Position numbers and translations under genes: made by a program. Positions 1 to 64,000 of a stretch of DNA of 64,000 bases are shown here, one piece after another. The stretch lies in NCBI GenBank assembly GCA_021107435.1, contig JAIOSV010000060.1:9824-73823 (forward strand). The letters are read 5' to 3'. How positions within the stretch are numbered: position 1 is the stretch's first letter; every line of letters begins with the position of its first letter. The stretch is from Candidatus Sabulitectum sp. GTDB lineage: Bacteria; Fermentibacterota; Fermentibacteria; Fermentibacterales; JCC-6. The notes under the pieces are model-generated. The model saw only the letters and a program-made list of their open reading frames with translations, was not told where the DNA came from and made no database searches.

Positions 1-451
1 TTTCTGCCAAATCGACCTGCCCGGTAAGGGCAAGTACCAGTGGAACAGAGAACAGTCCCCTGTCTCCCCTTGCAATCAATTGAGGATTAGAGTTGTTGTA
101 CTCAACTTCTTCAATCGGAAATTCTTTTCCACGGGAGATAACAGTGAACTCAGAGAATCCGTAAACAGGAAGCGGAAAACCTGGTTTCAGTACCTGATCA
201 ATATCAACTTCAATGGATTCCCCGATAAATTCTGCCGCCTGTGTTTTCTTCCATACTTCAGAGCAATCGACGGTTACTCGTTCGTTGTCCCGCTTTCTGG
301 ATCTGGTTACAGTGAGAATACAATCACCAGTATACAGAACAGTTCCCTCTTCGAGAGGTGCAGCAGGTCCGAACACGAAAAGCTTCAGGATCATTCTCCC
401 TCGCAAGCCGTGGGTTCTCTCAACGTAACCGTAAATTACTCTTTTCTCCAT
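1..451 (-). CDS. rimM: 16S rRNA processing protein RimM, 5' portion (gene runs off the left window edge)
   Basis: Absent from the ORF track because there is no stop inside the window. My translation of the minus strand from the ATG at 451-449 gives MEKRVIYGYVERTHGLRGRMILKLFVFGPAAPLEEGTVLY... This is a RimM-like N-terminus. It lies in the conserved ffh-rpsP-KH-rimM gene order, and its start abuts the KH gene stop (456-454). Confidence 0.75.
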   Translation of the reverse strand, partial: MEKRVIYGYVERTHGLRGRMILKLFVFGPAAPLEEGTVLYTGDCILTVTRSRKRDNERVTVDCSEVWKKTQAAEFIGESIEVDIDQVLKPGFPLPVYGFSEFTVISRGKEFPIEEVEYNNSNPQLIARGDRGLFSVPLVLALTGQVDLAE

Positions 452-453
452 CG

Positions 454-684
454 TCAGTCCATTATTTCTATTGTGGCCTTCTGACCGTTTCTGGCCGCAG
501 CTGAACGAACTATCATCCTCATGGCCTTGGCAATTCTGCCTTCCTTGCCGATAACGCGGCCGAGATCGGCTTCCTCAACTCTGAGCTCGTATACTGTCAT
601 GTCTTCCTGGGTAGTTTCCTCAACGGTTACTCCTTCGGGATTCTCAACCAGGGTGCGGGCCATGTGTTCAACGAGTTCTCTCAT
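454..684 (-). CDS. KH-domain RNA-binding protein (UPF0109 / YlqC-like)
   Basis: 76 aa. Contains the VIGKEGRIAKAMRMIV KH motif. Sits in the usual position between rpsP and rimM. Confidence 0.8.
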   Translation of the reverse strand: MRELVEHMARTLVENPEGVTVEETTQEDMTVYELRVEEADLGRVIGKEGRIAKAMRMIVRSAAARNGQKATIEIMD

Positions 685-733
685 TTCATCCTCCGGTTTT
701 AGAAGTTAGCGGGTAACAGTCCTAAAATGTTAA

Positions 734-1054
734 CTACGAGTTTCTGCTTTCACCCTTGATGAATACAGTCTCGGGTACAACACCTTCTTCACCCTGCAGA
801 ATACGGTTCCATTTTGCCATCGTACCTGTTTTGCGAAGCAGGCTTCTCATGGTATCAGAAAGCTGTGCTCCATTGCCAAGCCATTTGAATACCTTCCCCT
901 CGTCAACTTTCATCTCAAGGGGCTTCCTGAGCGGATCATAGTATCCCAGTATCTCAATGAAACTGCCACTGACAGCTCTGCGTGAATCCGCAGCCACTAT
1001 CCTGTAGAATGGGGTCTTAGCGCTTCCCATTCTTCTAAGTCTGATCTTTACCAA
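734..1054 (-). CDS. rpsP: 30S ribosomal protein S16
   Basis: MVKIRLRRMGSAKTPFYRIVAADSRRAVSGSFIEILGYYDP is a canonical S16 N-terminus. Confidence 0.95.
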   Translation of the reverse strand: MVKIRLRRMGSAKTPFYRIVAADSRRAVSGSFIEILGYYDPLRKPLEMKVDEGKVFKWLGNGAQLSDTMRSLLRKTGTMAKWNRILQGEEGVVPETVFIKGESRNS

Positions 1055-1082
1055 TCGTCACCTCCAGTTTTGCGCGCGAACA

Positions 1083-2402
1083 CTAACGAAACAACGCTGC
1101 CATTCCCCTGTTGCTGCGCATTCCTTTCATCATCTTCTTCATGGTTCTGTATTCTTTAAGCAGACGGTTTACATCCATTACTGTTCTGCCGCTGCCTTTT
1201 GCTATTCTTTTTCTTCTGCTTCCATTAATAATTTCCGGGCGAAGTCTTTCTTTTGCCGTCATGGAGTTTATTAAAACCTCCATTTGTGTAAAGTGAGAGG
1301 AATCCAGGTCAGCGCCGACAGGTCGCATTCCCTTAGGGAGCATGGCCATCAATTCGCTGAGAGAACCCATTTTCTTTATTTTTACGAGTTCCTTCCTGAA
1401 ATCTTCAAGATTGAATGAATTGCTCTTAATCTTTTTCTGAAGTTTCGCGGCTTCCTTCTCGTCAAACATTTCCTGTGCTTTTTCAGCCAGACCTACAACA
1501 TCACCCATGCCCAGTATTCTTCCAGCCATTCTGGGAGGATCAAACTCTTCAAGACCCTTTACGCTTTCGCCAACACCGATAAACTTTATGGGCTTTCCTG
1601 TTACTGATCGAAACGACAGAGCGGCCCCTCCTCTGGAATCTCCATCCATCTTTGTAAGAACAGCTCCCGTGAACCCGATTTTCTTATTGAATTCCAGAGC
1701 TACATTCACTGCATCCTGACCTGAGAGGCCGTCAAGAACAAGAAGTGATTCGTCCGGGTGAGTTACCGATTTTACCCTCTCAAGCTCATCCATTAGAGCA
1801 CTGTCAACATGAAGCCGACCGGCAGTGTCAACAATGACAATGTCGTTGTACTGCAATGAAGCCTTATGAATTGCCGCCTTTGCCACTTCTGCCGGATTCT
1901 TCTGGCTCCTGTCGCAGTAAAACGCAGTTCCGGCTTTTTTTGCCATAACCTCAAGCTGATCAATAGCCGCCGGTCTCTGAAGGTCAGCGGCCACAACCAT
2001 GCAACGACGGTTGTGTTTCTTCTGTAAAAGATATGCCAGTCTGGCGGCAGTAGTTGTTTTTCCCGATCCCTGAAGGCCAAGAAGGAGAATCACATGCGGT
2101 GGTTTCCCGGTAAACACAAGCCTCTCAGCAGTTGTTCCAAGAAGCTCTACTATCTGATCATTGACAATCTTAACAACCTGCTGCCCGGGGGTAAGGCTCT
2201 TAAGAACCTTTTCTCCCAGAGCTTTTTCCGCAACTTCGCTGACAAACTTTTTTGCGACCTTGAAATTTACATCAGCTTCCAGCAGCGCTCTTCTGATCTC
2301 CCGCATGGCATCGCTGATGTTGCTCTCTGTAAGAATCCCTCTTCCTGAAAGGTTCCTGAAAGTCTGTCCCAGTCTATTCGAGAGTTTATCAAACAACCGC
2401 AA
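1083..2402 (-). CDS. ffh: Signal recognition particle protein Ffh
   Basis: SRP54 N/G/M domains are present: GLQGSGKTTTAARLA P-loop, DTAGRL, and a Met-rich C-terminus. The true start is probably the second TTG at 2396 (MFDKLSNRLG...), which has GAGGAG 9 nt upstream. Confidence 0.95.
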   Translation of the reverse strand: MRLFDKLSNRLGQTFRNLSGRGILTESNISDAMREIRRALLEADVNFKVAKKFVSEVAEKALGEKVLKSLTPGQQVVKIVNDQIVELLGTTAERLVFTGKPPHVILLLGLQGSGKTTTAARLAYLLQKKHNRRCMVVAADLQRPAAIDQLEVMAKKAGTAFYCDRSQKNPAEVAKAAIHKASLQYNDIVIVDTAGRLHVDSALMDELERVKSVTHPDESLLVLDGLSGQDAVNVALEFNKKIGFTGAVLTKMDGDSRGGAALSFRSVTGKPIKFIGVGESVKGLEEFDPPRMAGRILGMGDVVGLAEKAQEMFDEKEAAKLQKKIKSNSFNLEDFRKELVKIKKMGSLSELMAMLPKGMRPVGADLDSSHFTQMEVLINSMTAKERLRPEIINGSRRKRIAKGSGRTVMDVNRLLKEYRTMKKMMKGMRSNRGMAALFR

Positions 2403-2486
2403 TCACTCCTCTTTAATAATAAAACGTTGTTTACTTCAATTGCACTGCCTCAACAGGGCGCACAAAACCCCCTGCAAAGTCAAGCG

Positions 2487-2514
2487 ATTATAATTAATTT
2501 GAAAAGGTTGTCAA
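2487..2514 (-). promoter_or_regulatory. Consensus sigma70-type promoter for the ffh-rpsP-KH-rimM cluster
   Basis: The minus strand reads TTGACA (2514-2509), a 16 nt spacer, then TATAAT (2492-2487). This lies about 85 nt upstream of the ffh start. Confidence 0.6.
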
Positions 2515-2515
2515 C

Positions 2516-2824
2516 CTAAAAAGACGATTCTCCATGCCCTGCGGGGCATATGATTGTTCTGTCATTTCCGTCCACAGCCATGATATAAAGTTGACTGGTC
2601 GAGGGACACACCAGGAGAGAATCTTCCAGGAGAGGCTGGGGAATTTCCGTATAGACTGTATCCTGCAGATATTCCAGTTCCCGCATTTGAAAAATCAGTT
2701 CCTCACGGTTGATCCTGCAACCGTTCTCGGTCAATCTCTCTTTAATCATATCAATATTGGAGGTTGCAGTTCCACAGGCTGTAACAAATAAAAAAGCAGC
2801 AATACATATCAGAGTATTTTTCAT
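2516..2824 (-). CDS. Small lipoprotein, function unknown
   Basis: Signal peptide with a lipobox: MKNTLICIAAFLFVTAC. I recognise no family. Confidence 0.55.
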   Translation of the reverse strand: MKNTLICIAAFLFVTACGTATSNIDMIKERLTENGCRINREELIFQMRELEYLQDTVYTEIPQPLLEDSLLVCPSTSQLYIMAVDGNDRTIICPAGHGESSF

Positions 2825-2827
2825 GAG

Positions 2828-3490
2828 TTACACCTTCAACGAGTCAATTGCCCCGGCTCGATCAGATGAGGAAGTGATGTATGAGCCGCTGACAAGAACA
2901 GATGCGCCTGCATCAACCAGTTTTTTTGCATTGGAGGAATCAACCCCCCCGTCAATGGAAATAAGAACATCTTCCCGCCCTGCGTCGTCCAGAATTCTTC
3001 GAACAGCGCGGATTTTTCCGTGCATGGCAGATATGTGCTTCTGCCCGCCATAGCCGGGATTCACGGTCATTATCAGTACAAGGTCAAGCAACCCGGCAAC
3101 CCAGCGTACGATCTCAGGTGGTGTCGCAGGATTAAGAGCCAGTCCCGGGGAGCAGCCAAGTTCCCTGATTCTTCCAAGAACACGGTGAATATGTTTCTCA
3201 GATGATTCGGGGTGAATGGTAATGTACCTGCAACCGGCCTTCGCGAAATCCTCAACAAGAGCCGCCGGTCGCTCCACCATTAAATGAGCGTCTACAGGTA
3301 TGGAAACCTCCGAGCAGATGGATCGGGCTACCCCCGCACCGAAAGTAAGAACCGGCACAAAGACACCGTCCATCACATCAAGGTGTATCCAGTCTGCACC
3401 GTCCCGTTCAAGTTCTGCCGCAGCGTCAGCAAGTCTCCCGTAGTTGCATCCGAGAATTGAGGGGGCAACTAAGGATTTTGTCATTACCAC
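2828..3490 (-). CDS. rpe: Ribulose-phosphate 3-epimerase
   Basis: APSILGCNYGRLADAAAELERDGADWIHLDVMDGVFVP and MTVNPGYGGQ motifs. An alternative ATG at 3484 overlaps the upstream stop as TAATG. Confidence 0.92.
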   Translation of the reverse strand: MVMTKSLVAPSILGCNYGRLADAAAELERDGADWIHLDVMDGVFVPVLTFGAGVARSICSEVSIPVDAHLMVERPAALVEDFAKAGCRYITIHPESSEKHIHRVLGRIRELGCSPGLALNPATPPEIVRWVAGLLDLVLIMTVNPGYGGQKHISAMHGKIRAVRRILDDAGREDVLISIDGGVDSSNAKKLVDAGASVLVSGSYITSSSDRAGAIDSLKV

Positions 3491-4293
3491 TCCCCCCAGC
3501 CTCCGGCACCAATAGCACCTGTAACCACAGATACAGTATCACCCTGCGTATAGTTCTCTCCGGAATAAGGGAACTGTTCCAGCACAGTGCCTTCCTTGAG
3601 AATATCAGTAACTGGCCGTTCCTCAATAATCCGCATGACAAGTCTTCTGCCGACAAGAATACTCTCGGCTTCAGCAACCCTGAGCCCGACAAGAACAGGT
3701 ACGCCGGTCCAGCCTGATGACACCAGCAACCTCACAGGCCGTCTTACTGAGATACTGTCACTGAACCATGGGGCAACTGCTATGACCTGCCCCTCGGGAA
3801 TGGACGGATGTGGAATTCTTGTTCTACCTGCGGTGTAAAGCTGCCAGTCAGCTATTTTCTCTTCTGCTCTGCTGGCTGAAAGACCAACAATGGAATCCGG
3901 ATAAAACGGTCTGAATAAAGGTCCGACATTCCAGAAAATGTTGATGGGAGCTCCTCGTGGAACCTGAGTTCCCGCAGGCGGGTCCTGTCTTACTACCGTA
4001 CCCATAGTCTCGAAATTACCATATTCAGTCCATTGACCGGCAAGAACAAGATTACCGCCTTCGATGCTGCTCTGAGCCTCAGATCGTGTCATGCCAAGCA
4101 CATCAGGTACTGTTACCGGCACAGCAGATGCCCCCATGGATGAAATAAACACAGGTGTGTCAAACACCATAGGCGCTGATATAATGCCTGAGAGAAAACC
4201 CAGTCCGGCACCTACTATCGCAAGTATCACAAAAAACAGAATTTTATTCAAGAGAACCCCATCTTCCAGTCCCGGGACATGCATGATGAACAA
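3484..4293 (-). CDS. Membrane-anchored PASTA-repeat protein with no kinase or PBP domain
   Basis: One N-terminal TM helix (ILFFVILAIVGAGLGFLSGII) followed by about three PASTA-like repeats (VPDVLGMTRSEAQSSIE...VVRQDPPAGTQVPRGAPINI; VPVLVGLRVAEAESIL...). Confidence 0.7.
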   Translation of the reverse strand: MFIMHVPGLEDGVLLNKILFFVILAIVGAGLGFLSGIISAPMVFDTPVFISSMGASAVPVTVPDVLGMTRSEAQSSIEGGNLVLAGQWTEYGNFETMGTVVRQDPPAGTQVPRGAPINIFWNVGPLFRPFYPDSIVGLSASRAEEKIADWQLYTAGRTRIPHPSIPEGQVIAVAPWFSDSISVRRPVRLLVSSGWTGVPVLVGLRVAEAESILVGRRLVMRIIEERPVTDILKEGTVLEQFPYSGENYTQGDTVSVVTGAIGAGGWGEW

Positions 4294-4365
4294 ATGCCAG
4301 GCAATCCGTGGCAGAAATCAACCATCCTGCGAAAAATAAGACCTTTTGTGCGGTCTCCGCAACCA

Positions 4366-4629
4366 CTACCCCTGAATTATACCCGAAATCCAGACTATCA
4401 GGAGAGCAATGGCCAGTGCCGGAAGAAAGCTGGCCAGTCTGATCTTCTTCAATTCAAGCATGTGAATTGCAATTCCCAGCATAATCACCCCACCGGTTGC
4501 AGTAAGCTCTGAGATCGTTTCAGCAGTGAGAATCTGACTGAAAAGAGAAGAGCCCATGGTTAAAGAACCCTGCGTGATTAATACAACAAGTGCAGAAAAG
4601 GCAACACCCATGCCCAGTGCAGAATACAA
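4366..4629 (-). pseudogene. C-terminal fragment of a DUF554-family membrane protein
   Basis: The 87-aa ORF matches only the C-terminal third of DUF554 proteins (ELTATGGVIMLGIAIHMLELKKIRLASFLPALAIALL). An in-frame stop at 4659-4657 and the HD gene stop at 4660 leave no room for the missing N-terminal two thirds. Confidence 0.5.
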
Positions 4630-4659
4630 GGCTGGCTGTATTGACCAGAGTACCGGTCA

Positions 4660-5235
4660 TCAGCTCCCCCCGTCCAACCCTAAATCGCTGGCGACTGCTC
4701 TCATGCCGTCAATCACATCCTGAATCAGCTCAGTTATCTCAATCCCCAGCATTTCCGCTCCGTTTTCTATTACCTGACGATTGGCCCCTGCGGCAAAATG
4801 CTTATTCTTCCACTTCTTCTTTACCGATTTTACCTTCAGATCCATAAGACTCCGGGAAGGTCTGACCAGGACACAAGCAGTAATCAGACCGGTGAGTTCA
4901 TCAATTGCATACAGGTATTTCTCCATTGTTGATTCAGGTTTAACATCACTGCAGAGATCCCAGGCATGAGAAACCACTGCTCTGACATAATCCTCCGGCC
5001 AATCTATTTCTTCAAGTATCTCACGAGTCTTAGCGCAATGCTGTTCCGGGAACATTTCATAATCAAGATCGTGTATCAGCCCGATTATCCCCCACTTTTC
5101 CGGGTCTTCTCCTGTTTTTCCCGCAATATGGCGCATAACAGCTTCTACTGAAAGGGCGTGCTTAATAAGTGACTCACTGGTGTTGAATTCTTTGAGCAAC
5201 GCGAATGCTTCTTCTCTTGACGGAACCCTGCTCAT
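4660..5235 (-). CDS. HD / HDIG-domain phosphohydrolase
   Basis: HALSVEAVMRHIA...GLIHDLDYE motifs; 191 aa. Confidence 0.75.
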   Translation of the reverse strand: MSRVPSREEAFALLKEFNTSESLIKHALSVEAVMRHIAGKTGEDPEKWGIIGLIHDLDYEMFPEQHCAKTREILEEIDWPEDYVRAVVSHAWDLCSDVKPESTMEKYLYAIDELTGLITACVLVRPSRSLMDLKVKSVKKKWKNKHFAAGANRQVIENGAEMLGIEITELIQDVIDGMRAVASDLGLDGGS

Positions 5236-5451
5236 TATGTCTCCCTTTCTACATCAGTGACATGATTGATCTGAATCTATGGAATTCCGTATCCACCGGG
5301 AGCCCATCAAACCAGTTTTCAACATCAACTGTAAATATGTGCCTTTTCAATTCCGTTGTTTCCTCCTGAGTACTGTTTCCCGGATGCAGGTTCACGCTAT
5401 TTGTTGAGTGTCTGCCTCTTCGGCTGCTTCAGCATGTTCCTGTCAAGCAAG

Positions 5452-7068
5452 TCAGTTCAGCAGGTAGGTTCTGAATCCGCCGCAAGTGAAGAGAAACTCG
5501 TAATCGCTCATGTGTTCATCCAGCCATCCTGAGTTGCTGAGATAATCATAAATCCGGAATCCGGGAGGACAGCCCTGGCATGTCACTTCTGCGCAGATAA
5601 AAACGAGTGCAGGCCTGTTAATTTGAATGTCCATTCCCAGCTCCGCAAGGAATTGCGTTTCCTCATTGGTCATGTCAGGGGGTGATCTGTAACAGAAGCC
5701 TGATGAACTGTAAGCTGCTGTATCACTGTAAATCAGTGCGATAGGAAAAGCTGACATGAATCTTGTTCCAGGCAGTCTATCGGCATAAACCAGTGTCGGA
5801 TATTTAGGATAGACAGAAGTGGAAATGAAAGATATCCGCTCGCCGGGATCCGAGTATATCTCGATGACCTTCAGAAACTCGTCCATATTTGAGTACATGG
5901 AATCCGCTGCTTGCCGGAAGGAATTTCCTGTCAGTATCAGGCAAACAGCGACCGGAGCAAGCAACAAAACGATATTGATCGATCTTCCCGCAATTCCTTT
6001 CGATTCGTATTTTTCATACAGAACAGCAACGGAAACGGTTATCAGCACTGCTACGAGCCCGAATGCCGGAAACAGATGGTAAATCCAACCCTTGTGCTGA
6101 AGAAAGAATAAACCTATTGCAAGAGTCGATGCAGCAAGCAGTAATTCGAGGAGATGCCTGGTTGCATACTTGTTTCTGAACATCGCAAAACCGGAGAGTA
6201 TTGCGCTTCCGAGAAATTGAAACCAGAATCGCAGGTTTCCAAGTATCATTGCAGGAATTGATACATTGTATGAGTGGTAACCGGCTGCAATAACAGGTAT
6301 CCATCTGGTAAAGAAGGGGGATTGTATGGAGCCCGGCAGCAGAAGCAGATGAACAGCAAAGAAAAGCACAACAGAGTATACTGCAATCATTTCCGGTGAT
6401 CGATATTTTTTCTTTCCCCCCATACGCACTCTCATCAGGACTTCGATCAGAACGACCTGGGCAAAAAAGGATGGTTTACACAGCATAAGAATGCCAGTAA
6501 GGAAACCCGTCAGCAGTGCTGTTGGAATGCTTACTCTGACATCCTGCATTCTGGAGTACCTGACGAACAGGAATGGAAGCCATGCAAGCAGGAACAGATG
6601 CTCCCTCTGTCCGAAATTCCCACCGCTGTAAGCCTTTAACGACAGAATCAGCACCGATGAAGCGATAAGGGTTGCTCCTGTCCAGGTACGGAACAGCCCT
6701 GACCTTCGCACCAGCAAAAGCACGATAAAACAGCTGTAGAAAGTGAAAACAAGAACTCCCGCAGCGAACACCGGCGGCACGTCCACACCAAGTATATTCG
6801 ACAGCAGAACCGGTGGAACATGAATGTACTGCGCCATATGCAGATTTGTTTCAACATGATCCACAAAAGGAACACTTCCTGTGGAGATAAGCCTTCCGCA
6901 CTGGAGCAGAAGCGCACAGTCATGATTCAGCAGCAAACCTGAGAACGAAACGGCAAAAACCATAATCAAAGCACAGACCAGCAAGACTGCTATCGAGCTG
7001 TTTCTTGAATCGGGTAGGCAATCAGGTTTCAATTCGTTTGCTCCTCCAGGTTGATTTTCATCCATCAC
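5452..7068 (-). CDS. Large polytopic membrane protein (possibly GT-C / ArnT-like glycosyltransferase fold) with a Cys-containing C-terminal soluble domain
   Basis: 538 aa with more than 10 hydrophobic helices, then a soluble tail of about 150 aa. Family assignment is a guess. Confidence 0.4.
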   Translation of the reverse strand: MMDENQPGGANELKPDCLPDSRNSSIAVLLVCALIMVFAVSFSGLLLNHDCALLLQCGRLISTGSVPFVDHVETNLHMAQYIHVPPVLLSNILGVDVPPVFAAGVLVFTFYSCFIVLLLVRRSGLFRTWTGATLIASSVLILSLKAYSGGNFGQREHLFLLAWLPFLFVRYSRMQDVRVSIPTALLTGFLTGILMLCKPSFFAQVVLIEVLMRVRMGGKKKYRSPEMIAVYSVVLFFAVHLLLLPGSIQSPFFTRWIPVIAAGYHSYNVSIPAMILGNLRFWFQFLGSAILSGFAMFRNKYATRHLLELLLAASTLAIGLFFLQHKGWIYHLFPAFGLVAVLITVSVAVLYEKYESKGIAGRSINIVLLLAPVAVCLILTGNSFRQAADSMYSNMDEFLKVIEIYSDPGERISFISTSVYPKYPTLVYADRLPGTRFMSAFPIALIYSDTAAYSSSGFCYRSPPDMTNEETQFLAELGMDIQINRPALVFICAEVTCQGCPPGFRIYDYLSNSGWLDEHMSDYEFLFTCGGFRTYLLN

Positions 7069-7463
7069 TGACAGAACCTAAACCTCTGTTACATCATAGT
7101 GATTGAGATACAGCGGCTTGCATAAGAAAGCAAAAGCTTCAACGCATCACAGTTAATCCGGAATAATAAACAAATGTCTTTTGTATATCCAGAGCTGATA
7201 AGCAGAAAATTCCTGGCGGATTTCTCCTCCCCCAGTCGCTCCGAAATATTTTGCGAACAACTCAGTCTTTCTTTCAGATTCCTTCAACCCGGACCCATCA
7301 CAGGTTGCTGTCAATTCTTCTTTTCATCACATGTGGTAATCTGACAGAGAGGAATTCCTGGATTGAATGATGAACGACAAAGATCTGACCGGATTCATTG
7401 AAACTGATTCATTAAGAATGCTCTGAAATCTTCCGGCTACTGATTTTCTGTAACTACCTTTCA

Positions 7464-7493
7464 TTGACCGAAAGGGGCTTTCTGTGTTATTGT
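7464..7493 (+). promoter_or_regulatory. Candidate promoter for the FIST / kinase operon
   Basis: TTGACC (7464-7469), 18 nt spacer, TATTGT (7488-7493). Lies about 70 nt upstream of the ATG at 7563. Confidence 0.3.
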
Positions 7494-7562
7494 GGCAAAG
7501 ATACTGAGACGCAAGAGAGGCGAAGGGGAAGCAAACTCATACAATAGAAACAGAGGCACATC

Positions 7563-8702
7563 ATGTTGAACGGGCTTTACACCAGAAGAGCTGAGGTATC
7601 ACTGAGAAACGAACAAGATGCAGTTGCTGAACTGGCAAGCAAACTTCACATGGAAAAAATGGGTGCTGTTATCTTCTTCTGCTCAGCGGACTACGACCTC
7701 ATGAAGCTCGGAACGGCAATTGACAAGACATTCTCCTGTCCTGTTGTCGGTTGTACCACCGCTGGAGAGATTTGTTCAACTTACGGAAATGGCGGAATAG
7801 TAGCAGTCAGCTTCTCTTCTGAAGCTTTTCGTTTTCACTCTCTTCTGATTGAACGGCTGCATGAGGTTGAGTTTGAAACAATGAACTCTAAAGTACATGA
7901 CCTGGAAGAAAGCCTTGAATTTTCAAAAGGATTTGATCCCGAGAAAATGTTTGGTTTCCTGCTTATTGATGGCCTGTCAATCATGGAAGAAACTGTCACT
8001 GCTGCTTTGTACTCCGCACTTCGCGGTGTCTCAATAATTGGAGGATCCGCTGGCGACAGTTTGAAATTCAAGGAAACAAGCGTATTCGCTAATGGGCGAT
8101 TTGTAACAAATGCCGCTGTTCTTACGATTGTGGAAACACTGTTACCATTCAAAACATTCAAATTGCAGCACTTTGTTCCATCCGACAAAGAAATGGTAAT
8201 AACGGAAGCAGATTCCTTCAAAAGAATCGTGTACGAAATCGATGGTGGACCGGCTGCCGAAGAATACGCGGAGATCATAGGACTTAAGGCAGAAGAGCTG
8301 ACTTCGCAGATATTTGCCATGTATCCGGTTATGCTGCAGATTGGTGATGACTGGTATGTGAGGTCTATTGAGAAAGTGAACGACGATGGAAGTCTTACCT
8401 TTTTCTGCGCAATCGATAACGGCTTGCCATTAACCGTTGCAGAAGGAGTCGGGCTTGTTGAAACCCTCAAAGAAAAAGTGGAGGAGATTCAGAGGGAATT
8501 CCCTTCAATCGAACTGACTCTTGGATATGACTGCATATTGCGCCGTCTTGAAATCAACGAGAAAAACAAAAGTAAAGAAGTCGAGGCAGAGCTGAACAAA
8601 ATCAACTTTATCGGATTCAGCACTTTCGGTGAACAATTCAATTCCATTCATGTTAACCAGACTCTTACCGGGGTCGTTTTCGGCAGCGAACTACAGGCAT
8701 AA
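7563..8702 (+). CDS. FIST N/C-domain sensor protein, NosP-like
   Basis: 379 aa. Contains ...[36 protein letters not shown]... and a C-terminal ...[28 protein letters not shown], the typical FIST architecture. It sits immediately upstream of a sensor-less hybrid kinase. Confidence 0.7.
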
Positions 8703-8706
8703 TATT

Positions 8707-10866
8707 ATGTGTACAACAGAAGATCTGAGGCAGAAACTGACCTGCCTTGAAAAGCAACTGGTAAAACAGAAGAAGATAAACGCTTCACTGAAGGAAAGAG
8801 TGAAACGAAGCATCCGGTCAACTGGAGATTCCTATTCTGTCTTCGAGAATAACATCCTGCTACAGGAACAAATAAAAGCCAGGACAACCGACCTGGAAAA
8901 TGCAAAACTGGCTGCGGAAATGGCCAGTAAGGCAAAAAGCGAATTCCTTGCAAACATGAGCCATGAGATCAGAACACCCTTGAACGGTGTACTGGGAATG
9001 AACACTCTCCTGATGGATACAAAACTTACTGACGAGCAGCGCAGGTATGTCAACACCGTAAGAAGCAGCGGTGAAGCCCTTTTGAACATAATCAATGATA
9101 TTCTGGACTTCTCAAAAATAGAGGCTGGAAAACTGGAACTTGAAGATGTCAACTTCAACCATCTTCTAACTCTCGAAGACTTCGCTGAAATAATGGCAGT
9201 AAAAGCAGATGCAAAAGGAATCGAATTCATTTGTGCTTCGGCGCCGGATATACCCACAATGCTGATTGGCGATCCTGGAAGGCTCCGACAAATCCTCGTG
9301 AATCTTACGGGAAATGCAATCAAGTTCACTGCTGAAGGAGAAGTATCTGTAACAGCCACACTTGCTTCATCAAATAAGGATGATATCACCATAAGATTTT
9401 CAGTAAAGGACACAGGTATGGGTATCCCTGAGCGCAAACAGCAGAAGCTGTTTGAAAGCTTTACTCAGGCAGACTCCAGCACTACAAGACAGTTTGGCGG
9501 TACAGGGCTGGGTCTTGCAATATCCAAACAACTCGCTGAACTCATGGGCGGTGAGATTGGTGTAAACAGCGAACCTGGACGGGGATCGGAATTCTGGTTC
9601 ACCGCTGACTTCAAAAAATCTGACGCTGCAGTACAGAAGCTTATGCAACCTGACGCACTCAAAGGTATTCGTGTTCTTATCGTGGACGACAATACCACCA
9701 ACAGGGACATCCTTTCAACTCAATTCAGGATATGGGGAATAAGAACGGAGGAAGCCGAAGACGGTCCATCCGCGCTCAGAATCCTCTACGATTCAGTTGA
9801 CAGTAATGATCTATTCAGAATTGCGGTACTTGATATGCAAATGCCCGGGATGGATGGGGAAACCCTCGGAAGAGTAATTAAATCCGACAGGAAACTGCAA
9901 GACATCCACTTGCTTATGATGACATCACTGGGACAGCGGGGTGATTCGAGAAGAATGAAGGAGATAGGCTTTTCTGCGTATCTGACGAAGCCGGTAAAAC
10001 AATCCGAACTGTTTGAAGCACTCGCAGTACTGGTAGGCATGAAAACAGTATCAAAAAACGATCTTGTAACGAAGTACTCTCTTAGCGAAATGAAGCTTGA
10101 CAAGTTCAGGATTCTTCTGGTTGAAGACAACATCACCAACCAGCAGGTGGCCATGGGAATTCTTAAGAAAACAGGTGTTCGCGTTGATGCCGTTGCAAAT
10201 GGTCTTGAATCTGTTTTGGCTCTTGAACAGGTTCCATATGATCTGGTGTTCATGGATATACAGATGCCTGTAATGGATGGACTGGAAGCAACCAGAGCGA
10301 TCAGAAGCCCTGACTCAAATGTGCGAAATCGTAATGTACCAATAATTGCCATGACAGCTCATGCCATGCAGGGAGACAAAAACAGGTGTCTTGAAGCAGG
10401 AATGAATGACTATCTGTCGAAACCTGTCAGTCCTCTTCCTATGGCAAAGGTGTTGAAAAAGTGGCTTGACTTTAAAGCTGAACTTGTTCCTGGGAAAACA
10501 GAGCAGCCATCAGAAAATGCAATTGGTGCGGATTGTATCAGCATTTTTAATGCAGAAGAATTCCTTGAGCGAATGATGGATGACAGAAATCTGGCCAGTC
10601 TGATAATCCAGGAATTCCTTAAGAATACACCTGTGCTCATTGCTGAATTGAATAATCATATTCAGAACAACACTCTGACTAAAGCCGGACATGTTGCTCA
10701 CTCCCTGAAAGGCTCTGCGGCAAACCTCAGCGCTTCTCTGTTTGTAAAGACCGCTTTTGAAATTGAGCAGGCTGGAGCTGCGGGAAACACATCCCTTCTG
10801 AAGAAGCTCCTGCCAGTTCTCAAGGATCGCTTCGATGAGCTTAAGGAAGCTCTTCTGCACTTCTAA
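8707..10866 (+). CDS. Hybrid histidine kinase: coiled coil - HisKA - HATPase - REC - REC - Hpt
   Basis: H-box [15 protein letters not shown]; G-boxes DTGMGI and [10 protein letters not shown]; two receiver domains ([11 protein letters not shown] and [11 protein letters not shown]); Hpt motif [10 protein letters not shown]. The ATG at 8707 lies 5 nt after the FIST stop. The ORF-track start at 8629 would overlap the FIST gene. Confidence 0.9.
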
Positions 10867-11771
10867 GCTTTCCTGAATACACCGGTGGAAAGGTATCTGT
10901 CGCCTCGATCAGCTACCAGCACCACAAGTGTTTCACCCGGACTCATGTCTTGAGCCACCTGAACCGCCGCACTTACTGCTGCGCCTCCACTCATGCCCGC
11001 AAACAAACCCTCTTTCAGAGCCAGTTCTCTGGTCATTGAAAAAGCATCCGAATCAGATTGGCTGATGATGCTGTCCAGACGATTCTCATCAAATATCGCC
11101 GGCATCACAGATTCCTTCATATTCTTCAAGCCCTGAATACTGTGACCAGGCTCAGGCTCCACTCCAATTATCCGGATGTCCGGTGAAAACTCCTTCAACC
11201 CGCGACTGACTCCCATCAGCGTTCCGCCGGTGCCCATTCCGGCAACAAAGGCGTTTATTCCACCGGCAGTCTGTCTGATGATCTCAGGAGCAGTTGATTC
11301 GTAGTGACTCAACCAGTTTGCGCTGTTGCTGTATTGATCCGGCATGTAGAACTTGTCCGGCTCTTCACCAAACAACTGTTCTGCCAGAGAGACAGCTCCG
11401 TCTGCTCCACGCTCTCCGGGTGACAGAACAAGCTCGGCACCAAAGGCGGAGAGTATGTGTCTCCGCTCCACACTTACACCTTCTGGAAGAACCAGTTTAA
11501 CCTTGTAATCCATTGCAGCTCCGACCATTGCCAGACCAATCCCTGTGTTCCCGGATGTAGCTTCCAGTATGGTCTTCCCCCCGTCAAGAAGCCCCCTTTT
11601 CTCAGCATCCCTCACCATCCACAGGGCGGATCTGTCCTTCACTGAACCGCCGGGATTTGTTCCCTCAAGTTTCAGAAGTATCCTGGCGCCACCCTCGGAA
11701 GCCAGGTATCGGAGCTGCACCAGCGGTGTATTTCCAATAGAGCTAAGAATTCCCTCGATATTCTTCATCAT
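10863..11771 (-). CDS. cysK: Cysteine synthase (O-acetylserine sulfhydrylase, CysK/CysM family)
   Basis: GNTPLVQL...[19 protein letters not shown] (PLP lysine motif) and GTGGTLMG. Its stop codon overlaps the stop of the convergent kinase gene (10863-10866). Confidence 0.9.
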
Positions 11772-11789
11772 TGCATTTCCCCTTAACGC

Positions 11790-11818
11790 AAAAAATCCCG
11801 CGACCTTCCGGCCACGGG
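11790..11818 (-). terminator. Intrinsic terminator / attenuator inside the cysK 5' leader
   Basis: Minus-strand RNA: CCCGUGGCC-GGAA-GGUCGCGGG (9 bp including 2 G.U pairs), followed by AUUUUUU. It ends about 18 nt before the cysK ATG, upstream of the AAGGGGA RBS. Confidence 0.55.
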
Positions 11819-11845
11819 CAATTGTAATTGAATGTTCAGACTATT

Positions 11846-11929
11846 TTACAATACAAACCCCTCTGCCGATACAGAAATGTCAGCAGAACAACAAAAAAAT
11901 ACAGCGCTGTGGTTTGTTTTCTTCATCAT
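11846..11929 (-). CDS. Candidate 27-aa leader peptide with tandem Cys codons (MMKKTNHSAVFFCCSADISVSAEGFVL)
   Basis: My own translation; the ORF is too short for the ORF track. The AUG lies about 7-8 nt downstream of the -10 hexamer, so the transcript would be leaderless. UGU UGU occupy codons 13-14 and are immediately followed by a 7-bp hairpin. Confidence 0.35.
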   Translation of the reverse strand: MMKKTNHSAVFFCCSADISVSAEGFVL

Positions 11930-11936
11930 GGGAACA

Positions 11937-11966
11937 ATTCTACAAAACAGGATGCGGCTTTGTCAA
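11937..11966 (-). promoter_or_regulatory. Sigma70-type promoter upstream of cysK
   Basis: The minus strand reads TTGACA (11966-11961), 18 nt spacer, TAGAAT (11942-11937). A near-identical copy precedes satP. Confidence 0.55.
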
Positions 11967-11989
11967 AAAGGGGAGCCCGAAGACTCCCC
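11965..11989 (-). terminator. Intrinsic terminator of satP
   Basis: Minus-strand RNA: GGGGAGUC-UUCG-GGCUCCCC (8 bp, UUCG tetraloop) followed by UUUUU. The U-tract runs directly into the TTGACA -35 of the cysK promoter. Confidence 0.75.
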
Positions 11990-12009
11990 GCAAATTGATG
12001 ACAGATTGC

Positions 12010-12567
12010 TTACTTCTTTATGATTCCGATTGGAAGCACAATTCGTCCCTTGTCCTCGTTCAGTACTTCAGCAGCTGCAAGATAAACGGCCGAAAGACCG
12101 CAGAGTATTCCCTCATAGCCGGAGAACTTAAGAAAGAAGGAAGGCATTGTGAACCAGTGATCCACAGCAAGCAGCCAGAAAAGTACTGTGACTGACGCAA
12201 ATACAATCTGGATTGCTCTGTGCTTCCCGAAGGTTGCGAACCAGAGCCAGAAAGCAAGAAGCCCCCACATAAACAGATACCAGCCCAGAAAGATCTTGTC
12301 CGCTCCGCCCTTCATGATAATGAACACAAGAGTGATCCAGAAAAACCCGAAGCTGGTGAAAGCAGTTGTACCGAATGTGTTGCCTTTTTTGAATTCCATT
12401 ATACCTGCGACAACCTGAGCAAGGCCTCCAAAGAAAATCCCCAGGGCGAGAATGCTTGGATCGTTCAGTTTAAAGAATCCTGCGTTGTGAATGTTAAGGA
12501 TCGTTGTGGTCATTCCAAATCCCATGAGACCCAGGGGCGCCGGATTCGCCAGCGTGTTTGCGCTCAT
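12010..12567 (-). CDS. satP: Acetate/succinate uptake channel, GPR1/FUN34/YaaH (SatP) family
   Basis: N-terminal signature NPAPLGLMGFGMTTTILN; six hydrophobic helices; 185 aa. Confidence 0.88.
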   Translation of the reverse strand: MSANTLANPAPLGLMGFGMTTTILNIHNAGFFKLNDPSILALGIFFGGLAQVVAGIMEFKKGNTFGTTAFTSFGFFWITLVFIIMKGGADKIFLGWYLFMWGLLAFWLWFATFGKHRAIQIVFASVTVLFWLLAVDHWFTMPSFFLKFSGYEGILCGLSAVYLAAAEVLNEDKGRIVLPIGIIKK

Positions 12568-12620
12568 CTGTCTTTCCTCTCAAGTATTTAATAAAAGTTT
12601 ATTGTGTAGCCGCAGAGGCG

Positions 12621-12650
12621 ATTCTACAATACATGGAGCAGGTTTGTCAA
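12621..12650 (-). promoter_or_regulatory. Sigma70-type promoter upstream of satP
   Basis: The minus strand reads TTGACA (12650-12645), 18 nt spacer, TAGAAT (12626-12621). By my manual alignment the spacer is 12/18 identical to that of the cysK promoter. Confidence 0.55.
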
Positions 12651-12652
12651 AC

Positions 12653-12685
12653 AAAAGGGGAGCACAACAGTGCCCCCCCCTTTTT
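12653..12685 (-). terminator. Intrinsic terminator after kbl
   Basis: Minus-strand RNA: GGGGGGCAC-UGUU-GUGCUCCCC (9 bp including 1 G.U pair), then UUUUGUUUGACA. On the plus strand the hairpin is also followed by TTTTT, so it could act bidirectionally. Confidence 0.7.
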
Positions 12686-12693
12686 AGCAACGG

Positions 12694-13941
12694 CTACATG
12701 CCGTACTTGTCTATTATGCCCTTCTTATCCAGACCAAGAATGCCATATTTCTCACCGATTTTTCTGAAAGCGGCAACGGCTTTGTCTATGTGTTCCTTTG
12801 TGTGCGCGGCAGAAAGCTGAACTCTTATTCTTGCGGCACCTGACGGTACAACCGGGAAGAAGAATCCAATAACATAAATACCTTCAGCGTACATATCACG
12901 AGACATATCATTGGCAAGTTTTGCGTTATACAGCATTACCGGCACTATTGGTGTGTTGCCCGGACGAACACAGAGTCCGGCCTCTTCAATACCCTTGCGG
13001 AAGTAAGCGGTATTCCATTCCAGCTTGTCGCGCAGGTCTGTGTTTGATGTTACCAGATCAATAACCTTGATTGAAGCGTTCACAATTGGCGGTGCCATGG
13101 AATTTGAGAAGAGGTATGGTCTTGCGTTCTGGCGACAGAGCTCAATAAGCTCTTTTCTGCCGGATACACAGCCACCTGAAGCTCCTCCGAGACCTTTTCC
13201 AAAAGTTGTGGTAATTAAATCGACCTTATCAATTACATTGAAGTGCTCGTGAGTTCCCCGTCCTGTCCTGCCAATGAAGCCGGACGCGTGTGACTCGTCA
13301 ACAAGAATCATCGCGCCGAATTCATCACAAAGAGCGCACATCTCATCCAGCGGGGCAAGATCACCGTCCATGGAAAAAACACCATCTGTTACAACAAGAA
13401 CATGACGCTTGTCCTGGTGAAGCTCCAGCTTTTTCTTGAGATGCTTCATGTTCATGTGCTTGAAAGTATCATACTGCGCGGAGCAGAGCTTAATGCCATC
13501 GATAAGAGAAGCGTGGATAAGTCTGTCGGCCAGAATAAGATCCTCCGGGCCGAGAATTGATTCAAAGACACCGGAGTTCGCATCCATGCAGGATGGGAAT
13601 AGAAGAGTATCTTCCATACCGAGGAATTCAGAAACTCTGTCCTGAAGTTCCCTGTGAATATCCTGCGTTCCGCAGATGAAGCGCACGGAACTCATGCCGT
13701 ATCCACGTTCGTCAAGACCTTCGTGTGCAGCCTTAACCACATCCGGGTGACTTGAGAGACCAAGGTAGTTGTTCGCGCAGAAGTTCAGAACTTTAGCCTT
13801 TGGGGCACCTTCCGGAAACTCAACCTCTATTTCAGCAGCCTGAGGAGAACAGATAAATCTCTTCTCTTTGTAGATACCCTTATCTCTAATCGCCTGAATG
13901 TCTTCCGCGAACAATCCTCTCGCTTTTGCGCTGTAAGCCAT
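12694..13941 (-). CDS. kbl: Alpha-oxoamine synthase closest to 2-amino-3-ketobutyrate CoA ligase (glycine C-acetyltransferase)
   Basis: Collinear with E. coli Kbl as I remember it: LNFCANNYLGLSSHPDV, SVRFICGTQDIHRELQ, DGVFSMDGD, TFGKGLGGASGG (PLP lysine), RPYLFSNS, ARIRVQLSAAHT. Confidence 0.8.
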   Translation of the reverse strand: MAYSAKARGLFAEDIQAIRDKGIYKEKRFICSPQAAEIEVEFPEGAPKAKVLNFCANNYLGLSSHPDVVKAAHEGLDERGYGMSSVRFICGTQDIHRELQDRVSEFLGMEDTLLFPSCMDANSGVFESILGPEDLILADRLIHASLIDGIKLCSAQYDTFKHMNMKHLKKKLELHQDKRHVLVVTDGVFSMDGDLAPLDEMCALCDEFGAMILVDESHASGFIGRTGRGTHEHFNVIDKVDLITTTFGKGLGGASGGCVSGRKELIELCRQNARPYLFSNSMAPPIVNASIKVIDLVTSNTDLRDKLEWNTAYFRKGIEEAGLCVRPGNTPIVPVMLYNAKLANDMSRDMYAEGIYVIGFFFPVVPSGAARIRVQLSAAHTKEHIDKAVAAFRKIGEKYGILGLDKKGIIDKYGM

Positions 13942-13952
13942 TATTCCTCCCG

Positions 13953-14204
13953 TCAGTCCTGGAATCTGCGAACAAGTTCACAGATTTTGTTAACTGTGTC
14001 AAATGCCTCAGGGGTTGCTTCTTTGTCGGGAAGGGAGACATGACACTTCTTCTCAAGGAAGACCTTCAGGGAAACCATGGAGAAACTGTCAACGATGCCG
14101 GAAGAGATAAGGGGGGTATCGAAGTCAACCTCTATATCGTCGTCTTCATCCACATACTCGTCAATCACATACTCAAGAACCATATCTTTCATTTCATCAG
14201 CCAT
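13953..14204 (-). CDS. Small acidic carrier protein (ACP / DltC-like, phosphopantetheine attachment)
   Basis: 83 aa and highly acidic. SSGIVDSFSMVSL matches the carrier-protein D-S-(L/F) attachment motif. Its stop overlaps the kbl RBS (GGGAGG). Confidence 0.65.
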   Translation of the reverse strand: MADEMKDMVLEYVIDEYVDEDDDIEVDFDTPLISSGIVDSFSMVSLKVFLEKKCHVSLPDKEATPEAFDTVNKICELVRRFQD

Positions 14205-14218
14205 AACAGTTCCTCTCT

Positions 14219-15964
14219 TTAATCGTCTTCAAGGGTTGAAAGATCGCCAACTTCCTCGCCCCACTCAAGTGCCTTCAGATATCTTCTCAGTATCTTGCCT
14301 GAACGGGTTTTAGGAAGTTTTTCACTGTATTCGATCTCCTGCGGCATCGCCAGAGGTGAAAGTCTCTTCCTGATGAAGTTCATGATATTCAGTTCAAGAT
14401 CATCAGAAGGCTCATAACCGGGATTAAGGGTAATGAAGACCTTCACAACTTCCATGTTCACCTCATCGGGCTTGCCAATGGCGGCTGCCTCTGCGATTGC
14501 CTCGTGCTCCACAAGAGCTGATTCTATTTCAAACGGTCCAACAAGGTGTCCGCCCGTATTGATAACATCGTCATCTCTGCCCACAAACCAGTAGTAACCA
14601 TCCTTGTCAAAACTTGCTCTGTCTCCGGAGACATACCACAGCGACTCATCGGTACGCAATTCGGCAGGCTGTGCATCGTCTGCCGCGCCGACAAACTTGC
14701 TTCTGTAAATGTCCGGTTTCTTCACATACTCTCTGAACATGGATGGCCAGCCGGGTCTGAAGGCAATAAGACCCACAGTACCAGGTTCTGTAACCGGCTT
14801 ATGCGTCTTAAGGTCAAGAATTCCCGCGACAATGCCGGGAAAGGGTTTTCCCATGGAGCCGGGTTTGATCTTCATGCCCGGGAAGTTGGTTATCATCATG
14901 GAACCGGTCTCGGTCTGCCAGAATGTATCAAGGAATGGAAGTCCATAGACCTTCTCGCTCCAGATTACTGCTTCCGCGTTAAGAGGCTCACCTACTGAGG
15001 CCAGGTGTCTGAGGCTGGAAAGATCGAACTGCTTCACAAGCCCTTCACCGTCACGCATGAGAGATCTGATCGCAGTAGGCGCCGAGTACCATACGGTGAT
15101 TTTGTTGTCCTGGATGAAGTTATACCAGGCAGCCGATGTGAATCCGGAATCCAGCACACACTGAGTTGCACCAAGGCTCCAGGGCCCGATGATTCCATAA
15201 CTTGTGCCGGTAACCCAGCCGGGATCGGCAGTACACCAGTAAATATCATCATCATTCAGATCCAGCACCCACGAAGTTGTAAGAGCCTGCCCCCATACAG
15301 AAGCATGAGCATGCTGAGCACCCTTGGGCTGACCTGTAGTTCCGGATGTATAGTGAAGAACAGACGGAGTTTCCGGTCCGGACTCGAACACATCGAATTC
15401 TTCTACCGGCGGCGCTTCCTCCACCTGAAAGAATATCTCTCCCTCTTTGAGTTTGTCGGGATTACCTTCAACAACAACAATCTTCTCCAGTGCCGGGAGT
15501 CTGTCCTGAATCTTTCTGACCTTCTTCACATGCTTCCGAGTAGTGAAGATTACCTTTGTGTCAGCGCTCAAAAGCCTTACCTCAAGCGACTCGTCACCGA
15601 AGGCGGAGAAAAGAGGCTGAGCAACAGCACCCATCTTCAGAACACCAAGGAAGGAAATATACAGTTCAGGAATCTTGTCCATGAACAGACATACTTTTTC
15701 GCCGGGTTCAACTCCAAGATCTTTAAGGAACTTTGCGTACCCATTGGAAAGCACTCTCAAATCGTTAAATGTGTAGGTCTTCTGCTTACCACCGAAGCCC
15801 TGCCAGATAAGAGCTTTCTTGTCACTTTTTCCCTGGGCACAGATTCTGTCGGAACACATGGCACCGATGTTGAGGATCTCGCCTTCCTTCCATCCGAGAA
15901 CTTCTTTTGCAATGTCCCAGCTGAAGTTCTCTCTTCTTTTCTCATAGGACCCGATATTACTCAA
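14219..15964 (-). CDS. acsA: AMP-forming acyl/acetyl-CoA synthetase (AcsA-like adenylating enzyme)
   Basis: LHYTSGTTGQPKG, YWCTADPGWVTGTSYG, FWQTETG, and a KLPKTRSGKILRR...GDLSTLED C-terminus resemble B. subtilis-type AcsA. TTG start with GAGGAG 5 nt upstream. Confidence 0.8.
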   Translation of the reverse strand: MSNIGSYEKRRENFSWDIAKEVLGWKEGEILNIGAMCSDRICAQGKSDKKALIWQGFGGKQKTYTFNDLRVLSNGYAKFLKDLGVEPGEKVCLFMDKIPELYISFLGVLKMGAVAQPLFSAFGDESLEVRLLSADTKVIFTTRKHVKKVRKIQDRLPALEKIVVVEGNPDKLKEGEIFFQVEEAPPVEEFDVFESGPETPSVLHYTSGTTGQPKGAQHAHASVWGQALTTSWVLDLNDDDIYWCTADPGWVTGTSYGIIGPWSLGATQCVLDSGFTSAAWYNFIQDNKITVWYSAPTAIRSLMRDGEGLVKQFDLSSLRHLASVGEPLNAEAVIWSEKVYGLPFLDTFWQTETGSMMITNFPGMKIKPGSMGKPFPGIVAGILDLKTHKPVTEPGTVGLIAFRPGWPSMFREYVKKPDIYRSKFVGAADDAQPAELRTDESLWYVSGDRASFDKDGYYWFVGRDDDVINTGGHLVGPFEIESALVEHEAIAEAAAIGKPDEVNMEVVKVFITLNPGYEPSDDLELNIMNFIRKRLSPLAMPQEIEYSEKLPKTRSGKILRRYLKALEWGEEVGDLSTLEDD

Positions 15965-16079
15965 AATCGCTCCTCTCAGTTTGCTGGAGTTCCCACAAAA
16001 AGGAGTTCTCCTCTGTATTTATTACTGACACTCTACAAACCGTATATCAGGTACAAATAACCTAAATTCCCGCCAATGT

Positions 16080-16460
16080 CTATACTGATTTACCCTCTGC
16101 AATAACGATAGCTATCGCATTCTTTTCAGTGTGAGAAACAGAGACAAGAATTTTATCTATCTTTCTCTCATTCTGAATCATAAGTGCTTTGCCGTACAGC
16201 TTTAACGAGATACTGCCTGTTTCCATGCGCCTGACTATCTCAACATCCCTGAAGCGGAGTCCTGACGAAAGCCCCGACCCCAGTGCCTTGAATGTGGCTT
16301 CTTTTGCGGCAAACCTCGCGGCGAAGTTCTCCCAGTATCTAACCTGAGTGCGGCAATACTCTGTTTCAGCAGGCAGAAAAAGCTCTTCAATAAGCCGGTC
16401 ATCAAGTCGCCTGCGGAAAGAAAGAACATCAACTGTATCAATCCCTATTCCAATTACCAA
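16080..16460 (-). CDS. acpS: Holo-[acyl-carrier-protein] synthase (4'-phosphopantetheinyl transferase)
   Basis: (M)VIGIGIDTVDV...FAAKEATFKALG...SVSHTEKNAIAIVI. TTG start. Confidence 0.88.
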   Translation of the reverse strand: MVIGIGIDTVDVLSFRRRLDDRLIEELFLPAETEYCRTQVRYWENFAARFAAKEATFKALGSGLSSGLRFRDVEIVRRMETGSISLKLYGKALMIQNERKIDKILVSVSHTEKNAIAIVIAEGKSV

Positions 16461-16877
16461 GTTAACCTGCTCTTCATGGAAAATGTACCTTGTGTCCCCT
16501 GTTGATCAAGTACAAGATACTGAGCCATTCCTCCGTAACGCTCCGACATTCCGGTGTCTATCATAACAGCTCTGCTACCGAATCGGCTCGAAGCGTCTTA
16601 AGAGAAGTTGTATGTCCGGTTGATGAAGCATCACTGCCGTTCAACCCTGGATAGTCACAGACGCACCAGCAATGATGACAGATTTGATTCTTTTATCAAG
16701 CTTCAATTCTACTTCTATAAAAGTGACGCAATCAGCTTTCCTGATTTCCTTATCCATGAAATCCAGTTTTCTGTCACCTTGACAACTCATCTCTACTCCA
16801 CATATGATTTTAGCATTGGGATATTTTATACTGGTTTTCTGTGTTTGTATGGTGTTTTTATCATAGGGAGGTTTAAA

Positions 16878-17468
16878 TTGAAAAAAGCATTTATGGTATT
16901 GCTTATTGTAGCTGTGGTCGTTACTGCGGCTGATTTTGAGTACAACACCGGCGGTGCAATGGGTACCGTTCCAACACACGGTGGTTCTGCCAGTGGCTGG
17001 GGTGAGTGGTTCGTGGTGTCTGTACTTAACGATTCCGGGCATGATCTTATTCTTACAGAGTTCGGATTTCCCTGCTGCGGACCACCGACCGGTACCTACG
17101 GATGGTTAGTATGGGTTAATGTTGGTGGATTGAACCCCCCTGCCGGTGAGGCCAGCACTGCCGACTTCTATGGTACTTTTTCTCCAGTCGATTCCAATCC
17201 ATCCACTTTGCCTCCTGTGACCTACACTTACATTGATCTCTCTTCTGAGAACATTGTTATAGCTGACGGAAACTATTTCTGCTTCGGCTACGATGTCACC
17301 GGAAACGGCGGGCAGATTCTCTACAACGGAGTTGAAACCTGGTCATGGTACAACAGTGAGTGGGATTCAGATTCTTCTTGGGGTCGTACAGATATATTTG
17401 AAGTATCTGCAGACTATGATACTGCTCTTGAAAGAAACAGCTGGGCATCAATCAAAACATCGTTCTAA
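16878..17468 (+). CDS. Secreted protein of unknown function ending in the ALERNSWASIKTSF motif
   Basis: TTG start at 16878, 6 nt after GGGAGG (an in-frame ATG lies at 16893). Signal peptide KKAFMVLLIVAVVVTAA. The ORF-track start at 16608 is unlikely. Confidence 0.6.
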   Translation: MKKAFMVLLIVAVVVTAADFEYNTGGAMGTVPTHGGSASGWGEWFVVSVLNDSGHDLILTEFGFPCCGPPTGTYGWLVWVNVGGLNPPAGEASTADFYGTFSPVDSNPSTLPPVTYTYIDLSSENIVIADGNYFCFGYDVTGNGGQILYNGVETWSWYNSEWDSDSSWGRTDIFEVSADYDTALERNSWASIKTSF

Positions 17469-17489
17469 TCAAACCGGTTTGATCGTATT

Positions 17490-17517
17490 ACAGCCCCCTG
17501 TCCTATGGCAGGGGGCT
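17490..17517. terminator. Hairpin between convergent genes (probable bidirectional terminator)
   Basis: CAGCCCCCTG - 8 nt loop - CAGGGGGCTG, a perfect 10-bp stem followed by TTGCTCTATTT. Confidence 0.6.
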
Positions 17518-17523
17518 GTTGCT

Positions 17524-18819
17524 CTATTTGCCTGAAATGGTTATTCCGCTGAAGGTTATCCACGGAATAATGGAACCTCCATTGTTGACTCTTTCTTTCG
17601 AGATATGCTTGATGGTCTTCAGCATCTGCTTCAGGTTTCCAGCTACCATTGTCTCGGATACGGGATATTTGATCTCGCCGTTCTCAATGTAATAGCTGTT
17701 CTTTGCTACGCCGGAGAAATCTCCGTTGCTGCTGGGGTTTCCACCTGAAAAACGGCACAGCAGAATTCCCTTCTCAACCGATTCTACCATCTTGTCGAAG
17801 TCGGTGTTCCCTGGATCAATCACATAAAAACTGCCGGAGTTCACTGCCTTTTCCTTTCCAGTTTTTCGTGATCCGTACAAACCGAGAAGAAAGGAACTGA
17901 GTACTCCTCTGTCAATTATTGTGCTGTTTTCAGCTTTGAATCCGTCACCGGTAAAGAAGTAACCTCCCGCCAGTTCTTCGGATACGGGTCTTGAGTGCAG
18001 GCTGAGCCTTTCATCTGCAATAACTTTGCCAAGAGAGTCCTTGAATATGGAAGTTCCGGTGATCAGAGGATAGTCCCCCAGGTAACGGGTAATAGTGGAT
18101 ATAAAGTCCTCCATGCACTCAGGAGTAGTGATTACATCACCGGTAAAGCTGCCTTCAAGGTTCGTTGTAACAGTCTGGTCAGTGGATTGACCCATGAGTC
18201 TGTCCATTCCATCATATGTATGGAGTTCCTTCGATAGATCCTCCATGGACACTCCAACGTAGTTGAAGGAGGATGTGCTGGTGCCGTCCCTGCTGATAAA
18301 TACCACAACAAAATTGTACTCGCCCCTCACAGACTGGAAACTCACACCATTGGAGTTGCTGTAGTACCTCTGCTTTGCGGTATGGTCCAGAATAGCCTGT
18401 TCCAGAATTAAATTGGGATATTTCGTACCACAATACCCCAGAAAAGCCTTCATTCGTGTATACATCAGATCCACGTCAGGTTCTTCCGGACCCCTGCTAA
18501 AACTCTCAGCGGTCTGCGCTTCAGCAATCTCGTTTATAGGATCCGATTCACCGGCATCAACCAGTTCGATAAGTTCCAGAACTGAATCTCTGATGAAACC
18601 ATCATCTGTCTTGTTGATTGAAGTAGAACCTCGTTTCTGATCCCTGATTCCAGTAAGAGAAAGGTTCACATCATCAGTGGTTCTCATGAGAGAAATACTT
18701 CCGCTGTCTACATTCAACTCGTGCCTTCTGGTGAGGAGGAGGCTGCTTTCTGCCTTCTCTATTCCGGCTTCAAGAAGGACTTTTACGCAAAACTCGGATA
18801 CTCTGCTTCTGTCGGCCAT
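17524..18819 (-). CDS. pmbA: PmbA/TldE-family metallopeptidase partner
   Basis: TldD/PmbA family fold, 431 aa counted from the ATG at 18819. That ATG overlaps the tldD stop as TAATG. The ORF-track start at 18846 would overlap tldD by 28 nt. Confidence 0.8.
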   Translation of the reverse strand: MADRSRVSEFCVKVLLEAGIEKAESSLLLTRRHELNVDSGSISLMRTTDDVNLSLTGIRDQKRGSTSINKTDDGFIRDSVLELIELVDAGESDPINEIAEAQTAESFSRGPEEPDVDLMYTRMKAFLGYCGTKYPNLILEQAILDHTAKQRYYSNSNGVSFQSVRGEYNFVVVFISRDGTSTSSFNYVGVSMEDLSKELHTYDGMDRLMGQSTDQTVTTNLEGSFTGDVITTPECMEDFISTITRYLGDYPLITGTSIFKDSLGKVIADERLSLHSRPVSEELAGGYFFTGDGFKAENSTIIDRGVLSSFLLGLYGSRKTGKEKAVNSGSFYVIDPGNTDFDKMVESVEKGILLCRFSGGNPSSNGDFSGVAKNSYYIENGEIKYPVSETMVAGNLKQMLKTIKHISKERVNNGGSIIPWITFSGITISGK

Positions 18820-20198
18820 TATCTGCCTCCGATGTTTATCCTGCACTTAATCGCAGGACCGCCCATTCCCACCGGGATAGACTGCTTCTTGCCGCACATT
18901 CCGGCGCAGGTCCATGACATGTCATCTGACACGGCAGAAACAGTTTTGAGCATGTCAAAAGCCACGCCGGAAATCGTGGTATCCCTCAGAGCTCTTCCCA
19001 GTTTGCCGTTCTTGATTTCATAGCCCAGAACAACACCAAACATGAATTCACTTGTGGAGTCAGCCTGACCATTGCTGGACTGAATAAGGTAATATCCGTC
19101 CTCCACAGACTCGATCATCTCACTGATAGTGCTCCTGCCGGGAAGAATGGCGGTGTTCCTCATTCTGATAAGGGGTTCGTCACTGAACATGAAACCCCTG
19201 GCATTACCCGTGGGCTCAACTCCGAACTCAAGGGCGGATTCCCTGTTGTGCATATAGTTTCTCAGCACACCATCTTCGATGATGGTCACATCTTTTGCAA
19301 AAGTCCCCTCGTCATCGATGTGTACCGGAACCGGGCATGTTTCCCCCATAGCAGTGTGAGCGAAATCAACAAGAGTAACAAGAGGGCTTGCCACCATCTG
19401 ATCCATGTAGTCTGCGGCAACGGATCCACCGCGAACCGAGTCTGCCTCGGTGGTATGTCCGATGGCCTCATGGGCAAGAATACCCGCAAGATCAGCAGCC
19501 AGAATGCAGTCGCTGATCCCGGTTCCGGGAAACACTCCTTCAGCCTTCCGGAGAAGGTGTTCATAGAGCCTGTCAAGTTTCTCGTAGTACAGGGAGGGTT
19601 TAGCAAAAACATCTTCAAACTGGCCAAGGGTTGCCGGAACTTTAAAAAGCTCCACCGGACCGCTGGAGGTATCAACAGCAAGAATAATGTACATCAGGCT
19701 TCTTGGTGTCATGGAAAATGCCTTTGAGCCTGTAGATGTAATAAGCTGCTTCTCCATGTCCAGCGTGTTTAGAACAACGGTTCTGGAGACAATTCTTTTG
19801 AACTTTCTGCTTATGTAAGAATCAATTCCCTTCACGAAATCAATTCTGTCCTTCCGGAAAGCGACAGTTTTCTTTGTTGCAAAGTCCCATTCACCCACAG
19901 CGGAGGAAGCAGGCAGATCAGATTCTCTCCGGTTCTCGTGCCTGTCCAGAAACAGAGCATTGTCCGACGCTGCCCTGATCACATGCCTGATCGCATCATC
20001 ATTGATCTCCGGGCTTGAGGCAAACCCCCATGAGCCGCTCCTGTAGCTCCTGGCGGAAACACCGCTTGCCGAGTCTCTGCTGTTCTCCAGAATGGTCCCG
20101 TCAACCATGGCAATACGATTGTTTCTGTTTTCCTGAACTCGCAGCTCGGTATATCCGGTGAACATGTCCGAATACCTGCTCAAATCCAGTCGTTTCAT
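18819..20198 (-). CDS. tldD: TldD-family zinc metallopeptidase
   Basis: HEAIGH zinc motif (LAHEAIGHTTEADSV); 459 aa; paired with pmbA. Confidence 0.88.
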   Translation of the reverse strand: MKRLDLSRYSDMFTGYTELRVQENRNNRIAMVDGTILENSRDSASGVSARSYRSGSWGFASSPEINDDAIRHVIRAASDNALFLDRHENRRESDLPASSAVGEWDFATKKTVAFRKDRIDFVKGIDSYISRKFKRIVSRTVVLNTLDMEKQLITSTGSKAFSMTPRSLMYIILAVDTSSGPVELFKVPATLGQFEDVFAKPSLYYEKLDRLYEHLLRKAEGVFPGTGISDCILAADLAGILAHEAIGHTTEADSVRGGSVAADYMDQMVASPLVTLVDFAHTAMGETCPVPVHIDDEGTFAKDVTIIEDGVLRNYMHNRESALEFGVEPTGNARGFMFSDEPLIRMRNTAILPGRSTISEMIESVEDGYYLIQSSNGQADSTSEFMFGVVLGYEIKNGKLGRALRDTTISGVAFDMLKTVSAVSDDMSWTCAGMCGKKQSIPVGMGGPAIKCRINIGGR

Positions 20199-20211
20199 TT
20201 CAGACTCCCCC

Positions 20212-20523
20212 TTACAAGTAGGAGCAGCAGTAGTCTGTTACAACCTTCACTTTCACAGTGAAAGAGGAATTGGCAGGCACCTCAAATGTTTCTCCGCCCT
20301 TAACAGCAAGAGGCACATCCATTCCGGGAAGAGTTACATCCATATCTCCAGCAAGTATTTCCATGATCTCGTGAGAATCGGTACCGAACTTGTATTCACC
20401 GGGAAGCATCACTCCCAGTGTCTTCTTAGATCCATCGGCAAACACAACAGTCCTGCTGGAAACCTTACCGTCATAATAAAAGTTTGCTTCTCTAATCACT
20501 GTCACACTATCAAACTGACTCAT
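20212..20523 (-). CDS. ppnP: Pyrimidine/purine nucleoside phosphorylase PpnP (DUF1255 / YaiE)
   Basis: [26 protein letters not shown]...[27 protein letters not shown]...YCCSYL is collinear with E. coli YaiE. Start chosen at the internal ATG at 20523. Confidence 0.8.
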
Positions 20524-20910
20524 CGGTTCTGCCTTTCTATAAAGTATGGAATATTGCATATCACTGCGAATATATGCTGAAATTCCATATTCGCTACCTG
20601 TTCTCTTCACAAACGAATATTTTACAAAGTTTTATGCCCCGCGCGAATCACCTTTATCCAGGCTGACAACCAGTTCAGGGACTTCTTCATCACTGCTTTT
20701 TCTTCACTGATTCTGACAGGTCTTTCGCATTTCCTGCTTGTGCGTTTTATACAATTGACATTCCGCGAAATGATCGCAATCATATTAAAGGTATTTTTAC
20801 CTTGAAATGTACCGGTCAGGTGGTTACAAATTGATTTCAGAACACATGGAAGATTGCTCTTCTTGAGTAACAATCCTTTTGATGAATATCCAGTTGAGCA
20901 GGGAGTAGTT

Positions 20911-22140
20911 TTGCCCGAAAGCAGTAATTTCGAAATTCTCCAGACAAGAATTGATGAATTCCGGGCATCCGGCAACTCCTTGAGTCAGAAAGATGCTATT
21001 GATCTAATAGAGCAGATAAATGCCATGAACAGAACAGACTCCGCAGGTGCCTGCATCCTTGCTGAGCAAACTCTTTCGATTTCCAGAGAAATGGGATTCG
21101 ACATGGGAATCGCGAAAAGCCTCAGTGCAATCGGGATTTCGCATTCGTATAGAGGGGAATATGAAAAAGCCCTTGACTGCAGCCTGAAAGCTCTTGCCAT
21201 TTTCAGCGCGATGAATAACTCTGCAGGTCTTTCCAGCACTCTTAATACGATTGGTATTATTTACAGAAAACTCGATAACTACGACAAATCTTTGGAGTAT
21301 TACACCAATTCTCTTCTAATAAGCAAGAAGGCAGATGATGCTAGACAAATCGCCAACACTACTAACAATATTTGTGTCCTCTACCAGGATCTTAATGAAT
21401 TTGAGAACGCTCTGGAATTTGCCAGAAAGTCTCTTCATTACTTTACTGCGTTAAAGGATGATCTTGGAATTGGCAGTTCACTGAACAACATCGGTATTAT
21501 TCTTGAGTTTCAGGGCAACTTCATTTCTGCCCTGGAACATTTTCAAAAATCTAATGATATCTTCCAGCGTATAGGCTACTTGCCCGGGCTTTCGGCAACA
21601 TGTAATAATCTGGGGGAATTGTTTACCAGGCAGAAAAAATTCAAGAAGGCCAAACGCTATTTTTCAACAGCTCTCAAAGCAGCAAAAGATACCAATACAA
21701 AAGACCACGAGATATGTTCACTTGAAAACCTTTCAATTCTGTACGAGACCATGGGCGATTTTCAGAAAGCGCTTGAATACTACATACAATACAGCGATCT
21801 CAAGCAGCAAGTGTTCAGCGAGGAAAGTGCAAAAAATATAAACCAGCTTCAAGTAAGCTACGAAACAGAAAAAAAGGAAAAAGAAAACGAAATTTTCAGG
21901 CTCAGGAATATTGAGCTTGCAAAGGCAAATGAAGAGCTGGAAAAAGCTCTCTCAGAAGTAAAAGAACTCAGCGGACTGCTTCCTATCTGTTCATCCTGCA
22001 AAAAGGTTCGTGCTGATTCCGGATACTGGGTACAGATAGAAAAATACATATCGAAGCGGTCAAACACTCAGTTCAGCCACGGATTGTGCCCTGATTGCGT
22101 GAAGAAACTTTATCCGGAATTCTCTGATGGCAATGCTTGA
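20911..22140 (+). CDS. TPR-repeat sensor protein (A1) with coiled-coil linker and C-terminal CxxC...HGxCPxC module
   Basis: About 8 TPR units (GEYEKALDCSLKALAIF, NNIGIILEFQG...), linker QLQVSYETEKKEKENEIFRLRNIEL, and tail LLPICSSCKKVRADSGYWVQIEKYISKRSNTQFSHGLCPDCVKKLYPE. Probable TTG start at 20911 after AGGGAG, conserved with paralogue A2. The ORF track opens at 20854. Confidence 0.75.
   Translation: MPESSNFEILQTRIDEFRASGNSLSQKDAIDLIEQINAMNRTDSAGACILAEQTLSISREMGFDMGIAKSLSAIGISHSYRGEYEKALDCSLKALAIFSAMNNSAGLSSTLNTIGIIYRKLDNYDKSLEYYTNSLLISKKADDARQIANTTNNICVLYQDLNEFENALEFARKSLHYFTALKDDLGIGSSLNNIGIILEFQGNFISALEHFQKSNDIFQRIGYLPGLSATCNNLGELFTRQKKFKKAKRYFSTALKAAKDTNTKDHEICSLENLSILYETMGDFQKALEYYIQYSDLKQQVFSEESAKNINQLQVSYETEKKEKENEIFRLRNIELAKANEELEKALSEVKELSGLLPICSSCKKVRADSGYWVQIEKYISKRSNTQFSHGLCPDCVKKLYPEFSDGNA
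21840..21920 (+). repeat. Near-identical ~81-nt tract shared with 23287-23367 (linker-coding part of adjacent TPR genes A1 and B1)
   Basis: Manual alignment gives about 5 mismatches in about 81 nt, including a 34-nt identical run (gaaaaagaaaacgaaattttcaggctcaggaata). The TPR regions of A1 and B1 are much more divergent than this. Confidence 0.7.
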
Positions 22141-22237
22141 AACGCCCCATTTCTGAAAGCGTGCCCGATAAGGAGATACAACAGAAGAGAGGTTCATCTG
22201 CGCCTGGATACTCCACCCGGAAAGGAAACCCTACTAG

Positions 22238-23570
22238 TTGAACAAAGAAGTGGTTGCTCTCAAACACCAACTGAAGAAAATACGCTCCAGACCTCCTGCC
22301 AGCGAAACAGGCAGGGAGAGGGTTGATTTACTGAATAAGCTTGGCATGATATTCTACAGATCTCAGCCATTCAGAACCGAGGCATATGCCAGAGAAGCTC
22401 TAATCCTTTCCAAAAGAATAGGATACAGGAAAGGCGAAGCAGGAAGCAACTCTGTAATCGGTGTGGCGATGGCCTCTATAGGCAAATACAATGAAAGCAT
22501 GGAGTTCTTCAATAACGCTCGCTCAATTTACACAGAGCTTGGCGACAGGAAGTGTATCGCGGGAACATACACTAATATCGGTGTTGTATACAGCGATCAA
22601 AGCAAACTTGATCTTGCTATTGAACAACATCTTCAAGCGCTCACGATTTATGAGGACATCAATGACACCAACAGTACTGCTCATTCTCTGAATTGCATTG
22701 GTGTCGTTTTCCGCAAACGAAACAATCTTGAAAAAGCGGAATACTACTACCTGAAAGCCCTCAGACTCAGGGAGGAGACCGGAGATGCCCCAGGGTTGGC
22801 AATGTCCTATAACAATCTTGGAATTCTGGCAAAGGAACGCGGCAATCAGGAAGAAGCTCTGCAGCATTTCGACAAGTCTCTTAAACTGAAAAAAGATCTC
22901 GGTGACAGGCGTGGCATACTGGCTTCATACAGCAATATTGGAGACATCCATATGGAAACGGAAAAGTACGCTGAATCACTCATATTCTACGAGAAATCAC
23001 TTGCAATAAGTGAAGATCTCAGCGATGAAATAGATATATGTAACAATTGCATTAAAATTGGCCATGTCATGACTCTTCTAGGGAACTATAAGGGTGCCCT
23101 GGAATATCTCAACAGGGGTTTACAGATTTCCATCAGTATTGGAGCCGGAATCCTTGAATCGGACAGCTACCGGGAATTGTCAGAGCTTCACAAGTCAATG
23201 GGTAACTACGAGAAAGCTTTTCGATACTACAAGAAATGCAGCACTCTGACACTGAACATCTTCAGTGAAGAAAGCGCAAAAAGCATAAACCAGCTTCAGG
23301 TAAGTTACGAAACAGAAAAAAAAGAAAAAGAAAACGAAATTTTCAGGCTCAGGAATATCGAACTTGCCAAAACAAACAATAAACTACATAAAGCCCTTTC
23401 AGAAGTGGTAGAACTGCGCATCCTGCAAAAGAATTCGCGGTGATTCCGGATACTGGGTACAGATAGAAAAATATATATCCAGCCACTCAAATGCCCAGTT
23501 CAGCCATGGATTGTGTCCTGAGTGCATGAAAAAACTGTACCCCGAGCGCTCGAATAGCGGGATTAAGTGA
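22238..23570 (+). pseudogene. TPR-repeat sensor (B1) whose CxxC...HGxCPxC tail is out of frame (20-nt deletion relative to A1)
   Basis: The main frame ends ...ALSEVVELRILQKNSR* at 23443. The +1 frame from 23415 encodes CASCKRIRGDSGYWVQIEKYISSHSNAQFSHGLCPECMKKLYPERSNSGIK* (stop at 23568-23570). From tcagaagt to gattccgg the segment is 63 nt in A1 and 43 nt here. Confidence 0.6.
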
Positions 23571-23597
23571 TCCCTGCCGGACATAGGCACTTACCTC

Positions 23598-24432
23598 ATG
23601 CCTAACGGCTGTTTTGTCAGCTTTGATGATGCTCTTCTTTCAAACTATCCATTTTTACCTGAACCAATAAATTTAAACACTCTGTGGTTTGGTTACTACA
23701 GGAACTACTGCCGGTTTTCTCCGGTATATCCAACCAGCCAGGATACAGTTATCAACTACACAATCAGGAGAATCAACTGGTTCCGGCGTCTTCAGAATGT
23801 TCATCAGAATGGAGATGACTGACCGTATACAATCATCGTTTCAGGCAAGAATGACACTCTGGCCGGGTGGGAAGAGAAACCTGAACTGTATGCAAAACTT
23901 GATTCTGCTGCAACAGGCTTCGTGCTTTACTGGGATGAGCGTGAGCATATCAACTGGAGTGGTGCACATTTCAGGTATTCAAAACACCTCATTCCTCACT
24001 TCCTTTCCAGATTCAGATCAGTCATTTCCGGCTTTCTCCTCTACTGATACCGATATCGGAACCCCTGGAAGACAACCCGACCTGTTACTGATAAAGGATT
24101 TTACAAGACTGACCATAACGAAAAATACAGGAATCGGCGCGGAAGAGGGTGCAGGGCGCTGTGTCATGATAAGAAGCGAACCCAATCCTTTCCGCAACAG
24201 CACTGCGATTCACTATATAATTCCATCTTGTTGTTCCGTAACAATCAGTATCTATGATATATGCGGCCGTCTGGTTCGTTCGCTGGTCAACGGATTTCAA
24301 AAGGCCGGAAGTCATTCAATTATCTTGAACGGTACAAATAACAGGAATGATCCGGTAACTCCAGGCATATACTTTGGTCATATGGAAACTGATAACGATT
24401 TCATTAATACGGGAATGCTTCTTCTACCGTGA
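23598..24432 (+). pseudogene. Decayed gene for a T9SS-CTD secreted protein
   Basis: The C-terminal ~85 aa form an intact Por/T9SS-type CTD (NPFRNSTAIHYIIPSCCSVTISIYDICGRLVRSL...GIYFGHM). Upstream, protein-like sequence is split between frames: frame of 23598 gives ...NGDD-TGA(23820)-PYTIIVSGKNDTLAGWEEKPELYAKLDSAATGFVLYWDEREHINWSGAHF..., and the frame of 23689 carries on from about 24010. There is no signal peptide. Confidence 0.45.
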
Positions 24433-24465
24433 GAACAGGCGCTGTCTAAAAATCAGCACCTGTTC
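24433..24465. terminator. Hairpin between convergent genes
   Basis: GAACAGGCGCTG - 9 nt loop - CAGCACCTGTTC (12 bp with 1 mismatch). No strong T-tract. Confidence 0.35.
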
Positions 24466-24482
24466 ATCACATCGTTATCAGA

Positions 24483-25352
24483 TCAGTTGAAATCAATTGC
24501 TTTAATGGATCCCCAGGTACTCTGTGCAAGAGCAAAACCGGTGATATCAATTTCAAGCTCACTGATTGAATGGTCACCGGAGGAGTTACTGTGACTCCAG
24601 AAGAAGGTGTCCCTGCCGGGGGAGTAGGCCAGTCCCAGTGAACTCGTGCAGGTAAGGGGACAAGCGATAAATCCGAGGCTGGTCAGAGTTGAGCCGTCGA
24701 AGCTGTAGAAGTAGAAATTGTATGTATTGTACGAAGTTACCACGATACCCAAATCGGAGCCGCAGGGAAATGTGGCAAGACCACTGGGTTGTGCGGAGCC
24801 AAGCTCCGGTATTTCGTAGTACTGAACCCCTGAACCATCAGTATTGAAACTCATTATCTGTTTTGTTGTCCAGTTGAAGGTTTCCCATATTCTGTTTCCG
24901 TCGAAGTCCATTCCTCTTCCATCATCCCCCGCCGGATTTGTCATGAGATGCCATGAGGAGGTGTCCCACCAGTACATGTGGTTCTGATCAAAATCGTTGA
25001 AATAGCAATTGGCGTTAATGTCCACGCAAACACCGAACTGATCAGGAGCAGCTGTGTAGGACAGGGCAAGCTCACTGATCTTGTCTCCGTTGTCGGGGTC
25101 GCAACTGTACATAATGTCATCCTCGCTACTCACAAATACGAGAACGCCGGAGTCACTGGAAAAATCAAGCCCCAGAATCTGCTGTGCATAGCCGCAACTG
25201 AATGTGTTGAGAACGGTAATTGTAATGGCATCGGTTCCTGTTTCGCTGGAGACAGCGGCGTGACTGCCTTCAGAGATGAAACCGCTATTGTCATTGCCGG
25301 CAAAAGCAGCAAGCGACAAAAGCATAATAACAAGAAGTATGAACTTCTTCAT
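24483..25352 (-). CDS. Secreted protein of unknown function ending in ...ALAQSTWGSIKAIDFN
   Basis: ATG at 25352, 4 nt after GGAGGG. Signal peptide MKKFILLVIMLLSLAAFA. Paralogous by eye to the 39305-40174 product. Confidence 0.6.
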   Translation of the reverse strand: MKKFILLVIMLLSLAAFAGNDNSGFISEGSHAAVSSETGTDAITITVLNTFSCGYAQQILGLDFSSDSGVLVFVSSEDDIMYSCDPDNGDKISELALSYTAAPDQFGVCVDINANCYFNDFDQNHMYWWDTSSWHLMTNPAGDDGRGMDFDGNRIWETFNWTTKQIMSFNTDGSGVQYYEIPELGSAQPSGLATFPCGSDLGIVVTSYNTYNFYFYSFDGSTLTSLGFIACPLTCTSSLGLAYSPGRDTFFWSHSNSSGDHSISELEIDITGFALAQSTWGSIKAIDFN

Positions 25353-25495
25353 GATTCCCTCCTTCGGGATGCTTTTATTTGCATTATCACGCATGATAAT
25401 ACGCCATGCCGTTTTGCACAGCCCGTATTATAGTCTTTTCAAATATAAAGGGCAAATCCGCTTTTGCGTGGCGCAACCTATCGCATCCCTGAATC

Positions 25496-26515
25496 TCAGA
25501 GGGTTGATAACCTTAGAAGTTCAGCCGCCTCCTCGGGAGTGATATCTCTCTGGGGTTCAGCAAGCATTTCGTAGCCCACCATGAATTTTCTGATGGTTGC
25601 CGACCTGAGAAGTGGTGGATAGAAATGCGCATGGAGATGCCATGATTTGCTGTCCCGCGGGTTGGCAGGAGAAATATGCCAACCAAAACTGAAAGGCATT
25701 GATACGCTAAAAAGGTTATCGTATGCTCTGAGAAGCTGTTTCCATATTCCCGCAAGAGAGTTCCTTTGTTCGCTCCCCAGATTCATTAGCGATGTTGTAT
25801 GGCTTTTCGGCAGAAGCATGGTTTCGAACGGCCATTCAGCCCACCAGGGTACAAGCACGATCCAGTAGTCATTCTCAAGCACAATGCGTTCAGCTGAGGC
25901 AAGCTCATATCTTTGGATATCACACAGAAGGCAGGTTCCATTGTCACGCAGGTATTTCGCCTGGTGCTTGTCTTCAAAGTCAACTTCAGTCGGCACGGAT
26001 CCTGTTGCCCAGATCTGTCCATGAGGGTGGGGATTGCTGCAACCCATCATCATTCCGCGATTTTCAAAAATCTGCACACAGCTGATTTCGGGAATGCTGA
26101 TCAATTCATCTATCTGATTCACCCATGTATCAATAACGGCTAGAAGTGATGCGTCATCAAGATCAGCAGCAGAGGTATTGTGAAGAGGCGAATAGCAGAT
26201 CACCCTGCAGATACCGGTTTCCATCATACCCTGTTTCCAGGGTGGAGTGTTCTCGGATGAAGCATCTCCGCTGTGGACCAGAGCAGGAAAATCGTTGTCG
26301 AACACAAATACTCCCTGATAGCGTGGATTCCGTTCTCCGGTTGCCCGAAGACTGCCGGGACACAAATGGCAACCCGGATCAAACTCCGGCAGTACAATGT
26401 TGTTTTCAGTTGTTTCAACACTTCCATGCCACGGTCTTTCAGAACGATTCGGTGAAACCAGAACCCATCTCCCGGTAAGCGGATTCCTCCTTCTGTGAGG
26501 TTTTTTATAATTCAT
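25496..26515 (-). CDS. galT: Galactose-1-phosphate uridylyltransferase
   Basis: RRNPLTGRWVLVSPNRSERPW, CHLCPG, and the active-site motif HPHPHGQIWA. Confidence 0.92.
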   Translation of the reverse strand: MNYKKPHRRRNPLTGRWVLVSPNRSERPWHGSVETTENNIVLPEFDPGCHLCPGSLRATGERNPRYQGVFVFDNDFPALVHSGDASSENTPPWKQGMMETGICRVICYSPLHNTSAADLDDASLLAVIDTWVNQIDELISIPEISCVQIFENRGMMMGCSNPHPHGQIWATGSVPTEVDFEDKHQAKYLRDNGTCLLCDIQRYELASAERIVLENDYWIVLVPWWAEWPFETMLLPKSHTTSLMNLGSEQRNSLAGIWKQLLRAYDNLFSVSMPFSFGWHISPANPRDSKSWHLHAHFYPPLLRSATIRKFMVGYEMLAEPQRDITPEEAAELLRLSTL

Positions 26516-27684
26516 TGCAGCCTTCCTTCACATGACATTATTCCGCTGATACTTGAGACCTGAATAGCCGTTCCAGTCCGACCGGTCTTCTTGCTGTAGC
26601 CGGACAGAGTTGCTTTGATGAATTGCTCTGTTGTATCCTTTTTGACAAAATTGACTGTACACCCGCCAAAGCCTCCCCCTGTCATTCTTGCTGCTATACA
26701 GCCGGGAGCATGCCATGCGGCTTCCACCATTCTGTCCAGTTCATGGCAGGTAACTTCAAAGTCGTTCCCAAGACTTCTGTGGGATTCTCTGAAAAGCTGT
26801 CCGATCTGTTTTTCATCCGATGTCCGAAGTGCTTGAACGGCTTCGGTTACTCTAAGGTTCTCTGAAACCACATGCCGACATCGGTGAAAGAACACACTGT
26901 TACTGCCCGCGATCTTCTCCAGCCGGTCAAGGTCACCGGCAGACACATCACGTAATGAAGTTAGTTCTTTCCCTGACTGCCTGTACAACTCAACTGCTCT
27001 CGCGCACTGCAATCGTCTGTCTGAATATTCCGAAAAGGCAAGATTGTGCCTTACACCTGTATCCATTATCACAAGTGACCAGTCAGCGGGAATTGGAATG
27101 TGATCAATCTGAAGTGACCGGCAGTCGATAAGAGAAGCGCTGCCCCTCCGCGAGAGAAGAATTGAGAGCTGATCCATGATTCCGCATTCCACTCCGACGT
27201 ACTTGTGCTCCGCTTTCTGCAATAACCCGGCAAACTCAAGAGGCTGGAGTTCAATTCTGTTAAGCCCGGCAGTAATCATGCCCAGGCCAGCCGCGAAAGC
27301 TGCCGAACTGCTCAAACCTCCGCCAACCGGCAGATCATTATCCACTAGCAAATCCATTCCCACCTGCTTATCCGCACCTGTGAGAACTGTACGAATCACG
27401 CCCTCAGCAAAGTACTTCCATCCTGAGAGTAAAGGGCTTATCTCGTTCTCCAGGCAGAACTGGTGCTGTTCCCCGAAAGCAATTGAATGAACGGCTACAC
27501 ATCTGTCCATACGAGCTCGTCCGGTAACATGAATGTATCGGTTTACGGCAGCCGGAAGAACAAAGCCATCGTTGTAATCAGTGTGTTCACCGATGAGATT
27601 CACGCGACCGGGAACCGAAATGCTGACAGGCTCTTTCCCCTGACCGAAAATTTCCCTGAATCTGTCCAGGCTCACTGCTGACAT
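26512..27684 (-). CDS. galK: Galactokinase
   Basis: GRVNLIGEHTDYNDGFVLPAA and GGGLSSSAA. ATG at 27684 with an AGGTGG RBS. The stop overlaps the galT start (ATGA). The ORF track opens at 27723. Confidence 0.92.
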   Translation of the reverse strand: MSAVSLDRFREIFGQGKEPVSISVPGRVNLIGEHTDYNDGFVLPAAVNRYIHVTGRARMDRCVAVHSIAFGEQHQFCLENEISPLLSGWKYFAEGVIRTVLTGADKQVGMDLLVDNDLPVGGGLSSSAAFAAGLGMITAGLNRIELQPLEFAGLLQKAEHKYVGVECGIMDQLSILLSRRGSASLIDCRSLQIDHIPIPADWSLVIMDTGVRHNLAFSEYSDRRLQCARAVELYRQSGKELTSLRDVSAGDLDRLEKIAGSNSVFFHRCRHVVSENLRVTEAVQALRTSDEKQIGQLFRESHRSLGNDFEVTCHELDRMVEAAWHAPGCIAARMTGGGFGGCTVNFVKKDTTEQFIKATLSGYSKKTGRTGTAIQVSSISGIMSCEGRLQ

Positions 27685-27700
27685 GCTGCCACCTGTTTCA

Positions 27701-29614
27701 TCAGTTGACTGATATCCAGACAAGCATTCCGCCCGGTTTCCTGTTATTCCAGAGGCAGTAGGGAATCGCTTTAATTCCTACCGGCACAGTCTCAGTTAAT
27801 CCGGGTCTGTAGAGCTTGTCAACCCATCCGCCGCTCTGCCTGATACAGGCGGTACCTGTAATTACTGTGCATCCTCCGAGAAGGGACCCATCATACCCGG
27901 CCTTCAGCTCTGCCGACGAATCCAGTCGGATGTCCTGCAGATCGGGCATGTTATCCTCTTCTTCAAGACAGTAAACAATCGGACCCCTCATGATGGCGAT
28001 CTTTCCACAGTTATCACGCACTTCAGGATGAGCTTCTATTTTCCTCACCGGCATGGGCAGAACAAGGTGCAGTATGTCGTCTTTTCTCCACAATCTGCGT
28101 ATATGTACATATCCGTCAGTTACTGGAAACTGTTTGACTTCCTCTCCATTGAGTTTCAGATAAGCATTCTCACACCATCCGGGAATCCTGAGGAACAATG
28201 TGAATTCAACGGATTTTTCCGGTTCCACGAACAGAGTCACTTCTCCCTTCCAGGGATACTCAGTTTCCTGCCGGATGTTTACCCTGATGCCCGACATGAC
28301 CATCTCTGCAGTACTGCCCGCGTACAGATGAACATATATGCTGTCGTCAGTACGGGAGTAGATGTACTGACCGAAGGAAGAGAGTATCCGCACTATGTTC
28401 GTGGGACAGCAGGAACAACTGAACCATTCCTGACGGGAATACCTGTAGTTGTTTTCAGAACCTGACTGTGCCATAGCGTGCCCCGGTCGAACTTCGAGAG
28501 GGTTGGTATAGAAGAAGCGTGTTCCTTCCAGCGAAACACCGCTAAGAACACAGTTGTAAAGGCTCCTCTCCATAACATCAGCATACTTTGAATTCGGTCT
28601 CTCATCAATGTGCAGCATTCGATGCGCCCAGAAAACAAGTCCAATCGCGGCGCAGGTCTCAGCGTATGCGGTCTCATTGGGCAGATCGTAGTCCGCTGTG
28701 AAACTTTCTCCCTGCGCAGTTGATCCGATTCCTCCGGTTATGTACATCTTTCGTTCCGTGACATTTCTCCAGAGAACGCGACATGCTTCAGCAAGTTCCC
28801 CGTCGCCGGTTTCAATAGCCGCGTCAGCCATTCCGCAGTAAAGGTACATCGCCCTTACCGCATGTCCCACTGCCTCTTTCTGCTCGCGGACAGGAAGATG
28901 AGCCTGCCAGTATTCATAGTTTCTCGCCGGTTCTTCCCCTCTGGAAACAGATTCCAGATCATAGTAATGCGGTTTTGTACCGCGTTCGTTCAGAAAAAAA
29001 ACGGCAAGTTCAAGGTAGCGTCTCTCGTCTGTGGCTCTGAACAGCTTAACCAGAGCCAGCTCCAGCTCCTCATGCCCCGGGTAACCGCGCTTCCGGTCTG
29101 CTCCACTGCCGAAGGTGGAATCAATACAATCCGCATACCTGCGGGCAATACTGATGAATCGGTCGTCTCCGGTTGCGAAAGAGTGCGCGACAGCAGCTTC
29201 AACAAGATGACCCGCACAGTACAGTTCGTGTCTGTCCCGCAGGTTTGTCCATCTTTTTTCAGGCTCAACAGCGGTGAAATAACTGTTGAGATAACCATCC
29301 GGTTGCTGAGCCTTTTCCATTAAGCTGATGATGTTATTCAGATTCTCTTCCAGGCTGTCATCCCTGTGAAGCCTGAGGCTGCATGCCGCTGCTTCCATCC
29401 ATTTGGCCACATCCGAGTCCCAGAATATGTGCGGCCTGCGTGGATCCCCGTCCTTCCAGTTCAGCTTCCAGGCATCCAGACGCCCGGTCTTCCTGCACTG
29501 CTCATATCCAAGAGGGATAGTCACATCTCTGTTTGTCTCAATCCTTGGTGACCAGAACCGGTCATCAATCGATACCCTGTGGAACGGCACCGGAGCTATG
29601 CGTTCTGAACCCAT
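27701..29614 (-). CDS. Glycoside hydrolase family 127 (DUF1680; beta-L-arabinofuranosidase-like)
   Basis: 637 aa. DUF1680-type N-terminus (FWSPRIETNRDVTIPLGYEQCRKTGRLDAWKL) and the Cys-cluster motif WFSCSCCPTN characteristic of GH127. Confidence 0.8.
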   Translation of the reverse strand: MGSERIAPVPFHRVSIDDRFWSPRIETNRDVTIPLGYEQCRKTGRLDAWKLNWKDGDPRRPHIFWDSDVAKWMEAAACSLRLHRDDSLEENLNNIISLMEKAQQPDGYLNSYFTAVEPEKRWTNLRDRHELYCAGHLVEAAVAHSFATGDDRFISIARRYADCIDSTFGSGADRKRGYPGHEELELALVKLFRATDERRYLELAVFFLNERGTKPHYYDLESVSRGEEPARNYEYWQAHLPVREQKEAVGHAVRAMYLYCGMADAAIETGDGELAEACRVLWRNVTERKMYITGGIGSTAQGESFTADYDLPNETAYAETCAAIGLVFWAHRMLHIDERPNSKYADVMERSLYNCVLSGVSLEGTRFFYTNPLEVRPGHAMAQSGSENNYRYSRQEWFSCSCCPTNIVRILSSFGQYIYSRTDDSIYVHLYAGSTAEMVMSGIRVNIRQETEYPWKGEVTLFVEPEKSVEFTLFLRIPGWCENAYLKLNGEEVKQFPVTDGYVHIRRLWRKDDILHLVLPMPVRKIEAHPEVRDNCGKIAIMRGPIVYCLEEEDNMPDLQDIRLDSSAELKAGYDGSLLGGCTVITGTACIRQSGGWVDKLYRPGLTETVPVGIKAIPYCLWNNRKPGGMLVWISVN

Positions 29615-29719
29615 ATCCGATTCACCTCCGTAGCGCTACTGCGGAATCCCCGCTTCCCTGCTTCAGTCCTGCTATATATATTAGTCTCGCAATATATATT
29701 AAATAAAAAGGAGGTTCTC

Positions 29720-30898
29720 ATGCATATTCCTGTTCATGCTCTGCTGGTTTTTATCCAGTCAGTCATCTTCGGCTCTCAGATAACAAATGATATACCAGTA
29801 GCAGCCAGTATGCTGTCGGAAGAATGTTGCGGTTTGCTGATCCAGTCAAATGTCGCCGAATGCCCTGTCACTTACGAAATCGCGTTGGTAGTTCCGGGTG
29901 ACAGCATAGTTTTAATACCTCTTAGAACCGGTATTGATGATCCGATCTGGGCTCGAGGCAGTGGCTGGACATCCGATGGCGTGCTTTCGCTGATTCTGTC
30001 ATCGTACCCCACCGGAAACGAGTTCGCCGATATCTTATGTTTTACTGCCGATGGAGAAATTTCCAGATCAATAAGACTGCCTATGGCAGGACACTCCCCT
30101 GGTGCTGATGAAGGACAGTTTTACTCAATAAATTCTTTTCTTCCCTGCAAAGACGGTTCCGGTTACTGGATGACTGTAGATCTTGCCCTTTCAGAGCAAA
30201 CATACGAGGTAATTTCCAAAACCCTGTTCAGGCTCGGCGCACAGGGAGATACTCTCTGGTCGAGTAACATTTCCTGTCCGAAACACTGGATGAATCCTGA
30301 TGTGATCCAACCCATGCCGGACGGTGAGTGTGTAATCGGATTCGACGAAGACAACTTTAACGAAATGTTCTATCTCAGCCGCTTTTCTGCCACAGGAGAT
30401 CTGCTATGGTCAACTGAAATTGAAACAGGCGGTGATATAATCCACACTCTTAAGGACATACTTCCTGCCCGCAACGGAGGAACGCTTGTTGTTGCATCAT
30501 CAGATTTCGGAACACAGGACAACTGCCTTATCTGCCTTATTGACAGAAACGGCGAGACTGTAAACAGAGTGTTCGAGGCCGGCTTCGGCCATGCTGTCTG
30601 TACATGCGGTCTTCCAATAGAAGACGGATTTCTTCTGACCGGACGAACCGGTCCTGTTGTTGAAGACAGGACTCAACCAGTTGAAGAGAATATTTTTCTG
30701 CTTCGTCTTGATGAAAACGGAACCCCGGTATCAATGAATTCAATTCCCGTCGAAGACAACCTTACCAGAAATCCCCGCTTTCTTCTTGAAACACCAGGAG
30801 GTTATCTTGTCGCGGGTAACTGCTGGGAAGACTATTGGTTGCGATCAGATGTCTTCACCATGCTCATTCCGAAGGATGAAATCCCTTCGCTTCGTTAA
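29720..30898 (+). CDS. Hypothetical protein (possibly secreted or anchored repeat protein)
   Basis: 392-aa ORF with AGGAGG 5 nt upstream of the ATG and a hydrophobic N-terminus. Repeated G-D-x-LWS-like segments. I recognise no family. Confidence 0.45.
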   Translation: MHIPVHALLVFIQSVIFGSQITNDIPVAASMLSEECCGLLIQSNVAECPVTYEIALVVPGDSIVLIPLRTGIDDPIWARGSGWTSDGVLSLILSSYPTGNEFADILCFTADGEISRSIRLPMAGHSPGADEGQFYSINSFLPCKDGSGYWMTVDLALSEQTYEVISKTLFRLGAQGDTLWSSNISCPKHWMNPDVIQPMPDGECVIGFDEDNFNEMFYLSRFSATGDLLWSTEIETGGDIIHTLKDILPARNGGTLVVASSDFGTQDNCLICLIDRNGETVNRVFEAGFGHAVCTCGLPIEDGFLLTGRTGPVVEDRTQPVEENIFLLRLDENGTPVSMNSIPVEDNLTRNPRFLLETPGGYLVAGNCWEDYWLRSDVFTMLIPKDEIPSLR

Positions 30899-30908
30899 GA
30901 TAACTGGA

Positions 30909-33900
30909 TTATGTCTGAACTCCTGAGCCATTCATGATATCATGTATTACTTTCCCGAGTTCAGTAACGCAATACGGTTTCTTTATGCAACCGCTGAAAC
31001 CGAATTGCTTATACCTGCCCATCACCGTATCCTCTGAGTAACCGCTTGATACAATCGCTTTTGCTCCCGGGTCCATATTCAGAAGCAGGACTACCGCCTT
31101 TCTTCCACCCATCCCCCCGGGTATGGTCAAATCCATGATAACCACATCAAACGGCTTTTCGCTTTCCATCGCTTCTCTGTATTTCCTAAGAGCTTCCTCG
31201 CCATTCTCGGCGAAATCAACGCTGTAGCCCAGATACTGAAGCATCTCGCCAGCCACATCGCACACCATTTTATCATCATCCATCACAAGAACACTTCCTG
31301 CTCCGAAGTGTATTGCCTGCCTGGGATCAGTTTCGGCTGAGGCATTGCTGTTCGAAGCAGGGATATACACGCGAAATTCAGTTCCGGTCGCCACTTCGGA
31401 GTCAACGGTAATACACCCATCGTGTTTTCTCAAAATAGAGTAAACTATGGAAAGACCAAGACCGCTTCCTTTTTGTTTTGTTGTGTAGTACGGATCAAAT
31501 ATTTTCTCCAGTTGATTTGCGGGTATACCTATGCCGCTGTCGGAAACAGAGATACTCACATATCTGCCTTCAGGCAGTGATGGAATTTCGTATTGACCAA
31601 CCACCTTATTTTCAGCCGTGACCGTGATCACACCGCCTTCAGGCATAGCCTGGTCCGCATTTATGATCAGATTGCTGATAACCTCACTTATCTGCCCCTT
31701 ATCAACATCCGCTGCCCAGAGGTCTTCAGAGGTGGTAATTTTTCCTCTCGACTTCGATCCTCCAAGGGCAAAATTCACTGTTTCTCTGATAAGGTCATCA
31801 ATGGATGTTGTCTCTCTGACAGGCGCACCGCCTTTTGAGAAGGTGAGAAGCTGCTGAGTCAAATCTCTGGCCCTCATGGATGCGTTCTCGGATTTTGTCA
31901 GTATTCTGTAGACATCACCTTCAGGTTCAAGTGACATCTTCGCCAGGGAAATATTTCCGAGTATGGCTGAAAGCATGTTATTAAAATCATGAGCAAGACC
32001 TCCCGCCAGTATCCCGATTGATTCCAGTCTGGCTGCCTTCCGAAGCTCTTCCTCTGTTTTACGTTCTTCGGTGACATCGTGGAAAACAACTACAGCACCC
32101 ACCAGTTTGGTTTTCTGATCCGTAATGGGGGCACAGCTATAAGCAATCGACCTCTCCAAGCCGCTTTTCTCCACAAGAATAGTGTGGCTGAAATAGCTTA
32201 CGGTATCCATGGATTCCAGTATTTCATCCACAGGATCACGGCAGAGTTCTTTTGTACTTTCATCAATGATATTAAAAACTTCGGCAAGTTTCTTTCCCGC
32301 TGCCTTATTCTGCAGCCACCCTGTCAACTCTTCGGCAACCCGGTTCATCATGATGATCTTCCCGCCGGTGTCAGTTGTAATGACAGCGTCACCAATTGAT
32401 CTCAGGGTAACAGCAAGCATCTCCTTTTCCGCCTCAAGCGCTTTCTCTGCAGTTTCGCGCTCGGATAGCTCTTTCGCCGCCCGCTCGAAAAGCCTGGCGT
32501 TCTCTATCGCGATTGCCGCCTGGTCTGCCATAAGCCTGATGATGTGCGCATCCTGCTCATCAAATGCGTTTACATCGTCGCTCTGAACATCAAGAACACC
32601 AATCACCCTACCTTCAATGCTGACGGGAACTGTCAGCTCGGAACGGCTGTCGGGAATCGCGTCCACAGGAAAGTGCCGTGGCTCAAGTCTGACATCACCG
32701 ACAAGCATGTGTTTGCCTGTATAGGCTACATACCCGCAGACACTGTCTTCCCCCACTTTCAGAGATATTCCCTTTGTCGACGCGGAATTAAAACCGGCTC
32801 CTGCCCTGATGGCCAGCATGCCCGTCGCTGGATCAATCAGCAGAATCGAGACGTAACGGTAACCGAATGACTCGTGAATAAGAGATACTGTCAGCTCCAG
32901 TAATGCATCCAGCTCCAGCATTGACGCGATGCTCCTGCCTATTTTTCCCAGTGCCGCAAGCTGTGAAACTCTTTGCTCGAGAACTTTACCCGTTCGCTTC
33001 CTTTCTCTGATTTCGTCTTTCAGTTTACTGCTGGATTCGTCCAGATCCTGCAGCATGTTCAGCGTCGCGATTCTCTGGTTTTCACTTTTTTCAAACTGTC
33101 GCTTTAACTCAATTGTTCTTTCAGAAATCCTTGTCTCAAGATTTTCCGTGTATTCCTCAAGTGCTTCTCTTGATTTGCTCAGTTCTTCGGTCATATCACA
33201 GAATGCCCTGGAGAGCTCTCCTGTTTCATCCTTTGCTCCTGTCTTAATCCGGTACCCAAGATTTCCCTTCATTATCTCTTCAACGCCTTTTTTCAGCTTC
33301 TCGATTGGATTTGCCAAACCGGATGAGACTGGTACTGAAAGAAAAACACCAAAGAGGAGTACACCGGCCATAACGACAAGCATGCTTTGCGTGAGTCTGT
33401 CAACAGGAGCGAAAGCTTCATCAACACTGATTTCGGCAATAAGAACACAGTTTATGTCCGGGATGTGAGAGTGAATGCTGATTACATCCGAGCCCATGTA
33501 ATTCCTGGTGAAAACTGCAATGTGTTCATGTTCTTCGTTTCCGAACCCGCAAACCTCCCGGATACCTCCGGCTGTTTCAAGGTCTACTTCCAGAGTTAAA
33601 GCAGCATCTTCAATGTATAAGGAAGGGGTCAACATAAGGCCTTTACTGTCAATAATATAGACCTCGCCTGTCTCTCCCAGTCCGGTTCTGTCCGTGATAG
33701 AAGAAAACAATTCCTTATCGGCATCAAAATTAACCACAACCGCTCCGACAAACTCATCGAATCTGTAAACCGGAGCTGAGATACTGAAAACAGGATTATC
33801 CGTAAACTGCGAAAAATGCAATTCACTTGTATAACCACCATCATCGGTAACATGCAGAAACAGCGGATCTTCGCTGAGATCAGCCCCGACATCCGAGTGA

Positions 33901-34259
33901 GACGAAACAATAACTGTGCCATTCCGGTTAAGCACCCTGAACCGTGAGATATCGTTGTAGGAAATGAGCATAGCTCTGATTCTTCTGTCAACAGTCTCAG
34001 TTGCTTCTTCAGTGTTCTCTGTCTCTGAAACAAGATCGATGAACACATTACCTGTTGATGTAAGCGCGGTGATTTCTTTGTACTCTCTCAGAATCGAGTT
34101 GATGTATCTCGTTTTTATCTCCGCGACTGTGGCCAGATGACCAATCATCTGTTCCTCCAGTATATCCTTCGAGATGCTTCTCACTACCAGAACAACAGAC
34201 AGTCCCGTAGCCATAATCATGGAGAAAACTACAAGCAGTATCTTTGAGCGTATTCTCAC
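30909..34259 (-). CDS. Hybrid sensor histidine kinase: Cache-like periplasmic domain - HAMP - GAF - PAS - HisKA - HATPase - REC
   Basis: 1116 aa. Two TM segments flank a domain of about 270 aa. HAMP (ANPIEKLKKGVEEIMKGNLGYRI), GAF (..VLDVQSDDVNAFDEQDAHIIRLMADQAAIAIENARLF), H-box LAHDFNNMLSAILG, G-box GSGLGLSIVY, receiver VIMDLTIPGGMGG. Confidence 0.9.
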   Translation of the reverse strand: MRIRSKILLVVFSMIMATGLSVVLVVRSISKDILEEQMIGHLATVAEIKTRYINSILREYKEITALTSTGNVFIDLVSETENTEEATETVDRRIRAMLISYNDISRFRVLNRNGTVIVSSHSDVGADLSEDPLFLHVTDDGGYTSELHFSQFTDNPVFSISAPVYRFDEFVGAVVVNFDADKELFSSITDRTGLGETGEVYIIDSKGLMLTPSLYIEDAALTLEVDLETAGGIREVCGFGNEEHEHIAVFTRNYMGSDVISIHSHIPDINCVLIAEISVDEAFAPVDRLTQSMLVVMAGVLLFGVFLSVPVSSGLANPIEKLKKGVEEIMKGNLGYRIKTGAKDETGELSRAFCDMTEELSKSREALEEYTENLETRISERTIELKRQFEKSENQRIATLNMLQDLDESSSKLKDEIRERKRTGKVLEQRVSQLAALGKIGRSIASMLELDALLELTVSLIHESFGYRYVSILLIDPATGMLAIRAGAGFNSASTKGISLKVGEDSVCGYVAYTGKHMLVGDVRLEPRHFPVDAIPDSRSELTVPVSIEGRVIGVLDVQSDDVNAFDEQDAHIIRLMADQAAIAIENARLFERAAKELSERETAEKALEAEKEMLAVTLRSIGDAVITTDTGGKIIMMNRVAEELTGWLQNKAAGKKLAEVFNIIDESTKELCRDPVDEILESMDTVSYFSHTILVEKSGLERSIAYSCAPITDQKTKLVGAVVVFHDVTEERKTEEELRKAARLESIGILAGGLAHDFNNMLSAILGNISLAKMSLEPEGDVYRILTKSENASMRARDLTQQLLTFSKGGAPVRETTSIDDLIRETVNFALGGSKSRGKITTSEDLWAADVDKGQISEVISNLIINADQAMPEGGVITVTAENKVVGQYEIPSLPEGRYVSISVSDSGIGIPANQLEKIFDPYYTTKQKGSGLGLSIVYSILRKHDGCITVDSEVATGTEFRVYIPASNSNASAETDPRQAIHFGAGSVLVMDDDKMVCDVAGEMLQYLGYSVDFAENGEEALRKYREAMESEKPFDVVIMDLTIPGGMGGRKAVVLLLNMDPGAKAIVSSGYSEDTVMGRYKQFGFSGCIKKPYCVTELGKVIHDIMNGSGVQT

Positions 34260-35305
34260 TGTAAAGCCTCTGTTCCAGCAACAGCCTTCTGATGCATGAC
34301 TCCAGTTTCGTTTTCTCCCGTTCCGATGGCTTTGATAATAGAGCAGCCCCGACAGGAATTCTCAACCCCGGGAAAGGCTCTGTAGCAGAATTGACCGATT
34401 GAATCGGGATTCATGTTAAGGGCCGCTCTGTTGCCCCAGATGACTTTCAGTTTCCTGTCCAGGAGCACTATCATATCGGGGGAACCATCAAGAAGAGCCT
34501 GTTTCTGAGCCTCGCTCTTCCGCAATGCGTCTTCCATCTTCTTTCGCTCAGTAATATCGCGGATGTATACAAGCCCTGCGCGTCTGCCCTCGTGGGTTGT
34601 AACACTGATACTGAGTCCAACGATGATCTCCCGGCCCTCCGAAGATATCAGTGTTGTTTCCATCTTCTGCCTGTCGGTCAAACCCTTCGAGAACTCCTCG
34701 TATTCCGCAATTACTCTCTGTTGCTCATCGGAGTGCAAGTAGTCGATAAACGGTTTATCGATACCGGAACCGCGGGAAAAGCCCAGAAGCTCACTGATCC
34801 GGGAATTCAGGAATACCATTCTACCGTCCTGCACTATGCAGATTCCATCACTTGAATTCTCCACGGTCAGTCTGTACTTCTCCTCGCTTTCTCTCAACCT
34901 TCTCTCGGTATTTGTTCTTTCCCTTCGCTGTTCAGCTTCATCCAGAGCCCTTCGGACGGCGGAACCAAGCCTGACGAGGTTATCTTTCAGAACACAATCG
35001 ACAGCACCCAGCCTAATGCATTCAGCTGCTCTTTCCTCACCGATAGTACCGGAAATCAGTATCATGGGTATGTCAGGTGAAATCTCCTGATGGATAAGCA
35101 GAGCGCGCGGGCAGTTGAAACCGGGCAGACTGTAATCGGCAAAGATAAGATCGGGATTGGTGTTGAGAGCTTCTCTGAACGATTTCTCCGTATCCACAAC
35201 GCTGTATTCAACTTCAAATCCGTCTTTTTCAAGCTGCCTTACGGCGAACTCGGCATCGTATCTACTGTCTTCCAGTATCAACAGTCTCAGTGTTTTTTCA
35301 TTCAC
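34256..35305 (-). CDS. Response regulator, REC domain followed by PAS domains
   Basis: LRLLILEDSRYDAEFAV...DLIFADYSLPGF; the PAS region includes RLTVENSSDGICIVQDG. The stop overlaps the kinase start by 4 nt. Confidence 0.85.
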   Translation of the reverse strand: MNEKTLRLLILEDSRYDAEFAVRQLEKDGFEVEYSVVDTEKSFREALNTNPDLIFADYSLPGFNCPRALLIHQEISPDIPMILISGTIGEERAAECIRLGAVDCVLKDNLVRLGSAVRRALDEAEQRRERTNTERRLRESEEKYRLTVENSSDGICIVQDGRMVFLNSRISELLGFSRGSGIDKPFIDYLHSDEQQRVIAEYEEFSKGLTDRQKMETTLISSEGREIIVGLSISVTTHEGRRAGLVYIRDITERKKMEDALRKSEAQKQALLDGSPDMIVLLDRKLKVIWGNRAALNMNPDSIGQFCYRAFPGVENSCRGCSIIKAIGTGENETGVMHQKAVAGTEALQ

Positions 35306-35559
35306 AGCACCGCTCCAACCTCACTGTAGATTTATTCAGCGGAAGCCGGTACATACCGAGCTGAATTTTTCTCTCAGTGGACTTCTCAAAACCATCAACA
35401 GACTTTTGAATATAACTGTTTGCAGAAGAACGATAACTTCCTGCTTGACTCCCTGCTTATTTGAAAATATGTATTAAGTGTGTTTGTTGTAGAGGCAGCA
35501 GATACCTTACTATTTCGTGTTATAGGTATCAGGCGTCCCGACTGACCAAGGGGGTAGGT

Positions 35560-37290
35560 TTGCCGATCAGTAATAAGATCGAAACCCTCCAGATGGAACT
35601 TGAGAAAATCCGCGTATCCGGTATTGACCCTGACCGGGAAGGACTTGTTGATCTCCTGGAACAGATAGAAATCCTGAGTAGAACAGATCCAGAAAATGCA
35701 TGCGTTCTGGCTGAGCAGACTCTGGCAATTTCCCGCAAATCAGGATTTGAGGTGGAATGCGCAAAGAGTCTAAGACTGATTGGTATTTCATACTCACAAA
35801 GGGGTGAATATGAAAAAGCTCTTGACAACAGCCTGAAAGCACTTGCAATCTATAACGGCACAGACGACTCAGCCGGGCTCTCAAGTACTCTCAACACCAT
35901 AGGGGTTATTTACAGGAATCGTGATGATTCCCACAAAGCGCTTGAGTACTATTCCAGATCTCTTGAAATCAGTGAGAAGATTGGAGATAAAAAACGAATT
36001 GCTACCACCACGAACAACATCGGTGTCATCTATCAAAGCCTGAATGAATGGGAAAGGGCACTGGAGTTCGCGGAGAAGTCACTGCAATCCTTCACCGAGC
36101 TTGGGAATGATCTTGGGATTGCCAGTTCCTGCAATAATGTAGGTACAATTCTCCAGTATCAGGGAGATCATTCTGCCGCAAAGGAATATTTCCTGAAAGC
36201 GTATGAGATACTTCAACGCATAGGGTATAAAACCGGCCTCTCAGCATCATGTAACAACTTGGGAGAGATGTATATGAGGCAGGAAGATTTCAAGAAGGCC
36301 GGGCACTATTTCCATCAGGCTCTTGAGGCGGCAATTGAAGCTGACGCAAAAGAGCGTATACTGTACTCATACGAATATCTTTCAAACCTGCACGAGACCA
36401 TGGGGGATTTCCGGACAGCACTTCAATACTACGAAAAATACAGCAATCTCAATCAGCAGGTATTCAGCGAGGAAAGCACAAGAAACATGATTCAGCTTCA
36501 GATCAAATTTGAAACAGAAAAGAAGAAGAAGGAAGCTGAAATCTACAGACTGAAAAACATCGAATTACGGAATGAGATATCCGAACGGATACACATTGAA
36601 GAGGTGTTGAGAAAGCACCAGGAACAACTGGAGGATCAGATCAATGACCGCACTGTTGAGCTAATAGACAGTTTTAACAAACTGGAACGCAGTTTTCAGG
36701 GATCAATAGTACTTATCTCAAAAATAACGGAACTGAGGGATCCCTATACATCAGGACACCAGATCAGGGTCGCAAAGCTGGCAAGTGCCATCGCTAAAGA
36801 ACTGAATCTCCCTGAGGAAAAAGTAGAAGCGATTAACATTGCAGCTCTTGTCCATGACATAGGAAAAATCAATATACCTCAGGAAATACTGAGCAAACCC
36901 GGCGTTCTGTCCAACCTTGAGATGAGAATGATACAGATACATCCAGAAGCCGGCTACAGCATTTTAAGTGAAATCAACTTCCCCTGGCCCATAGCTGAAA
37001 TCGTCAGGGAACACCATGAGCATTTTAACGGATCAGGTTATCCGCAGGGTCTGAAGGCTGACGAAATAATGATTGAAGCTCGAATCATCTGCGTCGCTGA
37101 TGTTCTTGAAGCCATGTCTTCTCACAGACCTTACAGACCAGTTCTGGGCCTGGATGAAGCGGTACGGGAAATAACCGAAAACGAAAATGTTCTGTATGAC
37201 GGGAATGTTGTAAATGCCTGCAGGACCGTAATAATTAACAAAGGATTCAGTTTCAGCTTTTCTACCGGGAAAGGAAACCCAGGCAGTTGA
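35560..37290 (+). CDS. TPR-repeat sensor (A2, paralogue of A1) fused to an HD-GYP c-di-GMP phosphodiesterase domain
   Basis: The TPR region is collinear with A1 (ACVLAEQTLAISRKSGF...GEYEKALDNSLKALAIY...). Linker QLQIKFETEKKKKEAEIYRLKNIEL. HD-GYP motifs HDIGKINIPQEIL and HHEHFNGSGYPQGL. Probable TTG start at 35560 after AAGGGGG. The ORF track opens at 35461. Confidence 0.85.
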   Translation: MPISNKIETLQMELEKIRVSGIDPDREGLVDLLEQIEILSRTDPENACVLAEQTLAISRKSGFEVECAKSLRLIGISYSQRGEYEKALDNSLKALAIYNGTDDSAGLSSTLNTIGVIYRNRDDSHKALEYYSRSLEISEKIGDKKRIATTTNNIGVIYQSLNEWERALEFAEKSLQSFTELGNDLGIASSCNNVGTILQYQGDHSAAKEYFLKAYEILQRIGYKTGLSASCNNLGEMYMRQEDFKKAGHYFHQALEAAIEADAKERILYSYEYLSNLHETMGDFRTALQYYEKYSNLNQQVFSEESTRNMIQLQIKFETEKKKKEAEIYRLKNIELRNEISERIHIEEVLRKHQEQLEDQINDRTVELIDSFNKLERSFQGSIVLISKITELRDPYTSGHQIRVAKLASAIAKELNLPEEKVEAINIAALVHDIGKINIPQEILSKPGVLSNLEMRMIQIHPEAGYSILSEINFPWPIAEIVREHHEHFNGSGYPQGLKADEIMIEARIICVADVLEAMSSHRPYRPVLGLDEAVREITENENVLYDGNVVNACRTVIINKGFSFSFSTGKGNPGS

Positions 37291-39107
37291 AAACGGAAGT
37301 TGCCGAACTCAAACAACGATTGAAAAAAATACGCTCCCGGCCTTCTACCGGGGAAACCGGCAGGGAAAGAGTTGACTTGCTGAATAAACTTGGGATGGCA
37401 TCGTACAGGTCCGATCCCCTTATGACTGATGTCTATGCCAGTGAAGCCATGGCTCTTTCAGCAGAAATCGGGTACAGGAAAGGCGAAGCAAGAAGTAATG
37501 CTGTATTCGGTATCGGTATCGCCTCCAGGGGAAAGTACTTCGAAAGCATGAAGTATTTCAATACCGCTCACGCAATCTATACTGAGCTGGATGACAAAAA
37601 AGGCCTTGCAGACACCTATACCAATGTCGGAATTATATACAGCGATCAGGGTAGACTTGATCTTGCGCTTGAGCATCACCTTAAAGCACTGGCAATTGAT
37701 GAGGCAATCAATGATAATGTCAGCCTTTCTCACTCCCTTAACTGTATTGGCGTTGTTTTCCGCAAACGCAATGATCTGGAGAAGGCAGAATATTACTACA
37801 TGAAAGCTCTCAAACTGAGGGAAATTACAGGGGATATCTCCGGACTGGCAATATCATACAACAACATAGGAATTCTGGCAAAAGAGCGCGGCAATCTGGA
37901 AGAAGCTCTGCAGCATTTCAACAGATCTCTGAAGCTGAAGGAAGATCTGGGTGACAAGCGGGGCATACTTGTTTCATACACAAATATAGGAGATATCCAC
38001 ACAAAACTGGAAGAATACACTGAGTCACTCGGATACTACAAGAAATCTCTGGCTATCGGAGAAGAAATCAGTGACGAGAAGAATTGTTGCGAAAACTGTA
38101 ACAAGATTGGCCATATTTTAACTCTACTTGGAGAGTATGAGAATGCCCTGGAATATCTTAAGCGGGGTTTACAGATTTCACTTGATATCGGAATGGGAAT
38201 CCTCGAAGCAAACAGCTATAGAAAGCTTTCTGATCTTTACAGATCAACAGGCGATTATGAAAAGGCTTTTAAGCACTACAAGAAGCACAGCATCCTGACA
38301 CGGGAAATCTTCGGCGAGAAAAGTGCCGAAACCATCAACAGATTGCAGATCAGGTATGAAACCGAAAAGAAGGAAAAAGAAGCGGAACTGTACTATCTGA
38401 GAAATGTAGAACTGCAGCGAGAGATAAATGAGAGAAAACAGGTCGAGAACCAGCTGACAGCCCACGAACATCTTCTAGAAGAGCGTGTAAGGAATCGTAC
38501 CGCCGAGCTTCAAAAAAGCTTAGGAAAACTGAAAAAGAGTGTAGCGGGAACTATTCGTACTCTGTCGAAAATTATTGAATCAAAGGATCCTTACACATCA
38601 GGTCATCAAATGAGAGTCGCGGAACTTTCCCGGCTGATCGCAATTGAAATGGGACTCACTGAAGAAAAGATTGAAGCCATATTCATGATCTCACTTGTTC
38701 ACGACATTGGTAAGATATGCATACCTCAGGAAATCCTCTCCCGATCCTGGAAACTCTCCCCGCTGGAGCAGGAAATAGTACAGACGCATCCTCAAACCGG
38801 ATACGATATACTTTCTGAAGTAGAGTTTCCCTGGCCGGTTGCAGAAGTGATCCTGCAGCATCATGAAACGCACAATGGTACAGGTTATCCCAATGGCCTT
38901 AAGCGTGAAGAGATCATGATTGAGGCAAGAATCATAGCTGTAGCTGATGTCGTGGAAGCCATGACATCACACCGTCCATACAGATCTATTCCCGGTCTTG
39001 AAAAAGCAATTGAAGAAATCTCAGTGAATTCCGGCAAGCTTTACGACCCGAATGTGGTTGATGCATGCAAAAACGTTATACGTAAAAAGGGTCTGCCTTT
39101 TCAATAA
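37287..39107 (+). CDS. TPR-repeat sensor (B2, paralogue of B1) fused to an HD-GYP domain
   Basis: The N-terminus MKTEVAELKQRLKKIRSRPSTGETGRERVDLLNKLGM closely matches B1 (MNKEVVALKHQLKKIRSRPPASETGRERVDLLNKLGM). HD-GYP motifs HDIGKICIPQEIL and HHETHNGTGYPNGL. The start overlaps the A2 stop (ATGA-type, 4 nt). Confidence 0.88.
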   Translation: MKTEVAELKQRLKKIRSRPSTGETGRERVDLLNKLGMASYRSDPLMTDVYASEAMALSAEIGYRKGEARSNAVFGIGIASRGKYFESMKYFNTAHAIYTELDDKKGLADTYTNVGIIYSDQGRLDLALEHHLKALAIDEAINDNVSLSHSLNCIGVVFRKRNDLEKAEYYYMKALKLREITGDISGLAISYNNIGILAKERGNLEEALQHFNRSLKLKEDLGDKRGILVSYTNIGDIHTKLEEYTESLGYYKKSLAIGEEISDEKNCCENCNKIGHILTLLGEYENALEYLKRGLQISLDIGMGILEANSYRKLSDLYRSTGDYEKAFKHYKKHSILTREIFGEKSAETINRLQIRYETEKKEKEAELYYLRNVELQREINERKQVENQLTAHEHLLEERVRNRTAELQKSLGKLKKSVAGTIRTLSKIIESKDPYTSGHQMRVAELSRLIAIEMGLTEEKIEAIFMISLVHDIGKICIPQEILSRSWKLSPLEQEIVQTHPQTGYDILSEVEFPWPVAEVILQHHETHNGTGYPNGLKREEIMIEARIIAVADVVEAMTSHRPYRSIPGLEKAIEEISVNSGKLYDPNVVDACKNVIRKKGLPFQ

Positions 39108-39171
39108 CGACAGACATCTCCTCCTCTGAATCTGTCCATCTGTTTTCCGCAGCCAGAGCAGTTCTCTTGAA

Positions 39172-39201
39172 TTGACGAGACCTTCTGCTCATCGGTATTA
39201 T
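39172..39201 (+). promoter_or_regulatory. Candidate promoter for the 39305 gene
   Basis: TTGACG (39172-39177), 18 nt spacer, TATTAT (39196-39201). Confidence 0.4.
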
Positions 39202-39304
39202 TCCGCTGTACTAAAGGTTACGGTGAATCGTAATTTATTGAATACTTTTTGGGCAAAGTATGACGTTCTGATACTAATCTGTTTTAACAAGAAGGAGAAT
39301 TGAA

Positions 39305-40174
39305 ATGGCAGGTTTTATCTGCATTGTATCGATTGTACTGCTTATTCTGATACCGGCAAGTGGTTTTGCGTCTGCGGACTGTCCGGTGCAGACTGGAGAA
39401 TCCGACGGAGGCACACTGATCGCAAGTATACCGGGACCCTCCGGGTGGTCAAATGTGTGGGGGGTCGCGTATCACGATATCCACAACAAGCTTTATATCG
39501 GAGGATGCCCGAATAGCGAAGTTGCTTATGGCAATTACTCCGGGGGAACAAGTGTATCCTGGACGGTTTTTGATACTGTTGAATCAGTCTGCGGCTTCGG
39601 ATGCTATGAGGATAATCTTCTCTTTGCATTGACCCAGCATGACCCAATGAATCCCGGACCGTTTTACCTCCATACCTGGAATCTTGATGCTTCCGGAATA
39701 CCGATGCTTCCAGCGGATGTTTACGAACTCGGCGCTCCGTTCACGGGAGCTATGGGCGGATGCGAATGGGATGGTGATTATCTGTGGATACTGGATCAGA
39801 ATTTTGTTGTAGACGACAACGCCATTATCTACAAGTATGATGTAACTGCACATTTAGTGGTAAACAGCTGGAGCTACAGCGAGCTGGGCGGCGTGGGTAT
39901 TGCCTGTGTATGGGACAACAGTGAACTCAAAATCTGGATAAGCGACTGGTACGGAGGCAGAAAGCTCATGGAGCAAACGGAATCCGGTGCTTCAACAGGT
40001 CTGAGCTACGACATTACTACCAGCCCTACAGATATCGCCTACAAATACGATACAGACTTTGATGGCCCCGGCTTCTTTGTCGGTAACCACGACGGAAATA
40101 CTTTAGATCTCTACGACCATACTCTGTCAGCTCTTGAACGCAGTTCATGGGCACAGATAAAATCATCTTTCTAA
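39305..40174 (+). CDS. Secreted protein of unknown function ending in LSALERSSWAQIKSSF
   Basis: AAGGAG RBS. Signal peptide MAGFICIVSIVLLILIPASGFASA. Repeat-rich, possibly a beta-propeller. Shares its C-terminal motif with the products of 16878-17468 and 24483-25352. Confidence 0.65.
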   Translation: MAGFICIVSIVLLILIPASGFASADCPVQTGESDGGTLIASIPGPSGWSNVWGVAYHDIHNKLYIGGCPNSEVAYGNYSGGTSVSWTVFDTVESVCGFGCYEDNLLFALTQHDPMNPGPFYLHTWNLDASGIPMLPADVYELGAPFTGAMGGCEWDGDYLWILDQNFVVDDNAIIYKYDVTAHLVVNSWSYSELGGVGIACVWDNSELKIWISDWYGGRKLMEQTESGASTGLSYDITTSPTDIAYKYDTDFDGPGFFVGNHDGNTLDLYDHTLSALERSSWAQIKSSF

Positions 40175-40186
40175 ACATTTTCGAAC

Positions 40187-40224
40187 AGGCTGCAGGTGTA
40201 CAAACACCCGCAGCCTTTCTTTTC
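40187..40224 (+). terminator. Intrinsic terminator after the 39305 gene (between convergent genes)
   Basis: AGGCTGCAGGTGT - ACAA - ACACCCGCAGCCT (13 bp with 1 mismatch), followed by TTCTTTTC. Confidence 0.65.
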
Positions 40225-40225
40225 A

Positions 40226-42382
40226 TTACCTCAGTACAACAAGTCTCGCGGAATCAGAATTTCCCGCATTTGTAATACCCCTGCAGAAGTAGATACCTGA
40301 AGGAGCAAGAGTGCCGGTATCATCCCTGCAATCCCAGGAAGCAACATGATTCCCCGGATTCATTAAGACATCGGCAATTACCGAGATTACTCTTCCGTGC
40401 ATGTCGTATACTTCAATTCTCACATCAACTGCCGACAGACCACCCACATAGAATGGAACTGAAGCAGAAACCGAACATGGGTTGGGATATATACTCTGAA
40501 TACAAAGCGGTGAAGCCCAATCAGATTCGGTCTGTTCAGCAATCCCTGTCTGATCAACATACAGATGGGCTGTGAGATCAACACGCTGTGTTACATTGAG
40601 AGATGACTCATTTGATAACATCGTACTGTACATCTCGTCGGAGGGAATAATGAAATCCGCACCTCCTGAACTGCTGTTCTCCGCTATCTCAAAAGCTTCG
40701 AACGGATCGCCCCCGGTGTAGTCCAGATAGCTGATCTCATCGCAGATGAAGAAGTCAACACTTCCCGGAGAATATGTTTCCGAGTAGATATCTCCATCAT
40801 CAAGGTTTGTTCCGTAGACTGTTTCACCCGAGGAGCTGTACTCAATTACAAGCCTGTAATCATCGGTGGGCGATCCCGGAGGTGAATCAGGTGAGATATC
40901 CAGCCAGGTTACCTCGCCGGAAAGTACTACATCCACCGTGTAGTGCTGACCTGTAACAGTTGATGTTGTAACTGTGTAGTTGCCTGAAGCCGGAAACGTT
41001 CCGACAGGACTGGTTACTTTAATATATAGAGGCCTGTTGTCACCAAAGAGATACTGACCGGAGCCTGAACTTCCCGTGTAATCCACAAGGCATCGCGGCC
41101 CGGGTGTTCCGTCGCTGTTAAGTATTATACAGGCACCGTCAACCGGGTTCCCGATATTATCGGTCACGTTCACTGTGAGTGTGCAAACATCAGTATATCG
41201 CTCAGTCACATTCCAGGTATAACCGTCTCCCCTCCAGTCAAACACAGAAGCCATATCCCAGCCCCAGCCGGGATCGTAAACCCTCGGGTCGTTAATGTGT
41301 GTTCCAACCGGCTCCCAGGCTATCCATTCCCTCTCCCAGAATTCGTTTGTCTTGTGGTCATTTCTATACATTACTGATACTGTCGCAGGTATAAGTGCTG
41401 TTCTTGTTGCAGCAGTTGTCATGTATGAATGAACACTGCAGGTTCCTTCATGCCAGTTGTATATCCTGACAGGCTGGTTGTGGTGAGGGTGAGAGTGGAA
41501 CCACATGACTTCGGTTACCCATGCGCTCAGGGCTCCGATAGCTCCGTTGTCAAGACTGTTCACATTGCAGTTCCACAGGGTTTTGCATGCTGAAAGGGAA
41601 TCTTTCAGCAGGGGATAACCGGAATCCGCGTGGTTGAACAGATAATCTCTCCAGAAAACCCCGGTGGGAGGAGCGGCATATGCCCCTGTGGCTGGATTTA
41701 TGTAATCCGGCCTTTCCCGGTGAATTTTGGGGTGAACAACGAACCAGTAGTAGATATCCTGCGGCAGTTCAAGACAAAGGGTATCCGGATCTTCATAAAC
41801 CTTATACTCGACTGTCGAATAGTAGTTACCGCCGCCGGATGAAGTTCCGTAATCTACTATGTCGGCGTAGTCAAGGAATTCATCCGTATCATACAGAAGC
41901 GACACATTGTAAGTGAGAATCTCCGGGTGAAAGCTGCTGCTGCCCAGCGTCTGCGGAGCTGTGTGAGCTATCTCAAAAGCAATTTCATCGACCCAGGGAT
42001 CAGATGCTCCCAGAATAATACCTGCATACAAATCCTGGTAAGAATCTGAAAGCCTGGAGAAGTTGTCCGCCAAATCGATCTGAAGCCACTCCGGTGCTTT
42101 CTCCACCGCATCATAAGCAAGATCTGTCAGTCCGCTCTCGGGAGGCTCAAAAGCAAGTGTTCCCGAGCTGTTCATGAAGGTGATTACACATTCCTCACCG
42201 GCAGGAATTCTAATCGAAGCGTTGATCGAATCCACAAGCACCCATTCATAGCCGTCAGGCAGTGGTTCGACTATCTCTCCAGTAGCAACTGCTTCTCCTG
42301 GCAGAAAAAGCAGAATCGTACAGGTGACGAAAGCAATTCTGAAGACTGCTGACATCACCTGAGTTTTTCTTCTATTGTTCAT
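40226..42382 (-). CDS. Secreted transglutaminase-like (papain-fold) protein with T9SS C-terminal sorting domain
   Basis: Signal peptide present. Transglutaminase-core-like Cys/His/Asp arrangement in HEGTCSVHSYMTTAATRTALIPATVSVMYRNDHKTNEFWEREWIAWEP. CTD: IYPNPCSVSASVPFYV...VRIEVYDMHGRVISVI...SGIYFCRG. Confidence 0.65.
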   Translation of the reverse strand: MNNRRKTQVMSAVFRIAFVTCTILLFLPGEAVATGEIVEPLPDGYEWVLVDSINASIRIPAGEECVITFMNSSGTLAFEPPESGLTDLAYDAVEKAPEWLQIDLADNFSRLSDSYQDLYAGIILGASDPWVDEIAFEIAHTAPQTLGSSSFHPEILTYNVSLLYDTDEFLDYADIVDYGTSSGGGNYYSTVEYKVYEDPDTLCLELPQDIYYWFVVHPKIHRERPDYINPATGAYAAPPTGVFWRDYLFNHADSGYPLLKDSLSACKTLWNCNVNSLDNGAIGALSAWVTEVMWFHSHPHHNQPVRIYNWHEGTCSVHSYMTTAATRTALIPATVSVMYRNDHKTNEFWEREWIAWEPVGTHINDPRVYDPGWGWDMASVFDWRGDGYTWNVTERYTDVCTLTVNVTDNIGNPVDGACIILNSDGTPGPRCLVDYTGSSGSGQYLFGDNRPLYIKVTSPVGTFPASGNYTVTTSTVTGQHYTVDVVLSGEVTWLDISPDSPPGSPTDDYRLVIEYSSSGETVYGTNLDDGDIYSETYSPGSVDFFICDEISYLDYTGGDPFEAFEIAENSSSGGADFIIPSDEMYSTMLSNESSLNVTQRVDLTAHLYVDQTGIAEQTESDWASPLCIQSIYPNPCSVSASVPFYVGGLSAVDVRIEVYDMHGRVISVIADVLMNPGNHVASWDCRDDTGTLAPSGIYFCRGITNAGNSDSARLVVLR

Positions 42383-44121
42383 CGGAGATAGACCATTCTG
42401 GATGTGTAGCTCGCGGATCCCGCGCTCAGGCGACAGATGTAAACTCCGTCAGGAATCTGATTGTCCGAGTTCGCTCCCCACACCACCGTGTTAGATCCAG
42501 CCAGTGCTGTACCGTCAACCAGAGTTTCCACGATTCTCCCGGAAAGATCAAAAATATCCAGTGTAGCCTGCATCTGTTCCGGAAGATTGAACGATATGAC
42601 TGTGGATCCTGAGAACGGATTCGGACTGCATGCGAGATTGCAGTTGAAGAATGATTGTTCTTCTTCAGCAATTATGCCTGTAAGAGGATTGCATGTGAAG
42701 GTAACCTCTCTTGTCGCAGCAGCTGGAAGAGGATCTTCAGTCTTGTTCCAGATGTGCAAAAGGGCAAAATTGTCTGTGACTACAACATCTTTGCAGTCAT
42801 GGCTTACCACAGTAATATCCTCCACCCTGAAAGGGAAAAGTACAATTGGTGATCTGTTTCCCCACTTGCTTGTATAGCCGGGACTTCCCTCTACATTCAT
42901 TGTGATTCTCACTGTGACTTCCCAGAGAGCACCTGAACTGTCAACGAGTACCTCTTCGGAGTAAAGCAGGTCATCGTATACCCCGACATCGGGAATTCTC
43001 GCCTCCATAGCCGGGTCTCCATACAATGCTGAACCGTTCAGATCAGGCGCGCCCGCGGCTCCCGGAGTCGCGTTGTATTTGTCGTAATAAAGGGCCTGAT
43101 TCCCAAGATAATATGCCTGTGGCCAGGTATAGTGCGCCTGTTGCGCAAAATACGCCTTGGTCCCGCCGTGTTGCTGACTTGCAGAGCCCTCATTAATAAT
43201 GTAACCTGTGTAGAAGTATGCTCCCGCAGTGTGAAGCCACCCTAATGCCATTGAGTTATAGTTAACTATCTTGCCAATCTGACAATTTCCCTGTCCAAAG
43301 AATATTTTGGGATTGGAAGAGTTTATTTCCAGTATATCAGTAGCATTATTGCGACCTACTGCCTGTACTCCAAGATAACCGTAGGATCTGAAAGTGCCTT
43401 CATCGCCAAGATCCGGATAATGCATCTGCCACTGGTAGTGGGCTCCGTGTCCACTGGTGACAAAAATATTCACGCTGTCGGCGTTCAGACAGCTGACAAG
43501 CCAATCCGTCCTGTCTGTAGGACCATCAGTATGCTGAACGGCGTCCGGTTCGTTTAAAGCCTTGGTGTAGTAGAGTCCGTAAGTACTTTCACTTGTGGAA
43601 ATACCCTGCGGATAGTGAGTAAGACCGCAACTGGTCGTTCCTCCCAGCATTGTAATAACATCAAATCCTTCAGGTCCGGTTGCGAGTCTCAGAGCATCGG
43701 ATGCGTAGTATCCGGTAATGATTCCCCATACTGCGTCTCCATATGGATCGCTGTCAAGCCCACGACCGAATTTCCATACAGTGTCCACAAATGTTGCTGT
43801 TGCATTGTTCCATTCACAGACGAATGCCATATAGTCAGGCGCATATGCTCCCACTTCATCCTGGATGTCGTAGATGCTGCCTGTGTAAACAAAGACCTGA
43901 GCAGGATACTTTGCTAAAAGGCTGTCAACCACCTCAACCCATTCAGGATCCTGGTATGTATCTTCCCTTACCACTACCGCATACCTGAAGGAACCTCTTT
44001 CCGCCTCCCACTGCGCCATAACCGGCGCAGCCGCGGCACACAGGATACACAAAAGCAGAAACATGCTGCTCATCTTAGTTGATTTCCTGAACAAACGCCC
44101 TGAACCCAAATAATTCCTCAT
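42379..44121 (-). CDS. Secreted gingipain/C25-like cysteine peptidase with T9SS C-terminal sorting domain
   Basis: Candidate catalytic motifs FVTSGHGAHYQW (His-Gly) and FFGQGNCQIGKI (Cys). CTD: SPNPFSGSTVISFNLPEQMQATLDIFDLSGRIVETL...DGVYICRL. ATG at 44121 with a GGGAGGG RBS. The ORF track opens at 44157. The stop overlaps the next gene's start. Confidence 0.55.
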   Translation of the reverse strand: MRNYLGSGRLFRKSTKMSSMFLLLCILCAAAAPVMAQWEAERGSFRYAVVVREDTYQDPEWVEVVDSLLAKYPAQVFVYTGSIYDIQDEVGAYAPDYMAFVCEWNNATATFVDTVWKFGRGLDSDPYGDAVWGIITGYYASDALRLATGPEGFDVITMLGGTTSCGLTHYPQGISTSESTYGLYYTKALNEPDAVQHTDGPTDRTDWLVSCLNADSVNIFVTSGHGAHYQWQMHYPDLGDEGTFRSYGYLGVQAVGRNNATDILEINSSNPKIFFGQGNCQIGKIVNYNSMALGWLHTAGAYFYTGYIINEGSASQQHGGTKAYFAQQAHYTWPQAYYLGNQALYYDKYNATPGAAGAPDLNGSALYGDPAMEARIPDVGVYDDLLYSEEVLVDSSGALWEVTVRITMNVEGSPGYTSKWGNRSPIVLFPFRVEDITVVSHDCKDVVVTDNFALLHIWNKTEDPLPAAATREVTFTCNPLTGIIAEEEQSFFNCNLACSPNPFSGSTVISFNLPEQMQATLDIFDLSGRIVETLVDGTALAGSNTVVWGANSDNQIPDGVYICRLSAGSASYTSRMVYLR

Positions 44122-44465
44122 AACGACCCTCCCAATCATGTTATGAAATAGCTTCAACTCTACCTGAATACAACCAACCGAAACATGGTAACTTCATTAT
44201 CAGAAGAGAAGAGGAATGTCAAGCCCTCTCCTGTTCTGTCAGCTACTGCCTGTCTCTATTTCAGTATTTGCTGAAATAGAATAACGCGTGTACATATTCG
44301 TGTCAAGTAGTCCGTCTTTCGCATGAACCGAATAGTGAATCAAATTCACACCATAATCAAGGCATGAGTTCTCAGTAATCAACTCCATGTTGTTGTACAT
44401 CCTCCTGGAACATGAAAGCCCCCGACCGATCCGGAGGCTTTCCAATTCGGTATCAGTTATACAGT

Positions 44466-46157
44466 TCAGGGAAGCAGCATCAACTTCACTGTACACTCAT
44501 GTGAGCCAACCCTGGCCCGAGCATAGTAGATGCCTGCATTTGCGCTGTTGCCACACTGAAGATCTCCATTCCACAGAACAGATGCCGAGCCGGCAGAAAC
44601 CACATCAGCAGAAAGGGTATTTACAATTCTTCCCTGTATATCGTAGATGTCAATTACCGGTGATCCGTCCGCAATAGCCCCGCTCCAGTTCAACTGCATT
44701 GTAACAGTGTCGCTGAATGGATTCTGCGAAAGAACCAGATTGATATCTGTGCCGGGCTGTGATGGATCAGCAGAGATTCCCAGAGCTTCTCCGGCTGTAA
44801 AATCATAATCCGGACCGCCTGAGTTGGAGACACTCGTTACAACAAGAACCACCTCGTCAAGTGGGTCGGTGAGATCATTCATTACAACTGTTCCACTCTG
44901 TGTCGCTTCATCAAGATTCAAGGCAAAAACCTCAGTAGGAGCTGCGTCATGAAGAACCAGTACACGAACACCAAATTTGTTGGAGTCCGAACCGTCAAAT
45001 GTAAGCTCCATGTAGTCGAAAGGAATATCCTTGAAACGGTAGTAGTCAGTCGCCCAGTTGTTTACTGTTTTTGAGGCATTCACCGGATATGATGAGTATG
45101 GCAGAGCGAAGAAGACGGGAAGATCGTCTCCAACATAGCCAAACCTTCCATCCCCGATTGTTGTGTCATCCAGGAAATTGGCCACTGCCCAGTCCGTGAA
45201 AATATCGTCTGTATTCTCGGAATAGCCGAAATCATCCAGAACCGCATCATAGCCGGGCATGGAGTTGAGAGGTTCGTGGACAAGAGCATAAACTGCAGGA
45301 TGTCCTCCATACTGTTCAAAGAAGTACAGCGACCAGAGATAGGTTTTGATGTAGTCGGCCCAGACACCGTCCCAGATGGTCAGGTTGTTATCCGGGTGAC
45401 TGTTGAAAGAGGTGATGTTGTCAGGGTGCCCGTAAAACCACATGGCAAGTTCAGCCATTCCCTCGTCAACCCATGTACTCTCATTTTCATCGTACTTCCA
45501 GTGTATCATATGCTCAAACTCGTGGGCAACAACTGCATGCATGTAGTCGCCGGAAGGCCCTCCCGAGCTGGTAGGATTCAGATAAAGAACTTCACATTCA
45601 TTACTGGGATAATCGGGGAAAGTACCATCAGGGTACATATCGAAGGAGAAAAAGAAACCGTCCGCGCTGACATGAAAATTGTACCACATCAGGTAAACCC
45701 GTGGATCATTATCAAGCTCATCCGGGGGGTCACCGAAGGATAAGCTGTCAATCTCGTAGATACCCTGATCCGGATAGGGTCCCACACTGGTGTTCTCCCA
45801 GTGCTCAAGGATTGAGTCCACATCAGCCTGATCAATAAGAACAAGCCAGTCTTCATCCTTGACAACAACATAGCCCCTGTCACTCTTCCCGCGAACTGTA
45901 CACACATGCTGCTCGAAATGGGGCGGCATTGGCTGCCACATAAACAACCACCAGGTCCACGAATCGCCAACCTCGGGGTTTTCCGGCGGGCCAAGAGGAA
46001 CTCCCGGATTCTCAAGGTATACATTCGGGCCTCTCTCACTGAGTGGCGGGATTTGAAGATCATGCCTGTAAGCCGTTTCCTCTGCGAAAGCGGAAACAGC
46101 AAATACAACAAGAATCGCAACCAGCATCAGTGAAACTCTGCTGTTATTGAAAAACAT
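44466..46157 (-). CDS. Secreted HExxH zinc metallopeptidase (gluzincin-like) with T9SS C-terminal sorting domain
   Basis: Signal peptide MFFNNSRVSLMLVAILVVFAVSAFA. HAVVAHEFEHMIHW plus a downstream WVDEGMAE. CTD: SQNPFSDTVTMQLNW...VIDIYDIQGRIVNTL...AGIYYARA. Confidence 0.7.
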   Translation of the reverse strand: MFFNNSRVSLMLVAILVVFAVSAFAEETAYRHDLQIPPLSERGPNVYLENPGVPLGPPENPEVGDSWTWWLFMWQPMPPHFEQHVCTVRGKSDRGYVVVKDEDWLVLIDQADVDSILEHWENTSVGPYPDQGIYEIDSLSFGDPPDELDNDPRVYLMWYNFHVSADGFFFSFDMYPDGTFPDYPSNECEVLYLNPTSSGGPSGDYMHAVVAHEFEHMIHWKYDENESTWVDEGMAELAMWFYGHPDNITSFNSHPDNNLTIWDGVWADYIKTYLWSLYFFEQYGGHPAVYALVHEPLNSMPGYDAVLDDFGYSENTDDIFTDWAVANFLDDTTIGDGRFGYVGDDLPVFFALPYSSYPVNASKTVNNWATDYYRFKDIPFDYMELTFDGSDSNKFGVRVLVLHDAAPTEVFALNLDEATQSGTVVMNDLTDPLDEVVLVVTSVSNSGGPDYDFTAGEALGISADPSQPGTDINLVLSQNPFSDTVTMQLNWSGAIADGSPVIDIYDIQGRIVNTLSADVVSAGSASVLWNGDLQCGNSANAGIYYARARVGSHECTVKLMLLP

Positions 46158-46440
46158 CGGGCTCCTCTCTCAAGTTAAAAAATGAACCTTTCACAACCGG
46201 CGAAAATATAGCTTCATCTTCAATCAGGTACAAGCGATTCCCGATCTGCCGCCTGGCATACTCGTTCGTGAAGAGTACTGCTGTACTTCTCCAGAGGAAA
46301 ACAGAACCGAACTTCTTTTCCGAAGAAAATAAATGGGTAGAATACCCTGAAGCAGGCTGCTCCCTGTTACCGAATATTTGATTCTCTCTGTTTGCAAATA
46401 CTCGCCATCCGGGGTACAACAAACGATTACTTGCCTGCTA

Positions 46441-46469
46441 TTGACAGCTATGTCAGTTACATATATCAT
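46441..46469 (+). promoter_or_regulatory. Sigma70-type promoter for the first TrmB-like regulator
   Basis: TTGACA (46441-46446), 17 nt spacer, TATCAT (46464-46469). Lies about 40 nt upstream of the ATG at 46510. Confidence 0.55.
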
Positions 46470-46509
46470 ACACCATGCCTATGGTGGCAATAACAAATCC
46501 GGGAGGATA

Positions 46510-47328
46510 ATGCAAAGCGGTCATATAGACATTCTGATGAAGATGGGGCTTTCACTGAATGAAGCGAAAGTCTATCTTGCCCTGCTGAAGAAGAAGATCT
46601 CGCAAGTTGGAGAGATTGCTGCGCTCTCTGGCGTTCCACAAAAGATGATTTACTATGTACTGCAGAAGCTTATGAGCAAGGGCATGTGCTCACTGATTCC
46701 GGGAAGAGTAAAAAAATACAAACCGACTGAGCCTGGCGTGGGAATCGGAAGCTTTATCACCGGGGCCCAGAAACAGATCGATTCATCGAAGAAGATGCTG
46801 GATGACCTGGAAAAGCAATATGAGATCGGTCAGAATGAGACAAGTTCCCTGGAGTGCGTTGAGATTATTCAGAATACAACAACTGTCGCGCAGAGAGTTC
46901 TTTCTCTGGAACGTTTGTCAACAGAAGAAGTACTGTCTTTCAACAAACCTCCATACGCAATGTCAGAAAGAAACCTGGAAGAACTGTACGGGTTGAAGAG
47001 AGGAACAAGGTACAGATCAATCTACCAGATATCAGAAGCACGGAATCTTATTCCGAGGTCAGTAATGGAAATGTACCGTGAGGCCGGGGAAGAAGTCCGA
47101 ATCTCTGAATCACTGCCAATGAAAATGATGATTTTTGACAGCAGGATTCTGATGTTTGCCCTTGAGGAATGTTTAACGCCGCCAGAGAACTTCACCGCCG
47201 TAATTATTCAGCGTTCCAGTCTGATCAACGCATTGAAAGAGCTGTTCGAGCTTTACTGGTCACACTCAATTACTGTTGAGGAATTCAGAGAACAATACAA
47301 AGATTCAATTTCTCCGGAGAACACATGA
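46510..47328 (+). CDS. TrmB-family transcriptional regulator
   Basis: N-terminal winged helix MGLSLNEAKVYLALLKKKISQVGEIAALSGVPQKMIYYVLQKLMSKGMC. ATG at 46510, 3 nt after GGGAGG. The ORF track opens at 46378. Confidence 0.75.
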   Translation: MQSGHIDILMKMGLSLNEAKVYLALLKKKISQVGEIAALSGVPQKMIYYVLQKLMSKGMCSLIPGRVKKYKPTEPGVGIGSFITGAQKQIDSSKKMLDDLEKQYEIGQNETSSLECVEIIQNTTTVAQRVLSLERLSTEEVLSFNKPPYAMSERNLEELYGLKRGTRYRSIYQISEARNLIPRSVMEMYREAGEEVRISESLPMKMMIFDSRILMFALEECLTPPENFTAVIIQRSSLINALKELFELYWSHSITVEEFREQYKDSISPENT

Positions 47329-47401
47329 CATCTAACCGCAACGAGAGAATTTTCAAATTGTAATTTTGATGTTTCACAAACACTTTCAGGGGAGAAAGAA
47401 A

Positions 47402-49054
47402 ATGAAAAGAACAGGATTGCTACCAGGTGCAATGATGATAGCGGTATTGATGATTCTGTCAGGTATTGCCTGGAGTATAGATATCTCAAACGGCTATTAC
47501 TACTCAACCGGATCGAGCGGGCACAATCCGCAAGCGATAACAGCTTCCAATTTCGGCCCTCAGATTTATTACTATTCCGGAACTCACAACAGAACATACT
47601 TCCTGTGGATGCAGCGGGGCGGAGCAGGGTATTCCATTGAAAACATGGTTCTGTTCTATGATCATAACACCGAGGAACTTTCCGACTCATACGGTGTTGG
47701 TCCGGGAATATCCGGAGCAACTGACTGTCACGCCCACGGAGCCCTGGTAGTTGCTGATGACGGTCACATAATTGTAATCCATGAAAAGCTGAGTAACACC
47801 GGCAGCAGCGGCCATAATACGCAGTATCAGATTAAGCGTTCAATAAACCCTGAAGATCCTTCAGGCGGTTTCTCAATGGTGCATCAGACAATATCAGGCA
47901 ACTGCTATCCCAAAATCTGGAAAACAGCGAATGGTGATCTTTTTGTGTCATCAAGATACGGAAGTAATTCTTACTACGACCACTATCGTATAATGTTCTA
48001 CAAATCCACAGATAACGGTTTAACATGGAATGCCGGAAACATCGTTGTGAACTTCGGAACCGCAAAGAACTACTGGGCATATCATGCAAGAATAACGCAG
48101 AGTGACAATGACGGAATACATCTTGCGGTAAATCGATGTGATCGTGACCCGGGTTACGGTTACCCGGACTGCTATTACCTGAACAGCGAAGACGGTGAGA
48201 ACTGGGCAAACATAGATGGTTCCTTCACAAAGAATATTATTACAGACGGACCTCTTACCTCTGATGAGATGGACAGCCACTGCCTGGTACAGCATCTTCC
48301 GGGAAACAACGAAGTTACCTCTCTCACCGCCGGCTGCTTCTCACCGGAAGAAAACCTTTACCTCATCAACTGTGAGACATGGCGCAATAACCCGAATCCT
48401 GCGGACTGGTATCTGCGCTACTGGGAAGACAATGAGTGGAAGAAAATCGTGATTCCCCATAACGATAAGTTAATGTCGATTTATGGATTACATTGTATCA
48501 CGGATGAAGAATTCGATATATACATTGAGTACTACGGAACATCCATCCGCGAATTACAAAGATGGAGAACAACGGACAGGGGTCAAACCTGGAATGTTGT
48601 TGAGGAAATAACCAGCGCAAGCGATCATGATCACAGATATCCGGTGCTTACAGCAAATCTGGATGATTCTCCATACCTCTCACTGACCTCCAGTTATCTT
48701 AATGCAACAAGCTGCGCGGATATCTTTATTCTCTCACGGGAGAAACCAACCACTTCGATAGAAGAACAGTCAACTGCCGGAATACTTGCAGATGTTGTAC
48801 TCTATCAGAACAATCCTAACCCCGCACGACTTCATACAGACATTTCATACGCTCTTGCTGGAACCGGAGTTGTTTCGCTGAGCATCTACAACATCGACGG
48901 CAGGCTTGTGGAAACCCTCGTTAACGAAGAAACACGGCAGGAGGGAAATCACTCTGTTCTGTGGAACACTGATGAAATGTGTTCAGGTATTTATTTCTAC
49001 CGCATTACAGCAGGGAATACTACTGAAACAAGGATGTGTACTGTATTGAAATAG
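47402..49054 (+). CDS. Secreted BNR/Asp-box (sialidase-like beta-propeller) protein with T9SS C-terminal sorting domain
   Basis: Signal peptide MKRTGLLPGAMMIAVLMILSGIAWS. Asp-boxes STDNGLTW and TTDRGQTW. CTD: NNPNPARLHTDISYAL...VSLSIYNIDGRLVETL...SGIYFYRI. Confidence 0.65.
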   Translation: MKRTGLLPGAMMIAVLMILSGIAWSIDISNGYYYSTGSSGHNPQAITASNFGPQIYYYSGTHNRTYFLWMQRGGAGYSIENMVLFYDHNTEELSDSYGVGPGISGATDCHAHGALVVADDGHIIVIHEKLSNTGSSGHNTQYQIKRSINPEDPSGGFSMVHQTISGNCYPKIWKTANGDLFVSSRYGSNSYYDHYRIMFYKSTDNGLTWNAGNIVVNFGTAKNYWAYHARITQSDNDGIHLAVNRCDRDPGYGYPDCYYLNSEDGENWANIDGSFTKNIITDGPLTSDEMDSHCLVQHLPGNNEVTSLTAGCFSPEENLYLINCETWRNNPNPADWYLRYWEDNEWKKIVIPHNDKLMSIYGLHCITDEEFDIYIEYYGTSIRELQRWRTTDRGQTWNVVEEITSASDHDHRYPVLTANLDDSPYLSLTSSYLNATSCADIFILSREKPTTSIEEQSTAGILADVVLYQNNPNPARLHTDISYALAGTGVVSLSIYNIDGRLVETLVNEETRQEGNHSVLWNTDEMCSGIYFYRITAGNTTETRMCTVLK

Positions 49055-49078
49055 AATCTGCCCCAATCGCTTTCAGCA

Positions 49079-49110
49079 GGGTCCCGGACATCCGTCCGGG
49101 ACCCCCTTTT
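49079..49110 (+). terminator. Rho-independent terminator
   Basis: GGGTCCCGGAC - ATCC - GTCCGGGACCC (perfect 11-bp stem), followed by CCTTTT. Confidence 0.85.
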
Positions 49111-49148
49111 ATGATAGGCGAAAGAAGCCCCGTCGGAAAAGATAAGAC

Positions 49149-49177
49149 TTGACACTTCAACTAATAAAGATTATGGT
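49149..49177 (+). promoter_or_regulatory. Sigma70-type promoter for the second TrmB-like regulator
   Basis: TTGACA (49149-49154), 17 nt spacer, TATGGT (49172-49177). The ATG at 49220 is preceded by AGGAGGG. Confidence 0.5.
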
Positions 49178-49219
49178 GTCCCCCGAGGGACGACATCCGC
49201 GACAAAATCAGGAGGGTAA

Positions 49220-50092
49220 ATGAATCTCAGTCAATTGAACGAAATATTCAGCTACATTGATTTAGTGCCTGGCGAGGTAAAGGTCTATCTGGCATTACTG
49301 AAAAAGAAGAATTGTTCCCCATCAGAAATAGCGAAGATTTCGGGATTGAAGAGAACAAAAGTATATGACCTGCTCACATCACTTGAAAAAAAAGGAGCAT
49401 GCATTCTACTGCAGTCTACTCAGAAGATGTACGAACCCGTCGAGCCGGCTTTGTTGATGGAGAAAGTGAAGAAAAGGCTTTCACTTGCAGCATCAGGCAT
49501 CAGCGAAGCATCAGAAGAGCTGAGTAACCTGTACTATAACTCGCATGACGCTAATGAAATAGTTGATTACGTGGAGGTGATAAGCGATCCGATACTCGTC
49601 CTTAAAAAATTCAATAGTCTCATCAAGCTTTCAAATGAAGAGATACTTATCAGCTCAGCAGGTGAAAGCGTTGCGGTAAAGCTGAGTAAGAAAGACAAAG
49701 AGCTTGCGGAGCGTCTCAATGATGAATCTGACAGACTTATTGAAAATGCACTGCAGAAAAATGTAATAATCAAAATAATTGTCGGTCTGAATGATTTGAA
49801 TACAGGCATGATCGATGAGTTGAATATGAAACTGTTTGAGTACGACAACTACGACATACGCATCATTGAAAACATTCCCTGCAAACAGGCACTTTTCGAC
49901 GGCAAACACATAGCTATCGGCCTGAGAGGAATTAGAACCGCAAAATACATTTCCAGCACTATTTATCTGCGAGACAAGGGGCTGGGAAATTTTAACAGGA
50001 AATCTTTTTACTCTTACTGGGCAGAAGGTATCTCGATCAAGAAAATTGATCTCGATGTTCTTGTTAGCGAACGGAAGATAAAAGTGCTTTAG
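49220..50092 (+). CDS. TrmB-family transcriptional regulator (second copy)
   Basis: LVPGEVKVYLALLKKKNCSPSEIAKISGLKRTKVYDLLTSLEKKGAC; 290 aa. Looks more A/T-rich than its neighbours by eye. Confidence 0.72.
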   Translation: MNLSQLNEIFSYIDLVPGEVKVYLALLKKKNCSPSEIAKISGLKRTKVYDLLTSLEKKGACILLQSTQKMYEPVEPALLMEKVKKRLSLAASGISEASEELSNLYYNSHDANEIVDYVEVISDPILVLKKFNSLIKLSNEEILISSAGESVAVKLSKKDKELAERLNDESDRLIENALQKNVIIKIIVGLNDLNTGMIDELNMKLFEYDNYDIRIIENIPCKQALFDGKHIAIGLRGIRTAKYISSTIYLRDKGLGNFNRKSFYSYWAEGISIKKIDLDVLVSERKIKVL

Positions 50093-50115
50093 CTCTATTT
50101 TAGAAAGGTGAGAAA

Positions 50116-51381
50116 ATGCACTCAAAAGTAAGAATTCATTTCCTGCTGGCTTTGATATTTCTGTTAACCGGGACTTCAGCAGCTCAGTGGAATTCAGCCA
50201 CCGATCTGCCCTACGCCCGGTGGTCAACGGCGTGCTGTGCACACAATGGATACGTGTACACTATCGGTGGGGAACAGAGCGGTATCGCTCACAACAATGT
50301 ATGGTACTCGGAAACACTTGAAGACGGATCAATTGGTCCCTGGCTGTCCACATCGAGCCTGCCCGGTCCTCGTATGTATCACGGGTGTTTTATACACAAT
50401 AACTTCCTTTTTGTCCTTGGCGGGTGGGGAAGCGGAAGCACCAGAAGCAATGTCTGGTCTGCTGAAATACAGGCTGACGGATCAATTGGTTCCTGGACAT
50501 CAACGACTGACTTACCCTCACCCCGAAATTGTTACAGCCTGGCTGTCTGCAATGGATATGTATATGTAGCCCACGGTTCCGGGGTTATATTTGCTCAGAT
50601 AAATGACAATGGAACAATTGGAGTATGGGAATCAACTACGAGTCTGCCAGGTTCGCGTACCGCATGTCGCTGCTTCGCTTTTAATGATTATCTGTATGTA
50701 ACAGGTGGACACAGCAGTTCGCTCACATACTACAACAATGTCTGGTTCGCACAGTCACAGCCTGATGGCACAATAGGCTCCTGGACATCTACAGCACCGT
50801 TACCTGCGATATCCGCATACCATGGCTGCTGTGTTGAGGATGGAAATGTTTACATCACCGGTGGACAGAATATCAGTTCTTACTACAATACGGCAAGTAC
50901 TGCCGGCATACAAATTTCCGGACCGCTTGATTCATGGGTTTCATTTCCAAACATACCGGAAGCGCGTTCCGGACATGGCTATTGCTCTTATGACGGCTAC
51001 TTGTACATAATCGGCGGCACAAACTGGAGCGGGAATTTAAAGTCGGTTCGCTATGCGCACATTTCATCAGTCGAAGTTTCATCCCGGGAACATCAGTCTC
51101 TTCCGGGAGTTCAAACCCCTCTAATATCACCCAATCCTTTCCACGGCTCCACACAAATCCACTATTCACTTTCAGAACCCGCACATGTCACTATCCGTAT
51201 TTATGACTGTTCCGGAAGAATGATAAAAAATCTGACCGATGAAGAAGCGGGAACCGGCGAACACTGTATTTTCTGGCACTCCAGAGACAGCAGCGGCAAT
51301 GATATCCCGCCTGGAGTTTACTACTACACCCTGAGCGTCAATTCCAGCGTGTTTACAGGCTGTCTGGTAAACCTGAAATAG
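50116..51381 (+). CDS. Secreted Kelch-repeat beta-propeller protein with T9SS C-terminal sorting domain
   Basis: Signal peptide present. Six blades each ending in a Y-[VL]-[YF]-x-x-GG-like strand (YVYTIGGE, FLFVLGGW, YLYVTGGH, NVYITGGQ, YLYIIGGT). CTD: SPNPFHGSTQIHYSLSEPAHVTIRIYDCSGRMIKNL...GVYYYTL. Confidence 0.75.
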   Translation: MHSKVRIHFLLALIFLLTGTSAAQWNSATDLPYARWSTACCAHNGYVYTIGGEQSGIAHNNVWYSETLEDGSIGPWLSTSSLPGPRMYHGCFIHNNFLFVLGGWGSGSTRSNVWSAEIQADGSIGSWTSTTDLPSPRNCYSLAVCNGYVYVAHGSGVIFAQINDNGTIGVWESTTSLPGSRTACRCFAFNDYLYVTGGHSSSLTYYNNVWFAQSQPDGTIGSWTSTAPLPAISAYHGCCVEDGNVYITGGQNISSYYNTASTAGIQISGPLDSWVSFPNIPEARSGHGYCSYDGYLYIIGGTNWSGNLKSVRYAHISSVEVSSREHQSLPGVQTPLISPNPFHGSTQIHYSLSEPAHVTIRIYDCSGRMIKNLTDEEAGTGEHCIFWHSRDSSGNDIPPGVYYYTLSVNSSVFTGCLVNLK

Positions 51382-51709
51382 TACGAGAAACCGCCACTGC
51401 AAAACAGGTGACTCCTGACATGGCTGGTCCGCTTCCTCCGGATTGAGTGATGAACTCAGGAGTACCGGCAGGGCTCCCGTAAGCACATTTACAGAGTCTC
51501 GATTTCTGCTTACAGCCTGCTCATCAATCGGAAGCATTCAGAAGACAAAACAAGGCCCTTGACATACCGCAATTTTGAACGTCTAGTTCTATTTGAGGAT
51601 GCCTCTAACAGAGACGCAGGGGTTTAATGAACAGCGGGATTTGTATATGCAGGTATGACCTTGCTGTTATTCCAGAGCGTATTGAGGCGGAGGGTTATCT
51701 GCGGGACAG

Positions 51710-54700
51710 TTGAGAAGCAATATGAATGATGTCAAAAGAGAGTACATAGATGATCTTACCGGTTTGTACAATCGTCGTTTTCTTAGCATAAAGGCTCAAG
51801 AGTATTTTCGAACTGACAACATGAAAACTTCCCCCGCATCAATTCTTCTCATAGATCTCGACCATTTCAAGAATGTTAACGACACATACGGTCATTCAAT
51901 GGGTGATACCGTTTTGAAAGAATTCTCCTCATTGCTTGAAGAGCTCGTCAGGGGCAATGATCTTGTATTCAGATACGGTGGAGATGAGTTTATCTGCATC
52001 CTTCCACGTACAGCTTACGAGCATGCGGAAAGGATTTCACACAGATTTATTGAAAAATGTCGATTAAAGGAATTTTCACGGGTTCGCCTTACAATGAGTA
52101 TAGGAATCGCGTCATTCCCTCATGAGGCTAATGAATGGAAAGACCTTTTTGATCTTGCCGATCAGCGTCTTTACAGTGCAAAGAGACACGGTCGCGACAG
52201 AATAGGTGTTCCAATAAGCGAAATGCGCAGTCTGGTAATTCCCACAAGAGAGATTGTCGGTCGCAGTATTGAACTTTCCAAAGTAGCATCTTCTGTTGAA
52301 TTATCTTCAGATATTCATGGCAGGGTTTTTTGCATCAGCGGTGAAATCGGAGTGGGTAAGTCCAGACTTGCCGGAGAAATTGTTGATATGGATAAATTCA
52401 AATCCCTCAAGTTTCTCGGCAGCATTCTATCTGCTACCACCCTTTCGATTCCGTACTTCCCCTTCCGGGAACTCATCCGATCCATTGTCAGAATAGATGG
52501 TGGACTATGTCTCAGCAATATCCCCCGGGCTTACAGAATAGAACTTGCTAAAATCGTTCCAGAATTAACGGACAGTATTGGTGAGAGTACAGGTGAAGTG
52601 CTTTTCGTTGATAAATTCCGTCTTTTCGAAGGAGTTAGAAGGCTACTTGAACAACAGGTTGTCAAAAATCCATTCATCATCTCTATTGATAACATCCACT
52701 GGGCTGATGAGGGTTCGCTTGAACTTCTCCATTACACAATCAGAGCGTTTCACAACAGTCCAATTCTGTTCCTTCTCATCTATCGTATTGAGGAAGCGGA
52801 TAGAAAGTGTTTTAAGAGAATACTCAATGACATGTCCAGGGAAGGGCTGTATACACAGATCACCCTTAAACCTCTTGATATTCCTGATGTATCCAGGATG
52901 CTCTCATTGATAATCGACAGAACTCCACCTCTTGAACTCACTGAATACATCTATAAGAAAACAGGGGGAAATCCATTCTTCATCGAAGAACTTATGAAAT
53001 CCCTTCATGAGAGCGGAGCTCTTCACTGGGGAAATGACATGTGGAAATTTCGTGAAGACAGGGTGGACGTAATTCCTCATTCCATCAAAGATGTAATAGA
53101 CAGAAAACTGGATTTCGTCTCCGCTGAAGCCAGGAATCTAATAGAACACGCTGCTGTAATCGGCAGGGAATTCTGCTTCAGCTTTCTGCTGGAAATAACT
53201 GACTGGAACGAAGGTCAACTCTTTGACCTTATGGATGAAGCACTAAGAACAGGGCTTCTTAAGGAGTACAGCGGTGAACGATACTTCTTCCCTGAAGATG
53301 TCATAAGAGAAGTAGTTTACAACGGAATGAATAAAGCCAGACGCCAGAGGTTTCACCTGACAATTGCCGAAAAGCAACTGGCTTTACACAGAGAAAGGGG
53401 GGAAGAAGCCATAGAAGATCTATCCCTGCACTTCTATCTGGGTGGAAATGCGGAAAAAGCGCTCGAATACAGCATTTCAGCCGGTGACAAGGCAAGAGAA
53501 TCATACGCTTACAGAGAAGCAGTAGAGTATTACGACAGGGCAATTGATTCCTTCAAAACAAACTGTACAGTGCCGAACAGGAAAAACATAAAGTGTCTGA
53601 TGAACAGAGCTGTTGCGCTGAATGTTCTCGGGGAGAGTGAGAAGGCAGTTCATGAACTTCAGAAAGTAATTCGACAATCAATCAAAATTTCAGACAGAGA
53701 ACTTGAAATTGATGGGCTTCTTCATCTCTGCAAGCCATACCTGGATACTGCTGAATATGAAAAGGCTCTGGAAAAGGCTGAAGAAGCTGAAAAGATATCA
53801 CGAGAAATAAATAACATGAAAAAAGTAGCGGATGCCCTGGACAACTGCGGTCTCAGCTACTGGCATCTGGGCAGATATCACGAAGCTGTGAAGTACTATT
53901 TAGAGTCGCTGAAAATACTGGAAAAAATGGGTGGGAAATCAGCCAGCCCAGCTACTCTCAACAACATAGGTGCTGCCTGCTGGAACCTTGGAGAATACAA
54001 CAGAGCAATGGACTATTTCAAGAATTCGCTGGAAATAGCGGAGCGAATTGGTGATTTGAAGACAAATGCAGCATCCCTCAACAACTGCGGTCTGGTACAC
54101 TGGGGATTCTGTGAATACAGAAAGGCACTTGAATACTTCATGAGATCACTTGAGATATCCGAAAAAACAGGGAACAGAAATTCAGCAGCAATGAATCTTA
54201 ACAACATCGGCAAGGCGCATGAGCTTTTCAGTGAGTACAGCAAATCCCTTGAGTTCTTTAATCGCTCACTGGCAATTACAAGAGAAACCGGTGACCGCAG
54301 AACCGAATCGACGATCCTGGCCAATATGGGTGATATCAACAGGATCCTCGGCAAATACAAAACATCTCTCGAGTTTATCAGTGATTCGCTTGTTATCAGG
54401 CACAGCACAGGCGATCGCAGAGGAATAATGGAATGCCTGATGAGCAAAGGTGACACGCTGGCCTTTATGGACAAATTCGAAGCTGCCGGGGAATGCTATA
54501 TACAATCCCGTGAAATAGCATTTGAGATTGATGCAGTAAGCCAGATACAAGGAATTGAGATCAGCATCCTCTCTCTCGATTTTGAGGAGAACAAACTTGA
54601 AGGAGTGGAAAAGGGAATAGCGAAGATTCTCCTCTCTCAGAAGGAATCCGTTAGCAGAAGTTTGAAGGCATCAGCTCATCAACTGGCCGGCAGACTTTAT

Positions 54701-54922
54701 GCGAAAAAGCTTGACTGGAACAGATCAACTGAATCCTTTGATAAATCCGCAGACATTTTCAAAAAACTTGATAACAACTATGACCTCGCGATCACGCTTT
54801 TTTATAAAGGGCAGATGCATAAAGAGTCCGGTAACAAAGTCGAATCAGATGAATGTTACGCAAAAGCGAAAAGGATTTTTACCAGCATTTCGGCAAACGG
54901 ATGGCTAAAACGCCTGGGATAA
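51710..54922 (+). CDS. GGDEF diguanylate cyclase - STAND/AAA ATPase - TPR multidomain protein
   Basis: DDLTGLYNRRFL...RGND(5 aa)GGDEF (I-site and A-site both intact). P-loop ISGEIGVGKSRLAGE. Long helical arm, then at least 8 TPR units (ALDNCGLSYWHLGRYHEAVKYY..., LNNIGAACWNLGEYNRAMDYF...). An alternative ATG lies at 51722. Confidence 0.85.
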   Translation: MRSNMNDVKREYIDDLTGLYNRRFLSIKAQEYFRTDNMKTSPASILLIDLDHFKNVNDTYGHSMGDTVLKEFSSLLEELVRGNDLVFRYGGDEFICILPRTAYEHAERISHRFIEKCRLKEFSRVRLTMSIGIASFPHEANEWKDLFDLADQRLYSAKRHGRDRIGVPISEMRSLVIPTREIVGRSIELSKVASSVELSSDIHGRVFCISGEIGVGKSRLAGEIVDMDKFKSLKFLGSILSATTLSIPYFPFRELIRSIVRIDGGLCLSNIPRAYRIELAKIVPELTDSIGESTGEVLFVDKFRLFEGVRRLLEQQVVKNPFIISIDNIHWADEGSLELLHYTIRAFHNSPILFLLIYRIEEADRKCFKRILNDMSREGLYTQITLKPLDIPDVSRMLSLIIDRTPPLELTEYIYKKTGGNPFFIEELMKSLHESGALHWGNDMWKFREDRVDVIPHSIKDVIDRKLDFVSAEARNLIEHAAVIGREFCFSFLLEITDWNEGQLFDLMDEALRTGLLKEYSGERYFFPEDVIREVVYNGMNKARRQRFHLTIAEKQLALHRERGEEAIEDLSLHFYLGGNAEKALEYSISAGDKARESYAYREAVEYYDRAIDSFKTNCTVPNRKNIKCLMNRAVALNVLGESEKAVHELQKVIRQSIKISDRELEIDGLLHLCKPYLDTAEYEKALEKAEEAEKISREINNMKKVADALDNCGLSYWHLGRYHEAVKYYLESLKILEKMGGKSASPATLNNIGAACWNLGEYNRAMDYFKNSLEIAERIGDLKTNAASLNNCGLVHWGFCEYRKALEYFMRSLEISEKTGNRNSAAMNLNNIGKAHELFSEYSKSLEFFNRSLAITRETGDRRTESTILANMGDINRILGKYKTSLEFISDSLVIRHSTGDRRGIMECLMSKGDTLAFMDKFEAAGECYIQSREIAFEIDAVSQIQGIEISILSLDFEENKLEGVEKGIAKILLSQKESVSRSLKASAHQLAGRLYAKKLDWNRSTESFDKSADIFKKLDNNYDLAITLFYKGQMHKESGNKVESDECYAKAKRIFTSISANGWLKRLG

Positions 54923-54977
54923 TAAGCAAGATGATATGAAGCAGCATACGATTGCACTTATGCGCTTCCTGTATGCT

Positions 54978-57900
54978 TTACTTTGTCTTACTCTCGATAG
55001 CTTCACGAACAGCCTTTTGCAGTACCTTCATAACGTATGGTTTTGGTATAAAGCTTATGAGTCCTTTGCCCGCGAAACGCTCTGAAATTTCCTGCCAGCA
55101 GTAACCACTGGACAGAACAACGCGAACGTCTTTCCTGATTCTCTGCATCTCCTGAAGGGCTTCTTCCCCATCCATTCGCGGCATGGTCAGGTCCAGGAGA
55201 ACGCAATCTATTTCGTCGTGTCTGACTCGAAATATCTCAACTGCTTCCTCGCCGTCTACAGCCAGTATCACACTGAGCCCCAGCCGCTCAAGCATGTGCT
55301 TCCCAATTTTGCGTACTGTCTCCTCATCGTCAGCCAGAAGAACAGTACCATGTCCATTCCAGTCCGTCTGCTCGTCATTTACTTTTACGACAACTTTGAT
55401 GGATTTGTCGGAAACTGGCAGAAGAATTCTGAATGTAGTACCTGTTCCAGGTTCACTGTAAACCCTGAGTACTCCTTTGTGCCCTCGCACAATACCCTGA
55501 ACAGCGGACAGTCCCAGTCCGCGTCCGTCAATCTTAGTTGAGAAAAACGGATCGAACAGCCGTTGCTTTGTTGAATTGTCCATTCCGCATCCGGTATCGG
55601 TTACCTCAAGAAAGGCATACATTCCTTCAAGCAGATTCTCGTCTGCATATGTTTCGTGCAGATGGAAATTGTCGTATTGAACAAACCCTGTGGAGATCGA
55701 AATAACACCGTTCATATCACCTATGGCATCCGAAGCATTTGTAATCAGATTCATGATTACCTGTCGAATCTGCGTAGCATCAGCCATGATGATGACAGGA
55801 TCATTTGCGAGTTTATACTTGAGAACCGCTTTCTTTCTGATTGAGACCTCAAGGATGTGGGACATCTCTTGAACAATCTCCGAGAGATTGGTCGACTCAA
55901 TTACAGAATGTCCTTTCCCTGAATAGGCAAGCATCTGGTAGCAGAGTTCAGCAGCCCGACTGGCCGCGGTTTCAATGTCCTGGATATTCTGACGAGCCGG
56001 AGATTCCGCTGGAAGATCGAACAGAGCCAGATCAGCATTACCCAGAATACCGGTAAGAAGATTGTTAAAGTCATGTGCGATACCACCGGCAAGGACTCCG
56101 AGACTCTCAAGTTTCTGAGCGTGCAGAACCTGTCGTTCGAGATTCAACTGCTCCTGCTCGGCACATTTACGTTCAGTGATGTTCGTCATAACTCCCTGGA
56201 GAAACAATGGTGTTCCTTCATCACTTTTAACAATGACAGCCTCATCCCTGAACCAGACAGTATCGCCTGCTTTCGAAATCATACGATACTCGGATAGAAA
56301 CGGTACTCCTGTCTCATGGCAGTTGGCAACCTGCTCCAGTACACGATCGCGATCATCCGGATGCAAATGCTGAGCCCAGTAATCCGGATTATCCTTGTAG
56401 ACCTGCGGTGAAACACCCAGGAATGCTTTAATCTGGGGGCTTATAAAGGTAGTCGTGCTTATCTCGTTAAGAGTGGCGATGTAGGTGACTGCGGGCATTT
56501 GCTCCACAAGAGTTCGATAACGCTTCTCCGCTTTCTGCAATTCCTTTTCAGCCATCTTACGCTCAGTTATATCGCATCCCGTTCCCTGGAACTCGACCAC
56601 CTGCCCATCATCATCCAGAATTGCTCGATTGGTCCACTGGTTCCAGCGGGACTCGCCATCGGGCATAACAATACGGTATTCATGAGTCGCAACAGTATTT
56701 TCTCTTCCAAGAGACGCGAAGTACCCTGTTACAGCCTGATGATATTCTTCCGGGATTAAAGAAAAAAAGCTCTGCCCTAAGAGTTCATCACGACTGCGAT
56801 CAAAGTATCGACAATATGCATCGTTGACAAATGTAAGCGTGCCGTCAGGCAGATTACGACAAATAAGTTCAGTCTGATCCTCAACTATACCGCGATAGCG
56901 CTCCTCGCTCTGGCGCAGAGAGCCCTCTGCACGCCTGCGCCTGAGGACGTTTACAGTCAGGGCGAGAATTGTCGCGGACTGCAGCAGCACAAAGGCCATT
57001 GCCATCCAGAAAAGCGTCTTGTGCTGATAGTACAGCGACACCGGCTCGTTCAGTACAACTCTTCCGTCGGGCAGATCCGCGACTGAGACTCCATACCGCT
57101 GCATCACATCATAATCGAACATGGGAACATTAGGACTTTCAGTAATAACGGGAATATCATCCGGCGATTCTCCGTTCAACACCCTGAGTGCCAGTAGCGC
57201 AGCATGTTCTCCCTGAGCCTTGCCGCTGGTAACAACACCTCCTATAACACCATGCCCCACAAACATATCCCACGCAGTATAAACGGGAACACCACAGTTC
57301 TCTGTTACAAGCATCGTATATTCCCGGTAATTGAACGTTCTTCCGGCCTGATCCCTGTAGAAAGAGAGAAGAAGAACTACTGTTTCATCAGGAAGTTCAT
57401 TAAGAGATTCCGTCAGCTCTTCAGTTGTAAGGTTCAGCAATTCGATGAATTCAATTCTGCCGGCAAATACGGGCACAGTGTTTCTGAAGTTCTCCAGATT
57501 CCAGATGCCTGTAGGTGTACTGTCATTTACCACCGCTACATATCGCGTACCCGGATGCAGTTTCAGCGCCAGTTCAATAGTTCCGGCGATATCCATAGCC
57601 TCTGCAACGCCTGTAATTCCTCCAAAGCTCTCAATCCTTGATTCCGTGTAGCTGTTCAATCCACAAAAAACAACGGGCACACCCGGAAAAAGCAGATCCC
57701 GATGAAGCAATAGAAAATTCAGCGCAGTGTCATCAGTGGTAATTACAAGATCAAAGTGATCTCCTTCATACTTGTCCCGGTACAACTGCTCCAGCAGAGG
57801 AAACATATCCTCGGGCGTGTACACCTTCGTATCCATATACTCGGTATGAATATTCATCTCAAAGTCTGCTTCATCCAGAACAGAATGCAATCCATTCGAA

Positions 57901-58082
57901 ATATTCTCTGTCCATATGAAACCCGGATGATAAGAATGAAGAATCAGAACACAGGGAATGTTGCTTTCATGTACTGCAGGTATCGCAATTGCAGTACTGC
58001 CGGACAACACTGCAATCAACAAAACCGACAGCAATAAAAACAGTCTGCTCTCTGAAAACCGCACTGATCCGGCTGCCATCAA
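54978..58082 (-). CDS. Hybrid sensor histidine kinase: periplasmic solute-binding-like domain - TM - 2 PAS - HisKA - HATPase - REC
   Basis: 1034 aa. Signal/TM segment LFLLLSVLLIAVLSG; a periplasmic domain of about 330 aa; second TM LFWMAMAFVLLQSATILALTV. PAS domains present. H-box IAHDFNNLLTGILG, G-box GRGLGLSAVQ, receiver VLLDLTMPRMDG. Confidence 0.9.
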   Translation of the reverse strand: MMAAGSVRFSESRLFLLLSVLLIAVLSGSTAIAIPAVHESNIPCVLILHSYHPGFIWTENISNGLHSVLDEADFEMNIHTEYMDTKVYTPEDMFPLLEQLYRDKYEGDHFDLVITTDDTALNFLLLHRDLLFPGVPVVFCGLNSYTESRIESFGGITGVAEAMDIAGTIELALKLHPGTRYVAVVNDSTPTGIWNLENFRNTVPVFAGRIEFIELLNLTTEELTESLNELPDETVVLLLSFYRDQAGRTFNYREYTMLVTENCGVPVYTAWDMFVGHGVIGGVVTSGKAQGEHAALLALRVLNGESPDDIPVITESPNVPMFDYDVMQRYGVSVADLPDGRVVLNEPVSLYYQHKTLFWMAMAFVLLQSATILALTVNVLRRRRAEGSLRQSEERYRGIVEDQTELICRNLPDGTLTFVNDAYCRYFDRSRDELLGQSFFSLIPEEYHQAVTGYFASLGRENTVATHEYRIVMPDGESRWNQWTNRAILDDDGQVVEFQGTGCDITERKMAEKELQKAEKRYRTLVEQMPAVTYIATLNEISTTTFISPQIKAFLGVSPQVYKDNPDYWAQHLHPDDRDRVLEQVANCHETGVPFLSEYRMISKAGDTVWFRDEAVIVKSDEGTPLFLQGVMTNITERKCAEQEQLNLERQVLHAQKLESLGVLAGGIAHDFNNLLTGILGNADLALFDLPAESPARQNIQDIETAASRAAELCYQMLAYSGKGHSVIESTNLSEIVQEMSHILEVSIRKKAVLKYKLANDPVIIMADATQIRQVIMNLITNASDAIGDMNGVISISTGFVQYDNFHLHETYADENLLEGMYAFLEVTDTGCGMDNSTKQRLFDPFFSTKIDGRGLGLSAVQGIVRGHKGVLRVYSEPGTGTTFRILLPVSDKSIKVVVKVNDEQTDWNGHGTVLLADDEETVRKIGKHMLERLGLSVILAVDGEEAVEIFRVRHDEIDCVLLDLTMPRMDGEEALQEMQRIRKDVRVVLSSGYCWQEISERFAGKGLISFIPKPYVMKVLQKAVREAIESKTK

Positions 58083-58303
58083 TAAGCCCCCGTGGATGAA
58101 GAAAGATAATGACTGGAAACCAGTGTCTCTCCCTCATGTAAGCCTGACTCTCAGAAACACTCTACCCATTGTACATGTAAAGATATTCGGATATACAGAA
58201 GCATTGTCAAGTACCGAAGATGTCATATGATACAGCAATCTGACATTCATGAACATGGAGAATCAACAGGATCATTTTCGGATAAATCAAGTTACAGATA
58301 ATA

Positions 58304-59221
58304 CTACTGAGGCCAGCGATAGAACTTCACAGGCAATCCAAAGAAGCCATTCTCCTCTATTGTGCATACATGAGGTCCATTAAACCAGCTCTGTATCACC
58401 ATATCCTGCGAGTCCAGAACACCGGAAATACCTCTATCCTCCAGAAAAATGGAAACCTGGGCTCCGAAGTGAAGAATGTCACCGGGACATAAACCTTCCT
58501 CCCCGACGGAAACAGAGCAATCCTGATCATTCCTGAAGATTGCTGCTTCAGTATCTGTATCAGGCTTATAGCTGCCATCCCCAAGGGGTACCAGATAGTC
58601 GGTAATACCACGGGGGCCCAGATACAGGTAGTCGAATCCCTGACGGCGTTTCCCGTAAACAGCCAGCCCGGCACAATCAGTGCCTAACCTGTTATCCGAC
58701 TGCTGGCTGCCGTCTGGAGTTCGCCTTGGAGCCATTATAAAAGGAGTGTTTATCAATTCGTAAAGGTATCCGATGTAAGTGTCATCAGGACGCAGAGATA
58801 TCTGGATTACATCATTAGTATGAAGTGGATTAACCTGATACAAAGTGTCAAGGGTTTCCATCCCTGTTGCAAGGTAGAAAGTTCCCAGCATCGGTACGCC
58901 GTTTTCTCCGGGAATCAGTAAAATTTCCTCAGTGCAATCAGCAAAGGAAACAGCAGTATAAAGCAGTGTATCCACTCCAAGGCCAACCGGTCCCACATCC
59001 TGAAGCATGTTATCATAAAATGCCCGGACGGGAAGCAGGAGTTGCCAGTCAACATCTTCTCCACTGGGACTTATCACAGTGATTGAGGACGGTACAACAA
59101 ATGAGAATTCAGAAGCCCACTGCCGGAAACCAATGTGATGTGATGCGAGCAGGCACAGAAAAGCAACAGACAACTCTGTTACTCCCAGCGCCAACCGGCT
59201 ACAAAAAGCTCTGATACACAA
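58304..59221 (-). CDS. Hypothetical exported protein with an NlpC/P60- or DUF1175-like Cys motif
   Basis: GTDCAGLAVYGKRRQG and GDILHFGAQVSIFLEDRG resemble papain-fold amidase motifs; this is weak. An alternative TTG start at 59173 would remove the 43-nt overlap with the upstream gene. Confidence 0.4.
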   Translation of the reverse strand: MCIRAFCSRLALGVTELSVAFLCLLASHHIGFRQWASEFSFVVPSSITVISPSGEDVDWQLLLPVRAFYDNMLQDVGPVGLGVDTLLYTAVSFADCTEEILLIPGENGVPMLGTFYLATGMETLDTLYQVNPLHTNDVIQISLRPDDTYIGYLYELINTPFIMAPRRTPDGSQQSDNRLGTDCAGLAVYGKRRQGFDYLYLGPRGITDYLVPLGDGSYKPDTDTEAAIFRNDQDCSVSVGEEGLCPGDILHFGAQVSIFLEDRGISGVLDSQDMVIQSWFNGPHVCTIEENGFFGLPVKFYRWPQ

Positions 59222-60474
59222 AGATCTTCACAGGTATCTCCGGGATAAGCATCGTCGAAATGCAGACGGACTCTGTCCGTAATGATACCCGTGCCGCTGT
59301 TGTAGATCGGCTGAACCAGAGGAGAGAGTATTCCCTTCTCAACTTCCACCCACGGAATATCCTCAAGAATTACTGTTTCAGTATACACATCATCCTCTCC
59401 GTATATCTCTACAGTGACCGTTCGCGGTCTGCCGTTGGATGTGTACACAGATTGACTCTTTGTATATCCGCAGATAATTCCCACGAATCCGACAGTCATT
59501 GGTCGGTCCATTTGAAGCTCAATCCACTCTCCACCATACCCAGGAACATCCTCGGCCCAGGCTCTGGACAAATCCCTGTCAATCAGGTTATCCGGTGAGT
59601 AGGTGCTGTTACCGCTTGAAGACAGGTATGAAGATGCAGTAACCGTACACTCTTCAGGATCATCGGACTGCCCCAGGAGGTTCCGGGAATTACCCCAGAT
59701 AGAAACATCATAACTGACTTCCAGGGGAGCAGCAGAAGCCATATTAAAATGGTTTCTGGAGATCACATACTGCGTTTCCTCAATCCACCTGCCTCCCTCG
59801 GGCAGACTCACAGTTCGACCTCCATTGGCAATGAGTTCACTGAAGTCGAATCTGATCTCCAGTTGTTCGACTGTTCCGTCCCCCCAGTATCCTGCGGGAT
59901 CAAGCAGGTAACGGAAGTATCTGTTCTCAAAACCCGGGAAGTAGTTCTTTGTGGTCTCAAAGTCTGAAAACCTTGCTTTAACGCTGTAGCTGACCACAAG
60001 CTCAACAGTATCCGATGGCTGAATCTCAAAGGTAGTGGTAAAGAAAAGCCTGTGGAAATTCTGCTCACTCCCGTAGCTGTTCAGGAAAGTGTCAGTGTTG
60101 AACCCCTGCCTGATCTGGTATTCCAGCAATCTCCCATCCAGTGTAATTTCAAATCGGGGAACCTCTTCATCAACCAGAATACTATGATCCATTCCTGCAG
60201 ATGCAGATAAAGCCAGATCCACAGGAAAGGCATAACCGGTCCTTGTGCCGCCACCTGTGTCATGAAGAATGTATGTGGCTTCCACATCAACATACTTGAA
60301 TCCGGGAGTGATAAGCAGATTTTCTGAGACAAGTTCACCCCCTCTGTAAGATCTGTATATCACATTTCCGGAACCAACTGTGTTTGAAAAATCAACAGGA
60401 CCCCCATTTGCCAATACCGTGGAACTCACACCGGCACACAGTAAAAGAAATGCGCCCCCTTTCGGTAATTTCAT
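59179..60474 (-). CDS. Secreted protein with a C-terminal galactose-binding-like (discoidin-type) domain
   Basis: ATG at 60474, 5 nt after GGAGG. Signal peptide MKLPKGGAFLLLCAGVSSTVLA. C-terminal YSPDNLIDRDLSRAWAEDVPGYGGEWIELQMDRPMTV...NGRPRTVTVEIYG resembles glycan-binding jelly-roll domains. The N-terminal half may be DUF4424-like. Confidence 0.5.
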   Translation of the reverse strand: MKLPKGGAFLLLCAGVSSTVLANGGPVDFSNTVGSGNVIYRSYRGGELVSENLLITPGFKYVDVEATYILHDTGGGTRTGYAFPVDLALSASAGMDHSILVDEEVPRFEITLDGRLLEYQIRQGFNTDTFLNSYGSEQNFHRLFFTTTFEIQPSDTVELVVSYSVKARFSDFETTKNYFPGFENRYFRYLLDPAGYWGDGTVEQLEIRFDFSELIANGGRTVSLPEGGRWIEETQYVISRNHFNMASAAPLEVSYDVSIWGNSRNLLGQSDDPEECTVTASSYLSSSGNSTYSPDNLIDRDLSRAWAEDVPGYGGEWIELQMDRPMTVGFVGIICGYTKSQSVYTSNGRPRTVTVEIYGEDDVYTETVILEDIPWVEVEKGILSPLVQPIYNSGTGIITDRVRLHFDDAYPGDTCEDLCVSELFVAGWRWE

Positions 60475-60668
60475 CGCAACCTCCAGACCCGTTTGTTCAG
60501 GCACCTGCCTTAATTATCTACAGGAAACAACATTACAGAAGGCAACCTCACTCGTCAAGAACACCGTAAACAGCCTTTCCCCCCGTTTGCCGATAATTCT
60601 CGGAATCTGGTGCTTTTGCAATTCCGATTGTATAGTTCATCGAATCAGCAATATGAAAGGCTGGATTT

Positions 60669-61421
60669 ATGAAAAACTACAGGGCTGAAATTTATGGTGA
60701 GCGAATTGCAGACACTTACGACGATTGGTACAGTTCACCAGGGGAATCATCAATCGAATTGTTGAGCGACCTGGCAAACGGCGGTCGTGTACTTGAACTG
60801 GGAATCGGAACAGGTCGTGTCGCTTTACCTTTGAAGGAAAAGGGAATTGACATCCACGGAATTGATGCGTCACCGGCGATGATAGGGAAGCTCCGCGCAA
60901 AGCCGTATGGAAATGACATACCGATCACATTCGGGGATTTCTCGGAAGTGCCCGTTGAAGGCAAATTTGATTTGATCTTTGTTGTCTTCAACACTTTTTT
61001 CTCCCTGACGACTCAGGAAACACAGCTGAAATGTCTTCAGAATGTTGCGAAACACCTGACGATGAAGGGAAAGTTTCTGATTGAAGCTTTCGTTCCGGAT
61101 CCTGGAAGATTTGATCGGGGGCAGAGTGTCCGAGCAACGGAAATAGGCGAGAACCAGGTAAAAATCGATGTATCAAAACACAATCAACTGACGCAGCAGA
61201 TAACCGGCCAGCATGTGCTTCTAACAGATGGAGGTGTGCGTCTTTTTCCTGTAACTATTCGTTACACCTGGCCGTCAGAGCTGGACATGATGGCAAGAGT
61301 CGCGGGCATGAAGCTGATTGACAGATGGGGAGACTGGAATCAGGTTTCTTTTTCATCAGACAGTATCAAGCACATATCGGTTTACAAACCCTTGCAGAAA
61401 CAGACACACAGAAAGGGATGA
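60669..61421 (+). CDS. Class I SAM-dependent methyltransferase
   Basis: Motif I VLELGIGTGRVALPL and post-I HGIDASPAMI; 250 aa. Confidence 0.8.
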   Translation: MKNYRAEIYGERIADTYDDWYSSPGESSIELLSDLANGGRVLELGIGTGRVALPLKEKGIDIHGIDASPAMIGKLRAKPYGNDIPITFGDFSEVPVEGKFDLIFVVFNTFFSLTTQETQLKCLQNVAKHLTMKGKFLIEAFVPDPGRFDRGQSVRATEIGENQVKIDVSKHNQLTQQITGQHVLLTDGGVRLFPVTIRYTWPSELDMMARVAGMKLIDRWGDWNQVSFSSDSIKHISVYKPLQKQTHRKG

Positions 61422-61955
61422 ATGTATTTTCTTAAAGAAATCTTCCGGGAGGATGTTATCAATACAGAGGGAAGAACACTTCACCGGGAGGCCGTACGAG
61501 GAATTATTCTGCAACAGCACACCATCCTGATGATCTATTCCCCCGTGAACGGAGATTACAAATTCCCCGGAGGAGGAGTTGACGAGAATGAAAGCTGTGA
61601 AAAAGCGCTTATACGGGAAGTTCAGGAAGAATGCGGAGCAGTACTTTCCCACATCAGTCAGGAAGTGGGTTGTGTGATTGAGTACAGCATCCCCCGGGAA
61701 ATCAACTATGATGTCTTCAAGATGACATCGCGTTATTTTCTTTGTAACACTGATGATGATTTCCGAGAACAAAATCTGGATCAGTATGAACAGGATTTGG
61801 GATTCCGCCCCGTCCGGGTGGATATTGACACTGCCATTCAAACAAACAACGCTATCCTTGATGCCACAGATCGAAAGATACCACCATGGACAGATCGGGA
61901 AACTCTCGTTCTGAAATACATCAAAGAAAACATCCTTCTGAAAAACTCTATCTGA
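61422..61955 (+). CDS. NUDIX hydrolase
   Basis: Nudix box GGGVDENESCEKALIREVQEECGA. The ATG immediately follows the methyltransferase stop. Confidence 0.82.
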   Translation: MYFLKEIFREDVINTEGRTLHREAVRGIILQQHTILMIYSPVNGDYKFPGGGVDENESCEKALIREVQEECGAVLSHISQEVGCVIEYSIPREINYDVFKMTSRYFLCNTDDDFREQNLDQYEQDLGFRPVRVDIDTAIQTNNAILDATDRKIPPWTDRETLVLKYIKENILLKNSI

Positions 61956-61965
61956 AACCGGCGAT

Positions 61966-63060
61966 TTATCCGGCAGATTCGGCAGCCTGAAGATCTGCAA
62001 GCTGGCACATCATCAGTTCCCCTGTCTTCTCATGCCGCAGATGAAGTCCGTTTCCGCCACACCAGCGCCAGGAACTGCATTCAGCGCACAGGCCCGTCTT
62101 TGCCCAGCTTCGATCCCGCATGACATCAAATCGATTCTCCCAGCACTCCAGAAAATCATCTTTGTAGATATTTCCCTGAATGAAGTCATCGCGAAGACTG
62201 GGACAGGCGGAAATGGAACCGTCAATAAGCACCGATCCTATGTTAATTCCCGCTTTGCAGAACATGAAGTCATCTCGAACTTCCTTCTCATAGTTCCCCA
62301 AAAAGCCGTCACAGCCATAGTTTACTCTGATATCACCGGACTCCCTGGCCGATTTGATGAAATCCAGTGCCTGACGCAACTGGCTGCCGTTCAGGGAAAG
62401 ATCGGGATCAGAAGCACCCCTGCCTCTGGGGAATATGCTTACTATTCTCCAATTTTTTACCCCCATTTTTACAAGCATGTCTTTCATCTGCGGAAGATCT
62501 TGAAGATTACGCTGCGTAAGACAAGTCATAACATCGTATACAGGGATCGAACTTGCTGCCAGATTGGATATTGCTTTAACTGCCCGTTTGAATGAACCTT
62601 GTTTATTCCGGAGCCAGTCATGAGAACCGGCCATGCCGTCCAGACTCACAGTCATAGTGACCATTCCAGCGTTCAACAGAGAATTTAATCGAGCAGATGA
62701 GATATCCCAGCCATTACTTACTATTCCCCATGGAAATCCCCAGCCGGCGATCTGATCACCAACCTGTTCCAGATCACGCCTGAGAGTGGGCTCTCCTCCG
62801 GTGATTGCGATTGTGATATTTCCAGGATCCAGTTTCTTTCGGATATCGTCAAGCACACGAAGAAAATCTTCTGCTGCCATATCGGCCACAGAGGAAGAAG
62901 ACATGCAATCGCTGCCGCAGTGGCCGCAATTCAGATTACAGCGGAGTGTACACTCCCAGAACAGATACCTGAGTTCGTGAATGCTTGTCTGAATGTTCCT
63001 GTGATATCGAAAAAGCTCCAGTTGTGTACGCTTCTTCAGGCCCGGTCGAAGGCATGTCAT
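61966..63060 (-). CDS. Radical SAM enzyme with a C-terminal SPASM-type auxiliary cluster domain
   Basis: CNLNCGHC (CxxxCxxC) at residues ~41-48, GGEPTL, and a C-terminal Cys-rich region FCKAG...SACPSL...GLCAECSSWRWCGG. 364 aa. Confidence 0.85.
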   Translation of the reverse strand: MTCLRPGLKKRTQLELFRYHRNIQTSIHELRYLFWECTLRCNLNCGHCGSDCMSSSSVADMAAEDFLRVLDDIRKKLDPGNITIAITGGEPTLRRDLEQVGDQIAGWGFPWGIVSNGWDISSARLNSLLNAGMVTMTVSLDGMAGSHDWLRNKQGSFKRAVKAISNLAASSIPVYDVMTCLTQRNLQDLPQMKDMLVKMGVKNWRIVSIFPRGRGASDPDLSLNGSQLRQALDFIKSARESGDIRVNYGCDGFLGNYEKEVRDDFMFCKAGINIGSVLIDGSISACPSLRDDFIQGNIYKDDFLECWENRFDVMRDRSWAKTGLCAECSSWRWCGGNGLHLRHEKTGELMMCQLADLQAAESAG

Positions 63061-63063
63061 CGT

Positions 63064-63519
63064 CTACTCGCCTGCGCTTTGAAGGTAAAAATCGACATCA
63101 AAACTAATAAACTCCATATGACTCTCAAGGAAAAGCAGTGTATCCTTACCCTCGAAGAATCCGTTTTCAGTACCATCAATATCAGTGGCTGTCAGTCTAA
63201 CTGAATCGGGCCACGGGAAGTACTCAGATCCCATAAACAGTTCATAGGATCCGTTCCAGATAGTCGTATACTCACTGTAATCGAACGAAGAATCGGGGCT
63301 TGACAGTCTGACCTGAATTCCCTGAACATAACTGCTGTCTTCTGCCGAGCGAATCTGACCATCAATACGCACTTCCACACTGGGAACACCATAATCAGGA
63401 GCCATGCTGCATCCGGAGAGAATTCCCAAAAGACTCAATACTGAAGCAAACAGTTTTCCGAATGATCTGAGGTATACAATCTGTCCTTTTCTTACTGCTT
63501 CATCCACGGACGCGCTCAT
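63064..63519 (-). CDS. Lipoprotein, paralogue 2 (radical-SAM-associated)
   Basis: Lipobox LGILSGC. Shares the blocks YG-P, DSS..GIQ, SPDSS.DYS, YFPWPDSVRL.ATDIDG.ENG.F..KDTLLF with the upstream gene. The start overlaps the upstream stop (TAATG). Confidence 0.75.
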   Translation of the reverse strand: MSASVDEAVRKGQIVYLRSFGKLFASVLSLLGILSGCSMAPDYGVPSVEVRIDGQIRSAEDSSYVQGIQVRLSSPDSSFDYSEYTTIWNGSYELFMGSEYFPWPDSVRLTATDIDGTENGFFEGKDTLLFLESHMEFISFDVDFYLQSAGE

Positions 63520-63959
63520 TATTCTTTTTCAAGGTAAAAGTTGATCTGAAATTCCTGAAATTCCTGATCTCTCTCCGGGAATAGAAGCGTATCTTTAGCG
63601 GCAAACAAGCCATTCTGATCTCCATCAATATCAGTAGCGATAACTCGAACAGTGTCAGGCCAGGGGTAAAATTCGTTTTCAATGAACTGCTGGTACTGCC
63701 CGTTTTCATCCGACAGAGAAGTACTGTAATCAATGGATGAATCAGGGCTGGCTATTTGAATTTGTATCCCCGCAATAGAACTGCTGTCTGCGGCAGAGGA
63801 AGTTTGACCGGAGAAATAGAGTGTCGCGGGCGGACCGTAAGTCGGTTCAGCTACTGAATCACAGCATGAAAGTATACCGGCCAGACTCAATGCTGAAGCA
63901 AACAGTTTCGAGATCAGCCTAAGAAAGACAATTCTTCCGCTTCTTACTGCTTCAGCCAT
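63519..63959 (-). CDS. Lipoprotein, paralogue 1 (radical-SAM-associated)
   Basis: Lipobox AGILSCC. AGGAGG RBS upstream of the ATG at 63959. 146 aa. Paralogous to the 63064-63519 product. Confidence 0.75.
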   Translation of the reverse strand: MAEAVRSGRIVFLRLISKLFASALSLAGILSCCDSVAEPTYGPPATLYFSGQTSSAADSSSIAGIQIQIASPDSSIDYSTSLSDENGQYQQFIENEFYPWPDTVRVIATDIDGDQNGLFAAKDTLLFPERDQEFQEFQINFYLEKE

Positions 63960-64000
63960 GGAAAACCTCCTTTTCTCAATCTACTCCCTGATATCAGCAT

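Follow-up and report, generated by a model that had tools for sequence, protein, structure and literature searches.

The cysteine synthase gene (cysK) of Candidatus Sabulitectum sp. is preceded by a compact leader, in which a promoter, a short open reading frame (ORF) with two tandem cysteine codons, a hairpin and an intrinsic terminator follow one another on the minus strand of the 64,000-nt stretch of DNA analyzed here (the window). On the basis of its sequence and of modeled RNA folding, we regard this leader as a probable ribosome-mediated transcription attenuator, which would sense charged tRNA-Cys and control cysK, and we give this reading a probability of roughly three in four. The mechanism is of a known kind, found here in a new lineage, the uncultivated phylum Fermentibacteria. 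Taken by itself, the window sequence offers modest evidence beyond chance: the fold z-score in the window is -1.75, and Cys-Cys occurs in ~4% of the random ATG ORFs of 15-60 codons in the window. The unit is lifted well above chance because it is conserved as a whole in all Fermentibacteria relatives.

Anatomy of the cysK leader

The initial annotation had placed a promoter, an AUG, Cys codons, a hairpin and a terminator upstream of cysK, and all of them are found in the sequence where it had put them (Table 1). The ORF upstream of the leader encodes an acetate transporter (AceTr_1, satP; E = 1.5e-64). The T-run of the satP terminator extends into the -35 box of the leader promoter, which is thereby insulated from upstream transcription. 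This promoter matches the sigma-70 consensus at 11 of 12 positions, close to the E. coli consensus, and a promoter of like design lies upstream of satP (12650-12621). Judging by the promoter spacing, transcription is predicted to start at or adjoining the A of the leader ATG.

Further downstream, RNAfold lengthens the hairpin P2 from its 7-bp core to 8 pairs (11887-11880 with 11869-11862). The attenuator terminator combines 9 pairs, a GNRA loop and a T-run (-18.2 kcal/mol, P = 1.0 in the window), and among the four perfect-stem terminators that lie outside ORFs in the 64 kb, it is the sole one not located behind a gene end. The product of cysK is assigned to TIGR01136 (cysKM), where it scores 369.8 bits (cut-off 344). 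As the next gene, a hybrid kinase ORF on the plus strand (8629-10866), is convergent with cysK, we consider the latter to be monocistronic. The T-run is separated from the cysK start by ~20 nt in the window and by ~20-30 nt in most lineages, a gap so short that it leaves no room for a separate cysK promoter. Among the relatives, the gap between terminator and cysK measures ~180 nt in the Sabulitectum lineage. A possible internal promoter within the leader (TTGTAA-N19-TACAAT) was rejected, as it is weak, has a suboptimal spacing and is not kept in two of the related loci (L033 and L014).

Table 1. Features of the cysK leader region, with positions counted in the window
Feature	Position	Strand	Description
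satP/AceTr intrinsic terminator	11989-11970	minus	8 pairs, 6 of them G-C, then TTTTT
Leader promoter, sigma-70 type	11966-11961 (TTGACA), 11942-11937 (TAGAAT)	minus	18-nt spacer
Leader ATG	11929	minus	7 nt (TGTTCCC) after the -10 box; no Shine-Dalgarno sequence
Short ORF	11929-11846	minus	MMKKTNHSAVFFCCSADISVSAEGFVL*; 27 codons plus stop; predicted leaderless
Closed 5' domain (P1 + P1a + P2)	11917-11853	minus	proposed anti-antiterminator
Outer helix P1	11917-11911 with 11859-11853	minus	
Helix P1a	11910-11905 with 11893-11888	minus	pairs with the Cys codons
Tandem Cys codons	11893-11888	minus	UGU UGU; codons 13-14 of the short ORF
Hairpin P2, core	11886-11880 with 11869-11863	minus	CUGCUGA-N10-UCGGCAG; 7 bp
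Antiterminator (2:3 pairing)	11868-11849 with 11830-11809	minus	predicted
Attenuator terminator (3:4 pairing)	11818-11797, AUUUUUU to 11790	minus	CCCGUGGCC-GGAA-GGUCGCGGG
cysK Shine-Dalgarno sequence	11784-11779	minus	AAGGGG
cysK	10863-11784, including the Shine-Dalgarno sequence; ATG 11771	minus	cysteine synthase, cysK/cysM type

Conservation of the unit in related genomes

Related loci were collected with a genome scan and with a DNA-pattern scan of metagenomes, the latter of which yielded six matches and only one new lineage. The unit was found in the window and in the Fermentibacteria loci L001-L006, L014, L025, L030 and L033-L036; 12 usable sequences from about five lineages make up the comparison set. 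Promoter, short ORF, hairpin and terminator stand together upstream of cysK in all Fermentibacteria loci compared, and in 21 loci from other phyla cysK is not preceded by such a unit. It accompanies cysK despite a differing upstream gene, which is kbl in two of the loci (L002 and L003) and satP elsewhere. The alignment of related cysK regions, which the initial annotation had named as a check, thus bears it out: short ORF, tandem Cys codons, hairpin and terminator are kept in these lineages, and their stems carry compensatory changes. In a Thermodesulfobacteriota locus (L018), a short ORF containing Cys-Cys lies 390 nt upstream of cysK; since ~4% of random short ORFs contain this motif, it was judged to be a chance match.

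In all lineages, the -10 box is located 6-7 nt ahead of the AUG, with C-A at positions -1/+1 and no Shine-Dalgarno sequence. The short ORF itself spans 25-29 codons across the relatives. TGTTG is invariant and Cys-Cys is kept in all 12 sequences, with changes at the Cys codons limited to a Cys-preserving UGC in one locus (L004) and an added third Cys codon in another (L005). The distance from Cys-Cys to the stop codon is exactly 13 codons in every lineage; the indels observed (+6, -3 and -6 nt) are confined to the N-terminal part of the ORF, outside this stretch. The ORF stays open in 11 of 11 sequences; in the two remaining frames, stops are present in 10 and 8 of the 11, respectively. An exception is seen in two of the four Sabulitectum assemblies, where 1-nt indels shift the last six codons. 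Apart from Cys-Cys and those residues that are forced by the RNA helices, the leader peptide is variable.

An approximate pattern search allowing three mismatches found no second copy of the leader, and a covariance model (R1) found none next to another sulfur gene in the 64-kb window, its flanks and the 38 loci. With a single copy only, nothing points to a regulon in the small part of the genome that is covered. In one metagenome-assembled genome (MAG), each of two cysK paralogs is preceded by a leader of its own. No other leaderless genes behind promoters of the type TTGACA...TAnnnT were found in the 64-kb window.

These observations also bear on whether the unit could be an independent small gene, giving rise to a ~140-nt small RNA or to the mRNA of a Cys-Cys peptide, with cysK expressed by leakage or from an unrecognized promoter. 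It is, after all, a compact unit between a promoter and a terminator that are both strong, the gap to cysK reaches ~180 nt in the Sabulitectum lineage, and released attenuator RNAs can work in trans elsewhere (rnTrpL, PMC6614838). However, it is always positioned immediately upstream of cysK, whatever gene precedes it, the ~20-30 nt between T-run and cysK in most lineages are too little for a promoter, and the peptide is unconserved beyond Cys-Cys and the residues imposed by RNA structure. We therefore consider an independent gene quite improbable.

Helix covariation and the 5' domain

The two helices at the core of the proposed attenuator, P2 and the terminator, are conserved as pairings in the alignment. 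Jointly, they are 96.9% paired, with three pairs (13 cells) changed on both sides, a result matched by none of 500 shuffles. P2 is 96% paired, and one of its pairs is altered at both positions (C-G to U-A); the terminator is 97% paired and has two such pairs (G-C to A-U). Bases with two alternative pairings are invariant, namely UCGGC as well as the CCC and GCCG of the terminator 5' arm, and the covarying bases of P2 and the terminator are those located in the internal loop of the antiterminator.

The three-helix shape of the 5' domain is common to all lineages, and the P1 sequence differs in each of them. A domain of this kind followed by a terminator is the usual layout of a riboswitch, and one may thus imagine a terminator controlled by a ligand or a protein, with the P1/P1a/P2 junction as the sensor, the conserved UGUUGU and GACA as binding motifs and the ORF as an incidental feature. 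Yet this would turn the open frame, the fixed AUG distance, the stop 13 codons on and the indels in multiples of three into coincidences. Conserved nucleotides in the junction or the loops, as they are found in aptamers, are scarce; among the unpaired motifs, strong conservation is confined to the pair of Cys codons, and the regulated gene makes cysteine. Moreover, no Rfam family matches. We regard such a sensor as unlikely, and as very improbable a combined form, in which the three-way junction of an attenuator may additionally bind a sulfur metabolite or protein (a riboswitch-attenuator hybrid), or in which the ~140-nt RNA acts in trans.

The Rfam comparison covered the whole window at the gathering threshold, positions 11500-12300 at E <= 10 and four related loci, all without a match; only noise-level snoRNA hits were returned. 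Known leader families, T-boxes and riboswitches were rejected on this ground. For a T-box riboswitch, the leader before the terminator (~110 nt) is also too short.

Predicted antiterminator formation and ribosome position

The initial annotation had proposed that the right arm of P2 can pair with the left arm of the terminator. This pairing exists, albeit with 7 of 9 rather than 7 of 10 positions between GGCAGAGGG and CCCGUGGCC; one of the seven pairs is a G.U, and there are two A.G mismatches. It runs on via a C-G and a U.G pair into the terminator loop, and constitutes just the base of a far longer predicted antiterminator hairpin, which draws on the P2 3' arm and on the terminator 5' arm together with the first loop base. 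From its base upwards, this hairpin comprises CGGC/GCCG, a central G.U, GGG/CCC and an inner part, in which UUGUA-UUG faces CAA-U-UACAA.

To model a stalled ribosome, the Cys codons were masked in a transcript ending before the terminator 3' arm. Under these conditions, all 12 sequences are predicted to fold into the same long antiterminator, with energies from -15.1 to -24.8 kcal/mol (-16.7 in the window). With the ribosome mask at the stop codon, the antiterminator is lost (0 to -5 kcal/mol) and the terminator arm stays unpaired. The geometry of the ribosome thus fits the attenuation layout that had been suggested from the window, and the E. coli leaders trpL, thrL and leuL behave in a matching way in the identical protocol. 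The predicted barrier for refolding from antiterminator to terminator amounts to 9.5-16.7 kcal/mol (9.8 in the window), compared to 5.8-13.2 kcal/mol in the E. coli controls.

A competition between antiterminator and terminator in thermodynamic folding had been put forward as a way to refute the proposal. At equilibrium, the terminator indeed always prevails in the presence of ribosome masks (P ~0.9-1.0), whereas in the co-transcriptional setting the antiterminator forms throughout, as described above. Since trpL, thrL and leuL, which are proven attenuators, give the same outcome at equilibrium, this result is no refutation, and the equilibrium test does not discriminate.

In the alignment, the antiterminator is 95% paired in register, compared to 24-51% when slid. 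No antiterminator pair is changed on both sides, the basal pairs are invariant, and shuffles do equally well in this respect. The antiterminator energy, when compared to that obtained with dinucleotide-shuffled versions of segment 2, has a z-score of -0.98 in the window and of +0.5 to -2.7 in the relatives. In single sequences, the window among them, the antiterminator is hence not beyond shuffled controls, and the composition of its G-rich and C-rich segments yields much of the pairing.

A model for cysteine-dependent attenuation

The proximity of the -10 box, 6-7 nt before the AUG, leads us to predict a leaderless RNA, on which the ribosome would start at the very 5' end. When cysteine is plentiful, it would pass the two Cys codons and reach the stop codon 13 codons on, where it would cover segment 2, i.e. 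the P2 3' arm, the G-run and the following U/G-rich stretch. With segment 2 covered, the terminator (3:4) could form, and RNA polymerase would stop ahead of the cysK ribosome binding site. When Cys-tRNA is scarce, the ribosome would instead stall with a Cys codon in its A site. Its mRNA channel would then cover the P2 5' arm, which begins 1 nt past the Cys codons, and the liberated segment 2 could pair with segment 3, taking up the terminator 5' arm, so that the polymerase would read into cysK. If the RNA is not translated at all, P1, P1a and P2 would close and sequester segment 2, and the terminator would form again. In this scheme, P2 would take the part of the 1:2 pairing in classical attenuation. 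We infer the leaderless start, the stalling at the Cys codons, and termination and read-through from the features described above. The regulatory codons are just two in number.

Relationship to known leader peptides

In its overall design, the leader resembles trpL, thrL and leuL of E. coli, which likewise combine a short ORF containing tandem codons for the end product with 1:2, 2:3 and 3:4 pairings and a terminator before the structural gene; trpL also has two regulatory codons. It differs from these in that cysteine would be sensed, that the short ORF is apparently leaderless and has no Shine-Dalgarno sequence, and that an extra outer helix (P1) encloses the whole short ORF. Furthermore, there is no sequence homology and no shared Rfam leader family, and the host belongs to an uncultivated phylum of the FCB group.

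Closer in the amino acid concerned are the short ORFs of the mycobacterial 'Cys ribulon', such as Ms5788A and Rv2334A, the latter upstream of cysK1-cysE (Canestrari et al., 2020, 10.1101/834739). These are leaderless, as predicted here, contain at least two consecutive Cys codons and come first in a transcript for cysteine metabolism, in one case also preceding cysK; repression is lifted when the ribosome stalls at the Cys codons, as we propose for the present leader. However, their sequences are unrelated and stem from a different phylum, several of them have the Cys tract at the C-terminus rather than always 13 codons before the stop, and several occur per genome, compared to the one copy seen here. 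The mechanism shown for Ms5788A likewise differs: there, the downstream Shine-Dalgarno sequence is sequestered (10.1101/834739), whereas the window has an intrinsic terminator, and its cysK Shine-Dalgarno sequence is predicted to be open. Translational attenuation after the manner of Ms5788A, in which stalling would free the cysK ribosome binding site and the hairpin would merely stabilize the RNA, does have the merit of having been shown experimentally for a leaderless polycysteine short ORF (10.1101/834739). We nevertheless deem it highly unlikely here, given that most of the cysK Shine-Dalgarno sequence is predicted to be unpaired in the window (P unpaired 0.9-1.0), that no sequestering helix is conserved in the relatives and that the hairpin shows all the hallmarks of an intrinsic terminator.

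Transcription attenuation in response to cysteine, the reading that we prefer, has been suggested before in other lineages. In Rhodobacterales, the motif uORFC-8-2 upstream of cysS was predicted to combine a uORF, in which two Cys codons adjoin each other, with an intrinsic terminator (Brewer et al., 2021, PMC8632094). Compared by description, its tandem Cys codons are at positions 14-15 (11-15 here), its stems overlap the Cys codons and its terminator ends in a U-run; both leaders are read as attenuators sensing Cys-tRNA. In contrast, uORFC-8-2 targets a cysteinyl-tRNA synthetase, has an alpha-proteobacterial host, is dominated by UGC rather than UGU and is not described as leaderless. For Actinobacteria, Seliverstov et al. 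(2005, PMC1262725) described candidate Cys-rich leader peptides in front of cys operons and of cbs, with 'no obvious terminators', unlike the terminator-bearing leader described here. The combination of a leaderless leader peptide with a hairpin terminator/antiterminator attenuator is known from ilvBNC of Corynebacterium glutamicum, which senses branched-chain amino acids rather than cysteine (PMC11857589). The initial annotation had presented such a leader as apparently undescribed in this kind of organism. The lineage is indeed new, but in view of these earlier predictions of Cys leaders (PMC8632094, PMC1262725), the novelty is smaller than implied.

Implications

The leader adds cysteine, with the full classical terminator/antiterminator design, to the few amino acids for which sensing by leader-peptide transcription attenuation has been shown or predicted, and places this design in an uncultivated FCB-group phylum without known gene regulation. 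Indirectly, it also points to the use of TTGACA/TAGAAT promoters of the sigma-70 type, intrinsic terminators and leaderless translation by Fermentibacteria. The constant spacing of 13 codons between Cys codons and stop makes it a clean natural case of the ribosome as a ruler. The covariance model is suited to annotating the leader in further MAGs of Fermentibacteria, and the closeness of its promoter to the E. coli consensus should make assays of the element feasible either in this bacterium or in a cell-free system.

The cysK leader and its gene neighbourhood

On the minus strand between satP and cysK, which we read from 12010 to 11740, all elements listed in the initial annotation are present: a promoter, a short open reading frame (sORF) with tandem Cys codons, a hairpin (P2) and a terminator. 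The observation as such is therefore real. No purine-rich Shine-Dalgarno stretch lies between the leader's -10 box and the sORF start in the window. The sORF encodes MMKKTNHSAVFFCCSADISVSAEGFVL*, with UGU UGU as codons 13 and 14, and the hairpin CUGCUGA-N10-UCGGCAG starts 1 nt after them, while AAGGGG and the cysK ATG follow about 20 nt beyond the terminator. The cysK product is a 302-aa cysteine synthase (TIGR01136 cysKM, 369.8 bits, over the curated cut-off), and the gene is monocistronic, since its downstream neighbour is convergent. Only four perfect-stem terminators lie outside ORFs in the 64 kb, and that of the cysK leader is the only one not located after a gene end. The leader matched no Rfam family.

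An identical TTGACA-N18-TAGAAT promoter precedes satP and abuts the kbl terminator, which marks the motif as the organism's normal strong promoter. Unlike the leader promoter, it gives way to a 5' UTR of ~45 nt, which contains a GAGAGGAAAG ribosome binding site. In this genome, a promoter placed straight after a terminator seems to be an arrangement that recurs between genes.

Features of the cysK region in window numbering
Feature	Position	Strand	Remarks
Acyl-carrier protein-like (83 aa, acidic) and acyl-CoA/AMP-dependent synthetase-like (581 aa) ORFs	13953-15964	minus	upstream of kbl; putative, from translations; unrelated to the leader
satP promoter and kbl terminator	12621-12678	minus	
satP, AceTr-family acetate transporter	12567-12010	minus	family match; upstream gene
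satP terminator	11989-11970	minus	T-run continues into TTGACA
Leader promoter, -35 box TTGACA	11966-11961	minus	18 nt before -10 box
Leader promoter, -10 box TAGAAT	11942-11937	minus	7 nt (TGTTCCC), then ATG
sORF start ATG	11929	minus	sequence reading
UUGUA tandem and downstream UUACAA	11846-11860, 11821-11831	minus	UUGUA before/across sORF stop
Terminator	11818-11790	minus	9 bp, GGAA loop, AUUUUUU; sequence reading
Overlap of cysK and convergent ORF 3' ends	10863-10866		4 nt; no terminator in between
Convergent 745-aa ORF	8629-10866	plus	resembles hybrid sensor histidine kinase/response regulator, judged by translation

Conservation across Fermentibacteria

In the species-representative genome set, the nearest CysK relatives all belong to Candidatus Fermentibacteria MAGs (64-85% identity), and every one of them carries the leader unit upstream of cysK (loci L001-L006 and L030). 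A degenerate DNA pattern built from the invariant leader columns matched six contigs in a scan of metagenomes, six out of six upstream of cysK; four of these are Sabulitectum silens assemblies, one duplicates L006 and one, L034, adds a lineage. Two further contigs, L014 and L025, come from an unclassified MAG and each contain satP, leader and cysK. The resulting comparative set comprises 12 usable sequences from about five lineages, and the Cys codons that an attenuator should retain in relatives, as the initial annotation had reasoned, are kept together with the sORF in all 12. A covariance model derived from this set matches these leaders only (104-149 bits); run over the window and the flanks of 38 loci, it detected no second copy. 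In 21 loci of other phyla (Deltaproteobacteria, Victivallales, Spirochaetes, Actinomycetota and others), the 400 nt preceding cysK contain no homologous Cys-Cys sORF. A Cys-Cys sORF in a Thermodesulfobacteriota MAG (L018:2612-2680; MISGLCSVCCFFMRIDRGLSRAC), with a TTG/GTG start ~390 nt upstream of cysK, does not resemble the Fermentibacteria leader and was rejected as a chance match.

The leader stays with cysK where the upstream gene is kbl (L002, L003) or another gene than satP (L001, L004). A free-standing sRNA or small-peptide gene would leave this strict linkage unexplained, as well as the absence of room for a separate cysK promoter.

The two units of the unclassified MAG, binchicken_co42_201 (L014:2700-3000 and L025:770-1065), have slightly different sORFs (MNRQAHIPNSCCTADRNDSAGGSVL and MKRQAQKLHSCCTAGRNDSAGGSVL), strongly A/G-rich promoter regions and an AAGACA -35 box. 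They reflect either duplication of the regulated locus or the binning of two strains into one MAG.

The sORF as a probable coding sequence

The sORF frame is uninterrupted in all 11 sequences compared, with stops in the other two frames in 10 and 8 of them, and its length differences (+6, -3 and -6 nt) all fall within the variable N-terminal part. In all relatives, 6-7 nt separate a TAGAAT-like -10 box from the ATG, which has C-A in front of it. The alignment has no gaps between Cys-Cys and the stop, a distance of exactly 13 codons in every lineage. The residues kept in this part (x-A-D ... S-A-x-G) are those whose codons form P2 (CCGCCGA/UCGGCGG) and the following G-run, whereas the N-terminus and the P2 loop codons vary freely, which points to selection on the RNA and on Cys-Cys rather than on the peptide product. 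In the window's genes, UGU and UGC are used equally, and Cys accounts for 1.6% of codons. A riboswitch or a terminator under protein control, with the ORF present by chance, is unlikely: the coding signature speaks against it, as does the agreement of the Cys codons with the function of the gene they would regulate.

Leader peptides of the window (win) and of cysK loci from other genomes or metagenomes
Locus	Peptide
win	MMKKTNHSAVFFCCSADISVSAEGFVL
L001	MMIKTSRNTSFEFLCCSADISVSAAGSVL
L004	MMRNTNHNEVFFCCAADIPASAEAFVM
L005	MKRKTNPGAVFCCCIVDINLSAEGFSL
L033	MENITAYTNNCCTADITDSAMGSML
L034	MKSNSYLGYMICCPADMLCSAGEFLL
L014	MNRQAHIPNSCCTADRNDSAGGSVL

The Sabulitectum silens leaders (L030:2688-3000, L033, L035 and L036) differ by 1-nt indels at the G-run after P2, and in two of the four assemblies this shifts the frame of the final six sORF codons (...GLCCR* vs ...GSML*); these differences are probably assembly errors but count as a reservation about the coding reading. 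This lineage alone has a C/A-rich spacer of ~180 nt between terminator and cysK, for which no Rfam match was found.

Predicted structures and the proposed ribosome-dependent switch

Without a ribosome, the sORF is predicted to adopt the same fold in all lineages. An outer helix (P1) pairs the N-terminal codons with the last codons before the stop, each time with a different sequence (ACAAACC/GGUUUGU in the window, UACAGCAUA/UAUGCUGUA in L033, AAAGU-AACUCU/GGGAGUU-UCUUU in L034), and encloses P2 and a small helix containing the Cys codons. P2 and the terminator are 96.9% paired across the 12 sequences, with three pairs (13 cells) changed on both sides; none of 500 shuffles reached these pairing and covariation values. 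UUGUA occurs twice in tandem before and across the sORF stop (GUUUGUAUUGUAA), so that the downstream UUACAA can pair in two registers: one yields P3, a small hairpin that contains the stop codon and belongs to the terminated form, and the other the inner helix of the antiterminator, placing GGG beside CCC.

According to the initial annotation, an antiterminator unable to compete thermodynamically with the terminator would speak against attenuation. In equilibrium folding of the full leader, the terminator indeed wins (P = 0.9-1.0), whichever part is masked by the ribosome, but the proven Escherichia coli attenuators thrL, trpL and leuL behave in the same way under the same protocol; the test has no discriminating power, since kinetics decide the outcome of attenuation. 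The relevant case is that of transcripts ending before the terminator 3' arm, in which the ribosome masks all bases as far as 13 nt beyond the P-site. When the A site holds a Cys codon, the same long antiterminator, in which the P2 3' arm, G-run and following stretch (segment 2) pair with the terminator 5' arm, is predicted in 12 of 12 sequences (-15.1 to -24.8 kcal/mol; controls -15.6 to -23.3). When the ribosome is moved to the stop codon, the predicted energy drops to between 0 and -5 kcal/mol (controls 0 to -4.5) and the terminator arm is free. At the base of the antiterminator, (U)CGGC pairs with GCCG(R); above it come a central pair (G.U, G-C or A-U), GGG paired with CCC, and an inner helix that differs between lineages. 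Refolding into the terminator along the direct path has to overcome a barrier of 9.5-16.7 kcal/mol, compared with 5.8 for trpL, 8.8 for leuL and 13.2 for thrL.

The ribosome geometry would, in this model, be an exact fit: since the P2 5' arm begins 1 nt past the second Cys codon, it would lie inside the mRNA channel of a ribosome awaiting Cys-tRNA, and a ribosome at the stop codon would cover the 5' strand of the antiterminator.

The evidence for the antiterminator has limits. Its basal pairs are invariant and 95.4% paired in register (24-51% when slid); no pair changed on both sides, and covariation showed no excess over shuffles. Only the central pair varies (G.U in seven, G-C in three and A-U in two sequences). 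The bases that would have two partners, UCGGC in the P2 3' arm and CCC and GCCG on the terminator 5' side, are invariant, whereas their single-partner counterparts change (C/U, A/G), which argues indirectly for the antiterminator; its internal-loop positions are exactly those covarying within P2 or the terminator. When segment 2 is shuffled with its dinucleotides preserved, the energy of the antiterminator proves unremarkable in the window (z = -0.98, with 52 of 300 shuffles doing as well), and z ranges from +0.5 to -2.7 in relatives, and the G-rich and C-rich composition accounts for part of it.

Precedents and implications

In mycobacteria, leaderless polycysteine sORFs regulate cysteine genes, one of them before cysK1-cysE, and the case worked out in mechanistic detail operates by Shine-Dalgarno sequestration (10.1101/834739). 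Translational attenuation of this type, as at the mycobacterial Ms5788A locus, is an unlikely reading of the Fermentibacteria leader, as the cysK Shine-Dalgarno is predicted to be open and the hairpin has all the marks of an intrinsic terminator. In Rhodobacterales, a uORF whose codons 14-15 are both Cys was predicted upstream of cysS, with an intrinsic terminator after it (PMC8632094), and Corynebacterium glutamicum ilvBNC has a terminator-based attenuator driven by a leaderless leader peptide (PMC11857589). Each ingredient thus has a precedent; new are the host phylum and the combination of an apparently leaderless sORF, tandem Cys codons and a predicted, complete classical terminator/antiterminator with cysK. 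Judging by titles and abstracts, none of the Fermentibacteria papers that a literature search listed deals with gene regulation.

The comparative and in-silico evidence supports a cysteine attenuator with a probability that we put at roughly three in four. While it will not surprise an attenuation specialist, the leader is a clean, conserved and testable example.

Follow-up and report, generated by a model that had tools for sequence, protein, structure and literature searches.

The window, that is, the whole stretch of 64,000 nucleotides analysed here, contains two tandem gene pairs, A1-B1 and A2-B2, that encode the same kind of sensor, an array of TPR repeats followed by a coiled-coil linker, with different C-terminal modules, namely a Cys-rich tail of about 50 amino acids and an HD-GYP domain, respectively (Table 1). 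The question raised by this locus is how the two pairs came to differ in this manner, and what the tail, which takes the place of a phosphodiesterase, could do for the cell.

Table 1. The two gene pairs and their neighbours, with positions in the window
Feature	Coordinates	Strand	Remarks
Hybrid kinase, dCache-HAMP-GAF-PAS-HATPase-REC	30909..34259	-	syntenic with L084
REC-PAS protein	34256..35305	-	divergent to A2
A1: TPR array, coiled-coil linker, Cys-rich tail	20911..22140	+	409 aa from TTG 20911
A1 linker core YETEKKEKENEIFRLRNIEL	21859..21918	+	final stretch that A1 shares with A2 and B2; swap junction
A1 tail module EKALSEVKELSGLLPICSSCKKVRADSGYWVQIEKYISKRSNTQFSHGLCPDCVKKLYPEFSDGNA	21940..22137	+	CxxC...HxxCxxC motif at 21988-22098
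B1: TPR array, linker	22238..23443	+	frameshift cuts the ORF to 401 aa
B1 tail remnant NCASCKRIRGDSGYWVQIEKYISSHSNAQFSHGLCPECMKKLYPERSNSGIK, then stop	23412..23570	+	+1 frame; 20-nt deletion junction 23415/23416
A2: TPR array, linker, ~64-aa helical spacer, HD-GYP	35560..37290	+	576 aa; HD...GYP motif 36853-37044
B2: TPR array, linker, ~64-aa helical spacer, HD-GYP	37287..39107	+	606 aa; HD...GYP motif 38700-38891
GGDEF-AAA_16(STAND)-TPR protein	51710..54922	+	downstream of A2-B2

Two gene pairs that part at the coiled-coil linker

The earlier note had described four genes on the + strand, and the coordinates of A1, A2 and B2 stand, whereas the 3' end of B1 had to be moved from 23570 to the stop of its ORF at 23443. 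Both A1 and A2 start with TTG, preceded by AGGGAG and AGGGGG, respectively; the A2 start agrees with the database gene call (P0323, 576 aa), and the call for A1 (P0306, 425 aa) begins further upstream. The A2 stop and the B2 start codon overlap (TTGA). Domain annotation also agrees with the note on the neighbours, namely the REC-PAS protein, the hybrid kinase and the GGDEF-STAND-TPR protein. Another locus, L002, has a homologue of the latter (43% identical) 2.3 kb downstream of its B2 orthologue. Around both gene pairs, scans for promoters and terminators returned no more sites than shuffled sequence.

The two pairs are collinear paralogues. In local BLOSUM62 alignments, A1 and A2 are 57.6% identical over 342 aa, and B1 and B2 67.3% over 382 aa, compared with just 26-39% between A and B (34-39% in alignments of the same type). 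Throughout the TPR array, the identity within both pairs is 46-86% in 30-column windows, and it ends right after ...ETEKK.KE..[IL][FY].L[RK]N[IV]EL, so that similarity ceases at the linker in all four proteins, as had been noticed on the first reading of the sequence. The array of A1 matches TPR_12 of Pfam at 6e-48, and all four proteins match the same TPR families, which could suggest that the likeness of the pairs is an artefact of repeat composition. The alignments refute this reading: apart from the difference between within-family and between-family identity, the database search E-values (2e-112 for the A2 TPR region against A1, 2e-161 for B1 against B2) are far beyond what TPR low complexity would yield, and the alignments are collinear over the full length, which takes in a 40-aa insertion specific to B as well as N-termini outside the repeats. 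A1 is clearly closer to A2 than to either B protein. As read from the translations, the distances beyond the junction are constant, with 43 residues between ETEKK and the first Cys in the tail proteins, and 64 residues between N[IV]EL and DPYTSGH in both A2 and B2.

The HD-GYP domains of A2 and B2 are intact. They score well above the gathering cut-off of 27.2 for HD_5 of Pfam (A2, 1e-41, 143 bits; B2, 6e-39, 134 bits), match HD with 86 and 76 bits, respectively, contain the HD dyad and a motif of the HHExxDGxGYP type (HDIGK...HHEHFNGSGYP in A2, HDIGK...HHETHNGTGYP in B2), and also match NCBIfam models of the c-di-GMP phosphodiesterase type. Among the solved HD-GYP enzymes, 4MCW and 5Z7C are homologous to A2/B2 (E of 2e-33 and 8e-37); these relatives cover both c-di-GMP (4MCW) and cGAMP (5Z7C) enzymes, and the best PDB match is the cGAMP-specific one. 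The substrate is most likely c-di-GMP, 3'3'-cGAMP being a further possibility.

The Cys-rich tail had been assigned to both genes of the 21-23.5 kb pair, and this holds for A1, where it is in frame (CSSC...HGLCPDC), but not for B1, which, as encoded, falls outside the tail family. The B1 ORF ends with ...ALSEVVELRILQKNSR and a stop, and the tail codons (NCASCKRIRGDSGYW...FSHGLCPECMKKLYP... up to their own stop) are in the +1 frame because 20 nt have been deleted at the junction relative to the orthologue, with loss of the codons for LSGLLPI. Programmed +1 frameshifting was considered as a rescue of B1 and rejected: only a shift at one particular codon (GAA, 23411-23413) would retain the CxxC, and even then the product would lack the LSGLLPI strand. 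In the Ca. Sabulitectum orthologue of B1 (L005), the tail is in frame, the conserved His is replaced with Ser and KLYP is lost; no close orthologue of B1 turned up in a metagenome scan, in which the best match was at 37%. The frameshift might be non-biological, with the tail intact in the cell and the gap due to faulty assembly or consensus calling or to a minority allele of the MAG, considering that the remnant retains all invariant tail residues, is stop-free for 52 codons and differs from A1 in 12 synonymous and 9 non-synonymous codons of 44, and that the orthologous tail is in frame. Such an error appears unlikely, however, because a clean 20-nt loss flanked by CT microhomology is atypical of sequencing errors, because the 401-aa ORF is missing from the database proteins among which A1, A2 and B2 of the window are present (as expected of a gene that was not called as a normal protein), and because the B-type tail is degenerate in Ca. 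Sabulitectum as well. If A and B form a complex, this repeated decay of B-type tails may mean that one tail suffices there.

Duplication of the A-B unit and the polarity of the exchange

In all eight B-family loci (the window, L001, L002, L003, L084, L085, L086 and L088), the flanking genes of which differ, the gene immediately preceding the B-type gene is of the A type, so that the survey of relatives proposed in the note yields adjacency in varied genomic contexts. The A and B genes are thus adjacent, co-oriented and conserved together, and both encode TPR proteins. The HD-GYP version is by far the prevalent one: HD_5 was detected in 26 of the 27 A-family clusters at ≥53% identity and in all 28 B-family clusters at ≥51%. 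Tail-bearing pairs are rare: they were found only in this window and, as A1-B1, in one Ca. Sabulitectum MAG (L005).

The neighbour-joining trees of the A and B TPR regions (~300 columns; w, window copy; s, Sabulitectum copy) are congruent. In the A tree, (A1w,A1s) is the sister group of (A2w,P0324), with bootstrap values of 81-98%; in the B tree, (B1w,B1s) is the sister group of (B2w,P0203,P0206,P0207), and the joint clade has a bootstrap of 97%. Outside the clade of the window copies, there are about 25 further members per family, and each of these carries HD-GYP. Because the tail genes are sisters to the HD-GYP genes of the window and all outside members carry HD-GYP, the A-B pair appears to have been duplicated as a unit, with HD-GYP ancestral and the tail derived. 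On these trees, the direction of the swap is from HD-GYP to tail, and the exchange of the output that the note had proposed sits exactly at the coiled-coil junction.

Some nodes are only moderately supported (69% for (B1w,B1s), 81% for the A1+A2w clade), and potential donors are plentiful in the phylum: Aegiribacteria, Fermentibacteria and Desulfuromonadaceae possess TPR-tail proteins (446-456 aa) that are nearly identical in linker and tail, including a tandem pair in L007. These observations would be compatible with two separate duplications and two separate output swaps of A1 and B1, in place of an operon duplication. Such a double course of events seems quite improbable given that both paralogues occupy the same relative branching position in the A and B trees, that both retain gene order and spacing in two genomes, and that the linkers of A1 and B1 are 74-85% identical, compared with 26-30% for their TPR arrays.

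Within the window, the linkers of A1 and B1 are identical in amino acid sequence and 92% identical in nucleotide sequence over 30 codons, and a 46-aa linker segment is 85% identical between the two, compared with 63% in Sabulitectum. The nucleotide identity of A1w and B1w (81%) is close to that of A1w and A1s (82%), so that the codon comparison does not separate gene conversion from slow divergence. Since the tail is so strongly conserved across phyla, the likeness of the A1 and B1 tails (81% at the nucleotide level) is no proof, taken alone, of one swap with subsequent gene conversion.

The Cys-rich tail and its probable place among signal outputs

The last ~65 aa of A1 have no match in Pfam or NCBIfam. 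Searched with the tail, the NCBIfam models return nothing even at E≤10, the best Pfam E-values are 0.03-0.1, over stretches of ~10 residues, with no significant match to the known zinc-finger and zinc-ribbon families, and the PDB sequences yield chance matches only (E≥0.95). The AlphaFold2 model (pLDDT 82.7) is a compact beta-alpha-alpha-beta-alpha fold, with each Cys pair at a strand-to-helix turn, for which Foldseek found no match in the PDB (best E 1.3). A literature search for the tail motif turned up nothing specific, and keyword searches for a Cys-rich or zinc output domain retrieved nothing but archaeal domains unrelated to the tail (HalOD2 and TackOD1, for example).

Despite this lack of annotation, the tail is extremely common. 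A profile built from the A1 tail and 49 matches retrieves 24,955 cluster representatives (50% identity) at E≤1e-3, of which 20,870 reach E≤1e-10, from more than 12 phyla, with 52-79% identity to the A1 tail of the window in those genomes. The consensus, L..AL.EVK.L.GLLPIC..CKK[IV]R.D.GYW..IE.Y....S.A.F[ST]HG.CP.C..K.YP, located C-terminally behind a helix, is followed by A1 throughout. The CxxC..HxxCxxC motif is present in 149 of the 150 top matches, with a median of 17 residues past the last Cys; none of the four Cys varies, and conservation of the His is 90% or more. In the best-scoring members, the tail is almost always C-terminal, after PAS, HAMP, GAF, REC or TPR sensor domains, and the partner domains in 111 high-scoring proteins are limited to PAS, HAMP, GAF, REC, Cache, MASE and SBP, with no known output domain. 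Among the database relatives, the TPR-linker module is fused elsewhere to HD-GYP, histidine kinase, adenylate cyclase or SpoIIE. Neighbourhood clustering of 80 tail loci revealed no conserved partner gene, the recurrent neighbours being only other PAS proteins and antisense ORFs.

The C-terminal placement, the sensors-only partners and the lack of a known output domain imply that the tail occupies the output slot. The note had taken the tail to fill the same signalling slot as the phosphodiesterase; the equivalence apparent from the sequences is architectural, and does not demonstrate a role of the tail in c-di-GMP signalling. The conservation of five Cys/His ligands, the anaerobic leaning of the distribution (Thermodesulfobacteriota, Aegiribacteria, Nitrospirota, Chloroflexota) and the absence of a conserved partner gene nearby could also point to a module for redox or metal (Fe-S or Zn) input or regulation, or to a mere clasp that stabilises the dimer, in which case the tail proteins would signal by other means. 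We consider such a role doubtful inasmuch as it would leave most members, which consist of sensors and tail only, without any output, and does not fit the replacement of an enzymatic domain at a fixed helical distance or the very high cross-phylum conservation, which suits a conserved interaction surface. From these features, we infer an output function for the tail; the broader proposal, that the ~50-aa CxxC...HxxCxxC tail is a major, hitherto undescribed output domain of bacterial signalling, is a plausible but still tentative one.

Taken as a whole, the following scenario probably accounts best for the observations. The ancestral bicistronic operon, conserved in Ca. Aegiribacteria/Fermentibacteria-like bacteria, encoded two divergent cytoplasmic sensors, A and B (TPR regions ~30% identical), each with a TPR array leading through a coiled coil of fixed length, a signalling helix, to an HD-GYP phosphodiesterase. 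The entire operon was duplicated in the lineage of the window, and in the A1-B1 copy, everything from just before ...QLQVSYETEKKEKE was replaced by a linker and a Cys-rich tail of 45-50 aa, as in the third, TPR-tail protein family of the same phylum; the A1 tail was kept intact, and that of B1 was disabled later, in the window, by the 20-nt deletion. A2 and B2 are likely to be dimeric, signal-gated cyclic-dinucleotide phosphodiesterases, in which the helix presumably relays the ligand or protein state of the array to the catalytic domain. A and B would share a pathway, and an association between them might involve TPRs or coiled coils. The tail is probably a mini-domain of the Zn(Cys)4 type, next to which lies a conserved His, and would be a non-enzymatic output the geometry of which, at the end of the dimeric helix, would shift with the signal and thereby control the binding of a partner, perhaps a highly conserved cellular protein or nucleic acid encoded away from the locus.

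If so, both members of a conserved two-gene unit would have undergone a clean, recent and polarised swap, with the exchange point within one turn of the signalling helix, and a Cys-rich C-terminal module that is very abundant, yet missing from the searched domain libraries, is thereby placed in a functional context. Should the tail be an output domain, A1-B1 and A2-B2 amount to a natural experiment in which one kind of sensor and helix drives either the tail or an HD-GYP phosphodiesterase, so that chimeras and partner hunts are directly feasible; should it be a real effector domain, thousands of output-less 'PAS domain proteins' and 'hypothetical proteins' would gain an output.

Comparison with known signalling systems

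Output swapping is well known among modular sensor proteins, and there is nothing unusual about TPR-HD-GYP proteins within the c-di-GMP toolkit. The TPR array and the ...YETEKKE... coiled-coil linker are shared with TPR sensor histidine kinases of Bacteroidota and relatives, and positions ~37-359 of the FimS model (NCBIfam NF053520) match the TPR array and linker of the A/B proteins, albeit at 81-114 bits against a cut-off of 600. In database relatives of the A/B proteins, the sensor-linker cassette is joined to HisKA/HATPase, a LytS-type kinase, adenylate cyclase or SpoIIE, whereas searches of Pfam and NCBIfam detect no HisKA/HATPase kinase core in any of the four A/B proteins.

Small Cys4 zinc modules are common at the ends of regulatory proteins, as in zinc ribbons, the C4 fingers of DksA/TraR and the Hx3Cx2C motif of ZAS anti-sigma factors. 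The tail resembles these in having two CxxC pairs and a His within ~37 residues at the protein end, but differs from the ZAS motif in its Hx2Cx2C spacing, and from the zinc modules in general in the predicted location of the Cys pairs at strand-to-helix turns, in a fold with no PDB match.

The C-terminal region of A2/B2 (~190 aa) can be aligned from end to end with the HD-GYP phosphodiesterases (PmGH, 4MCW; V-cGAP3, 5Z7C; the RpfG type), with which it shares the HD, HHE and GYP motifs. These enzymes differ in carrying REC, GAF or DUF3391 at the N-terminus, where A2/B2 have a TPR array and a long coiled coil, and in that A2 and B2 are encoded as a conserved tandem pair of divergent paralogues. 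The searched text of the HD-GYP census makes no mention of TPR.

With respect to joint action, a counterpart in architecture is RcbAB of Vibrio vulnificus, a bicistronic unit of a TPR protein and a TPR-GGDEF protein, which interact via both TPR domains and so control a c-di-GMP enzyme (PMC12282931). By analogy with this system, and given the adjacency in all eight loci, A and B might form a hetero-oligomer; co-regulation alone could explain the adjacency as well. Like RcbAB, the A/B units consist of two adjacent genes, each encoding N-terminal TPR domains; unlike in RcbAB, both partners carry the HD-GYP enzyme, or both carry the tail.

Paralogy and duplication of the two gene pairs

The four plus-strand open reading frames are the genes named in the earlier note, except that B1 does not extend as far as claimed, and TPR_12-type repeats predominate in all four encoded proteins (E-values from 1e-43 to 1e-52).

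Coordinates and start sites of the two TPR gene pairs in the window
Gene	Positions	Strand	Remarks
A1	20911-22140	+	TTG start six bases after AGGGAG
B1	22238-23443	+	ORF; stop at 23443, not 23570
A2	35560-37290	+	TTG start after AAGGGGG; public gene call P0323 (576 aa) has the same start
B2	37287-39107	+	TTG start overlapping the A2 stop (TTGA)

In local alignments, A1 and A2 are 57.6% identical over 342 aa, and B1 and B2 are 67.3% identical over 382 aa, compared with 34-39% in all A-B comparisons; for the TPR region alone, the identity is 58% and 69% within the families versus 26-33% between them. The within-family similarity runs along the entire TPR array (46-86% identity in 30-column windows), yields database E-values of 2e-112 (A2 TPR region versus A1) and 2e-161 (B1 versus B2), and ends directly after the linker motif ...[YF]ETEKK.KE.E[IL][FY].L[RK]N[IV]EL. 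The paralogy is therefore real, with A1 closer to A2 than to either B protein, the similarity is not an artefact of low-complexity TPR matching, and its boundary lies at the coiled-coil linker, as noted before. A 40-residue insertion is common to the B proteins and absent from the A proteins.

Bootstrapped neighbor-joining trees of the TPR regions place A1 beside A2 and B1 beside B2. In the A tree, the A1 proteins of the window and of the Candidatus Sabulitectum MAG (L005) group together with 100% support, and their sister group is A2 with P0324 (81-98%), with 15 further A-family HD-GYP proteins falling outside this clade; in the B tree, the two B1 proteins (69%) are the sister group of B2, P0203, P0206 and P0207, and the joint clade (97%) is nested among about 20 further HD-GYP proteins. 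The two topologies are congruent, and among close database relatives, the HD_5 domain is carried by 26 of 27 A-family clusters and by all 28 B-family clusters. Together, these observations show that the A-B operon was duplicated as one unit, as had been proposed, and that HD-GYP was the ancestral output, with the Cys-rich tail as its derived replacement. The earlier interpretation is thus supported in part and gains a direction, from HD-GYP to the tail.

The Cys-rich tail

The notable element of the locus is the tail domain, which is uncatalogued yet very common. Searches of Pfam and NCBIfam at E-values up to 10, and a sequence search of the PDB, gave zero matches, and a Foldseek comparison with the PDB retrieved zero analogs of the AF2 model (pLDDT 82.7), a compact beta-alpha-alpha-beta-alpha unit in which every Cys pair is placed at a strand-to-helix turn. 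A profile constructed from the A1 tail and 49 hits, searched against 1.84 billion 50%-identity clusters, matches 24,955 representatives at E≤1e-3 and 20,870 at E≤1e-10. The pattern CxxC-x20-40-HxxCxxC is present in 149 of the top 150 hits, with a median of 17 residues after the last Cys; no variation is seen at the four Cys or at P, R, D, G and W, and conservation of the His is 90% or higher. Genome matches, with tails 52-79% identical to that of the window, come from Thermodesulfobacteriota, Aegiribacteria, Hydrogenedentota, Latescibacterota, Spirochaetota, Nitrospirota, Chloroflexota, Ignavibacteriota, Verrucomicrobiota, Acidobacteriota, Bacteroidota, Bdellovibrionota and other phyla. The companion domains in 111 of the top hits are PAS (71), HAMP (10), REC (5) and GAF (5) as well as Cache, MASE, SBP_bac_3 and cNMP-binding domains, and none of these 111 proteins contains a known output domain; neither is there a conserved neighbor gene across 80 loci. 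Some database proteins among P0053-P0091 have an internal tail module in addition to the C-terminal one (e.g. 158-194 and 385-421 in P0053; 466-502 and 1350-1386 in P0059), so that either the tail is not strictly terminal or neighboring genes have been fused.

In relatives, the TPR-linker cassette is fused to HD-GYP, HisKA_2, HisKA_3 and LytS-type kinases, adenylate cyclase and SpoIIE, so that the tail clearly sits in the output position; the locus shows that it can take the place of an enzymatic output at an identical junction. The claim that the tail fills the same signaling slot stands with respect to position; as for what the tail does, the best reading is a predicted Zn(Cys)4 effector that would bind a highly conserved partner.

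Across both genomes, linker identity between A1 and B1 amounts to 74-85%, but identity to HD-GYP-type linkers is only 50-63%. The A1 and B1 linkers bear a close resemblance to the linker-tail part of TPR-tail proteins of a third family (446-456 aa; Aegiribacteria, Fermentibacteria and Desulfuromonadaceae), which are the likely donors of the new linker-tail module. The codon data are compatible with, but do not require, a single swap that was subsequently copied into the adjacent gene.

The tail was claimed for both genes at 21-23.5 kb, which holds for A1 but not for B1; all other points of the observation stand. In frame, B1 ends in ...ALSEVVELRILQKNSR followed by a stop, and the tail, NCASCKRIRGDSGYWVQIEKYISSHSNAQFSHGLCPECMKKLYPERSNSGIK with its stop, lies in the +1 frame (23412-23570). 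Alignment with A1 and with the L005 ortholog of B1 reveals a clean 20-nt deletion, corresponding to TAGCGGACTGCTTCCCATCT in that ortholog, with CT microhomology at its borders and with loss of the codons for LSGLLPI. The remnant, in which 12 synonymous and 9 non-synonymous differences from A1 are spread over 44 codons, retains all the invariant residues and contains zero stop codons, so that the lesion is either recent or an assembly artefact, the latter being rather unlikely. The 401-aa B1 ORF is not among the database proteins, in a search that retrieved A1 (P0306), A2 (P0323) and B2 (P0204) of the window. In L005, the B1 tail is in frame, with the conserved His replaced by Ser and with the terminus LLCNTD in place of KLYP. 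The B-type tail is decayed in both genomes that carry it, which is compatible with the speculation that one tail would be sufficient in a putative A-B complex. A 206-aa TPR-tail gene about 1 kb upstream of the A2-B2 pair of a Ca. Aegiribacteria MAG (L001:2576-3196) has a decayed tail as well, with a frameshift after YISDHS and, in the other frame, FSHGIYPEC, the third Cys being replaced by Tyr.

Conservation and genomic neighborhood of the pairs

Orthologs of B2 with 63-78% identity are found in Ca. Aegiribacteria MAGs, and at each of the eight loci where the sequence extends far enough upstream (the window, L001, L002, L003, L084, L085, L086 and L088), the gene immediately preceding the B-type gene is an A-type TPR-HD-GYP gene, the surrounding genes being variable. 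P0231, at 38% identity a distant relative, is unpaired. The A1-B1 tail pair is present again in L005, with an A1 ortholog 74% identical to that of the window. In L088, the B-type HD-GYP gene overlaps at its stop with a gene (6818-7537) for a 239-aa TPR-only protein, which may be a third TPR partner. A Ca. Fermentibacteria MAG (L007:4380-7071) carries tandem, overlapping TPR-tail genes of the third family that are 65% identical, so tandem pairing of TPR sensors recurs beyond the A and B families.

The REC-PAS gene and the dCache-HAMP-GAF-PAS hybrid kinase, divergent from the second pair, were confirmed; the kinase is syntenic in L084. The REC-PAS gene (34256-35305, minus strand), located between the kinase and A2 in the window, is missing from the otherwise syntenic L084 locus, where only about 335 nt separate the kinase and A2 starts. 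The GGDEF-AAA_16-TPR gene (51710-54922) has a 43% identical homolog in L002, 2.3 kb downstream of the pair and adjoining a PAS-HD-GYP gene. Upstream of the tail pair in L005 lies a Fur-family-like regulator (797-1231, minus strand; HxxCxxC... and CGEC motifs); the region preceding A1 in the window lacks this regulator and instead carries Ppnp nucleoside phosphorylase and TldD/PmbA genes. Elsewhere in the window (23689-24432, 40226-42382, 47366-49054 and others), secreted-looking proteins with C-terminal FlgD_ig or Por_Secre_tail (T9SS-type) domains fit an organism of the FCB superphylum, and a galT-like (HPHGQ motif) and galK-like pair and, after it, a large DUF1680/GH127-like protein were identified by eye (25496-29614, minus strand).

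HD-GYP outputs and coupling of the A and B proteins

HMM annotation confirms the HD-GYP domains of the 35-39 kb pair: A2 and B2 match HD_5 (1e-41 and 6e-39, respectively) as well as HD, and both contain HDIGK and HHE..NG.GYP. They align over about 190 residues with PmGH (4MCW, 2e-33) and V-cGAP3 (5Z7C, 8e-37), the latter being cGAMP-specific; from their sequences, A2 and B2 look catalytically competent, with c-di-GMP and 3'3'-cGAMP as possible substrates. In the translations, 64 residues separate N[IV]EL from DPYTSGH in A2 and B2 alike, and 43 residues separate ETEKK from the first Cys in A1 and the third family alike; such fixed lengths match what rigid helical signal transmission would predict. 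The A2/B2 pair consists of ordinary members of the known HD-GYP family; what is uncommon about them is the sensor and the pairing.

Functional coupling of A and B is argued for by their conserved adjacency, the overlap of the A2 stop with the B2 start in the window, and their joint duplication. A precedent for such coupling of adjacent TPR genes is RcbAB of Vibrio vulnificus, a bicistronic TPR/TPR-GGDEF pair in which both TPR domains mediate the interaction of the two proteins (PMC12282931).

Follow-up and report, generated by a model that had tools for sequence, protein, structure and literature searches.

The window analysed here, a 64,000-nucleotide stretch of DNA from Candidatus Sabulitectum, a relative of the Fermentibacteria, carries on its minus strand two paralogous lipoprotein genes, lipo1 and lipo2, followed in tight packing by a gene for a radical SAM/SPASM enzyme, rSAM (Table 1). 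The open reading frames bear out the gene order, strand and coordinates that the initial annotation gave for this operon, and the junctions read as it described them: the TAA stop of lipo1 (63521–63519) and the ATG of lipo2 (63519–63517) have one base in common, forming TAATG, and the TAG of lipo2 is followed by ACG and then by the ATG of rSAM, a spacing of 3 nt. A strong Shine-Dalgarno sequence, AAGGAGG (63972–63966), stands ahead of lipo1. Lipo2 has a second candidate start, the GTG at 63507–63505, which would yield the N-terminus M-DEAVRK, in agreement with the MAEAVRK start of every Fermentibacteria orthologue, and would place K/R inside the first 7 residues. If this GTG is the true start, the overlap is lost and lipo1 and lipo2 are separated by 11 nt; the packing is tight in both cases. 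Scanning the operon for promoters and terminators revealed nothing beyond shuffled expectation, and upstream of lipo1 the sole longer contig adds 178 nt before it ends.

Table 1. Genes and sequence features of the lipo1-lipo2-rSAM locus, in window coordinates.
Feature	Coordinates	Strand	Remarks
lipo1	63519..63959	-	146-aa lipoprotein precursor, first gene of the operon; TIGR04134 42.8 bits (cutoff 39.8)
lipo1 signal peptide, ending in lipobox I-L-S-C32	63864..63959	-	Cys codon 63866-63864; read from the sequence
lipo1 Y41-G-P-P44, proposed modification site	63828..63839	-	family-wide Y-G-x-P motif
lipo2	63064..63519	-	151-aa paralogous lipoprotein precursor; TIGR04134 44.6 bits; alternative GTG start at 63507
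lipo2 Y43-G-V-P46 motif	63382..63393	-	5 residues past lipobox Cys37 (codon 63411-63409)
rSAM enzyme, 364 aa, TIGR04133	61966..63060	-	506.4 bits (cutoff 425); Pfam Radical_SAM and SPASM
C41-N-L-N-C45-G-H-C48 radical SAM [4Fe-4S] motif	62917..62940	-	between invariant C37 and C52; 118 family members
SPASM region, seven invariant Cys (C250, C268, C286, C325, C328, C334, C352)	62005..62313	-	

The enzyme belongs to TIGR04133, the NCBIfam model matching it over profile positions 1–348 of 350 (E = 3.3e-152), and Pfam recognises both a Radical_SAM domain (68.9 bits) and a SPASM domain (25.0 bits; cutoff 21.5), in line with the CNLNCGHC cluster motif (C41/C45/C48) and SPASM-like tail noticed at the outset. 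The annotation had tentatively named the TIGR04133/TIGR04134 'rSAM with lipoprotein' pairing, and this assignment is confirmed: all three proteins lie above the curated NCBIfam cutoffs, their genes adjoin on one strand as they do in the family, and we find no essential difference from that pair, the window contributing a Fermentibacteria host and two partner copies. JGI lists TIGR04133 as 'radical SAM enzyme (rSAM/lipoprotein system)'. An enzyme of known but unrelated function had also been considered; among the other NCBIfam families, the next best models reach at most 121 bits against cutoffs of at least 265, and no characterised family fits. Specifically, no anSME model appears among the best 25 NCBIfam matches, in which everything other than TIGR04133 falls far under its cutoff. 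The family is large, with 5114 clusters (90% identity) at E <= 1e-40, and its hosts include gut and rumen Bacteroidales, Spirochaetes and several candidate phyla.

The AlphaFold2 model of the enzyme (pLDDT 90.8) has ~35 residues, forming a single helix, ahead of the barrel. Because the cluster motif begins at residue 41, an RRE (PqqD-like) domain is absent, and Pfam finds Radical_SAM and SPASM only. The folds nearest to the model are SuiB, SkfB, BlsE, anSME and PqqE, and the nearest solved structures by sequence match at E ~1e-14. Superposition on anSME (4K36/4K37) gives a TM score of 0.68–0.69 in both directions, with similar size and shape and no N-terminal RRE. All seven Cys of the SPASM region are invariant across the 118 TIGR04133 family members; within the SPASM pattern CX2CX5CX3C, the fourth Cys is replaced by Gly338, which is likewise invariant.

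Lipo1 and lipo2 share 55% identity across 143 aa (E = 2e-53), and all of the common blocks that had been read from them are present (YG-P, S-A-DSS..GIQ, SPDSS-DYS and PWPD..ATDIDG..NG..KDTLLF). Both pass TIGR04134 narrowly. The lipoboxes reported earlier are likewise there (ILS|C32 in lipo1, LSG|C37 in lipo2), each preceded, as read from the sequence and from model helix 2–36, by a hydrophobic helix and K/R residues. In lipo1, where a second cysteine (C33) comes next, we take C32 to be the lipidated residue, applying the PROSITE PS51257-type rule by eye; for lipo2 to satisfy this type of rule, translation must begin at the GTG at 63507. The AlphaFold2 model of lipo2 (pLDDT 91) consists of a signal helix (2–36), a linker (37–48) and a beta-sandwich (49–146), with the Y-G-x-P motif in the flexible linker (pLDDT about 74). 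Searching Pfam with lipo1 and lipo2 gave no match, a sulfatase domain included, and the C/S-x-P-x-R sulfatase motif is absent from both. Foldseek, however, places the mature domain beside carboxypeptidase D domain II (the CPD transthyretin-like domain), 5-hydroxyisourate hydrolase and CnaB-type pilin domains (E about 1e-4 to 1e-3), so that by fold similarity the modelled domain qualifies as a CarboxypepD_reg/transthyretin-like beta-sandwich; relatives carry PF13620 or PF13715. Word-indexed protein searches with the two lipoproteins returned just 5 and 11 matches because the family diverges fast, and giant proteins with repeated CarboxypepD_reg-like domains, which match the profile over positions 42–90, dominated the exhaustive profile search. 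Within Fermentibacteria, copies 1 and 2 give only a weak signal of positional orthology, identities being 44–54% in all directions.

Conserved adjacency of the lipoprotein family to the enzyme, on which the annotation had staked its reading, holds across the family. Of the 91 TIGR04133 loci whose flanks were long enough, about 89 carry one or more adjoining same-strand genes for a signal-peptide/lipobox protein. Seventy-five passed an automatic test (a signal-peptide-Cys protein encoded upstream on the same strand, with YG within 45 aa); four others (L093, L096, L109 and L127) have the partner directly downstream of rSAM; and inspection located one in the remainder, except in L070 and L131, where the flanks examined hold none. 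The pairs span several phyla, and their stop and start codons often overlap. The annotation was right that the partner is duplicated in the window, but this does not distinguish the locus, and we rejected duplication as its special trait: 21 of the 75 automatically scored loci are multi-copy (17 with two copies, four with three), and a looser pass found up to four copies per locus. One enzyme gene accompanied by one to four divergent tandem partner genes is the pattern of an enzyme with substrates. No third gene (protease, exporter or RRE) is conserved: all-versus-all clustering of the 1168 flanking ORFs of the 91 loci yields partner families and antisense shadow ORFs only. An S41 peptidase recurs in seven loci, too few to count.

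The partners are structurally heterogeneous. They range from precursors of 57–75 aa without a folded domain, some of which mature to merely about 22–50 residues, to proteins with one or two transthyretin-like beta-sandwiches, and include Ser/Cys-rich forms, coiled-coil proteins with a C-terminal motif, and T9SS-tailed proteins without a clear lipobox (L063, L083). TIGR04134 recognised none of eight variant partners that we scanned, whereas all ten rSAM enzymes checked at loci with variant or displaced partners, or in one case with none, pass TIGR04133 at 532–625 bits. These data show that the partners of TIGR04133 enzymes form a wider class than TIGR04134 describes.

What the partners have in common is a signal peptide and the motif [E]-Y-G-x-P, and nothing else. 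Across 107 scored partners the motif has G in 104, P at +3 in 73 and E at -1 in 51; Y is present in all 107 by construction of the screen, and it is invariant in alignments A1–A3. A comparison set of 200 other lipobox-like ORF segments from the same loci contained YGxP in 10, all of which proved to be partners downstream of rSAM, so the background frequency is 0/190. The signal peptide was considered as a leader-like recognition element and rejected: family-wide, the 23 residues before the Cys are 17.6% identical, as against 31.8% for the mature domain. Although the MAEAVRK N-terminus is strikingly constant within Fermentibacteria, signal peptides are thus not unusually conserved, and no leader-like element was found. 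On sequence grounds, the short Tyr-Gly-x-Pro motif marks the likely site of modification by the enzyme.

Could the adjacency nevertheless be fortuitous, or mere co-regulation, with Y-G-x-P a sorting or structural signal unconnected with the enzyme? The motif lies mostly just past the lipobox, where the lipoprotein export signals of Bacteroidota also sit. Moreover, it often stands immediately ahead of the first beta-sandwich strand and repeats before the second domain of two-domain partners; since it borders the beta-sandwich, part of its conservation could be structural. Nonetheless, same-strand pairing in nearly every locus surveyed, across several phyla and often with overlapping codons, speaks against coincidence, as does the absence of the motif from the 190 background segments. 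Furthermore, in L020 the rSAM gene is a deletion pseudogene and the partner is missing, and thus enzyme and partner decayed together. We consider a fortuitous association very improbable.

Instead, we propose, at roughly even confidence, a two-component maturation system in which the TIGR04133 enzyme modifies the adjoining lipoprotein precursors at [A/P]-[E]-Y-G-x-P before Sec export. The cytoplasmic enzyme would take the lipo1 and lipo2 precursors as substrates, with the motif past the lipobox Cys as the probable site. Firstly, the enzyme would cleave SAM to a 5'-deoxyadenosyl radical; secondly, this radical would remove a hydrogen atom from the invariant Tyr-Gly or from a position beside it; thirdly, the auxiliary clusters would carry the redox step of a modification that could be a cross-link, an oxidation or an epimerisation; finally, the modified precursor would enter general Sec export, followed by lipidation of the lipobox Cys and cleavage by signal peptidase II. 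Such a precursor could do without a dedicated protease or exporter. That the partner serves as substrate, that the modification falls on this motif and that it takes place before export are each suggested by the comparative data rather than observed.

A different target within the same substrates is conceivable: the lipobox Cys itself, or a residue cross-linked to it, for example by a thioether formed before lipidation. Mature lipo2 has no cysteine besides the lipobox Cys, which alignments A1 and A2 show to be invariant. In addition, because the fourth SPASM Cys is missing and Gly338 is invariant, one auxiliary cluster may have a free site; in CteB, such a free cluster site binds the substrate Cys. 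The lipobox alone accounts for the invariance of the Cys, however, and a thioether there would block lipidation. Nor does a fixed geometry link Cys and Tyr, their distance varying from 0 to 38 residues in scored partners and exceeding 100 in L077 and L085, and the T9SS-tailed partners dispense with a clear lipobox. Taken together, these points make modification of the lipobox Cys improbable.

A more serious competitor holds that the lipoproteins are not substrates at all: the target of the enzyme would be a small molecule, a lipid or some protein from another locus, and the lipoproteins would have an extracytoplasmic role in the pathway, for instance as product-binding proteins, carriers or receptors. 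The enzyme is cytoplasmic and the partner exported, and the nearest solved relatives include enzymes of small molecules and lipids (BlsE and the lipid-coupling GDGT-MAS). The rates of evolution also point this way. Across phyla the enzyme retains more than 50% identity, a level seen more often in housekeeping or cofactor enzymes than in peptide maturases, and its partners evolve fast (44–54% identity among the same Fermentibacteria genomes in which rSAM is 85–87% identical). Against this, the partners lack a common folded domain with which to bind a common ligand, and some are very short once mature; the element they do conserve is a short linear motif, the kind that enzymes recognise; divergent tandem partners beside a single enzyme gene suit substrates; and no further pathway gene is conserved nearby. 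On balance, we judge a non-substrate role for the lipoproteins unlikely, although it is the alternative that deserves most weight.

Modification of the lipoproteins themselves would have parallels among known systems. The annotation called a full-size, exported substrate of an rSAM/SPASM enzyme unusual biology; unusual it is, but it has precedents in anSME with its sulfatases and in QhpD with QhpC. The substrate of anSME is a full-size protein, recognised by a short linear motif and exported once modified. The TIGR04133 enzyme resembles anSME in size and fold, in having no RRE and in its SPASM domain with auxiliary clusters. It differs in that its partners in the window have Y-G-x-P in place of a sulfatase domain or C/S-x-P-x-R, in that it almost always adjoins its presumed substrates, and in that one SPASM Cys is missing. 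QhpD, another rSAM/SPASM enzyme, forms thioether cross-links in QhpC, the small subunit of quinohemoprotein amine dehydrogenase; QhpC is a roughly 100-residue, Cys-rich protein that is encoded near QhpD and is modified and then exported, requiring a dedicated protease and an ABC exporter. By comparison, mature partners here have at most the lipobox Cys, and no protease or exporter genes are conserved nearby.

The rSAM/SPASM maturases of RiPPs offer a third comparison. They form a Lys-Trp bond (SuiB), thioethers (SkfB, CteB) or a Glu-Tyr C-C bond (PqqE), or act on a C-terminal Tyr (MftC), and Tyr is a known target of PqqE and MftC. By fold and sequence, these maturases are the structures nearest to the TIGR04133 enzyme, and some of its partners are short (57–75 aa), peptide-like and arranged in tandem. 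By contrast, the window system has no RRE/PqqD-like domain, leader peptidase or exporter; its 'leader' is an ordinary lipoprotein signal peptide, and folded proteins of about 150 aa make up most of the partners. By analogy, the proposed scheme would resemble anSME, with its short motif in full-size export-bound proteins, more closely than a leader-dependent RiPP maturase. The anSME enzyme acts on a protein and is not a RiPP maturase (PMC10114670).

The window locus is an ordinary member of an already known gene pair and extends the TIGR04133 family to Fermentibacteria, but little more. Curated HMM libraries have for years listed the pair as a 'hypothetical equivalog'; should the enzyme indeed modify the lipoproteins encoded beside it, this would be a new radical-SAM protein modification and a new decoration of bacterial surface lipoproteins. 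The gain is a sharper hypothesis, in which the putative substrate relationship narrows to the common Y-G-x-P motif: the invariant Tyr-Gly-x-Pro and the very short natural partners define a peptide testable in vitro. More tentatively, and with somewhat less confidence than in the maturation system itself, we suggest that these pairs may represent a class, widespread and so far unrecognised, of surface lipoproteins and lipopeptides modified by radical SAM enzymes, in which the lipobox signal peptide would serve as leader and Tyr-Gly-x-Pro as a core modified in the cytoplasm, ahead of general export and lipid anchoring. Members of such a class would range in size from peptides about 30 residues long up to multi-domain proteins, and their hosts would be Bacteroidota, Fermentibacteria, Marinimicrobia, Spirochaetes and relatives, gut species included. 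We found no experimental study of the TIGR04133/TIGR04134 pair in the searchable literature. The sole paper citing 'TIGR04134' applies the accession to a T9SS type-B C-terminal domain, apparently in error for a different one.

Open reading frames for all three genes lie on the minus strand exactly where the initial annotation had placed them, with a ribosome-binding site (AAGGAGG) legible in the sequence 6 bases 5' of the lipo1 ATG. The lipo2 stop does stand 3 nt ahead of the enzyme ATG (TAG-ACG-ATG). The TAATG overlap described between lipo1 and lipo2, by contrast, is present in the sequence but depends on a start that is ambiguous (63505-63519): the ATG at 63519 gives the overlap, while an alternative GTG at 63507 leaves an 11-nt gap. 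With this GTG the protein would begin M-DEAVRK, in line with the MAEAVRK shared by the N-termini of all Fermentibacteria orthologues, and would agree more closely with the usual lipoprotein signal rule than with the ATG start.

NCBIfam HMMs assigned the enzyme to TIGR04133 (506 bits; cutoff 425) and lipo2 and lipo1 to TIGR04134 (44.6 and 42.8 bits, respectively; cutoff 39.8), bearing out the 'rSAM with lipoprotein' pair that the initial annotation had suggested; Pfam matched the expected Radical SAM and SPASM domains in the enzyme and no domain in either lipoprotein. Because the remaining NCBIfam rSAM/SPASM models scored at most 121 bits against cutoffs of at least 265, and the solved structures closest by sequence (BlsE, SkfB, PqqE and GDGT-MAS) matched only at E ~1e-14 to 1e-10, the enzyme falls outside every characterised family. 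Neither HMM scores nor structure matches grouped it with a family of known function, the outcome named beforehand as contrary to a role beside its neighbours. The nearest genomes, MAGs of Ca. Sabulitectum and Fermentibacteraceae, encode an enzyme 85-90% identical to it. The pairing is already known, being encoded in NCBIfam and mentioned in JGI's enzyme name, and the locus is an ordinary member of it from a new lineage; in the literature searched, we found no work on the TIGR04133/TIGR04134 system. One review (PMC11611037) assigns T9SS type-B C-terminal domains to TIGR04134; apparently another accession was intended, since TIGR04134 in NCBIfam is an rSAM-associated lipoprotein.

Features of the operon, its surroundings and the surveyed loci (window nucleotides unless a locus or residues are named)
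Feature	Position	Strand	Description
lipo1	63959-63519	minus	ORF, 146 aa
lipo2	63519-63064	minus	ORF, 151 aa
Radical SAM gene	63060-61966	minus	ORF, 364 aa
lipo1 loop, D110-G117	63609-63632		D-[IV]-D-G-x-x-N-G
lipo2 loop, D113-G120	63160-63183		D-[IV]-D-G-x-x-N-G
lipo2 signal helix	residues 2-36		predicted model
lipo2 flexible linker	residues 37-48		predicted model; contains Y43-G44
lipo2 beta-sandwich	residues 49-146		predicted model
Antisense ORF	62032-62595	plus	187 aa, within the rSAM gene
Methyltransferase and NUDIX hydrolase	60669-61955	plus	250 aa (SAM-dependent) and 177 aa
Secreted protein	59179-60504	minus	441 aa, PF25302 NADase_transloc match
Hybrid histidine kinase	54978-58082	minus	1034 aa
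Short partner, L052	4695-4922
Short partner, L061	717-920
S41 / Tricorn_C1-type peptidase, L004	674-1747	plus
S41 / Tricorn_C1-type peptidase, L055	2484-3506	minus
TIGR04133 pseudogene, L020	6001-6421		residues ~103-307 deleted, frame shifted

We surveyed TIGR04133 loci, for which a genome scan supplied 18 orthologous loci, a metagenome scan 80 and exact look-up a few more; 91 of them offered 500 nt or more of flank upstream. An automatic test, requiring a signal-peptide-like run ending in Cys with YG at most 45 residues further on, encoded on the enzyme's strand and chained to its gene, found an upstream partner in 75 of the 91: one copy in 54, two in 17 and three in 4, with up to four in a looser pass. 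Two copies are present here as first described, but multi-copy partners are common in the family and the duplication is not distinctive. As a control, 10 of 200 lipobox-like segments among 2845 other ORF segments carried YGxP; all 10 proved to be partner lipoproteins immediately 3' of the enzyme gene, so the true background is 0/190. They come from eight loci (L093, L096, L099, L102, L109, L111, L113 and L127) whose partner gene(s) lie directly downstream of the rSAM and whose upstream partner is absent or upstream flank too short to test; gene order is therefore not fixed. Inspection of the remaining loci revealed partners overlooked by the filter, save in L070 and L131, where none lies within the fetched flanks. 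The conserved adjacency on which the initial annotation had hung its proposal is thereby found in about 89 of the 91 loci, and we consider a fortuitous adjacency highly improbable. In L020, a Ca. Aegiribacteria MAG, the enzyme is a pseudogene, with no lipoprotein partner encoded inside 6 kb.

The partner class is wider than TIGR04134, which matched none of eight variant partners scanned, while all 10 rSAMs checked beside variant or displaced partners (partnerless L070 among them) pass TIGR04133 at 532-625 bits. Partners include precursors of 57-75 aa without a folded domain (e.g. L052, L061), proteins with one or two beta-sandwiches, Ser-/Cys-rich proteins (100-400 aa), coiled-coil proteins whose extreme C-terminus holds the motif (L077, L085) and proteins carrying a T9SS sorting tail (L063, L083). 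All have in common a signal peptide and a short motif that occurs once or several times. Around its Tyr, present in 107/107 scored partners by the screen's construction, position -2 is A or P, -1 is E in 51, +1 is G in 104 and A in 3, +2 is V, T or M, and +3 is P in 73. In the window the motif reads EPTYGPP in lipo1 and APDYGVP in lipo2. Comparisons within the same Fermentibacteria genome pairs give 85-87% identity for the enzyme and only 44-54% for the lipoproteins, indicating that partners evolve much faster than the enzyme, the motif excepted. This Y-G-x-P motif defines the class and offers a concrete, testable candidate site.

The sequence blocks reported as shared by lipo1 and lipo2 are real on alignment (55% identity, E = 2e-53). 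AlphaFold2 predicts for lipo2 (pLDDT 91) a signal helix, a linker and a beta-sandwich of transthyretin / carboxypeptidase-D-regulatory / CnaB type. An exhaustive profile search agrees: positions 42-90 match giant proteins built of such repeats, and matches along the full length are to small proteins (130-160 aa). In beta-sandwich partners the loop D-[IV]-D-G-x-x-N-G is near-invariant; it is missing from the short partners and looks like a candidate DxDxDG-type calcium site. Across alignments of the lipoprotein family (A1-A3), one or two sandwich Gly are invariant, as is one Tyr a few residues past the lipobox Cys; the Cys itself is invariant in A1 and A2. In lipo1, C32 is the residue expected to be lipidated (ILS|C), which puts C33 at +2. 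That the lipobox Cys is the real target of the enzyme we consider improbable.

Among 118 family members of the enzyme, C37, C41, C45, C48 and C52 are kept in at least 99% (C41, C45 and C48 forming the SAM cluster motif), C180 in 98%, and C250, C268, C286, C325, C328, C334 and C352 are invariant; the final Cys of the canonical SPASM CX2CX5CX3C is replaced by an invariant Gly338. Taking anSME, the anaerobic sulfatase-maturating enzyme, as our presumed guide, C325/C328/C334/C352 would bind one auxiliary cluster; by the same analogy, a second would have three Cys and either some fourth ligand or an open site. AlphaFold2 models the enzyme with confidence (pLDDT 90.8), and the top structural matches of this model are SuiB, SkfB, BlsE, anSME, PqqE, ChlB and EpeE. 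The anSME match spans both proteins entirely (TM 0.68-0.69 in each direction), and both lack an N-terminal peptide-recognition domain.

One highly conserved cytoplasmic rSAM/SPASM enzyme thus stands beside one to four divergent exported proteins sharing only a linear motif. When 1168 flanking ORFs were clustered, no third gene emerged as conserved; nor is there a conserved recognition domain, protease or exporter near the system. On these grounds the most economical reading, to which we give about an even chance, is that the enzyme modifies the lipoprotein precursors at or beside Tyr-Gly ahead of Sec export, after which the general pathway would lipidate them. Partners that are co-functional with the enzyme yet not its substrates are a less likely account, though the strongest of the others. 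The chemistry of the modification is not deducible from sequence. There is support for anSME being a protein-modifying enzyme and no RiPP maturase (PMC10114670). In its logic the proposed reading resembles anSME with its sulfatase motif, whose substrate is exported after modification.

An S41 / Tricorn_C1-type peptidase lipoprotein adjoins the system in seven loci of two phyla (L004, L055, L062, L074, L091, L100 and L125), sharing the strand of the system in the Fermentibacteria locus; in the Bacteroidales loci it is divergent and accompanied by a DUF3316 gene. This peptidase may serve in processing or may reflect synteny only. In the window, the methyltransferase and NUDIX hydrolase genes converge on the operon, with 10 nt between the NUDIX and rSAM stops, and flanking-ORF clustering found neither conserved beside the system in other loci. 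The secreted protein has a syntenic counterpart in L005, a related MAG locus, and the histidine kinase combines several PAS domains with an ABC_sub_bind domain at its N-terminus. Counterparts of the antisense ORF form one cluster across 63 loci; it merely shadows the rSAM gene, which is strongly conserved, and is no gene of its own.
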